Assembly (NCBI GenBank): GCA_037380845.1 | Contig: JARRRI010000051.1 | Span: 1 to 30,116, forward strand | Length of the DNA: 30,116 nucleotides | Source: Candidatus Sulfobium sp. | Lineage (GTDB): Bacteria; Nitrospirota; Thermodesulfovibrionia; Thermodesulfovibrionales; UBA6898 | Direction of reading: 5' to 3' | Part shown: positions 1 to 30,116 of the stretch, piece by piece | Layout of the letters: the number at the start of each line of letters is the position of its first letter | How positions within the stretch are numbered: the first letter of the stretch is position 1 | Position numbers and translations under genes: made by a program | Notes under the pieces: model-generated | Database searches by the model: none | The model's input: the letters and a program-made list of their open reading frames with translations, nothing else | Told to the model about the DNA's origin: nothing

Positions 1-58
1 GCATAACTGCGCGTTCTGCAATATCAGGCTTGAAAATCATTAAATAAGGGAGGACTTT

Positions 59-1288
59 ATGAAGAAGTATGACACGCCGTTGCTTGACGAGTTGGAAAAA
101 GGGCCGTGGCCGAGCTTTGTCACAGAGATCAAAAAGGCCGCGAAAAAGAGCCCTATGGCCAACGACGAGCTGGGACAGCTCGAGTATTCCTTTAAGACAA
201 AACGTGGCTATTGGAAGCATGGGGGTATCGTAGGAGTTCTCGGATACGGCGGTGGAGTTATCGGGAGATACTCCGATCTGCCCGAGCAGTTTCCGGAGGT
301 TGCCCATTTCCATACGGTAAGGCTGAACCAGCCGAGCGGTTTCTTTTACACGACTGATGCGCTCCGCATGATCTGCGACATCTGGGACAAGTATGGAAGC
401 GGGATTACCAACATGCACGGTTCAACAGGCGATATCGTTCTTCTGGGGACGACAACCGATCATCTCGAGACCCTTTTCGCCGAATACTCTTCGCGCGGCT
501 GGGACCTCGGCGGCTCAGGATCCGACCTCAGGACCCCGAGTTGCTGCGTAGGACCAGGCCGCTGCGAGTGGACGAATTACGACACTCTGGATGTCATCAA
601 CAACCTTACCCACGAGTTCCAGGATGAGCTCCACAGGCCTATGTTTGCGTACAAGTTCAAGATCAAGGCCGCCGGTTGTGCATGTGACTGCGTAGCGGCG
701 CTTGCCCGGTCCGACTTCTCCATTATCGGCACCTGGAAGGGTGACATCCTCATCGACCAGGCCGAGGTGGCAAACTATGCCAAAAACGGTATGGACATAA
801 AGGCAAATATCACGGATATGTGTCCGACCAGCTGCATGAGCTATGACGGGAAGGAACTCAAGATAGACAATTCCAACTGCAACAGGTGCATGCACTGCAT
901 ATCCAAGATGACCAAGGCCCTGAGGCCGAGCGGCGAGAGAGGAGCTACCATCTGTATGGGAAGTAAGGCCCCGATCGTTGTCGGCTCTCTGCTTTCATGG
1001 GTTATCGTGCCGTTTATCAAGATCGAACCGCCTTACACTGAACTGAAGGACCTTATCCGGAAGATCTGGGACTGGTGGGACGACAATGCGAAGCCGAGGG
1101 AAAGAGTCGGAGAGGTTATCGAGATGAAAGGCATGAGGTCGTTCCTCGAGGCGATCGGCGTCGAGCCGCAGCCGCAGCAGATCAGAGAGCCCAGAAAAGA
1201 CCCGTTCATGTTCTACACCGAAGAGGACATAGCCGGATTCAAGGCCAAGGAAGCGGATGAGAAAAAGACCGGCGTCTACAAATTCTAA
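59..1288 (+). CDS. dsrA: Dissimilatory sulfite reductase alpha subunit
   Basis: [17 protein letters not shown]-terminus, [20 protein letters not shown], siroheme-[4Fe-4S] motifs CVGPGRC and GCACDC, ferredoxin motif CNRCMHC; GGAGG RBS. Confidence 0.99.
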
Positions 1289-1324
1289 ATAAATATTATA
1301 TATCTTTCAAGGAGGAGATAGAAG

Positions 1325-2398
1325 ATGGCTTTACCAGAGAGAAAAACAGACATAGGTCCGCCAGATTTTCATCAGTTCATGCCGCCCGTTGTTCAGAAAA
1401 ATTACGGCAAGTGGAAGTATCATGAAGTACTTTCGCACAGCACCATGGTTCATGTGGGCGAAAGCGGCGACAAGCTTTGGACCGTCAGGGTGGCATCGCC
1501 GAGGATCATGGCTACCGACACGATCCGCGAGATATGTGACGTCGCGGAGAAATACTGTGACGGGCATCTTCGCTTCACCACCAGGAACAACGTCGAGTTC
1601 CTTATATCCGATGAGAGCAAGTTAGAGCCGTGCAAGAAAGAACTGGCCGACCGCGGATTTAAAATGGGCGGTATTGGATACGGAATCACAAACGTCGTTC
1701 ATACCCAGGGCTGGGTCCACTGCCACAGTGCGGCCACCGACGCGTCTGGTCTTGTCAAGGCCATGATGGACGAACTCTTTGAATACTTCGAATCCAAGAG
1801 CCTTCCGAATAAAGTCAGGCTTGCGGTTGCCTGTTGCGTGAACATGTGCGGCGCGGTGCATTGCTCCGACATCGCAGTCGTGGCTATCCACACCAAGGTT
1901 CCTGTCATAGATCATGATAAATTCAAGAACATGTGCGAACTGCCGACGGTTATCGGGGCTTGTCCTACACGCGCGATAAGTCCTGATCCGGCCAAGAAGA
2001 GCATCAAGATCAATGCCGACAAGTGCATGTACTGCGGCAACTGTTTTACCGTCTGCCCGCCTATTGACATCAAGGATCCGGAACGCGACGGCGTAGCAAT
2101 CGTGGTAGGTGGAAAGATAAACAGCCTCAGGTCCAACCCCAAGTTCTCGAAACTTGTTATACCTTACATCTCAAATGAGCCGCCGAGATGGCCCAAAGTC
2201 GTTGCGGCGATAAAGCACATCGTTGAGGTCTACGCGGCGAATGCACGGAAGTATGAAAGAATTGGCGAGTGGATCGAAAGGATCGGCTGGGAGCAGTTCT
2301 TCAAGCTCACGGGGATCGATTTCACTTACCAGTGCATCGACGACTTTACCTTTATGAGAGACACCTTGAGGACCGCTTCGACATTCAAGTGGTCGTAA
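1325..2398 (+). CDS. dsrB: Dissimilatory sulfite reductase beta subunit
   Basis: TDIGPP, RFTTRNNVEF, HTQGWVHCH, CCVNMCGAVHCSD, CMYCGNCFTVC, ERIGEWIERIGWE; follows dsrA; GGAGGAG RBS. Confidence 0.99.
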   Translation: MALPERKTDIGPPDFHQFMPPVVQKNYGKWKYHEVLSHSTMVHVGESGDKLWTVRVASPRIMATDTIREICDVAEKYCDGHLRFTTRNNVEFLISDESKLEPCKKELADRGFKMGGIGYGITNVVHTQGWVHCHSAATDASGLVKAMMDELFEYFESKSLPNKVRLAVACCVNMCGAVHCSDIAVVAIHTKVPVIDHDKFKNMCELPTVIGACPTRAISPDPAKKSIKINADKCMYCGNCFTVCPPIDIKDPERDGVAIVVGGKINSLRSNPKFSKLVIPYISNEPPRWPKVVAAIKHIVEVYAANARKYERIGEWIERIGWEQFFKLTGIDFTYQCIDDFTFMRDTLRTASTFKWS

Positions 2399-2405
2399 GA
2401 ATGAC

Positions 2406-2442
2406 TAGGAAGACGGCAGTTGCAATAACTGCTGTCTTCCTA
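2406..2442 (+). terminator. 16-bp stem-loop after dsrB (mRNA stabiliser or partial terminator)
   Basis: TAGGAAGACGGCAGTT-gcaat-AACTGCTGTCTTCCTA, one G-U pair, no U tract. Confidence 0.6.
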
Positions 2443-2491
2443 TAAACTGGTGAGTGGAAATATGTTAATCCAATAGCGGGGGTAAAGTACC

Positions 2492-2740
2492 ATGGAAACA
2501 AGTGAACTGCAGGACAAGATTTTCGCCTTCGTAGAAGCAGCAAAAGGTAAGAAGAAGCTAAAAGAGAAAGACATTATCAAGGGCGTGTCGGCGGCCGAGA
2601 ATTTGCCGGCCGATGAAGTGAAGAAGGCCATGAGGGCCATGATTGACGTGGGAAGGCTTATGTACTCCTATGGCGGCGGTGCAAGCTCTGTCGAAATTCC
2701 CAGCGAAGAATACCTGAGAGAAAAAGGCCTTATAAAATAA
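2492..2740 (+). CDS. dsrD: DsrD, small winged-helix activator of DsrAB
   Basis: 82 aa, Lys-rich (KGKKKLKEKD, EVKKAMRAMIDVGRLMYSYGG), immediately after dsrB. Confidence 0.92.
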   Translation: METSELQDKIFAFVEAAKGKKKLKEKDIIKGVSAAENLPADEVKKAMRAMIDVGRLMYSYGGGASSVEIPSEEYLREKGLIK

Positions 2741-2765
2741 GAGTCGACTTTTATCCGTATCTTGG

Positions 2766-2789
2766 ACGGAGAGGGTTATCCCTCTCCGT
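2766..2789 (+). terminator. Stem-loop after dsrD
   Basis: ACGGAGAGGG-ttat-CCCTCTCCGT perfect 10-bp stem; weak U tract. Confidence 0.6.
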
Positions 2790-2885
2790 GCCTTGTTGAA
2801 TCTGAATCCGGTCCGGCAATTAAACCTTCCTTCACCTTGGTCCTTCCCGGCGCATCGGCTCATAAACGTCGTTACGTGCAGGTGA

Positions 2886-2974
2886 TGTCATTCCCGGAGT
2901 AGTTAAGTAAACAACTGGATTACTACTCGAAGCGGTCGCGCCGACAAAATCGTAGCGACCTGCTGGGAATGGCA
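2886..2974 (+). ncRNA. Candidate three-way-junction structured RNA upstream of dsrN
   Basis: P1 TGTCATTCCCG(2886-2896)/TGGGAATGGCA(2964-2974), P2 GAGTAGT/ACTACTC, P3 GGTCGC/GCGACC; folded by eye. Confidence 0.35.
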
Positions 2975-3152
2975 ATGTAGAATTCCAAAACATACAAAAG
3001 CCGTGTTGTAAATACTCCACTGGAGAAGACGGAAGACCCGTTGGTTCCAATTCTATTCCGGACTATACAAACAGCGTAATGTTGATAATATCCTGTAAGT
3101 CGGTCAGAATAATATCTTGCAGAAATTGCGGTGTCTTTGAGGGAGAATTCTT

Positions 3153-4565
3153 ATGAAAACTTCTTATCCAAGGCTGGTAATAGCCGGCTTGAGGGGCGGG
3201 TCAGGCAAAACGACTGTTTCGCTTGGGCTGACAGCAGCCTGGCGAAAACAAGGCCTGAAGGTTGCGGTGTACAAGAAGGGACCGGACTATATAGATGCCG
3301 GCTGGCTTTCGGCGGCTGCGGGCCTGCCATGCTATAATCTGGACCCTTTCCTGATCGGAAGGGAGAAGTTGATCACTTCCTTCAGGGATCATTTCCGGGA
3401 GGCCGATTGCGCCGTCATAGAGGGAAACCGTGGACTTTACGACGGAATGGACCCGAAAGGCACTTACAGCACGGCTGAGCTTGCTAAGAGCCTCCGGTCT
3501 CCCGTACTCCTGGTAATCGACTGTACGAAGTCCACCAGGACTCTGGCGGCCATGGTCCTTGGTGCGAAGAAATTCGACCGGAGGGTCAGGGTGAGCGGAG
3601 TCGTTTTGAACCGGATAGCGGGCGTAAGGCATGAAAGGGTGGTACGGAGGTCGATAGAGGAATACTGCGGAGTGCCTGTATTCGGGGCCATTCCGAAACT
3701 GAGGACGGATTTTTTGTCCGAGAGACATATGGGGCTGACGCCTTTTCAGGAGCATCCGGAGGTGGAAAAAGCGATTGCCGTCTCGGCGGATACTGCTTTC
3801 AGGTACCTGGATCTGACAGGAATATGGAAATCGGCAAAGACCGCTGTTGGTTTGATCGGAGGCCGTATGACGGGGCGGGATACTAAACCGCACTTCCCTG
3901 ACAGCCCGTCTTTGCCCGATGTGACAGTCGGTATTATAAGGGATTCGGCATTTCAGTTCTATTATCCCGAAAATTTCGAGGAGCTTGAAAAAAGGGGTGC
4001 CAGGCTGCTCGAAATAAGCGCCCTGGCGGAGCGGAAACTGCCCGCCATCGACGCCCTTTACATCGGGGGCGGGTTCCCGGAGACAAATGTGGTGGCACTT
4101 GCACGCAATACCGCTTTCAGAAGGGCGGTGAAAGAGGCGGTAGAGAAAGGGCTGCCCGTGTACGCGGAGTGTGGCGGCTTAATGTATCTCGGGAGCTCCC
4201 TCCGGGTTGACAACAAGTCTTATCCGATGACGGGAATCTTTCCGGTAGCGTTCGGCCTCGAAAAAAGGCCGCAGGCGCACGGCTATACGGTTGTCGAAAT
4301 AAGCAGGCGAAACCCGTTCTATGAGCGGGGCATTGTCCTCAAGGGACATGAGTTCCATTATTCCGCGGTAATCGATTATCGATATACGAAGGGAGTGACT
4401 TTTTCGTTCAGGATGAAGCGGGGAGAGGGCTTGATAAGGGGCAGGGACGGGATATGTTATAAAAATGTCCTTGCCACTTACACCCATCTGCATGCCTATG
4501 GAGCACCGCAATGGGCCGATGGTCTTGTTCAGGCGGCAAGACGTTACAGGGAGGAAAAGCCGTGA
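3153..4565 (+). CDS. dsrN: DsrN, siroheme amidase (cobyrinate a,c-diamide synthase family)
   Basis: P-loop GGSGKTT, KKGPDYID, IEGNRGLYDG, glutamine amidotransferase YAECGG and TYTHLH; located in the dsr cluster. Confidence 0.93.
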   Translation: MKTSYPRLVIAGLRGGSGKTTVSLGLTAAWRKQGLKVAVYKKGPDYIDAGWLSAAAGLPCYNLDPFLIGREKLITSFRDHFREADCAVIEGNRGLYDGMDPKGTYSTAELAKSLRSPVLLVIDCTKSTRTLAAMVLGAKKFDRRVRVSGVVLNRIAGVRHERVVRRSIEEYCGVPVFGAIPKLRTDFLSERHMGLTPFQEHPEVEKAIAVSADTAFRYLDLTGIWKSAKTAVGLIGGRMTGRDTKPHFPDSPSLPDVTVGIIRDSAFQFYYPENFEELEKRGARLLEISALAERKLPAIDALYIGGGFPETNVVALARNTAFRRAVKEAVEKGLPVYAECGGLMYLGSSLRVDNKSYPMTGIFPVAFGLEKRPQAHGYTVVEISRRNPFYERGIVLKGHEFHYSAVIDYRYTKGVTFSFRMKRGEGLIRGRDGICYKNVLATYTHLHAYGAPQWADGLVQAARRYREEKP

Positions 4566-4566
4566 A

Positions 4567-5232
4567 ATGCTGAAAAGGGAAGAGGTCGTAAGGGCTCTCG
4601 ATAAAAAGGATTACGCGCCTTTGTATGAAGCGGCAAAGGACGGACGCGGCGTCCTGCGCGTCTTGATCTCCCTGACGTACGATAAGCAGTCCGTCATCAG
4701 TTGGAGGGCTGTGGAGGCCCTAGGACTCCTGGCGGGCGAAATGGCCGGCAGAGACCCCGAGGCGGTGCGAAACCTGGCACAGCGGCTCCTCTGGATGATG
4801 CGGGATGAATCGGGCAACAATCCGTGGGGCGTCCCGGAAGTTTTGGGCGAGATAGTGAGGAACAGCTCCAGCCTGCTTTCCGATTTGCCGCCCATAATCG
4901 CGTCCTTTCATGACGAGGAGATGCTGCGACCGGGCGTGCTGAGAGCACTCGAAAGGATAGCCGGCGTCAGACCGGACCTGGTAATGACGTCGATGCCGCT
5001 GGTTGAAATGTATCTGAAAGACGGCAATCCGGACGTGCGCGCTTATGCCGCATTGCTGGGGGGGCGTTTACGTCTTGCGGAACTTCTTCCCGCCGTCGAA
5101 GAGCTGGTAAAGGACGACTCTTCCGTCACCATGTACGAGGGAGGAGACCTGGTGGCGACGACCGTAGGAGAGAAGGCCTCGGAAGTTGTTATACTATTGC
5201 GAAACAAAAAAAGGAAAGAGGACAATGTGTGA
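4567..5232 (+). CDS. HEAT-repeat (PBS-lyase-like, DVU0298-like) protein
   Basis: WRAVEALG, RLLWMMRDESGNNPWGVPEVLGEI, DGNPDVRAYAA helical repeats; start moved to ATG 4567 behind GGAGGA, 1 nt after the dsrN stop. Confidence 0.75.
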   Translation: MLKREEVVRALDKKDYAPLYEAAKDGRGVLRVLISLTYDKQSVISWRAVEALGLLAGEMAGRDPEAVRNLAQRLLWMMRDESGNNPWGVPEVLGEIVRNSSSLLSDLPPIIASFHDEEMLRPGVLRALERIAGVRPDLVMTSMPLVEMYLKDGNPDVRAYAALLGGRLRLAELLPAVEELVKDDSSVTMYEGGDLVATTVGEKASEVVILLRNKKRKEDNV

Positions 5233-5612
5233 TGCTTGAATGCCCTTTTTGCAGAAGGCCGATCGAAGAGCCGCAGGAGATTACTTCCCGCTTTGGTTCT
5301 ACTTTCAGCGGCGGGAAGTGCGACTGCGGCGCGGTATACGTCTATGACGAGTCGGGTCATCACGTGGGCGATGCCTATGTCGACGCACTGGCATTTGCCT
5401 TTAATGATGACCTGGACAAGGCATGGAGCTATACCCCCGGTGAAGATTATGAAATCATAGAGCTGAGTTACGACAAGAGAAGGAACAGGTTTGTTCGGGA
5501 AATCAGCGGTGGACGCGGCCGGACCATCCCCGTTTTCCTGTTTCTGCTGAATAGGAAAGAATCTCACGGAGACAAAGAGGTGTCTGACGTACAGGGAAAA
5601 GAAAATGAATAA
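5232..5612 (+). CDS. Conserved hypothetical protein with CPFC and CDCG motifs (putative metal ribbon)
   Basis: ATG overlaps the upstream TGA (TGATG coupling); CPFC...GKCDCGAVYVYDESGHHVG...AW. Confidence 0.75.
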   Translation: MLECPFCRRPIEEPQEITSRFGSTFSGGKCDCGAVYVYDESGHHVGDAYVDALAFAFNDDLDKAWSYTPGEDYEIIELSYDKRRNRFVREISGGRGRTIPVFLFLLNRKESHGDKEVSDVQGKENE

Positions 5613-5751
5613 AGGATGGTGCCTTTTATAGTTCAAAATAATTCTGGCAGAGGAAAAGCTGACCAAAAACACAGGAAATCTCGGCATTGTATTGTTGGGA
5701 GTCAATCCCTGCAAGAATCAAAAAACCATTTAGAAGAAAGGGGGAAGGAAA

Positions 5752-6087
5752 ATGCCTACAATGGAGTTTCAGGGAAAACAGATTGAAGTCGATGACGACG
5801 GCTATCTCTTGAATCTTGACGACTGGACGAAGGAGCTCGCTGCAGAGCTTGCGAAACAGGACGGACTGGAGCTTACCGACGCTCACTGGGAAGTTATCAA
5901 TTTTCTGAGGGACTATTATCAGCAGTATCAAATCGCCCCGATGATTAAGATCCTGGTAAAGGAAATCGGTAAGGCCATGGGGCCTGAAAAGGGCAATACG
6001 AAATATCTTTATGAGCTTTATCCGGGCGGACCTGCGAAGCAGGCGTGCAGATATGCCGGTCTTCCGAAACCGACAGGTTGCGTTTAG
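5752..6087 (+). CDS. dsrC: DsrC sulfur-carrier protein
   Basis: VDDDGYL, HWEVINFLRDYY, and C-terminal CRYAGLPKPTGCV with both conserved Cys (CX10C). Confidence 0.98.
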   Translation: MPTMEFQGKQIEVDDDGYLLNLDDWTKELAAELAKQDGLELTDAHWEVINFLRDYYQQYQIAPMIKILVKEIGKAMGPEKGNTKYLYELYPGGPAKQACRYAGLPKPTGCV

Positions 6088-6120
6088 TCTTTAAGACGTT
6101 CAGTATCCAGTTTCAACTTC

Positions 6121-6148
6121 CGGCACCCCTGCAACGGGGTGCCGTCTT
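6121..6148 (+). terminator. Stem-loop after dsrC
   Basis: CGGCACCCC-tgcaac-GGGGTGCCG followed by TCTT. Confidence 0.6.
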
Positions 6149-6318
6149 CAAACTGCAGGCCTTTATGGGCAAGGGGAGAAACAACAATTTTCTACTGTGG
6201 GAAATAAGACGATGAAGCAGAGAACAGAACGCTCTTTGGCGGAGAGTCGCCGCTTGCAGCGAATCTGGTTGCAGGGGCGGGCGTTTCCCGATTGCTCAGG
6301 GAGCGGTAAACACCGGAC

Positions 6319-6867
6319 ATGAAGCTTCACGAGCTCCTCTCGCAACAAAAGGCGGCAATAATCAAAAAATGGTTTGACTCGGTACTCAGGACCTATCCGG
6401 AAGACTCTTCACGATTCATGGGAAAGAAGGGCGACCCCTTTACCAACCCGGTGGGTCATACCATACGCCGGGGTCTGGAAGGGGTATTCGACGAACTCCT
6501 CGGTGAACTTGACTACGATAAGGTGTCCCCTTTCCTCGATGAGATTATCCGGGTCAGGGCGGTTCAGGATTTTACCCCTTCCCAGGCGGTTTCTTTCATC
6601 TTTTCATTGAAAAGCCTGATAAGAGAGGAGTTGGCGCGGAATCGGGCCGAAGTTTCCCTGGAAGAGCTGCTGGCATTTGAATCAAAAATCGACAGGCTGG
6701 CCCTCTTTTCCTTCGACATATTTGTCATCTGCAGGGAGAAGCTTTATGAGATAAAAGCAAATGAATTAAAAAATATGACCTTCCGGCTTCTGCAGAGGGT
6801 CAACGCAATGGATGAGGACAAGGGCGGGAATCCCGAATCTTCATCGGGCAACAATGATAACGCGTAA
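6319..6867 (+). CDS. dsrT: DsrT (RsbRD N-terminal-like domain protein)
   Basis: DPFTNPVGHTI, IIRVRAVQDFTPSQAVSFIFSLK, CREKLYEI; directly upstream of dsrM. Confidence 0.92.
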   Translation: MKLHELLSQQKAAIIKKWFDSVLRTYPEDSSRFMGKKGDPFTNPVGHTIRRGLEGVFDELLGELDYDKVSPFLDEIIRVRAVQDFTPSQAVSFIFSLKSLIREELARNRAEVSLEELLAFESKIDRLALFSFDIFVICREKLYEIKANELKNMTFRLLQRVNAMDEDKGGNPESSSGNNDNA

Positions 6868-6885
6868 AACAAAAGAGGTAACTAA

Positions 6886-7887
6886 ATGAAAACCGTGCTT
6901 CCGTTAATTGCAGTGATCATACTGGTTTTGCTTGCCTTTGTGGGAGTGAAGGTGGCTAACTTGCAGTACCTCTTCGGGGTTGTCGTCCCCTATGCGGCCC
7001 TTGCCGTTTTCGTTCTGGGGTTTATCTACAGGATAGTAAAATGGGGGAAGTCGGCCGTTCCGTTTTCAATCCCGACCACTGCGGGTCAGCAGAAATCGCT
7101 TCCCTGGATCAAGCAGAGCAAGCTGGATAATCCATCCACTACTCTGGGCGTCATAGGCAGGATGGCACTGGAGGTGCTGACCTTCCGCTCGCTGTTCAGA
7201 AATACCAGGACGGAGTTAAGGGATGGACCAACAGTCTCCTACGGATCCGAAAAGTTTCTTTGGATGGCCGGACTCGCTTTCCATTGGTCGTTTCTCATCA
7301 TCGTGATACGGCATCTGAGGTTTTTTACCCAGAATGTTCCGGGCGTGGTCAGCGCGGTCGCGAGTCTGGACAGCTTCCTTCAGATGGGGGTTCCGATACT
7401 CTACATAACGGACGTTGTAATTTTACTGGCGATCACCTACCTCTTCCTCAGAAGGGTCTCAATGCCGCTTATCAAATACATCTCTCTCCAGGCCGACTAT
7501 TTCCCTCTGTTTCTGATATTCGGTATCGTGGCTTCGGGAATGATCATGAGGTATTTCACGAAAGTGTATGTAGTAGGGGTTAAGGAATTGGCCATGGGGC
7601 TGGTCAGCTTCAGCCCGGTGAACATGGAGACCATGCAGGGTATCGGCGTGATTTTCTATATCCATCTGTTCCTGATCTGCGTGCTGTTTGCTTACTTCCC
7701 GTTCAGTAAATTGATGCATATGGGGGGCGTCTTCCTCAGTCCGACGCGAAACATGCCGAACGACAGCCGGATGATCAGGCACATCAATCCGTGGAACCAC
7801 CCCGTGCATGTACACACCTATGAAGAATATGAAGACGATTTCAGGGAAAAAATGAAAAAGGCTGGTTTACCAGTCGAAAAGGAGTAG
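6886..7887 (+). CDS. dsrM: DsrM, membrane cytochrome b (NarI-like)
   Basis: Multiple TM helices, FHW...RHLR, IHLFL...YFPFSKLMH heme b ligands, HINPWN tail. Confidence 0.97.
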   Translation: MKTVLPLIAVIILVLLAFVGVKVANLQYLFGVVVPYAALAVFVLGFIYRIVKWGKSAVPFSIPTTAGQQKSLPWIKQSKLDNPSTTLGVIGRMALEVLTFRSLFRNTRTELRDGPTVSYGSEKFLWMAGLAFHWSFLIIVIRHLRFFTQNVPGVVSAVASLDSFLQMGVPILYITDVVILLAITYLFLRRVSMPLIKYISLQADYFPLFLIFGIVASGMIMRYFTKVYVVGVKELAMGLVSFSPVNMETMQGIGVIFYIHLFLICVLFAYFPFSKLMHMGGVFLSPTRNMPNDSRMIRHINPWNHPVHVHTYEEYEDDFREKMKKAGLPVEKE

Positions 7888-7889
7888 CC

Positions 7890-9500
7890 ATGGCAAAAGC
7901 ACCATCACCAGATCAGCTCTCAAAAATAAAATACAGCCCGCCGAGGAAGGATTGGATGGACACGCTGCCGGTGGAATTCAAGCCCGGCATGTTCTGCTGG
8001 GGGGCGAAGGGGAAAAACCTGGAGACTGTGGAATTCCCCAATGCCAGGGACTGGTCACCCGTAGACGAGGACTGGAAGCTTCCGGAGAACTGGAAAGAGA
8101 TCGTGCTGGAGGGCATAAAAGACCGCCTGAGCAAATACCGCTCTTTCCATGTGTTCATGGACATATGTGTAAGGTGCGGCGCATGCGCCGACAAATGTCA
8201 TTTCTTTATCGGCGGCGGCGACCCCAAGAACATGCCTGTCCTCAGGGCTGAACTGTTGAGGTCGATATACAGAAAATATTTCACGCCTTCCGGCAAGATA
8301 TTCGGAAAGAGCGCAGGGGCCAGGGAACTCACCCTCGATGTCCTTAAGGAGATATGGTATTACTACTACCAGTGCACCGAGTGCCGCCGCTGCTCCCTGT
8401 TCTGTCCCTACGGTATCGACCAGGCTGAGATTACCATGATAGGGCGTGAACTCCTGAATCTGCTGGGTCTGAACACCGACTGGATTTCAGGCCCTGTCGC
8501 AAACTGTTACATGAAGGGCAACCACCTCGGTCTTGAGCCCCATGCCATCGTGAGCAATATCGAGTATATGCTCGACGATATCGAGACCATAACGGGGATA
8601 AAGGTCGAGCCCACCTTCAACAGAAAAGGCGCTGAAATACTTTTCGTGACTCCCTCGGGAGACCTCTTCGCCGATCCCGGAACCTTCACCTGCATGGGTT
8701 ACCTGATGCTCTTCCACGAACTGGGACTTGATTACACCTGGAGCACGTATGCCTCGGAGGGCGGAAATTTCGGCTTCTTCACCTCGAACGACATGGCAAA
8801 GAGGCTGAATTCAAAGATATACGCCGAGGCCAGGAGGCTGGGCGTCAAATGGATCCTGGGAGGGGAATGCGGCCACATGTGGAGGGTCGTTCACCAGTAT
8901 CAGGATACCTGGAACGGTCCGGCGGACTTCCTCGAGGTCCCTAAATCACCTATAACCGGTACCGTATTCGACAATGCCCGGTCTACGAAGATGACGCACG
9001 TAGCGGAGTTCACCGCCGACCTGATCAAAAACGGCAAGCTGAAGCTCGATCCCTCCAGAAACGATAATCTGGTCGTCACCTACCATGACTCATGCAATAC
9101 CGCAAGAGGTATGGGCATTATGGAGGAGCCACGCTACATTATCAAGAATGTATGCAACAACTTCCATGAGATGCCTGAAAACACCATCAGGGAGCAGACC
9201 TTCTGCTGCGGGAGCGGCACCGGGCTCAATGCCGGCGAAAATACCGAACTGAGAATGAGAGGCGGGTTTGCGAGGGCCAACGCGGTCAAGCATGTCAAGG
9301 AAAAATACGGGGTGAACATGCTGGCCAATATCTGCGCTATCGACAGGGCCACTCTCACGGCGTCGATGGACTACTGGGTCCCCGGGGTGAGGGTCACCGG
9401 TGTACACGAAATGGTGGCAAACGCATTGATAATGAAGGGCGAAAAGGAGAGAGAAACCGATCTCCGCGGAGATCCCCTTCCGGGAAAGGAGGAGAAATAG
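7890..9500 (+). CDS. dsrK: DsrK, HdrD-like Fe-S subunit
   Basis: CVRCGACADKC, CTECRRCSLFCP, GECGH, YHDSC, FCCGSG CCG domain. Confidence 0.98.
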   Translation: MAKAPSPDQLSKIKYSPPRKDWMDTLPVEFKPGMFCWGAKGKNLETVEFPNARDWSPVDEDWKLPENWKEIVLEGIKDRLSKYRSFHVFMDICVRCGACADKCHFFIGGGDPKNMPVLRAELLRSIYRKYFTPSGKIFGKSAGARELTLDVLKEIWYYYYQCTECRRCSLFCPYGIDQAEITMIGRELLNLLGLNTDWISGPVANCYMKGNHLGLEPHAIVSNIEYMLDDIETITGIKVEPTFNRKGAEILFVTPSGDLFADPGTFTCMGYLMLFHELGLDYTWSTYASEGGNFGFFTSNDMAKRLNSKIYAEARRLGVKWILGGECGHMWRVVHQYQDTWNGPADFLEVPKSPITGTVFDNARSTKMTHVAEFTADLIKNGKLKLDPSRNDNLVVTYHDSCNTARGMGIMEEPRYIIKNVCNNFHEMPENTIREQTFCCGSGTGLNAGENTELRMRGGFARANAVKHVKEKYGVNMLANICAIDRATLTASMDYWVPGVRVTGVHEMVANALIMKGEKERETDLRGDPLPGKEEK

Positions 9501-9899
9501 ATGTATAACGGCGGCAAGATAATGCTGGGACTGCTTATATTTCTGGCTGTTGTGACATTTCCCTTCTGGTATAACCTCGGGACGGCCGATACCATACCGA
9601 AGCCGAAAATCGAAACCCCGTTTATCAAGCAGCACGGGATAAAAAAATGTGTAGAGTCCAAGGATTACATGAGGCGCGAACACATGCAGCTGCTTGATAC
9701 GTGGAGAAACGACGCTGTCCGGAAGGGTGAAAGGATCTACGTGAACTCGGAAGGAAAAAGATACCTTATCGACCTGCAGAATACCTGTCTTAAGTGCCAT
9801 TCCAACAAGAAAGATTTCTGCGACAAGTGCCATAATTACATGGCCGTGAAACCCTATTGCTGGGATTGTCATTTCGCACCGAAGGAGAACAAGTCATGA
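9501..9899 (+). CDS. dsrJ: DsrJ, triheme cytochrome c
   Basis: N-terminal TM, CVES..YMRREHM, three CxxCH motifs (CLKCH, CDKCH, CWDCH). Confidence 0.96.
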   Translation: MYNGGKIMLGLLIFLAVVTFPFWYNLGTADTIPKPKIETPFIKQHGIKKCVESKDYMRREHMQLLDTWRNDAVRKGERIYVNSEGKRYLIDLQNTCLKCHSNKKDFCDKCHNYMAVKPYCWDCHFAPKENKS

Positions 9900-10777
9900 G
9901 TATAAACAGGAGACAATTCATAAAGCTGGCCGGACTCTCCGCCGTTCTGAGCGTCGGGGGGATTACGGCTATAGACAAGGTGAAGGCCAACGCCCAGGAG
10001 CTTCCCTCGGGTGCCCGTGCGACGGCTTCTGCAGCGGGGCAGATCTTTGGTCAATCAAAGCCTCCCCTTACGGCAAAGAGGTGGGGGATGGTTGTCGATC
10101 TTTCGAAGTTCCAGACTCCGGAAGACTACCAGAAGTGCATAGATGCCTGCAATCGGATCCACAATATCCCGGATTTCGGTGAGAAAAAGGATGAAGTCAA
10201 GTGGATATGGACCGATACCTTCGAACATACTTTCCCGGATAGTAACCCGAGGGACCGCAAAGAGGTGAAGGATGGCGACGAACTCGGTCTGTTCATCCCG
10301 GAAGAGTTGAAAGAAAAGCGTTTCCTTCTACTCTGCAACCATTGCGACAACCCCCCCTGCACAAGGGTATGTCCGACGAAGGCTACCTGGAAGAGGGAGT
10401 CTGACGGTATCGTTATGATGGACCAGCACAGATGCATCGGCTGCAGGTTCTGCATGGCAGCCTGTCCCTTCGGAGCCAGAAGCTTCAACTGGAGGGACCC
10501 CAGGCCGTTCATCAAGGAGGAAAACCTGAACCCGGAGTATCCCACGAGGGCCATCGGAGTGGTTGAGAAATGTATCTTCTGCGTCGAGCGGCTTGAACAG
10601 GGGCTCAAACCGGCATGCGTCGAGAAGTCCAACGGGGGACTGGTCTTCGGAGATCTTGACGACAAGAATTCAGATGTCAGGAAGCTCCTCCGTACACATT
10701 TCAGCATACGGCGCAAGCCCCAGCTTGGGACCCAGCCCAGTGTGTACTACCTAATAGGAGGTATTAAGAATGTTTGA
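9896..10777 (+). CDS. dsrO: DsrO, periplasmic Fe-S protein
   Basis: Tat signal SINRRQFIK at ATG 9896 (GGAG RBS; overlaps dsrJ stop); CNHCDNPPCTRVCP, CIGCRFCMAACP, KCIFC. Confidence 0.96.
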   Translation: MSINRRQFIKLAGLSAVLSVGGITAIDKVKANAQELPSGARATASAAGQIFGQSKPPLTAKRWGMVVDLSKFQTPEDYQKCIDACNRIHNIPDFGEKKDEVKWIWTDTFEHTFPDSNPRDRKEVKDGDELGLFIPEELKEKRFLLLCNHCDNPPCTRVCPTKATWKRESDGIVMMDQHRCIGCRFCMAACPFGARSFNWRDPRPFIKEENLNPEYPTRAIGVVEKCIFCVERLEQGLKPACVEKSNGGLVFGDLDDKNSDVRKLLRTHFSIRRKPQLGTQPSVYYLIGGIKNV

Positions 10778-11927
10778 AAAAGCGCTGGTCGGAAGTAAGC
10801 GATACTGGACATGGATCGGGATCTTGCTGGTCGTCATCGGAGTGGGCGTTGTGTACTACCTCCGTCAGTTCCACTATGGCCTGGGACTCACCGGCATGAG
10901 CAGGGACGTTTCCTGGGGCTTCTATATCGCCCAGTTCACGTTCCTCGTCGGCGTGGCTGCGTCGGCGGTCATGCTCGTCATACCTTATTACCTGCACCAT
11001 TACAAAACCTTCAGACGGATAGTAATCCTGGGAGAATTCCTGGCGATCGCTTCTGTCATAATGTGCATCCTCTTTATCTTCGTGGATCTCGGACAGCCAA
11101 TGAGGGTGCTGAACGTGGCGTTGCACCCCAGGCCGAATTCGGTCATGTTCTGGGATATGATTGTGCTGATCGGCTATCTCACCCTTAACGTCGTCATCGG
11201 ATGGACGACGCTGGGGGCGGAGCGCAAGGAGGTGCCGCCGCCTGCGTGGGTAAAACCGCTTATTATCCTGTCCGTACCCTGGGCGGTCAGCATCCATACC
11301 GTTACCGCGTTTCTGTATGCCGGTCTTCCCGGGAGACACCTCTGGTTGTCGGCTATTATGGCCGCCCGCTTCCTGGCGGGGGCGTTTGCTGCAGGCCCGG
11401 CGCTCCTCATACTGCTTGCCTTTATCATCAGAAGGGTGAGCACATTTGATGCGGGGAGAGAGGCGATACAGGCTGTGGCAAAGATCGTAGCATATGCCAT
11501 GTCCGTTAACGTTTTCTTCATACTGCTTGAGTTCTTCACCGCCTTTTACAGCGGCGTGCCGGCACATACAGCTTCCATGAGGTACCTCTTCTTCGGTCTT
11601 GACGGCCATTATGAGTTTGTTCCTTTCATGTGGGTTCTGGCGATACTGGCGATTGCGAGCCTTGTCCTGCTGGTAATCCCCAAATTCCGGGAAAACGAGG
11701 CCATCCTGCCGGTGGCCCTCATTGCGGTCTTCATCTCTACCTGGATCGATAAAGGTGTAGGCCTGGTGGTTGGCGGTTTTATCCCCAATCCGTTTGAGAC
11801 CATTACGACCTATTCGCCGACTCTGCCGGAACTTCTCATAACACTGGGAGTCTATGGGGCGGGTGCGCTTACGCTGACCGTTCTTTACAAGATAGCAATC
11901 GGCGTCAAGGAGGAGGTTGCCACTTAG
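10770..11927 (+). CDS. dsrP: DsrP, NrfD/PsrC-family membrane protein
   Basis: TGMSRDVSWGFYIAQFTFLVGVAASA, DLGQP, WAVSIHTVTAFL; polytopic membrane protein. Confidence 0.97.
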   Translation: MFEKALVGSKRYWTWIGILLVVIGVGVVYYLRQFHYGLGLTGMSRDVSWGFYIAQFTFLVGVAASAVMLVIPYYLHHYKTFRRIVILGEFLAIASVIMCILFIFVDLGQPMRVLNVALHPRPNSVMFWDMIVLIGYLTLNVVIGWTTLGAERKEVPPPAWVKPLIILSVPWAVSIHTVTAFLYAGLPGRHLWLSAIMAARFLAGAFAAGPALLILLAFIIRRVSTFDAGREAIQAVAKIVAYAMSVNVFFILLEFFTAFYSGVPAHTASMRYLFFGLDGHYEFVPFMWVLAILAIASLVLLVIPKFRENEAILPVALIAVFISTWIDKGVGLVVGGFIPNPFETITTYSPTLPELLITLGVYGAGALTLTVLYKIAIGVKEEVAT

Positions 11928-12036
11928 AAGAATATTCGCCGGACCGGGAAATCGGGTGCGGCGGGTGGTTTTTTGTAAAGAGTTTTATTTATAATTAAAA
12001 AGACCATTTTGGTGATCACATTAAAGGAGGAATTCC

Positions 12037-12222
12037 ATGTACTTAGTCACAGTAGACTCTGGAAAATGCGAAGGGTGCGAGGAGTGCGTCAACAACTGTC
12101 CGGTCGGGGTGTTTCAGATGACCGACGGCAAGGCTGACCCCTACCAGGCAGATCTGTGCGAAGGTTGTGAGACCTGCGTCAGCGTGTGCTCGACAGGGGC
12201 AGTCACATTGTCGGAAATGTAG
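12037..12222 (+). CDS. 2x[4Fe-4S] ferredoxin
   Basis: CEGCEECVNNCP and CEGCETCVSVC; acidic 61 aa; AGGAGG RBS. Confidence 0.95.
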   Translation: MYLVTVDSGKCEGCEECVNNCPVGVFQMTDGKADPYQADLCEGCETCVSVCSTGAVTLSEM

Positions 12223-12246
12223 AAAACTTAGTGATGAAACTCCGTG

Positions 12247-12283
12247 GAAGGGGCGATGAGGGAATCATCGCCCCTTCTTTTTT
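12247..12283 (+). terminator. Rho-independent terminator ending the dsr cluster
   Basis: GAAGGGGCGATGA-gggaa-TCATCGCCCCTTC-TTTTTT. Confidence 0.9.
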
Positions 12284-12321
12284 AAGTACCGCCCGTCTTT
12301 TCCCGGCCTGGAAGCGGTTCC

Positions 12322-13788
12322 CTATTTCATCGCGTCGAAAGAGGCCTCCTTCACCACCATGTCAACCACCGGCAGCGTGGGTACTTTTGTCAGTCCATAG
12401 ATCTTCTTAAGGTCGATACTTTCGGGCACGGCTCCAAGCAGTGCCTCAGCCACACCTTGGTCGGCCTGTCGATAGCGGAGCTTTGCTTCCACCACGACCT
12501 TCTTTATCCCCTGCGGGACGCAGAGCCCGTAGTAAACGTCCTTGTAGCCCTTCGGAGGAATGGTGTCGTGGCGGGAAAAAGACGTAACCACCCAGGGGTC
12601 GATTGCGAAATGGAAATTCTTGCCCATTCCCTCTGAATTGAAGAGCCGGGTGTTTTGCGCAAGGTGTCCCTTCGCGTCGATCGTACCGCTTGTCATAAGG
12701 ACCTTGCCCTTTTCATCTTTTATCGTCATTTCAAGCCACATCTGCCTGACATTGGTCAGGGAGGTGGGGAGGTTATGACCGGCCCGGATATTCCTTACCC
12801 GGACTTTTATCTCGTCCAGCCTGCCGCTACTGTAAAGCGGGGAGAGCTCAAGGTCCGCAGCCAGCTGGAGACGCTTCACGGCCATCTCGTATTTTTCCTT
12901 AATAATGGCCGCCTTCCTGTCATCGCCGGCTTTCTTGGCAGCCGTCTGGGCGAGGTAGTAGATAAGGTAGTTGGCGCCGTTGAAATAGTGGCGGTATTCT
13001 CCACGCTCGGGTTTTCTGAAGTCGTCTGCGCTGTGCATGAAGACGGCCAGGTTTACCATGTGGCAGTCCTGACAGAGAATCCCCCTCTGCGCATACGCCC
13101 CATGTTTCCATTCCAGGTAGGTGGCCTCCAGAGGGAAGTGGTCTTCGTAGTGGTAAACCTGGTGGCAACCGGCGCACAGGTCGGCGCGCAGGTGCAACGA
13201 AGATTCTTCGCACTCGTGGAATCCCATCCCACAGTTTTCGGGAGGGGTGAAAGGGCCGCGCTTTATCAACTTTGTGCCCTCAGTGGTATCTATCCCCGGC
13301 GTGAGGATGAAGGAGCCGTTTTCCGGTTCGTGCGAAGGGGTTTGCCAGTGCGTTGTTCCGCTGACCGAGTGACAGATATCACATGACACCCCGGCCAGGG
13401 CAACGGGACCCAGATCCGCTATGCCGGGCTTCCTGATTTCTCCGGTGATCATACCCTCGGGGGAATGACAGCCCTCGCACTGCCGGGAAATTTCATGACC
13501 GACCGCCTTGACCGCCTTGTTCAACTCTCCCTGATAGACGGGGTCCTGAAAAGCCAGGGAGTGGACCGATCCGGTCCATTCATCATACTGCCTGGGATGG
13601 CATCCCTTACAGACTTCGGGCGCAGTGAATTTCGCGCTGGACTTGTTCCACTTGATAAGGGAAGGGTAGTAGGGATAGAATTCATGATCCACGTCGAAGA
13701 CCGGAGAGGCCGCGAATGCCGTGGCCATAAAAGATCCACAAATCACCGCAAAAAATATCGTCTGTAATATTCTTGTCCCTTTTTTCAT
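12322..13788 (-). CDS. Exported multiheme cytochrome c (5 CxxCH; c554-like domain)
   Basis: Signal peptide MKKGTRIL...AFA; CKGCH, CEGCH, CDICH, CAGCH, CQDCH; AGHNLPT motif; start moved to 13788 behind AGGAGGTG. Confidence 0.88.
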   Translation of the reverse strand: MKKGTRILQTIFFAVICGSFMATAFAASPVFDVDHEFYPYYPSLIKWNKSSAKFTAPEVCKGCHPRQYDEWTGSVHSLAFQDPVYQGELNKAVKAVGHEISRQCEGCHSPEGMITGEIRKPGIADLGPVALAGVSCDICHSVSGTTHWQTPSHEPENGSFILTPGIDTTEGTKLIKRGPFTPPENCGMGFHECEESSLHLRADLCAGCHQVYHYEDHFPLEATYLEWKHGAYAQRGILCQDCHMVNLAVFMHSADDFRKPERGEYRHYFNGANYLIYYLAQTAAKKAGDDRKAAIIKEKYEMAVKRLQLAADLELSPLYSSGRLDEIKVRVRNIRAGHNLPTSLTNVRQMWLEMTIKDEKGKVLMTSGTIDAKGHLAQNTRLFNSEGMGKNFHFAIDPWVVTSFSRHDTIPPKGYKDVYYGLCVPQGIKKVVVEAKLRYRQADQGVAEALLGAVPESIDLKKIYGLTKVPTLPVVDMVVKEASFDAMK

Positions 13789-13893
13789 AACACCTCCTTT
13801 GTGGGAGAACCGGGAATGGCCCTCCTCAACGACTGTCTTCAATCCCGGCCGGCATATTCTATGCCGCGATACGGGTAAGAACCCCTCGCTCAT

Positions 13894-13921
13894 ATTGTAG
13901 TTGACACGGCTGAGCTGTCAA
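13894..13921 (-). promoter_or_regulatory. Sigma70-like promoter of the cytochrome gene
   Basis: Minus-strand TTGACA (13921-13916)-N16-TACAAT (13899-13894). Confidence 0.6.
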
Positions 13922-14015
13922 GGGGAACTTCGATATATGATTTCACCGGCGCTGGTGATTAACGGAGTTCACGACGTTCTATCCATCCCGGCATTCTGCT
14001 CACTGAAGAATTAAC

Positions 14016-14044
14016 TTGACAAGTTGGCTGAAAGGCAATACGGT
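14016..14044 (+). promoter_or_regulatory. Sigma70-like promoter upstream of a structured RNA
   Basis: TTGACA-N17-TACGGT; the -35 lies in palindrome AACTTG-A-CAAGTT. Confidence 0.45.
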
Positions 14045-14060
14045 TTAATCGCATGGGTAC

Positions 14061-14197
14061 AAAAAGAGGTGGTGGTCTTGCTCCCCTCACCCGGAGTTCA
14101 AGATTAAAGCCGTAAGATGCAAGTCTTAGGTTTTAAAGTCTGGGACGCAAGAGTCGCCGGGACTCATGGGTGGAGGCAAAGCAAGCACCACTTTTTT
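14061..14197 (+). ncRNA. Candidate rod-shaped non-coding RNA or leader, about 140 nt
   Basis: End-to-end imperfect pairing with several G-U pairs, apical GCAA tetraloop, terminal U6; preceded by a promoter-like motif. Confidence 0.55.
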
Positions 14198-14369
14198 ATC
14201 GACCAGGGAGCATCCGTGCGCCCCGTTGTGAGAGACTAACGGGCACTGGTGAACCTTCTGCTGGACAGCTCGTCGATCATGTGATAAATTGGGAGCGAGG
14301 CGAGTACATGGCTTTGTTGTCGTCAACACTTTCAGACTGTCTTATCCCCGATTTTTAAGGAGTGATCTC

Positions 14370-15404
14370 ATGGCGCATAAGGAACTTCCCGTCCCCCCGC
14401 ACTTCAATCCCGGCAGGACCGGCGAAGTCTGGGAGGTGAACTATCGGAAGAGGGCCGTTGATTCGGGTGAATGGGCCAAAAAGCAAGGCGTACGGCCTGC
14501 CGCGGAAGATACCTTCAGGATGTGCCTGGTGGCAGTGGATGTGCAGAACACTTTCTGCATACCGGGGTACGAACTTTACGTTGCCGGACGATCCGGCACC
14601 GGTGCGGTCGACGATAACAGGAGACTCTGCGAGTTCATATACAGGAATCTTGACGTGATTACGCAGATATGCCCGACTATGGATACCCATTACGCCATGC
14701 AGATCTTTCATCCCCTCTACCTGATAAACGACGAGGGAGAACATCCCCCGCCCTTCACCCTGGTTTCCGAAGAAGACGTAAAAGACGGGATATGGAAGTT
14801 CAACCCGGCGCTCTGTTACAGCCTCCGGATCACGGAGGATTACGGGCAGAGGCACCTGCTGCATTACACCAGGAGGCTCAGGGAGGGGGGCAAGTACGAC
14901 CTTACGATATGGCCCTACCACGGCATGCTGGGAGGCATCGGCCACGCACTCGTGGCGTCCGTCGACGAAGCGGCCTTCTTTCACTGTGTTGCCCGTTACA
15001 GCCAGACTGATTTTCATGTGAAAGGCGACAGACCGTTGACGGAACACTATTCCGTCCTGGGACCTGAAGTGCTTGAGGGGCCTGAGGGGCAACCAATAGG
15101 ACGGAAGAGCGAGAAATTCTTCAGGAAGCTCATCGAATTCGATGCCGTTGTGATCGCCGGACAGGCGAAGAGCCACTGCGTAGCCTGGACGATCGACGAC
15201 CTGCTGCAGGATGTTTTGGCCGAAGACAGGAAGCTGGTGGATAAAATATACCTGCTGGAGGACTGTACGTCCCCAGTCGTAGTCCCTGGAGTGATGGACT
15301 ACACGGAGCAGGCCGATGCCGCCTTCCGAAAATTCGACCATGCGGGAATGCACGTAGTCCGTTCCACGGACCCTGTCGAAACCTGGCCCGGAATCAGCCT
15401 CTGA
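14370..15404 (+). CDS. Isochorismatase/nicotinamidase-family cysteine hydrolase
   Basis: [26 protein letters not shown]; start moved to ATG 14370 behind AAGGAG. Confidence 0.85.
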
Positions 15405-15437
15405 GATCCCAGCCCCCCCGGAGTCAGGCTTTGTATC

Positions 15438-15680
15438 CTAGAGTATCCTCAATAAGAACAAGACTGCAACAACGACACCGACAAATGCCATTATGAAAAA
15501 AAGGGATTTATCATATTTGTTTCCGGTTTTTTCTTCTTCTTCCAATGCAGCTGAAAGCCTCTCCATGCTTTCCTGTTTCTCCTTCAGGCTGTTGCGGAAG
15601 CGTTCAGTCCATTCCTCAAAGTCAGTGGCGTCCCGACCTGTGTCAGTCGATCCGCGGTCAGATTCTTTAGCGGAATTCAT
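15438..15680 (-). CDS. Small hypothetical protein with coiled coil and C-terminal TM anchor
   Basis: GGAGGA RBS before ATG 15680; charged helix followed by hydrophobic LFFIMAFVGVVVAVLFLL. Confidence 0.6.
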   Translation of the reverse strand: MNSAKESDRGSTDTGRDATDFEEWTERFRNSLKEKQESMERLSAALEEEEKTGNKYDKSLFFIMAFVGVVVAVLFLLRIL

Positions 15681-15927
15681 TGCTGTTTCCTCCGTGTTAA
15701 AATCGATGGAATGTACGATTAACAGACCAGGATCCCCCGAGTCATTCATCGAGGGATCGTAATTTCCTTGCTTCCCGTTCATTCTGTCATTCTAGAAACT
15801 TCCGCGGAAAAGCTGTATCGGAATGCGGATGATTTTTCTGTAAGACTTTTCCTACAGCCCTGACTCCGGTCAGACGAGATGTGTCTTTAAAGTTGACAAC
15901 ATGGCTGCCGTCTGAAAAAAGAGTGAC

Positions 15928-16302
15928 TTAGCCCTTTGGCTTTTTCTTCTTTTCCCCCGCTTTAGTTTCAGACCTCTTTTTCTGGGTACGTTTTGGTTTG
16001 GTGCTCCCGCCCGCCGATGGGGCCGTTTTCTGCCGTTTCTCAGTCTCCGGTTCCCCTGTCTCGACTCTTTCATGGGCGGCGGGTTGAGTCCGTTTGGGTT
16101 TAGTGCCTCCTCCTGCAGGCGGCGCCGTTTTCTGCGGTTTTTCCGATTCCGGTTCTGCTGACCCGGCAGTCCGCCGGGCGGCGAGTTTGGTCATCACTAT
16201 CTGCTCCGCTTTCAGCCAGTGTTCCAGCTCCCTGCCTCCCGTCCTTCCGTTCTTTTCGTAGAAATCGTATGCCAATTTCCTTATCTCTTCCTGGACATTC
16301 AT
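15928..16302 (-). CDS. DUF2934-domain protein with basic low-complexity tail
   Basis: EEIRKLAYDFYEKNGR..G.ELEHWLKAE signature; AGGAGG RBS before ATG 16302. Confidence 0.85.
   Translation of the reverse strand: MNVQEEIRKLAYDFYEKNGRTGGRELEHWLKAEQIVMTKLAARRTAGSAEPESEKPQKTAPPAGGGTKPKRTQPAAHERVETGEPETEKRQKTAPSAGGSTKPKRTQKKRSETKAGEKKKKPKG
15983..16155. repeat. Diverged 71-bp direct repeat, two copies 102 bp apart
   Basis: 15983-16053 vs 16085-16155; encode EPETEKRQKTAPSAGGSTKPKRTQ and EPESEKPQKTAPPAGGGTKPKRTQ. Confidence 0.85.
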
Positions 16303-16490
16303 CTGAATCGCCTCCTTGTTTCTCTGTTCTTCAATCTTCATCTTATCTCCAGCCAGGGATCAATGCAACCTGATAATTGTCCTGCAGTCGCAAAAATTCG
16401 GCAGAAATGAAGAGAAGGCGTCCAGCCGTCCGGCAGGATGATGCAGCCGGTATTTTTTGTGCTAACATGGTAAAAAAGGAGGTATCTGCA

Positions 16491-17021
16491 ATGGCATTGG
16501 TAAACGGTCTGGAAACCGAAAAATTGATGGAAGTCGTGGGGCAGGTCAAACAGAACTGGGAGAAGGGAAGAACAGTCTGGAAGGCGTCAACAAAATGGCT
16601 GAGCGGCTTTAAAGTCCAGACATGTTCCAGGGACTTCACCCTTCTGGCCGACGAGCCTGAAATGCTTTGCGGCACAAACACTGCCTCGAACCCTGTCGAG
16701 ATGATATTGCAGGCTTACGGAGCATGTCTGACAATAGGGTACGCAATGAACGCCGCCGTGAGGGGGATAACAATCGAAGACATAGCAGTAGAGCTCGAAG
16801 GAGAAATTGACCTGCCGGGCTTTCTGGGACTTGAACCCCCCGAGAAGCTGCACATGGACAAACTGCCTGGCTTCAAGACGATCAGCGCGAAAGTCAGTAT
16901 CAAGGCGGATGCGGACGAGAAGGCACTGAAGGAATTGCACGAACAGGTAGTCGGAACGTCGCCCGTGGGAATAACCCTGTCCAGGCCGGTCGATGTTAAA
17001 ACGACTCTGGAAGTCAAGTAG
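16491..17021 (+). CDS. OsmC-family protein
   Basis: ADEPEMLCGTNTASNPVEMILQAYGACL, ELEGEIDL.GFLGL, TSPV; start moved to ATG 16491 behind AGGAGGT. Confidence 0.88.
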   Translation: MALVNGLETEKLMEVVGQVKQNWEKGRTVWKASTKWLSGFKVQTCSRDFTLLADEPEMLCGTNTASNPVEMILQAYGACLTIGYAMNAAVRGITIEDIAVELEGEIDLPGFLGLEPPEKLHMDKLPGFKTISAKVSIKADADEKALKELHEQVVGTSPVGITLSRPVDVKTTLEVK

Positions 17022-17040
17022 AGAAGGTCGGTCAGGAATA

Positions 17041-17071
17041 TACCGGGCCTGATCCGGTTGCAGGCCCGGTA
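17041..17071. terminator. Hairpin between convergent genes
   Basis: TACCGGGCCTG-N9-CAGGCCCGGTA. Confidence 0.6.
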
Positions 17072-17110
17072 AACATTTCTCGGGTCGGTAGAATCAGATC
17101 TGTTCCGGCC

Positions 17111-18002
17111 TTACTTTTCGAGTTTTGAAGTGCTGATTTTAACTATCTCCCGCTTTATCTGGCCGGGCATTCTCATGTTCTTTATAAAGGCCCAGTTGCC
17201 GGCGTCTTCAAAATAGAGCTTCATGCGGTACATCTCGTCGAGTGTGACGACCTTGACCACGCCTCTCCCCTTGTATATGGCTACCTCGATCGGAAAGGCG
17301 GCGGCGTGGTCAATTCCGGGACAACGGTAGTCTTTGGATTCCCTCTTCTCTCCGGCTATGCCGTAAGCCCTGGCTTCTGTGGCGGGGTTGTTGATGCCAT
17401 ACATGACGATATCTTCGGCCGGTTTCAGTGTATAGATGAGCTTCCAGCCCTCCTTGTTAGACATGATACCGTCTTTGACTTTTGCCGCTATGTCCTGAAA
17501 GACGCCCGGGGCATCGTCCTTCTTATACATCACTTCCGGCATATCCGCGAAATCCCCTCCACCCATGCCGCCGACCCTGCCTTCGCTTCTGAGCTCGCCT
17601 ATCTGCCGGTTCACGGCGTCTCCCTGCACGGCCGACGCAAGAATTGTAGACAACTTGTTCATAGTGGTTTCTGACAGCCTTTCTTCCGTCTTGTCGCCGA
17701 GTACGGTTCTGTTTATGGAGGCCGGATTAACGAAAGCTGCATTGAGGCCCTTTTCGTCCTGATAAAGTTCCACCCTGAGAGGTATGGCAAAGACTGCCGT
17801 GGGGCCGTGGGATATAATCTGTTTTGCATATTCCGGAGAGTTTATAACTATGTTGTAAGCCCTGAACCCGCAGTCCTTCGGTACGGAAGCCTCGTACGAT
17901 GCCATTGTCGACGGCCTTTACATATACACCGTATTCCTGGGCATGTACTGCCGGTGACATCACGAAGAATACTGCCAGAACAAACAATAACATCTTTTTC
18001 AT
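17111..18002 (-). pseudogene. Frameshifted exported protein with two DUF302-like domains
   Basis: Signal peptide ORF from 18002 (GAGGAGG RBS) and protein body 17111-17905 are in different frames, joined at GAC-A-ATG near 17906; repeats PLRVELYQD and PIEVAIYK. Confidence 0.65.
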
Positions 18003-18116
18003 CGTCGCCTCCTCTAAAAAGTAATTAACTTCGAAATTAATATATTAAAGAACTTTTTGGCCCCTTTGTAAAGTAAAATTGAAATGGTGATGTTCGGTGA
18101 GACATACTAAAACACG

Positions 18117-18998
18117 ATGAAGACCACAGTAGTATGCGGATTGCTCGGTTCGGGGAAGACCACCTTCATTAGAAATTTTGTTGAGGGCACCGTGGGAAAG
18201 ACCGTCGTGCTCGTCAATGACTTCGGCAGGGCCGGCATTGACGGTGAGATATTTTCGGCTGATGGAATCGATTCCATCGAACTTCCGAGCGGCTGCGTCT
18301 GCTGCACGCTCAAGTTCGATCTAATCTCTACAATAGAGGGAATACTGAAGGACCATTCTCCCGCCCATCTTGTCATCGAGCCGAGCGGGATAGCATCACC
18401 TTCAGGGGTGCTCGAAGCGCTCGATTCCCTCTCCGTCCGTCCCGTAACCGTTGTTGGCCTGGTGGACGCGACCGAATTTATCGGGCTCCATGAGGCCCAG
18501 TTGTATGGGAGGTTTTTCGAAGACCAGATCATCACCTCTGACGTCATACTTGTAAACAAGTCCGACCTTGTTTCGGAGGAAATAAGAGAGGAAACCGCCC
18601 GTCTGGTTGAGACCTTAAATCCGCGGGCGGCTGTCTTTAAGACCGTGAATGCCCGGCTCGGCGAGCCACTGTTGAGCATTGACGTCCACACCGGATACAG
18701 GTCGCGGCACAAATTGACGGACCACTTTCACTTCGACACCTTGTCGCTGAAGCTGGAAAACGGAACGGGTTACGTGAAATTGAGGGGAATCTTTGATGAA
18801 ATGGCGAGGGGAGAATACGGGGACGTGGTGAGGGCCAAGGCTCTTGTTCAGACCGAAAGAGGACCTTACAGGTTCGATCTCTCTTACGGAAGGGTGGCGG
18901 AAGCGGTTTTTCAGAAAGAAGTGACGGACAGCAGACTTGTCATGATAGGCGAAGGTCTTAAAAAGGACGCTGTGTCTTTAAGAATATCTCAGGGTTAA
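18117..18998 (+). CDS. CobW/COG0523-family G3E GTPase metallochaperone
   Basis: GLLGSGKTT, VNDFG, GCVCC, IEPSGIA, NKSD, C-terminal RAKA. Confidence 0.92.
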   Translation: MKTTVVCGLLGSGKTTFIRNFVEGTVGKTVVLVNDFGRAGIDGEIFSADGIDSIELPSGCVCCTLKFDLISTIEGILKDHSPAHLVIEPSGIASPSGVLEALDSLSVRPVTVVGLVDATEFIGLHEAQLYGRFFEDQIITSDVILVNKSDLVSEEIREETARLVETLNPRAAVFKTVNARLGEPLLSIDVHTGYRSRHKLTDHFHFDTLSLKLENGTGYVKLRGIFDEMARGEYGDVVRAKALVQTERGPYRFDLSYGRVAEAVFQKEVTDSRLVMIGEGLKKDAVSLRISQG

Positions 18999-20161
18999 CC
19001 GGTGCGAAGGGCATCTACGATATCCATGCGCGAGGCCCTGGCGGCGGGCAGTACGCCGCCTGTCAGTCCCATGATCAGAGAGAAGGCTATCGCCCGGTAG
19101 GCTATCTGGAATGTAAGACTGAAGGAGAAGGCCAGCTCGGAAAAAGTCTGCCAGTTCATGGTCGAAATAGTGATAAACTGCATGAATGAGGCAAGGAACA
19201 GCCCCGCCAGACCACCGACCAGGCCCAGAAGCATTGATTCAACAAGGAAAGCTGCCAGAATGCTTCTCCGGCGGAACCCGAGCGCCCTCAGCGTCCCTAT
19301 CTCCGCGGTCCGGTTTGCCACGGCCGCATACATCGTGATCATGGCGCCTATCATCGCGCCGAGGGAGAAGATGGCGGTAAGAGTGATTCCCAGGATGCGG
19401 AGAAATTTGGCCATCATCTCGGACTGATCTCTGTAATAGGTGGTTTCGCGCTTTGCTTCGAGGGTCAAGCGGGGGTCATTCTCGATCCGCTCCTTGACGC
19501 TCCTGAACTGGGACGGGTCGCGGAGTTTGAACAGCACCGATGAGTAGGCCTGTCTCCGGAAGGCCTGCATAAGCTGGTCGGAATCGCCCCATATCTCCGA
19601 ACTGTATCCGGTCCTCCCCGCTTCGAAAATGCCGACTACCGTCCAGTCACGCATGGCAAACCGCAGCGTCTCGCCGATGCCCGCGCCTTTGAACCTCTTT
19701 GCCACGCTTCTGCCGGCTATGATTTCAGAAGAACCCCTCTTCGGCATGCGCCCTTCCACCAGCTTCACCTGGGGTCTCAGAGCGAGAGAGGCTTCTCCAA
19801 TCCCTCTTATGGTAATATTTGAAAGCTTGTCGCTCCCCCTCTTGGGAAGGTTAATGATTACCACCAGCTCCTTTGCGAGCAGGGGGTTACCGTCTTTGCC
19901 TACTGCTATTCCCGGTTCCGTCTCAACGACTGAAGCCTGGCTTCTGTCGATGCCGCTCTGCATTTCGGACTGCGACCCTTTGCGTATGACCATCACGTTA
20001 TCATAAGATCCCGTTTCTATCAGCGTCTTCTGCAGCCCTTCCGCAAGCATCAGGACCGAGGCGAATACAAAGACTACAAGTGCCATTCCCGCTGCCGTCA
20101 GAACGGTAGTGAGCCTCCTGGTCCAGAGGTTCCGGAAGCTGTAGAAGACCGGCACCGCCAT
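18995..20161 (-). CDS. ABC transporter permease (MacB/FtsX family)
   Basis: N-terminal TM, periplasmic domain, RTAEIGTLRALGF, C-terminal TMs. Confidence 0.93.
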   Translation of the reverse strand: MAVPVFYSFRNLWTRRLTTVLTAAGMALVVFVFASVLMLAEGLQKTLIETGSYDNVMVIRKGSQSEMQSGIDRSQASVVETEPGIAVGKDGNPLLAKELVVIINLPKRGSDKLSNITIRGIGEASLALRPQVKLVEGRMPKRGSSEIIAGRSVAKRFKGAGIGETLRFAMRDWTVVGIFEAGRTGYSSEIWGDSDQLMQAFRRQAYSSVLFKLRDPSQFRSVKERIENDPRLTLEAKRETTYYRDQSEMMAKFLRILGITLTAIFSLGAMIGAMITMYAAVANRTAEIGTLRALGFRRRSILAAFLVESMLLGLVGGLAGLFLASFMQFITISTMNWQTFSELAFSFSLTFQIAYRAIAFSLIMGLTGGVLPAARASRMDIVDALRTG

Positions 20162-21318
20162 CAGCCTATCCTCCTGAGGCCGTCGGCAATCCTCACTTTT
20201 ATTGCGCGACGGGCCGGAAACAGGGCGGCGACGGATGCGATGACGAGCCCGGCGGCCATGTCCATATATATGGTAGTGCGGGACACAATAAAAACCGGGA
20301 AATACTGGCTCAGATAATCTCCGAAAGCCTTTGCCGCGGGGAAGGTGAGCAGTATGGCGAGAGCGGAGCCGGCGGCCGCTATAATCAGCGATTCGCCGAA
20401 GATCAGTGCTCCGATGTATAAGCCGCCGAAGCCGAGTGTCTTCATGATAGCATACTCGCCCGTCCGCTCACGGACGGTCATGGCCATGGTATTGGCCATC
20501 ACCGCCATGATTATAACGATAACTATATAGGAAACCAGGCGTATAACCATGACTATCGCTTCTGTCATGGAAATGAAGCTCAGCTGGAATGCTTTTTCTG
20601 TCTCGGTGATGGTCTCGGCCAGGGAATTTTTGAACATTTTGTCAATCGAGGCGGCCACGTCCGCCGCCATGTCAGGACTCTTCACTCCGACAAGGTACCA
20701 CCCGACCCTGTCCGCCCTGTAAGGCGCCGCTTTTTTCAGAGTTTCATTCAGGTAGTTCCAGTGGAAGAAGAACTGGGTCTCATCCGTGCTCTTCCGCGCA
20801 CCGTGGTAAATCCCCCGGATGACGAATTCCCAGTTTCCGGGGAAAATCGTACCCTTAAGGGTGACCGTATCGCCTATCTTCCAGCCGAACCTTTCGGCAG
20901 TCTTGATGCCGACAACGGCCCCCTTTCTGTCACGGAGAAACTCCTTTTTCTGTTTCGCCGGCAGAACGAACTCGGGATAAAGATCCATGGCGGTCTTTGC
21001 ATCCGTCGCGAAATTGGGAAAAAAATTCTTTTCGGAGATATAGACGCCGCCGAACCAGACCGAGTAGCCAACTTCCGTTACCCCCGGCACCTGCCTGATT
21101 TTTTCCCTGTACGAAAGCGGAAGGAAGAAGACGAGAGAAACCGCGTTCCGGGTAATCAGGCGGGTGGCGGAAGACGCCTCGACACCCGCGTACCAGGCAC
21201 CGATTACAGTCCGTAACAGACCAAAGGCGAGGATGGCAATGGTGATGCCGAGGACGGTGAGACCCGTCCTGAGTTTATGACGGAATGCATTCTTAGTGAT
21301 GAGTTTCAGAACCTGCAT
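20161..21318 (-). CDS. ABC transporter permease (MacB/FtsX family)
   Basis: [27 protein letters not shown]; translationally coupled to neighbours. Confidence 0.93.
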   Translation of the reverse strand: MQVLKLITKNAFRHKLRTGLTVLGITIAILAFGLLRTVIGAWYAGVEASSATRLITRNAVSLVFFLPLSYREKIRQVPGVTEVGYSVWFGGVYISEKNFFPNFATDAKTAMDLYPEFVLPAKQKKEFLRDRKGAVVGIKTAERFGWKIGDTVTLKGTIFPGNWEFVIRGIYHGARKSTDETQFFFHWNYLNETLKKAAPYRADRVGWYLVGVKSPDMAADVAASIDKMFKNSLAETITETEKAFQLSFISMTEAIVMVIRLVSYIVIVIIMAVMANTMAMTVRERTGEYAIMKTLGFGGLYIGALIFGESLIIAAAGSALAILLTFPAAKAFGDYLSQYFPVFIVSRTTIYMDMAAGLVIASVAALFPARRAIKVRIADGLRRIG

Positions 21319-21997
21319 TCAGGACACCTTTGTCCAGCTGACGTATTATATGCGCCTTTTCCGCGGCCCTGGGGTCGTGGGTCACCATGATGATGGTCTT
21401 GCCCGACTCGATATTTAGCCTGTCCATGAGACCGAGTATGTCTGCCGCCGAAACCCTGTCCAGATCTCCGGTGGGTTCGTCGGCCACCAGAATGGAGGGA
21501 TCGGTGACAACGGCCCGGGCGATCGCGACCCTCTGTTGCTGGCCGCCCGATAGCTGTCCGGGGTAATGGTCCATACGGTCTGTCAGGTTGACCACATCCA
21601 GCGCTGTTTCCACGTGTTCCCGCCGCTCTTTACGCGAGAGGCCGGTGAGCAGCAGGGGAAGCTCGACGTTTTCGAACGCGGTGAGCACGGGGATAAGGTT
21701 GTAGAACTGGAATATAAAGCCCACGTTGGACGCCCGCCACCGGGCCAGGCCGGTTTCAGAGAGAGAGGTGATATCAACCCCTCCTATCTCTATGCTGCCG
21801 CTGTCGGGCATGTCTATCCCGGCAATAAGGTTCAGCAGGGTGCTCTTGCCGGAGCCTGACGGGCCCATCAACGCCAGGAATTCACCCTGCCCGATATCGA
21901 AGGTGATGTCTTCCAGCACAGGAACAATCTCGTCGCCCCGCCGGTAGGATTTGTTCAGATTTCTCACTACAACAATGGGCGGACCGGCCTTGTACAT
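21293..21997 (-). CDS. ABC transporter ATP-binding protein (LolD/MacB type)
   Basis: [28 protein letters not shown]. Confidence 0.96.
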
Positions 21998-23214
21998 CAG
22001 CCCTCAAGTATTTTGATCCGGTCGCCGTCCCGGAGGCCGGGTGCAGGGTCGATTATCACTTTTTCTCCGGTATCGAGACCTTCCAGCACTTCCACCATAT
22101 CGTCAAAATGTCTCCCGGTTTTTATGGAGGTCCTGACCGCTCTGTCTTCTTTGACAACGAAGACGCTCGTCTTCCCCTTGCGGTCGACAATCGCATTCGA
22201 ACTGACGGCGATAAGAGGCTTTTCTTCATGGGGGCCGACGGGATGTTCAAGAAAGGCCACCCGTGCGCTCATCTCCGGCAGAATTCCGGGGTCTTTGTCG
22301 ATGAACCGGACCTTGACCATTACAGTAGCCTTGGTCCGGTCCGCGGTGGGCACTATCATGTGGACGGCACCGCGGAAACGCGAATCGGGCAGTGAATCAA
22401 GCTCTATCTCGCAGGGCTGTCCCGGTTTTACGAGTTCGATATTGGATTCGGAAACATCGGCCTCAACCTGAAGAGAACTCATGTCCGCTATGGTGACAAC
22501 GGCTGCCTGGACATTAGCCGCCGCGCCTATGGGTGTCACGATATCGCCGACATCAGCGTCTTTGGTCAGCACCACGGCGTCGAAGGGGGCCCGTATGAAG
22601 GTGTACCCGAGTGCAACCTCTTCGGCCCTGAGGGCCGCTTCGCTTGCCTTCACCTCTGCCTTGGCCCCTGCAACAGCGGCAACCGCTTTCCTGTAACGCG
22701 CCTCGGCCGAATCATAGTCCGTCCGGGCGATGTATCCCTTCTCTACCAATTCCTTGCTGCGGCTAAAGTTTAGGGCGGCATCATGGAGCTCCGCGCGGGC
22801 CTGGTCGAGGTTGTATCGTGCTGCATTCAGGGTGGCCTCTGCCTGTGCCCTGGCGGCGAGCACATCCTCGTTTTCGAGCCGGGCAAGGATTTCCCCTTTC
22901 TTTACCCTGCTCCCCTCCTCCACGGATATCGAAACAAGACGCCCGGTAATTTTGGAGGCGACGGCCGCCTTGCGCTGGGCTACTACATAACCGCTTGCGT
23001 TGAGGAGAGTAAAGCTCCTGGAAGGGTACATCTTCGTGACGCTGATAACCTTGACACCCGTGGCCGGGGAGAAAACACCGAAGAGGTAAAGGACGAATGC
23101 AAGTGCCGCAACAGCGATAATGGCGGTCCATTTTGTCCATTTCCTTCGCTTTGCAGGCTTAATGACCGCCTTTGATTTGTCTATCTTTAGCTTTGAGAGG
23201 TCTTCCTGAGCCAT
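21997..23214 (-). CDS. Periplasmic adaptor (membrane fusion protein, MacA-like)
   Basis: N-terminal TM, ASGYVVAQRKA, lipoyl halves EEGSRVKKG and IRAPFDAVV, alpha hairpin. Confidence 0.93.
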   Translation of the reverse strand: MAQEDLSKLKIDKSKAVIKPAKRRKWTKWTAIIAVAALAFVLYLFGVFSPATGVKVISVTKMYPSRSFTLLNASGYVVAQRKAAVASKITGRLVSISVEEGSRVKKGEILARLENEDVLAARAQAEATLNAARYNLDQARAELHDAALNFSRSKELVEKGYIARTDYDSAEARYRKAVAAVAGAKAEVKASEAALRAEEVALGYTFIRAPFDAVVLTKDADVGDIVTPIGAAANVQAAVVTIADMSSLQVEADVSESNIELVKPGQPCEIELDSLPDSRFRGAVHMIVPTADRTKATVMVKVRFIDKDPGILPEMSARVAFLEHPVGPHEEKPLIAVSSNAIVDRKGKTSVFVVKEDRAVRTSIKTGRHFDDMVEVLEGLDTGEKVIIDPAPGLRDGDRIKILEG

Positions 23215-23367
23215 TTGCTCCTACCGTCTGTGAACAGTTAAATTTTCCTGAAATAATAACCTATTATAGCAGTTTATGTGAGGGAGAGGTCCGGCAGTGA
23301 GGCTAAAAAGGCCACTGCCCGAGGGCAGTGCAAAACTGTCCGGCAAGAAACTTCGGATGCCTTGAAA

Positions 23368-24507
23368 TCATTCTTCGTAAGCGTCCAGATCGGCTTTTGT
23401 CGAGAGATAGCCCAGTATGTCCTTCAGCGTTATCACCCCGGTCAAACGGCTTTTGTCGACGACTATCAGCCGGCTGTTTCCAGTGCTGTTCATTACGCCG
23501 AGGCACTTCGTGACGTCCATATCAGGAGTGACAGCTATCTCCCGTGAACATTGTGTGGTGATCTGGCCTACGGTGCGGTTACGCCATTCCGCGCGCGGAA
23601 TTTCCTTCAGCCGGCGTGTGGTGACGCAGCCTGATAGTTCGCCGTCGTCGACTACAGGGAACATCTTGAAATGATATTTGTAGACGTATTCTTCCACCAG
23701 GTCTTCGACCGATATCCCGGACGGTACCGTCACTACATCTTTTTTCATCAACGACTTCACCTTCTCACCCTCGAGTGCCTTGCGAATGATTATCTGCCTG
23801 TATGATGCCCGGGATGCGCCCCGGAGAAACATGCCGATCAGCACCCACCATATTCCACCGATTATGTTTCCGAAGAAGAGCACGTTTATCCCGCCGACAA
23901 TCATGAGGGCGACCCCGAAGCCGGACCCTATCTGCGAAGCGATGCGCGTTGCCCAGCGCAGGTTGTCCTTCCACTTCCAGAGGGCTGAACGGAGTACGCG
24001 GCCGCCGTCAAGCGGAAAGGCGGGAAGCAGGTTGAAACCGGCCAGCAGGAAGTTTATAAGCATGAGGTAGGCAAGAACACCGTTAACTGGAACGGGCCAT
24101 CCCGCCGCGGTTCCCATTTCATTGACAATCAGGAAAATGAAGCCCAGAAGTATACTTGATGCGGGGCCCGCTATGGCCATCAGAAACTCTACCTTTGCGT
24201 TTTCCGGCTCGTCGTCCATCTCGGCCACTCCGCCGAAAATGAAAAGGGTTATTCCCTTCATCGGGAGGCCGAATCTGCGGGCGACGAGGGAGTGACACAG
24301 TTCATGAAAGACTATGGATACAAAGAGGCTGAGCGCACCGGCTATGCCCATCCACCAATAGGTGGCTGAAGAAAGGCCTTTATACATTGAAGGGAAAAGT
24401 CCGGCGGCCAACGACCATGCTATGAGACCGGCCAGGATCAGCCAACTGGCGTCAATATGTACTTCGAACCCCACCAGCTTAAAAAGGGTGATGCGTTTTC
24501 CGAACAT
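23368..24507 (-). CDS. Site-2 (M50) metalloprotease with CBS pair
   Basis: HELCH, AIAGP, FNLLPAFPLDGGR, two C-terminal CBS domains. Confidence 0.95.
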   Translation of the reverse strand: MFGKRITLFKLVGFEVHIDASWLILAGLIAWSLAAGLFPSMYKGLSSATYWWMGIAGALSLFVSIVFHELCHSLVARRFGLPMKGITLFIFGGVAEMDDEPENAKVEFLMAIAGPASSILLGFIFLIVNEMGTAAGWPVPVNGVLAYLMLINFLLAGFNLLPAFPLDGGRVLRSALWKWKDNLRWATRIASQIGSGFGVALMIVGGINVLFFGNIIGGIWWVLIGMFLRGASRASYRQIIIRKALEGEKVKSLMKKDVVTVPSGISVEDLVEEYVYKYHFKMFPVVDDGELSGCVTTRRLKEIPRAEWRNRTVGQITTQCSREIAVTPDMDVTKCLGVMNSTGNSRLIVVDKSRLTGVITLKDILGYLSTKADLDAYEE

Positions 24508-24545
24508 TCCCGGTCCCGTCCTTCCCTGAAGCGATCTTTATTTCA

Positions 24546-24573
24546 ATTATATCTTCAGGGCCGGGATAGTCAA
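24546..24573 (-). promoter_or_regulatory. Sigma70-like promoter of the site-2 protease gene
   Basis: Minus-strand TTGACT-N16-TATAAT. Confidence 0.6.
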
Positions 24574-24641
24574 ACAATGCGGCTTTAAGCTGTCAGCGGT
24601 CGGCTTTAAGAAAGAAGGCCGGGAAATCGCCAATTGTGCCC

Positions 24642-25229
24642 TTACCTGAAGAGCTTAAGATATTCGCCGTAGCCTTCCTCCTGAAGTTCTTCCTTCGGAA
24701 TGAACCTGAGGGCGGCCGAGTTCATGCAGTACCTTTTTCCCGTTGGCGGCGGACCGTCGCCGAAAACATGGCCGAGATGAGAATCGCCATGCCTGCTCCT
24801 CACCTCGGTCCTCCTCGTGAAAAAGCTCCAATCGTCTTTTTCCACGATATTCCCAGGGTCGATCGGCCGCGTGAAACTCGGCCATCCGGTCCCGGAATCG
24901 TACTTGTCCAGGGAACTGAAAAGCGGTTCTCCCGACACGACGTCCACATAGATCCCTTTCCTCTTATTGTCCCAGTATTCGTTATTGAAGGCCGGTTCGG
25001 TACCGTCCTTCTGCGTGACTTTATACTGAATCGGGGTCAGTCTTTGTCTGAGTTCCTTCTCGGATGGTTTCATGAACGGCCTCCATGTTTTGCCGGTACC
25101 TTGCCGGACATTGGTCGGTGTGACCTTCCCGTCTGTCGGAACCTGTTTCTGTTCCGCGGTGACGAAGGCATACATCGCAAGCAGCAACGCTACGACGATA
25201 ACAGACAACATTTTCATATTTGCGGTCAT
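24642..25229 (-). CDS. msrB: Peptide methionine-(R)-sulfoxide reductase with signal peptide
   Basis: [23 protein letters not shown]...[20 protein letters not shown]; hydrophobic N-terminus. Confidence 0.96.
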
Positions 25230-25285
25230 TCTTTCCTCCCCATATAAAATTCTAACGTGTTCGATGCGGGAAAGTCATGAGGAGA

Positions 25286-25627
25286 TCAATGTCCTCGTTT
25301 TCCCGTCAATGTCTCTCGGTACGTCCCGGCTCTCTTGAGTATTCTCTCCATTTCCTCCACGGAAATTCTCGATCTGTCATAAATGACAGTATTGATTTCC
25401 ATAGAACCCTTCCATCCATTTGTGACATTCGAGATGCCTTTCAGCCCTGCCAGGGCCGCCCTGCCTGCGTCATATCACGAAACTCCGAAGACGGCTGTAG
25501 CCCTGTCACTCCGCGAAAATGTCTTCGCACCTTTTCCAGGAGGTGATAGTAGAAACAGCCCTGCTGCGGTCAGAGACGCGATAAAAGCCGGGATAACCGC
25601 CGATCTTATGAAATATTTACCTCCCAT
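25286..25627 (-). CDS. Candidate exported selenoprotein, mini MsrA-like/HMA-fold (Sec51)
   Basis: Hand translation MGGKYFIRSAVIPAFIASLTAAGLFLLSPPGKGAKTFSRSDRATAVFGVS-U-YDAGRAALAGLKGISNVTNGWKGSMEINTVIYDRSRISVEEMERILKRAGTYRETLTGKRGH; single in-frame TGA at 25475-25477; fills the gap between the kinase gene and msrB. Confidence 0.8.
25443..25474 (-). promoter_or_regulatory. Candidate bacterial SECIS element
   Basis: GC-rich hairpin CAGGG-CGG-CCCUG with loop 16 nt after the UGA (alternative GGCCCU-GGC-AGGGCU); G in the apical loop. Confidence 0.45.
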
Positions 25628-25634
25628 ATTTTTT

Positions 25635-25666
25635 AGTATATGACGGAAATCTCACGATTCTGTCAC
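25635..25666 (-). promoter_or_regulatory. OmpR-type direct-repeat box plus -10 element, upstream of the selenoprotein gene and msrB
   Basis: GTGACA-N5-GTGAGA-N9-TATACT. Confidence 0.65.
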
Positions 25667-25747
25667 GGGACAGCATTCATTCCTGACAGGCGGCAGGATG
25701 TTGGCGAATTTCCGGCGGGCTAAAGCGGCTGATTACGAAGTCGGCGG

Positions 25748-27232
25748 TTAACTGCCGTTTACAGGATGAACGGGCAGTGAAAAGGAGAATGTTGTCCCCA
25801 TGTGCAGTCTGCTTTTTACCTGTATCGAACTGCCATGCAGTTCCAGAATTTGTTTTGCAATGGCCAGTCCGAGACCCGAGTGCCCCGCTTTGTACCGCCT
25901 GCTTTTGTCGAGTTGGTAAAACCGTTCGAATATCCTGGGGATCTCTTCTCCGGGAATCCCAGGCCCCGTGTCGCTTATGTCCACGGTAACAACCTCTTTG
26001 GCAGGGCTGAGCACTATGCTCACCGTTCCTTCCTCAGGAGTGTGACTGAGGGCGTTATCGACCAGGTTTTCGATCACACGCTCGATCAGGCCGATATCGC
26101 CGTCGACCATCGGGACGCCTATACTTATATTGGTGATGACTCTTATTTTCTTGTCTTCGGCCCGCAACCTGAATTTCTGTATCACGTCCTGTACCAGTTC
26201 TCCCAGGTTGAACGGTTCCGGGCGGACCCGCGTATCCTGTGCCTCCAGCTTGGCAAGGTCGAACAGGTCGGAGACCAGCTTCCCGAGTCGCCTGCAATGA
26301 CTCAGGGCAGTATCAAGATATTCCTGACGTTCTTCGGGCGGGATGGCTTCGTTCTTCATAATCAGGGTTTCCAGGTATCCCTGGAGGGTGGCAAGTGGGG
26401 TGCGCAGGTCGTGGGAGACATTTGCTACCAGTTCCCTTCTCATCGAATCGGACTTCTTCATCGATTTTACCTGTGTTTCGATTCTTTGGGCCATTTCCCT
26501 GAACGTGGACACCAGCATGTCGATTTCGTCGCCTCGAGCTTCTTGTGATGATGGCAGGTCGAGGTCTGAAAGAGGAATCCCTTCCCTGTACGCTCCCATA
26601 GCCGTGGCGAGCCGTCGGAGCCTGCGAGTGAGACAGCCGAAAACGATCAATCCCGCCAGTACAGCCACCGTGAGGCTGGCGAGAATTCCCCAGATGCCGA
26701 GCCTCAGGATGTAGCTGCCCTGGAGTTTCTGCATAAGCGTGTCGTAGACCTCCCCCCCGAGGATGACATAGAGATAACCTTCCAGCTTGCCTTTTGCAGG
26801 GATGCGGGCTGCGGAAAAGATCTTTCTGCTTCCGGGGTTTCTAGGGTTGACCCCGAGGATGGGCAGGCTTTCATTTCCGGAGAGGAAACGTCTTATCGGT
26901 TCCACGTCGACATTTCTTGCCTTTATCTTGCCGGGCTCGGCGGAGAAGGCAAGAACAGACCCTTCCGGATCCAGAAGGTAGATCTCAATGCCGGGATTTA
27001 CTACCATGAGCATGTCAAAGACTTCTTCCAGAGATTTGCGGTCGATACCGTTTTTTCCGACCAGTATCTTCTGTTCCACAATGTGTCTTGCGATGTCACT
27101 GTTAAGTTTCTGGGTCACCTCCTCCTGGTACATGCCGCTCATGTAGAGGCCGATCGCAACAAAGGCCGAGCCGGCAAGAACAAAAAGGGCCAGGAGGACA
27201 GCCGCCAGCCTTGAATAAAGGGAGGAAAACAC
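25748..27232 (-). CDS. Sensor histidine kinase (2 TM, HAMP, HisKA, HATPase)
   Basis: ANVSHDLRTPL H-box, NLVDNA, DTGPGI, FERFYQ, GLGLAI. Confidence 0.96.
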   Translation of the reverse strand: MFSSLYSRLAAVLLALFVLAGSAFVAIGLYMSGMYQEEVTQKLNSDIARHIVEQKILVGKNGIDRKSLEEVFDMLMVVNPGIEIYLLDPEGSVLAFSAEPGKIKARNVDVEPIRRFLSGNESLPILGVNPRNPGSRKIFSAARIPAKGKLEGYLYVILGGEVYDTLMQKLQGSYILRLGIWGILASLTVAVLAGLIVFGCLTRRLRRLATAMGAYREGIPLSDLDLPSSQEARGDEIDMLVSTFREMAQRIETQVKSMKKSDSMRRELVANVSHDLRTPLATLQGYLETLIMKNEAIPPEERQEYLDTALSHCRRLGKLVSDLFDLAKLEAQDTRVRPEPFNLGELVQDVIQKFRLRAEDKKIRVITNISIGVPMVDGDIGLIERVIENLVDNALSHTPEEGTVSIVLSPAKEVVTVDISDTGPGIPGEEIPRIFERFYQLDKSRRYKAGHSGLGLAIAKQILELHGSSIQVKSRLHMGTTFSFSLPVHPVNGS

Positions 27233-27235
27233 TGT

Positions 27236-27952
27236 TCAGTTCCCTGCCTTCGCCGTATCCGCGAATTTGTAACCTACACCCCACACCGTAAGAATATAAT
27301 CCGGGCGCGCTGGGTTATCCTCGATCTTGGCACGCAGCCTGTTGATATGGGAATTGACCGTATGCTCGTAACCGTCATGCGAATACCCCCAGACGGCATC
27401 GAGCAGTTGAGTGCGTGTGAATACCCTGCCGCGGTTGCGGGCGAAATAAAGAAGGAGATCGAACTCTTTCGCTGTAAGTTCTATCGTCTTCCCCCGGCGA
27501 AGGACGTTTCTCCTCGTCGCGTCTATCTCAAGGTCGCCAGCTTTGATAACAGGCTCTTCGAAAGTTTGTTGCTCTTGGGCAAGCAGATCTACACGTCGCA
27601 GCAATGCCTTTACGCGTGCGATTAATTCCACAATGCTGAACGGTTTCGTCACATAATCGTCCGCCCCCATCTCCAGACCGAGCACCCTGTCAATTTCCGA
27701 GGACTTGGAGGTAAGCATCAGTATGGGGACATAGGACTGCCTTGCACGGAGCCGCCTGCAGATCTCGACTCCGTCAAGTCCGGGCAGCATGAGATCGAGG
27801 ATTATAAGGTCAAAGCGGTCCGCTTCGGCCATGGCCAGACCGGAGACGCCGTCGGCGGCAACCTCCACCTCATAGGAGAGGTCGCCGAGATGTACCCGGA
27901 GTAAACGGGCGAGGTCCCTGTTGTCTTCTATGATCAGAATGTGGCTTTTCAT
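27236..27952 (-). CDS. OmpR/PhoB-family response regulator
   Basis: IIEDN, LDLMLPG, GADDYVTKPF, winged helix LTAKEFDLL...TVWGVGYKF. Confidence 0.97.
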   Translation of the reverse strand: MKSHILIIEDNRDLARLLRVHLGDLSYEVEVAADGVSGLAMAEADRFDLIILDLMLPGLDGVEICRRLRARQSYVPILMLTSKSSEIDRVLGLEMGADDYVTKPFSIVELIARVKALLRRVDLLAQEQQTFEEPVIKAGDLEIDATRRNVLRRGKTIELTAKEFDLLLYFARNRGRVFTRTQLLDAVWGYSHDGYEHTVNSHINRLRAKIEDNPARPDYILTVWGVGYKFADTAKAGN

Positions 27953-27981
27953 GCCGCCTCGGGTTCTGTTCCCTTATCTCT

Positions 27982-28013
27982 AGTCTATCGCAGGGTTGTA
28001 ACAAAAGTGTCAC
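27982..28013 (-). promoter_or_regulatory. OmpR-type direct-repeat box plus -10 element, upstream of the response regulator
   Basis: GTGACA-N5-GTTACA-N9-TAGACT. Confidence 0.65.
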
Positions 28014-28081
28014 GTGGAGACAGAAAAAGCGGAATAAAAATGTCCACCAGCCGCGGAAAGACACCCCGGGCGGCAATTTCT

Positions 28082-28684
28082 TTATACCTGACTGGAAGAC
28101 CCGAGGCTTCTTCCGTCCCGGAGAAATCTGAGAAACAGGTAGCCCGTGGCAGAACTCACGAACGCCAGAATCCCCCAGAATACTATCTGTGAAGTGTTAA
28201 TGCCTATATCTCTTAACCCATGCCCGCCTGCGTATCCTATTGATACAAGTGCGGCAATGGTGAAAGTGACAGCAAAGGCATCAGCCAGGACGAATTTAAG
28301 GCGGTTCATCTTCATGATGCCCGACACGAGGAAGATCTGGGCTCTCAAGCCGATAAATTGTCTGCCGAACAGAACAAAGAAGACCCCCTTCCTCTCGAAC
28401 GTCTTTTCGAGCGAGTCCAGCTTGTCCCGGGATAAAAATCTCCTGAACCATCTGTGGCAGACGACCATGCGACCATATTTTCGTCCGAAAGAATAGATAA
28501 TGAAGTCCGCTATGAGCACCCCCACATAAACAACCAGCAAGGCTGGAATGACTTTAACGATGTCCTGACGAATCAGAAATCCGCAAAGAATCAATGTCGC
28601 GTCTTCAGGGAACAGTGGAACACCGAGCCCTCCGAGAATGAGTGGGGCAAAAAGACCAAGGTATGGGAAATTTCCGAGAAACAT
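28082..28684 (-). CDS. DedA-family membrane protein
   Basis: GLGVPLFPEDATLILCG, ADFIIYSFGRKYG, FGRQFIGLR. Confidence 0.9.
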   Translation of the reverse strand: MFLGNFPYLGLFAPLILGGLGVPLFPEDATLILCGFLIRQDIVKVIPALLVVYVGVLIADFIIYSFGRKYGRMVVCHRWFRRFLSRDKLDSLEKTFERKGVFFVLFGRQFIGLRAQIFLVSGIMKMNRLKFVLADAFAVTFTIAALVSIGYAGGHGLRDIGINTSQIVFWGILAFVSSATGYLFLRFLRDGRSLGSSSQV

Positions 28685-28944
28685 TATTGTATAACCCCTC
28701 TTTTAGCCTGCAGATCTTCCCGAGTTTTTTATTGCTATGAAGCTGTACCTTTTAATCGGGAGAGGACAGGCTTGCTCGATAACTAAATATTTACTTTTTA
28801 TATTATAACAAGTTTGGCCCGCAATCTTCCGGATGCTATGATGCCCTATCTTTGCGGCGACGTAGAAAAGTCGACTCTCATGCGATAGAATCTGACCAGA
28901 TGGCTGTCTACTTCAGATGAAAGCCGGAGACTGGAGGAGCGTAA

Positions 28945-29952
28945 GTGGGCTTATTGCCGGACAGTATGCGTTACATAGCCACTGAGAGGGCCGGCGAGCC
29001 TGAGATGATGCGACTGGTCAGCGGCCCTTTGCCACAGCCAAAGCCTGACGAAGTATTGATCCGGGTGCTTGCTGCCGGTGTGAACCGGCCGGACGTCCTT
29101 CAGCGCAAAGGGCTTTATCCTTCCCCGCCAAACGCCAGTCCGGTCATCGGTCTCGAAGTGGCTGGAGAAGTTGTCGACATGGGGCGAGAGGTTACTGAAC
29201 TCGAGGACGGTGCCCGCGTTTGTGCCCTGACAAATGGGGGCGGCTATGCGGAATACTGCGCGGTCCCTGTTCCGCAGTGCCTCCCCTGGCCTGAAGGCTA
29301 CGATGCCGTCCGGGCGGCGGCACTGCCGGAGACGTACTTCACCGTCTGGTCGAACCTCTTTGAAATCGGGCGCTTTGTCGCGGGCGAATCGGTACTCGTT
29401 CACGGCGGCACGAGCGGCATCGGGGTTACCGTGATTCAACTCGCGCGGGAATTCGGAGGCAAGGTCTATGCTACAGCCGGAAGCCGGCGGAAATGCGATG
29501 CCTGCCTTGAGCTCGGTGCGGACGGAGCCATCAACTATCGTGAGGCGGATTTTGCCGAAATCATACCGGAGTTAACGGGTGGAAATGGAGTGGATGTGGT
29601 GCTGGACATCGTGGGAGCGCCCTATACCGCGCGCAATTTAGAGTGCCTCAGGACCTACGGCAGGCTGGTGCAGATCGCTGTCATGCACGGATCCAAAGTC
29701 GCAGACTTCGACCTTGTTCAAGTGATGATGCGCCGGCTGACGGTCACGGGCTCAACCATGAGGCCGCGGCCCACAGTCGAGAAAGGCAGGATCGCGCGGA
29801 TTTTGTATGAAAAGGTATGGCCCGTGCTGAATGCCGGACGCTGCGGCCCGGTTATCTACCGGGTCTTTCCCCTTCAAAGGGCCCCTGATGCACATCGGCT
29901 GATGGAGAGCAGCGAGCATATTGGCAAGATTATTCTGAAGGTTGCGCACTGA
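28945..29952 (+). CDS. NAD(P)H-quinone oxidoreductase (PIG3/zeta-crystallin family)
   Basis: AAGVNRPDVLQRKG, GLEVAG, LPETYFTVW, VHGGTSGIG, HIGKIIL; GGAGG RBS before GTG. Confidence 0.95.
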   Translation: MGLLPDSMRYIATERAGEPEMMRLVSGPLPQPKPDEVLIRVLAAGVNRPDVLQRKGLYPSPPNASPVIGLEVAGEVVDMGREVTELEDGARVCALTNGGGYAEYCAVPVPQCLPWPEGYDAVRAAALPETYFTVWSNLFEIGRFVAGESVLVHGGTSGIGVTVIQLAREFGGKVYATAGSRRKCDACLELGADGAINYREADFAEIIPELTGGNGVDVVLDIVGAPYTARNLECLRTYGRLVQIAVMHGSKVADFDLVQVMMRRLTVTGSTMRPRPTVEKGRIARILYEKVWPVLNAGRCGPVIYRVFPLQRAPDAHRLMESSEHIGKIILKVAH

Positions 29953-30090
29953 GTTGCTTATGCAGTGAAAAAACACTTGACAATTACTTTAAACGGTCGT
30001 ACAAAGGAATTGGGGCGCCTTTCAAAAGTTGCCAGTATGTTTTCATACACAGAAGGAGAGTGCATCCTAGGCCCATCTCCCTTCTGCATG

Positions 30091-30116
30091 AAGCTCCGGT
30101 TATTCCGGAGCTTTTT
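30091..30116 (+). terminator. Rho-independent terminator
   Basis: AAGCTCCGG-ttatt-CCGGAGCTT-TTT at the window end. Confidence 0.8.

Follow-up and report, generated by a model that had tools for sequence, protein, structure and literature searches.

The 30,116-nucleotide stretch of Candidatus Sulfobium sp. DNA analysed here, referred to below as the window, encodes a sensor kinase and a response regulator accompanied by a conserved promoter box of 11-bp period, and this box is tied to the OrhR-like regulator family by a shared dyad, by its spacing and by co-segregation. We regard it as probable that this is an OrhK/OrhR-type system, in which the response regulator acts on GTGAyn repeats to activate envelope-repair genes under oxidation. 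In the proposed mechanism, the regulator would bind direct repeats of the conserved form GTGAyn that cover the -35 region and, when envelope proteins are oxidised, would likely activate its own operon, an operon of a selenoprotein gene and msrB, and unlinked genes including one for an exported MsrA. The predicted regulon thereby reaches beyond the window's locus. The signal itself is likely to be oxidative, either peroxide or reactive chlorine as such or the damage that these cause.

All genes concerned lie on the minus strand. The OrhR-like response regulator of the OmpR family (27236..27952, 238 aa) contains PF00072 and PF00486 domains and the recognition helix GYEHTVNSHINRLRAKIE, which is identical in 31 of the 39 orthologues where it was readable. 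Next to it, the OrhK-like membrane sensor kinase (25748..27232, 494 aa) combines HAMP, HisKA and HATPase domains with a periplasmic domain of the PDC/Cache type. Its structure model (pLDDT 86.5) contains a sensor fold that matches PDC/Cache-like domains; a PDB sequence search with the sensor returned nothing useful. As a whole, the sensor-kinase family comprises 1,426 clusters at 50% identity. The predicted exported selenoprotein (25286..25627, 113 aa) and MsrB (24642..25229) complete the set.

A sequence-only reading of this DNA had described two promoters of identical architecture, and the letters and positions given for them match exactly on the minus strand. Box 1, a predicted autoregulatory site with its -10 element 5' of the response regulator (27982..28013), reads GTGACA-CTTTT-GTTACA-ACCCTGCGA-TAGACT from 28013 to 27982, thus GTGACA-N5-GTTACA-N9-TAGACT. 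Box 2, the predicted promoter of the selenoprotein gene and msrB (25635..25666), reads GTGACA-GAATC-GTGAGA-TTTCCGTCA-TATACT from 25666 to 25635, thus GTGACA-N5-GTGAGA-N9-TATACT, and is unchanged in the congener G001. In a scan of the 3.18-Mb genome, the strict pattern matched these two sites only and a looser one matched four. As the scan patterns were derived from the two boxes themselves, independent tests were added, and according to these the boxes are not a product of chance. A matrix built from 33 sites, with this genome and G001 left out, gave scores of 23.3 for box 1 (rank 2 in the genome) and 20.5 for box 2, both within the top 7, while the next-best site inside the window reached 0.6. 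The best scores in three shuffled genomes were 19.0, 19.7 and 17.6, so that box 2 barely exceeds the best shuffle. The matrix is not specific, because the pstS promoter (C4:113808) scores 21.3 and a site within a coding sequence (C67:7640), rejected as a target, scores 22.7; the former is more likely a Pho box than a target. A further site, C8:3688, was rejected at 17.7, inside the shuffle range. The window scan placed no matrix site upstream of the neighbouring gene for a DedA/VTT membrane protein (28082..28684, minus strand, PF09335), which is counted as a neighbour and not as part of the predicted regulon.

Motif discovery over orthologous loci, which the sequence-only reading had called for, recovered the same element. 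Of 40 orthologous kinase loci, 8 were removed as redundant or short; in the 200 nt that follow the remaining 32 kinases, the top de novo dyad was GTGA-N7-GTGA, found in 24 loci against a maximum of 4-5 in 20 shuffles, and the spacer from the box to TAnnnT was 9 in 21 of the 24 dyad-bearing loci. An equivalent of box 2 lies behind 25 of the 40 orthologous kinases (shuffle mean 0.03). In these orthologues an array of four half-sites is usual; of 28 matched loci, 21 carry GTGA at -22. Both window boxes are without in-phase upstream half-sites; the architecture is thus shared between them as described, but represents only the proximal half of the usual array. The suggested autoregulation is likewise to be narrowed: a full box precedes the response regulator here and in the closest relatives (L019, L020, L021, L024, L025, L028), but this is lineage-limited, being the case in 13 of 53 loci, including this window and two near-identical congener loci.

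The box travels with the kinase/regulator family through Nitrospirota, deltaproteobacterial metagenome contigs and a Bacteroidota plasmid. A natural control is given by 14 selenoprotein-gene loci, none of which carries this type of sensor. Nine of them have a response regulator with a different helix (V-DVHIGKLRQK), a CTTTAC-type 11-bp repeat stands in place of the box in 11, and the matrix score was at most 11.9 in the 13 that were scanned. Since a different repeat replaces the box where msrAB and the selenoprotein gene adjoin another kinase and regulator, the box follows this regulator family. Where the selenoprotein gene stands apart from the kinase (five loci), the box is clear in two, partial in one and absent in two. 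A reading of the boxes by another OmpR-family regulator, for example a PhoB-like one, with the neighbouring regulator not being the main activator, would find room in a genome with six OmpR-type DNA-binding domains and in the GTAACA repeats of the pstS promoter, which have the same period and 9-bp spacer; the tracking of the box with one family across phyla and its exchange beside other regulators make this very improbable. The window's own response regulator very probably binds the box.

Turning to the targets, the proposed link with methionine repair was borne out by the synteny survey, as 27 of the 40 orthologous kinases have Msr-type genes no more than about 5 kb away, and 31 have Msr-type or chlorite dismutase genes near them. 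In the case of Burkholderia multivorans, msrB-dipZ-msrA is divergent from the homologous pair, and in Rahnella MsrPQ-like and MXKDX genes are. Four of the 40 loci, in related genomes, have a chlorite dismutase gene behind the box (L111 and L121 by PF06778, L112 and L114 by similarity). In this genome, the matrix places sites before further genes. One (C59:3353, 20.5) stands ahead of a gene for an exported MsrA accompanied by a Met-rich mini-ORF, another (C49:3128, 22.6) ahead of a lactonase-like beta-propeller gene, of a family found beside 11 of the 40 kinases, and the genome's top scorer (C47:30968, 30.9) ahead of the gene for a Cys-rich periplasmic protein, whose orthologue adjoins the kinase, with a box, in genome G009. 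An M50 protease gene downstream was left out of the regulon, having a strong sigma-70-like promoter of its own (11/12). The host genome contains dsrA plus COX1-family genes, and the description of the host as an anaerobe, taken in the strict sense, is therefore unsupported.

The top-scoring site also bears on a different reading, namely a kinase that detects copper or another soft metal via His/Met ligands, a regulon for metal handling and for the repair of metal-catalysed damage, and a selenoprotein that acts as a periplasmic HMA-type metal chaperone. Genes for copC and copD are found further downstream of the Cys-rich gene, and the boxes of G009 precede Cys-rich/YtkA proteins. Between the Cys-rich gene and copC, however, there lie some 460 bp and a T-run hairpin, and CopC/CopD are near none of the 40 orthologous kinases. 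In the sensor itself, the family consensus is F-H-x-L-M, with H73 in 77 of 150 relatives, but position 73 is Asp in the window's kinase and Glu in OrhK, and the characterised homologue answers H2O2 (PMC8550376). Altogether we consider metal sensing improbable and retain the oxidant reading.

The motif VFDMLMVVNP is present in the kinase sensor domain, and its two methionines, M74 (27013-27011, minus strand) and M76 (27007-27005, minus strand), had been put forward as a pair that could sense oxidation. Among the 120 closest proteins the pair looks conserved (M74 in 117, M76 in 120), but this holds at close range only: in 150 diverse relatives M76 is kept in 144 and M74 in 30. What stands is thus M76, which aligns with M79 of OrhK, and not the pair. 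The residues around M76 include N79, P80, E83 and Y85, all nearly invariant as well, and a structural role for M76 is possible. It is tentatively suggested that reversible oxidation of M76 could be the switch, with exported MsrA and MsrB resetting it as negative feedback; we would not put this at even chances. That many non-Met residues equal M76 in conservation also fits a kinase that answers, in the manner of Cpx, to envelope damage at large (periplasmic proteins that are misfolded or oxidised) and not to the oxidant directly, M76 being structural, as does the diversity of the box-linked exported proteins (propeller, Spondin_N, DM13, YHS, DUF7482). Against this, the Msr-type and chlorite dismutase genes that prevail near the kinases form a far more restricted set than a general stress regulon would, and we give this explanation a low probability beside that of an oxidant-responsive OrhK/OrhR-type system.

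The selenoprotein contains a single selenocysteine, U51, in the motif FGVSUYD, encoded by an in-frame TGA (25475..25477, minus strand) to which Cys is aligned in nine homologues. The proposal that this open reading frame is a real gene is upheld by its homologues (41 distinct sequences, of which 32 have TGA and 9 Cys), by a conserved stem-loop and by Sec machinery in the genome (tRNA-Sec on contig C31, SelA on C22). The gene is thus genuine, selenium incorporation being predicted from sequence. A single U or C is found in all 16 aligned sequences. The SECIS-like stem-loop CGGCCCT-GGC-AGGGCTG (25442..25458, minus strand) lies 16 nt after the UGA and the same hairpin occurs in 16 of 16 folded sequences, with the stem falling within conserved codons, which confounds this count; the 78-nt region is no stabler than shuffles (z -0.34). 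Candidate starts are ATG 25627 and ATA 25609, where G001 has ATG. The former lies 7 nt past the -10 element, and the mRNA would be leaderless if it were used.

Structurally, the protein is predicted to adopt the ferredoxin-like fold common to HMA domains and the MsrA core. HMA leads the fold search (6a71_A, Z 9.2, rmsd 2.0, 66 aligned), followed by MsrA (4lwj, Z 7.9, rmsd 2.0, 71 aligned), and the profile search is led by MerP (E 0.065). This order would favour the metal chaperone mentioned above, but the protein has one U and no CxxC pair. Despite the fold, it was not assigned to the HMA domain (PF00403/NF041115), given that there is no CxxC or UxxU pair and no Pfam match; its homologues match the UxxU metal-binding selenoprotein model NF041115 weakly (19-29 bits against a cut-off of 95). 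The match to positions 142-210 of NF041383 (VPGUxxT thioredoxin-like selenoprotein type 2) is also weak, at 36 bits where the cut-off is 275, with FGVSUY in place of VPGU, and in contrast to both models the protein here is an exported domain that stands alone and measures some 70 aa. With MsrA (PF01625), including the Sec-MsrA of Clostridium oremlandii, it shares the core fold, and its Sec aligns with the Cys of FAGGCFW; the GCFW motif and the full catalytic domain are missing, and it was not assigned to this family either. A complete Msr enzyme is unlikely, because the NPTYEEV loop, the GCFW Trp and the C-terminal half are missing. A protein-database search gave 29 candidates, none of which scored, probably due to gene callers stopping at TGA, and scores in an atlas search were all under 0.9.

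A possible role involves the neighbouring MsrB (TIGR00357, 205 bits against a cut-off of 113; PF01641), which has an N-terminal signal-like hydrophobic stretch and one Cys only (C168), with neither Zn ligands nor a resolving Cys. The single-Sec protein could be a periplasmic thiol/selenol partner that recycles this one-Cys MsrB, or an oxidant scavenger, a possibility that we rate somewhat short of even. Metal binding, as the alternative, seems doubtful. One-Cys MsrB is found also at loci without the selenoprotein gene.

For a widespread kinase family, of which one characterised member was found in the literature, these results provide a predicted binding motif and a predicted regulon, and they offer one candidate sensing residue. 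The same box before chlorite dismutase opens a route to testing the control of that gene in Nitrospirota without known chlorate respiration, where it is a standing puzzle. The selenoprotein family, with its Cys homologues, falls outside the curated models, none of which it matched above cut-off, and outside the 119-family motif table of a 2026 review (PMC13188914). A full-text literature search (main texts, mostly of non-subscription journals) returned no description of the motif, the regulon or the selenoprotein. More speculatively, and in our view unlikely in full, OrhKR may be one tip of a large and hardly studied cross-phylum family of single-methionine oxidant sensors. Its GTGA array would then control periplasmic MsrA/MsrB, in nitrifier-like Nitrospirota also chlorite dismutase, and an unlisted family of exported mini-selenoproteins that would be pared-down forms of the MsrA core and would take the place of a thioredoxin in recycling one-cysteine Msr enzymes in the sulfate-reducer periplasm.

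Comparison with known systems places the window's pair away from HprS/HprR (YedVW, HypVW) of E. coli K-12, which had been proposed as the parallel. The logic is the same, as an OmpR-type pair controls periplasmic Met repair. However, the HprS sensor, in which M72 and M153 are implicated (10.1101/2021.09.09.459708), is not alignable with that of the window's kinase (profile E 0.14; BLASTP of the kinase core only, 24%), and a sensor domain of the M72/M153 type is missing here. In addition, the best match of HprR in this genome is a different response regulator (C17), the neighbours are the selenoprotein gene and msrB and not hiuH or msrPQ, and the matrix gives the intergenic region between hprR and hiuH a score below 0.

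The nearest characterised system is instead OrhK/OrhR (c3564/c3565) of uropathogenic E. coli CFT073, which is reported to activate an MsrPQ-like operon on H2O2, with binding in EMSA (PMC8550376); the genes were picked out via His278, Asp55 and gene order. The window's kinase is homologous to OrhK in its sensor (profile E 1.1e-43), is the sole match in the genome to that sensor (35%), and is 33% identical over 488 aa, sensor included. The response regulator is 52% identical to OrhR, the best of four listed genome matches, and the recognition helix of OrhR is nearly identical (GYEHTVNxHINRLRAKIE). A FastTree tree of 38 sequences does not resolve OrhR and these regulators as one clade, the 26-leaf group having a support of 0.39. 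The sensor Met is common to both systems, and methionine-repair genes and a Met-rich peptide adjoin. The targets differ, with MsrB, an unlinked MsrA and the selenoprotein here against MsrPQ-like genes there, as does the layout, the genes being in tandem here and divergent there, with the toxin operon missing here. The sites differ as well: a direct-repeat array is found here, whereas an inverted repeat, TCACA-N15-TGTGA, was proposed for OrhR (PMC8550376). In the intergenic region of CFT073, the highest-scoring matrix site (9.3) overlaps the TGTGA of that repeat, scores were below 0 at the Orh-type promoters of p666, Rahnella and Burkholderia, and the proteobacterial sites share only a GTGA(T/G) core. 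Two-component control of periplasmic Met repair is already known from HprSR and OrhKR, and of these two it is OrhKR whose sensor is homologous to that of the window's kinase.

The two sites with identical promoter architecture that had been read from the sequence alone are indeed present, both on the minus strand: box 1 (27982..28013) before an OmpR-family response regulator (RR; 27236..27952, minus strand) and box 2 (25635..25666) before the gene of a predicted exported selenoprotein (Sec gene; 25286..25627, minus strand) and msrB (24642..25229, minus strand). The strict pattern occurs 2 times in the 3,178,821-base genome, of which the window is contig C51. Because a pattern derived from two sites is little proof of itself, it was tested on orthologues. 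The N-terminal 211 residues of the sensor kinase (25748..27232, minus strand) gave 61 matches in 57 of the 401 genomes of the phylum, which from the labels of close homologues we take to be Nitrospirota, and 40 of these 61 places served for locus counts. Of the 40 loci, 25 had a match downstream of the kinase to a box pattern seeded from the window and its closest relatives (200 shuffles: mean 0.03, maximum 1). Motif discovery behind the orthologous kinases, in which spaced 4-mer pairs were counted without a seed over 32 de-duplicated regions, likewise ranked GTGA-N7-GTGA first (24/32 regions; shuffle maxima 4-5), followed in 21 of these 24 by TAnnnT after a gap of 9 nt. The usual family site is an array of four half-sites, GTGAyn-N5-(T/G)TTAyn-N5-GTGAyn-N5-GTGAyn-N9-TAnnnT, of which boxes 1 and 2 hold, in phase, just the proximal pair. 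Before the RR, the seeded box was detected in 13 of 53 loci, including the window and two near-identical congener loci (shuffles: mean 0.03, maximum 2). Many loci show only one half-site and an extended -10 there, and therefore the proposed autoregulation looks lineage-limited.

Loci found with the selenoprotein (Sec protein) as query (n = 14) provided a natural control. In most of them the neighbours of msrAB and the Sec gene are a different RR and a shorter kinase; the window-type sensor is absent from all 14, and the 9 RRs found differ from the window's RR in the recognition helix. A site-scoring matrix, built from 33 sites with none from the window's genome or its congener G001, scored at most 11.9 in the 13 control loci scanned. 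Instead, a CTTTAC-type 11-bp repeat, a pattern written after the sequences were seen, occurs in 11/14. The box therefore tracks the regulator family rather than its targets. Deltaproteobacterial metagenome contigs likewise carry it downstream of the kinase, and on a Bacteroidota plasmid it occurs three times around the kinase/RR pair. At five loci with the Sec gene not linked to the kinase, a clear box was seen in two, a partial one in one and none in two. The box is predicted to be bound by the window's RR family. In deltaproteobacterial genomes, msrAB and the same Sec gene are preceded by another OmpR pair, unrelated to the first, whose kinase has ~360 aa and a short Met/His-rich periplasmic loop, together with three or four CTTTAC repeats of 11-bp period (L002:1710-4943, L004:1704-4893, L009:1759-4950, L013:1829-4989 and related loci). 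This pair seems to regulate the msrAB-Sec operon in parallel, as a case of convergence.

In the window's genome the matrix ranked C47:30968 first (30.9), followed by box 1 (23.3), C67:7640 (22.7), C49:3128 (22.6), C4:113808 (21.3), C59:3353 (20.5) and box 2 (20.5), all seven exceeding 19.7, the highest score reached in shuffled genomes. Specificity of the matrix is incomplete, as the C67 match lies inside a gene and the C4 site precedes pstS. Downstream of the C47 site a Cys-rich protein is encoded, and its orthologue in G009 is boxed and adjoins the kinase; the C49 site precedes the gene of a lactonase-like beta-propeller, whose family adjoins the kinase in 11/40 loci; the C59 site leads to a Met-rich mini-ORF, then an MsrA with a signal-like N-terminus. 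All four half-sites are present at C49 and C59. At C59 (2323-3364) the mini-ORF is apparently decayed before the exported MsrA, and a second exported MsrA on C17, 85% identical, is without a high-scoring box. Before pstS (C4:113775-113840), GTAACA repeats share the period and 9-bp spacer of the box, a candidate Pho box for the lineage and possible cross-talk site.

With TGA as Sec, 25627-25286 encodes 113 aa with a hydrophobic N-terminus. The genome has tRNA-Sec and SelA, and 41 distinct homologue sequences from the examined loci have TGA (32) or Cys (9) at this position. A hairpin after UGA was found in 16/16 sequences folded, in a region no more stable than shuffles. The gene start is ambiguous: the G001 start codon (ATG) is ATA in the window (25609), and the in-frame ATG (25627, minus strand), which would be leaderless, lies at the predicted transcription start; a switch to leaderless translation is possible. 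The Sec gene is near 13/40 kinases (one query) and in 8/151 genomes of the class. The protein exceeded no Pfam or NCBIfam cut-off, and no matching motif was seen in the examined part of the selenoprotein table of PMC13188914. Residues 41-110, the mature part, give a ferredoxin-like model (pLDDT ~90 or more) with fold matches to HMA domains (Z 9.2) and MsrA (Z 7.9); sequence profiles are weak and evenly divided between these two, and the Sec residue aligns both with the motif Cys of MsrA and with C17 of MerP. The MsrB encoded together with the Sec protein contains a single Cys, which is also true of most MsrB domains in the examined loci, Sec gene present or not. Recycling or scavenging is our leading guess for the Sec protein, with metal binding as the alternative.

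Regarding the signal, Msr-type genes are near 27 of 40 orthologous kinases, Msr or chlorite dismutase near 31/40 and CopC/CopD near 0/40, and oxidants are therefore favoured. Divergent from homologous pairs lie msrB-dipZ-msrA in Burkholderia multivorans and MsrPQ-like and MXKDX genes in Rahnella. Chlorite dismutase is preceded by the box in four genomes of one family (f29), likely nitrite-oxidiser relatives, and reactive chlorine is a plausible signal in some lineages; at L111:4820-5611, L121:2606-3400, L112 and L114 it comes first after the kinase, with a full four-half-site box. PMC9751292 describes, for chlorite dismutase genes generally, nearby Msr systems and OmpR/kinase subfamilies, possibly other than the window's. 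The predicted structure of the sensor is a PDC/Cache-type domain. Of the Met pair (VFDMLMVVNP) suggested as oxidation sensor, M76 is conserved in 144/150 relatives and M74 in only 30/150, leaving one Met and not two; position 73 is His in 77/150. By analogy with M72/M153 of HprS, as outlined in 10.1101/2021.09.09.459708, M76 would be a fair candidate for the oxidation-sensing residue, or it may be conserved for structural reasons.

In the host, dsrA (above cut-off, the one gene scanned) starts a long cluster (59-11927, plus strand) that resembles dsrAB with its associated genes, and COX1-family genes are found elsewhere in the genome. A DUF302-like exported protein (17111-18002, minus strand) has its signal peptide and body in different frames, through a frameshift or sequencing error near 17930.

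Overall, the observation of the sequence-only reading was confirmed and its interpretation was correct in outline, the sensor Met and the closest relative being the exceptions. No description of the motif, the Nitrospirota regulon or the selenoprotein family was found in the full-text literature searched; the regulatory logic is already known. HprSR had been taken as the closest system, but E. coli HprS aligns with the kinase over the catalytic core only (24%), and a sensor-only profile gave E 1e-43 for OrhK versus 0.14 for HprS. The CFT073 kinase WP_000995840, which carries His278 and whose RR carries Asp55, the residues reported for OrhK/OrhR, aligns full-length (33%). With OrhK and OrhR as queries the window locus is the best match in the genome; grouping with OrhR in the RR tree has low support (0.39). 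OrhKR-like modules with MsrPQ-like genes (L077:3071-7053, L128:5219-9190) match in 354/5426 E. coli genomes, with 75 places on plasmids, and also occur on Klebsiella and Shigella plasmids. According to PMC8550376, OrhK/OrhR activates, in an H2O2-dependent manner, an MsrPQ-like operon that includes a Met-rich peptide; binding was seen by EMSA, and the inverted repeat TCACA-N15-TGTGA is proposed as the site. In the CFT073 OrhR intergenic region the best matrix match overlaps TGTGA of this repeat with a score of just 9.3, and the Orh-type promoters of p666, Rahnella and Burkholderia share with the window's box only the GTGA core, as an inverted pair. The OrhR repeat may consist of two half-sites placed back to back for divergent promoters. 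OrhK itself has a Met at the position aligned with M76.

Follow-up and report, generated by a model that had tools for sequence, protein, structure and literature searches.

A putative exported single-selenocysteine protein family between MsrA and HMA domains, encoded beside methionine sulfoxide reductase genes

The gene and its surroundings

The window is the whole stretch of DNA analysed here, 30,116 nucleotides of contig JARRRI010000051.1 from Candidatus Sulfobium sp. On its minus strand a small frame interrupted by a single TGA lies between a gene for a sensor histidine kinase and a gene for an exported MsrB. The features in this region are the following.

23368-24507, minus strand: M50/CBS protease, after msrB
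24642..25229, minus strand: exported MsrB of 195 aa (PF01641, E 1.1e-47; TIGR00357, E 2.9e-61)
25286..25627, minus strand: selenoprotein gene, 113 sense codons and a terminal TGA at 25286-25288, supported by orthologs
25310..25504, minus strand: folded domain predicted by AlphaFold2, residues 42-106, beta1-(Sec loop)-alpha1-beta2-beta3-alpha2-beta4
25442..25458, minus strand: SECIS-like hairpin, stem 25452-25458 with 25442-25448, apical loop 25449-25451
25475..25477, minus strand: UGA codon 51, predicted to be read as Sec (motif S-U-Y-D) from the TGA or Cys at this column in relatives and from TGA and TGG pattern scans
25526..25627, minus strand: putative N-terminal export segment, residues 1-34, signal peptide or signal anchor as read from the sequence
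25748..27232, minus strand: sensor histidine kinase (HAMP, HisKA, HATPase_c), directly upstream of the selenoprotein gene
27236..27952, minus strand: OmpR-type response regulator, first gene of an apparent response regulator-kinase-selenoprotein-msrB string
28082..28684, minus strand: VTT/DedA-family membrane protein, upstream on the same strand

The small frame opens at ATG 25627 and closes at TGA 25286-25288, and its single internal stop is the TGA at 25475-25477, codon 51. The ATG at 25627 is the sole canonical in-frame start and stands without a Shine-Dalgarno sequence upstream. The list of open reading frames made with translation table 11 holds just a 50-aa N-terminal piece (25475..25627). 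The sequence-only reading had described a 113-aa frame on the minus strand with a hydrophobic N-terminus, split by one TGA at codon 51, and re-reading of the DNA confirms this. Contigs from two runs of a different study (X9 and X10) cover positions 25154-25726 and 25150-25667 with 0 differences; since these independent contigs carry the TGA, it is no assembly slip. No RNA run is listed among the sequencing runs that contain this stretch.

The N-terminus of the protein consists of a basic n-region and a hydrophobic stretch (residues ~9-27). Orthologs show A-x-A-like sites, for example VSLA/QD and VFA/EN, and the AlphaFold2 pLDDT is below 50 over the export segment. By these features the selenoprotein is probably exported. 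The family follows the motif F-x-V-x-U-[YF]-D-V-G-K...G-[FW]...E-I-N-T-V-x-Y-D-P...M-E-x-A-L-K-x-A-G-T-Y.

The msrB gene starts 56 nt downstream of the selenoprotein gene. Its product has a single Cys (RYCMNS), with neither the CxxC pairs of a Zn site nor a resolving Cys. Upstream, the sole full-length NCBIfam match of the kinase is to the heavy-metal sensor kinase family, at 184 bits with a cut-off of 292. Two other exported MsrA genes are found elsewhere in the genome, and neither has a partner of this kind.

Decoding of the in-frame UGA

Relatives of the gene were collected by six-frame searches that read through stop codons. A scan with one genome per species gives 61 loci, with record titles that name Nitrospirota/Thermodesulfovibrionia and several orders of Desulfobacterota. 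Separately, a search of 61 relatives finds five other genomes with this frame and a single TGA in the matching column (E 1e-42 to 1e-13). A profile search finds a match in 37 of 401 sampled genomes of the phylum (E up to 1e-5). With duplicates removed there are 69 unique members, and at the DNA level their Sec column reads TGA in 56, TGT/TGC in 12, CGC (Arg) in one and TGG in none, a count in which two more rows, L100 (a TGA form) and L116, are misfires of the regular expression, and in which the expression missed L040 (a TGA form) and L101. Conservation extends to either side of the column. The sequence-only reading had named homologs with TGA or Cys at this position and conservation on both flanks as its check, and this is the pattern observed. 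It had also named Trp homologs as the sign of a simple nonsense mutation. Besides the genome loci, metagenome contigs were scanned with codon patterns for the Sec column. The TGA pattern gives at least 120 matches, and 116 of the 120 listed encode relatives by the family HMM. The corresponding TGG pattern gives 59 matches on metagenome contigs, 0 of them relatives. At the 3' end, the orthologs stop at the same place with TAA or TAG, where the window gene ends in TGA.

It is very improbable that the gene is broken by a nonsense mutation, or that the TGA stands for Trp under another code. This alternative draws on the split of the frame under table 11, on the Arg codon at the Sec column, which occurs in one paralog (L026), and on database proteins with Trp at the column. 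A library search of database representatives returns 280 clusters at E up to 0.001. Of the 150 representatives listed, 57 are C-terminal fragments, at least 18 have 'W' in place of Sec and 39 are Cys forms; these classes come from a rough script and regular expression, and the V/I/S/T/D/A/E classes it also produced are probably mis-registered and are not relied on. The 57 fragments start just past the Sec column, which is the outcome of table 11 for a TGA form. Three W-form representatives that were checked come from contigs 577-1052 bases long, and a W form shares 62 of 66 residues with a TGA locus. The W forms are best explained as TGA under a code-4-type gene call, since the TGG pattern finds no relatives and the TGA pattern finds them in 116 of the 120 matches listed. 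Also against a broken or Trp-coding frame stand the retention of TGA in 56 of 69 relatives across Nitrospirota and Desulfobacterota records with both flanks conserved, the Cys in 12 of 69, and the use of TGA as the terminator of the gene itself at the place where orthologs use TAA or TAG. The comparison among relatives thus indicates that the window frame is a real selenoprotein gene, with UGA-51 decoded as Sec.

A hairpin follows the UGA. Counted from the U of UGA, its pairs are C20-G36, G21-U35, G22-C34, C23-G33, C24-G32, C25-G31 and U26-A30. The distance from UGA to stem is 19 nt in the window, and relatives have a hairpin of 4-7 bp at 19-20 nt past the UGA. The apical loop U-G-G-A/C-A begins after 22-23 nt and reads UGGCA in the window and UGGAA in most relatives. 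The criteria of bSECISearch are reportedly 16-37 nt from the UGA to the apical loop and a G in the loop, and the window gene does have such a hairpin shortly 3' of its UGA. A gene for a Trx-like selenoprotein (T-P-G-U) in the same genome has a G+C stem with the loop UGGAG about as far past its own UGA. Rfam returns no SECIS family for this hairpin; the three matches listed have E 3.7-8.3.

The folding energy of the hairpin region in the single sequence is unremarkable (z -0.70; 44 of 200 shuffles fold as well), and the putative SECIS element is evidence only through comparison across relatives. The overall minimum free energy of 54 nt does not separate TGA from Cys forms either (mean -12.8 versus -11.5, Mann-Whitney p 0.13). 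The position-specific stem alone separates them. Its core of 4 bp (nt 22-25 with 31-34) is canonical throughout in 55 of 56 TGA forms as against 4 of 12 Cys forms, while the peptide encoded by the stem is near-identical in both (AALEGL versus AALQGL). Pair 25-31 has U-A in place of C-G in seven sequences. In the 56-row alignment 88.2% of cells are paired, and sliding the 3' partner lowers this to 62.7% or less. Three of the seven pairs are changed on both sides, and the observed covariation score is reached by 0 of 500 shuffles, a test that overstates significance because the hairpin sequences are related. For metagenome TGA forms, taken from the matches listed, the core is canonical in 96 of 110 unique sequences. 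The GC-rich hairpin at a SECIS-like distance that had been noted from the single sequence is thus present, with its core kept among the TGA forms. The genome also holds the full Sec machinery that had been put forward as a check: selA (620 bits), selB (332 bits), selD (215 bits, with a TGA of its own) and selC, the last as tRNA-SeC(tca).

Fold and kinship with MsrA and HMA domains

The AlphaFold2 model, calculated with 32 rows, has block-mean pLDDT values of 94-97 over residues 41-100. Its elements are beta1 (42-49), a helix (52-59), beta2 (65-73), beta3 (76-84), a second helix (90-100) and beta4 (103-106), and Sec51 sits between beta1 and helix 1. The mature domain of ~65 aa is predicted to be beta-alpha-beta-beta-alpha-beta, the HMA fold, and the resemblance to an HMA domain pointed out from the sequence is borne out at the level of predicted fold. 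By the topology of this fold, the near-invariant residues Tyr/Phe52, Asp53 and Glu77 should lie at the Sec end of the sheet. Glu77 is near-invariant in the 32-row alignment, and in 43 Cys forms both its counterpart Glu84 and the Cys column are invariant.

Both MsrA and HMA proteins are matched by structure or profile. In a Foldseek search MsrA chains are among the top matches, with an rmsd of 1.5 over 74 columns. A profile of the 43 Cys forms compared with the adjacent MsrAB proteins by hhalign gives 97.2% (E 4e-11, 65 columns), and against a single MsrA it gives 57%. In the MsrAB alignment the family Cys falls on the catalytic Cys of GCFWC, a 17-residue gap stands at the MsrA insert, and the alignment stops at MsrA column ~102 of 376, the selenoprotein itself ending a few residues past beta4. 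The placement of the UGA on the catalytic Cys of MsrA and the absence of the NPTY insert and of the MsrA C-terminal half, all proposed from sequence, therefore hold in the profile comparison. For the downstream Glu of MsrA, also proposed to be kept, the outcome depends on the placement of the gap: the family Glu aligns with the MsrA catalytic Glu in one profile alignment and not in the other. The MsrA score may be due in part to a likeness of the export and mature N-terminal segments among neighboring exported proteins. Compared with HMA domains of the P-type ATPases of relatives, the family gives 95.5% (E 1.6e-8, 47 columns) with the Cys loop left out of the alignment, and the control comparison of HMA with MsrAB gives 17%. 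MsrA and HMA profiles barely see each other, yet the family matches both well, which makes it useful as a bridge in tracing where the MsrA fold came from.

In Pfam no family is matched at E up to 10, including PF01625 (MsrA) and PF00403 (HMA). In a profile search of the PDB, MerP is the best sequence match (E 9.7e-4) and MsrA chains follow at E 0.6-2.5. A protein-cluster search with one Cys form (P0002) returns its own cluster and an HMA-bearing cluster at 0.79, which serves as a lead only. A word-indexed protein search shows no match at near lengths with the read-through protein and none at longer lengths with the family alignment; no fused form is therefore seen, which is weak evidence.

The MsrA motif is GCFWG or GUFWG, and the selenoprotein differs from it with U-[YF]-D-V-G-K. 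It also lacks the NPTY-containing insert of ~17 residues and the whole C-terminal half, which holds the rest of the sulfoxide pocket. Like MsrA, it has Sec or Cys at the N-terminus of helix 1 in an aligned N-terminal half, its gene lies beside msrA, msrB or msrAB, and Sec forms exist in both. MsrA with Sec is an accepted selenoprotein in the table of PMC13188914. The likeness to HMA proteins (MerP, CopZ and the N-terminal domains of CopA; PF00403) lies in the reactive residue, which takes the place of the first Cys of CxxC. There is, however, one Sec or Cys and no GMxCxxC; the position of the second Cys is Val in TGA forms and mostly Glu in Cys forms. MerP, too, is exported. The neighborhood of the selenoprotein gene differs from that of these proteins in having Msr genes instead of mer or cop pumps. 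By defining features, with no second Cys and no MsrA C-terminal half, the family is between MsrA and HMA and a member of neither.

In the June 2026 release of NCBIfam, neither the TGA nor the Cys forms reach the cut-off of any selenoprotein model. The best curated match is NF041383 (VPGUxxT thioredoxin-like (seleno)protein type 2) at 36-46 bits with a cut-off of 275. Residues 39-107 align to profile positions 142-210 of 287 (E 5.8e-9; Cys form E 6.8e-12), and across forms the matched region is confined to profile positions ~118-210. This is the middle of the model, and the selenoprotein is without the Trx part. The same stretch also catches the true MsrA proteins of the genome, and no true member of NF041383 occurs in 301 genomes of the phylum. 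NF041115 (UxxU metal-binding (seleno)protein) gives 15-23 bits (E 0.021 to 6e-5) with a cut-off of 95. It likewise describes a small HMA-like selenoprotein, but with two Sec in UxxU, where the window family has one Sec and no partner residue. Matches to MerTP and CopZ models are weak and sub-threshold.

The published surveys come close to the family at a few points. The GOS survey includes 'Mercuric transport protein MerP' among its selenoprotein families (PMC2398784). The main table of 119 prokaryotic selenoprotein families in PMC13188914 has no single-Sec HMA/MsrA-like exported protein, its nearest entries being MsrA and the UxxU metal-binding protein; the supplements to that table could hold one. 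The accessible portions of the deep-Sep, GOS and Haft papers (PMC12013277, PMC2398784, bioRxiv 2022.07.06.499078) do not mention the family, and a literature search whose scope was papers rather than supplementary tables found none on it. We did not find the family in Pfam, in NCBIfam or in this 2026 inventory of 119 families; it appears to be a new selenoprotein family on a known fold.

Gene neighbors and possible function

Neighbors were counted at the 69 unique loci within flanks of 1.5-3 kb per side by clustering and Pfam, with kinases assigned by BLAST cluster. Msr genes are present at 41 or more of the 69 loci, 40 found by clustering and one being the msrB of the window itself, which clustering missed owing to a shadow ORF. 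By form, clustering links Msr genes to 29 of 56 TGA forms and to 11 of 12 Cys forms. Most of these genes (45 of 49) are on the same strand, at a median of 788 nt downstream, and at some Cys-form loci msrAB starts 6 nt past the stop or overlaps. In many anaerobic bacteria, then, the family is encoded next to genes for the repair of methionine sulfoxide. Kinases of one BLAST cluster are found upstream at 26 of 69 loci. VTT proteins occur at 10 of 69, some of them fused to a pyridine-nucleotide disulfide oxidoreductase, Mo-oxidoreductases at 16 and cytochrome b561 at five. At 11 loci there is a YHS protein that reaches NF041384 (YHS (seleno)protein, 172.8 bits), and several loci have Met-rich exported proteins (14-21% Met). 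No Msr gene lies within the 1.5-3 kb flanks at 28 of 69 loci. The neighbors at these 28 include the YHS (seleno)proteins (11 loci), Met-rich proteins, a multicopper oxidase and Mo-oxidoreductases, and they fit copper handling as much as oxidant defence.

The neighboring reductases are distinctive in their Cys content. All 24 of the 24 MsrAB fusions have C-x-x-C in the A domain and nothing besides the catalytic Cys in the B domain. Of the stand-alone MsrBs, 6 of 12 contain just one Cys; in the remaining six, the sole additional Cys residues are those of two Zn-site-type CxxC pairs. MsrB enzymes with one Cys need an external reductant. Since the family belongs to no Pfam or NCBIfam family, a function cannot be transferred by membership. 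From gene context, we suggest with a probability of about 0.5 that the small exported selenoprotein serves exported Msr enzymes as a periplasmic selenol/thiol partner. In this proposal UGA-51 would be decoded as Sec with the help of the short hairpin, bound by the SelB of the genome. After export, the domain of ~65 residues would fold like HMA metallochaperones and the MsrA core, with a lone Sec at the start of helix 1. Its selenol, replaced by a thiol in Cys forms, would attack the sulfenic acid or disulfide of Msr in trans; an attack of this kind is proposed because the neighboring MsrB domains have only a catalytic Cys. A Se-S bond would form and would then be resolved by a further reductant. 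The mini-domain would thereby supply the resolving or recycling residue absent from 1-Cys MsrB and MsrAB. Counting against the partner proposal, a lone Sec cannot complete a two-electron cycle alone, no Msr gene lies in the flanks of 28 loci, and the two other exported MsrA genes of the genome have no partner of this kind beside them. The predicted complex of a Cys form with the adjacent MsrAB scores 0.00, which speaks neither for nor against binding. A weaker variant is that the mini-domain itself may reduce sulfoxide directly.

The N-terminal domain of Neisseria PilB is a Trx-like module that recycles a periplasmic Msr. To this module, and to the pairing of MsrP with a Met-rich peptide, the selenoprotein would be a functional analogue at most, as a small exported redox protein encoded with an exported Msr. 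Compared with the PilB module, its fold is not that of thioredoxin and it has a single redox residue. Where no thioredoxin-like partner is encoded nearby, the selenoprotein is a concrete candidate for the recycling of exported MsrA and MsrB. More tentatively, and with clearly lower odds than the partner role as such, the family could be a minimal form that has survived and connects the HMA fold with the MsrA core, and could also be the missing thioredoxin-independent selenol reductant, acting in trans, of exported 1-Cys MsrB and MsrAB in anaerobes.

The main rival to a partner of Msr, although an unlikely one, is a periplasmic metallochaperone of the HMA type, in which one Sec, along with another ligand supplied by a dimer mate or a partner protein, would bind Cu(I) or another soft metal. 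Co-regulation with Msr would then follow from the oxidation of periplasmic Met residues under metal stress. The HMA-like predicted structure, the rank of MerP as top sequence match in the PDB, the weak NCBIfam matches to UxxU_metal_bind, MerTP and CopZ, and the label 'copper chaperone CopZ' carried by some Cys forms in IMG point this way. So do neighbors of the family, namely the YHS (seleno)proteins at 11 of 69 loci, the Met-rich proteins and the multicopper oxidase, as well as the sub-cut-off match of the adjacent kinase to the heavy-metal sensor kinase family. A connection of copper stress with HprSR, MsrPQ and CusF is reported in E. coli (PMC9302797). The residues around Sec argue otherwise. 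The two-Cys GMxCxxC motif is replaced by one Sec or Cys with Val or Glu at the second position, and the conserved neighbors of Sec are Tyr/Phe, Asp and Glu, with no conserved His, Met or Cys. The Pfam HMA model gives no match even at E 10, and the family resembles MsrA profiles more closely, in an alignment that takes in the Cys loop omitted from the HMA one. Moreover, the commonest and tightest neighbor of the family is an Msr gene rather than a metal pump.

Less probable again is an oxidant sensor or scavenger with a very reactive selenol, for which HOCl, H2O2 or O2 would be the oxidant. Once oxidised, the protein would pass a signal to the periplasmic domain of the kinase encoded next to it, or it would work as a sink that can be regenerated, in the manner of the Met-rich peptides that function with MsrP. 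The position of the gene between kinase and msr on one strand, in the window and with the kinase cluster of the 26 loci, is consistent with this idea, as are the Met-rich exported proteins encoded nearby at several loci. A Met-rich peptide together with a periplasmic Msr (MrpX/MsrP) is reported as a hypochlorite defence (PMC4436054). Against it, many Msr-linked loci have no kinase in the 1.5-3 kb flank. A stoichiometric sink would also be costly at one Sec per 8-kDa protein. The sensor or scavenger idea overlaps both the Msr partner and the metallochaperone readings.

In current annotation the gene is invisible or mangled, and its Cys forms are named 'hypothetical' or 'CopZ'. A curated model would repair the records concerned, among them the 280 representative clusters and the 120 or more metagenome matches to the TGA pattern. 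Some Cys forms appear to be followed by a second Sec codon ('...KERN-U-PCL...'); this candidate was rejected, as the codon is the stop codon of the gene and msrAB starts 6 nt later.

Genes beside the selenoprotein gene

L106 locus, 3270-3752, plus strand: YHS protein gene downstream of a TGA form (L106)
L121 locus, 2053-3771, plus strand: fusion of a VTT/DedA membrane protein with a pyridine-nucleotide disulfide oxidoreductase (PF07992)
Window, 28082-28684, minus strand: VTT/DedA membrane protein

The YHS protein gene lies directly 3' of many TGA forms (L106 and 10 other loci). Its product belongs to NF041384, 'YHS domain-containing (seleno)protein' (172.8 bits), so that two genes of selenoprotein families would adjoin each other. 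At five loci (L036, L037, L040, L044 and L047) the neighbor is an exported protein of 92–167 aa with 14–21% Met. These proteins, for which no Pfam family was found, call to mind oxidant sinks rich in Met, or proteins that bind Cu(I). VTT/DedA membrane proteins are encoded near the family gene at L121 and 9 other loci, and also in the window. The fusion in L121 is a conceivable path for reducing power.

Selenoprotein and MsrA genes elsewhere in the genome

Contig C7, 35813-35992, minus strand: Trx-like T-P-G-U selenoprotein gene, hairpin with loop UGGAG after the UGA (L058)
Contig C20, 72213-72722, plus strand: selD, in-frame TGA with a short hairpin after it (L132)
L059, 1291-1896, minus strand: exported MsrA gene, 201 aa, GCFWC
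L060, 1291-1896, minus strand: exported MsrA gene, 201 aa, GCFWC

Besides the family gene, the genome carries two selenoprotein genes, the Trx-like gene and selD. The two exported MsrA genes lie away from the family gene, on contigs C59 and C17. Both MsrA proteins match NF041383 in its middle part, at profile positions 139–231, so this part of the VPGUxxT type 2 model looks MsrA-like.

Divergent and possibly decaying members

L026, 433-753, minus strand: second family copy in genome G012, Arg at the Sec column

This paralog has CGC (Arg) at the Sec column, within the motif G-V-S-R-S-D, and lacks the hairpin. Its neighbor is a histidine-specific SAM methyltransferase (PF10017), with no Msr gene adjoining. 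Loss of the redox residue within the family may account for this copy. In the copy of genome G395 (L050), a TAG lies upstream and no start codon comes after it, and the hairpin is gone (AAUCUUAGAAGGGCU); possibly this copy is decaying.

Translation start and relatives in the marsh samples

Window, 25607-25627, minus strand: putative start region

The translation start of the family gene is uncertain. ATG 25627 is the sole canonical in-frame start; no Shine-Dalgarno sequence was found before it, and GGGAGG (25624-25619) follows immediately. The same-genus ortholog L010 has an ATG with GGAGG 4 nt ahead of it; in the window, ATA (25609-25607) occupies this place.

The hairpin stretch (window 25433-25465) is matched alone, with 3 differences, by short contigs of other organisms from marsh metagenome runs (X13 record 8 and X1 record 2), both at greater depth than the contig of the window. 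In X13 record 8, the loose end continues as TGA-TAC-GAT-GTG on the family gene's strand, indicating that relatives of this gene are present in the same marsh samples.
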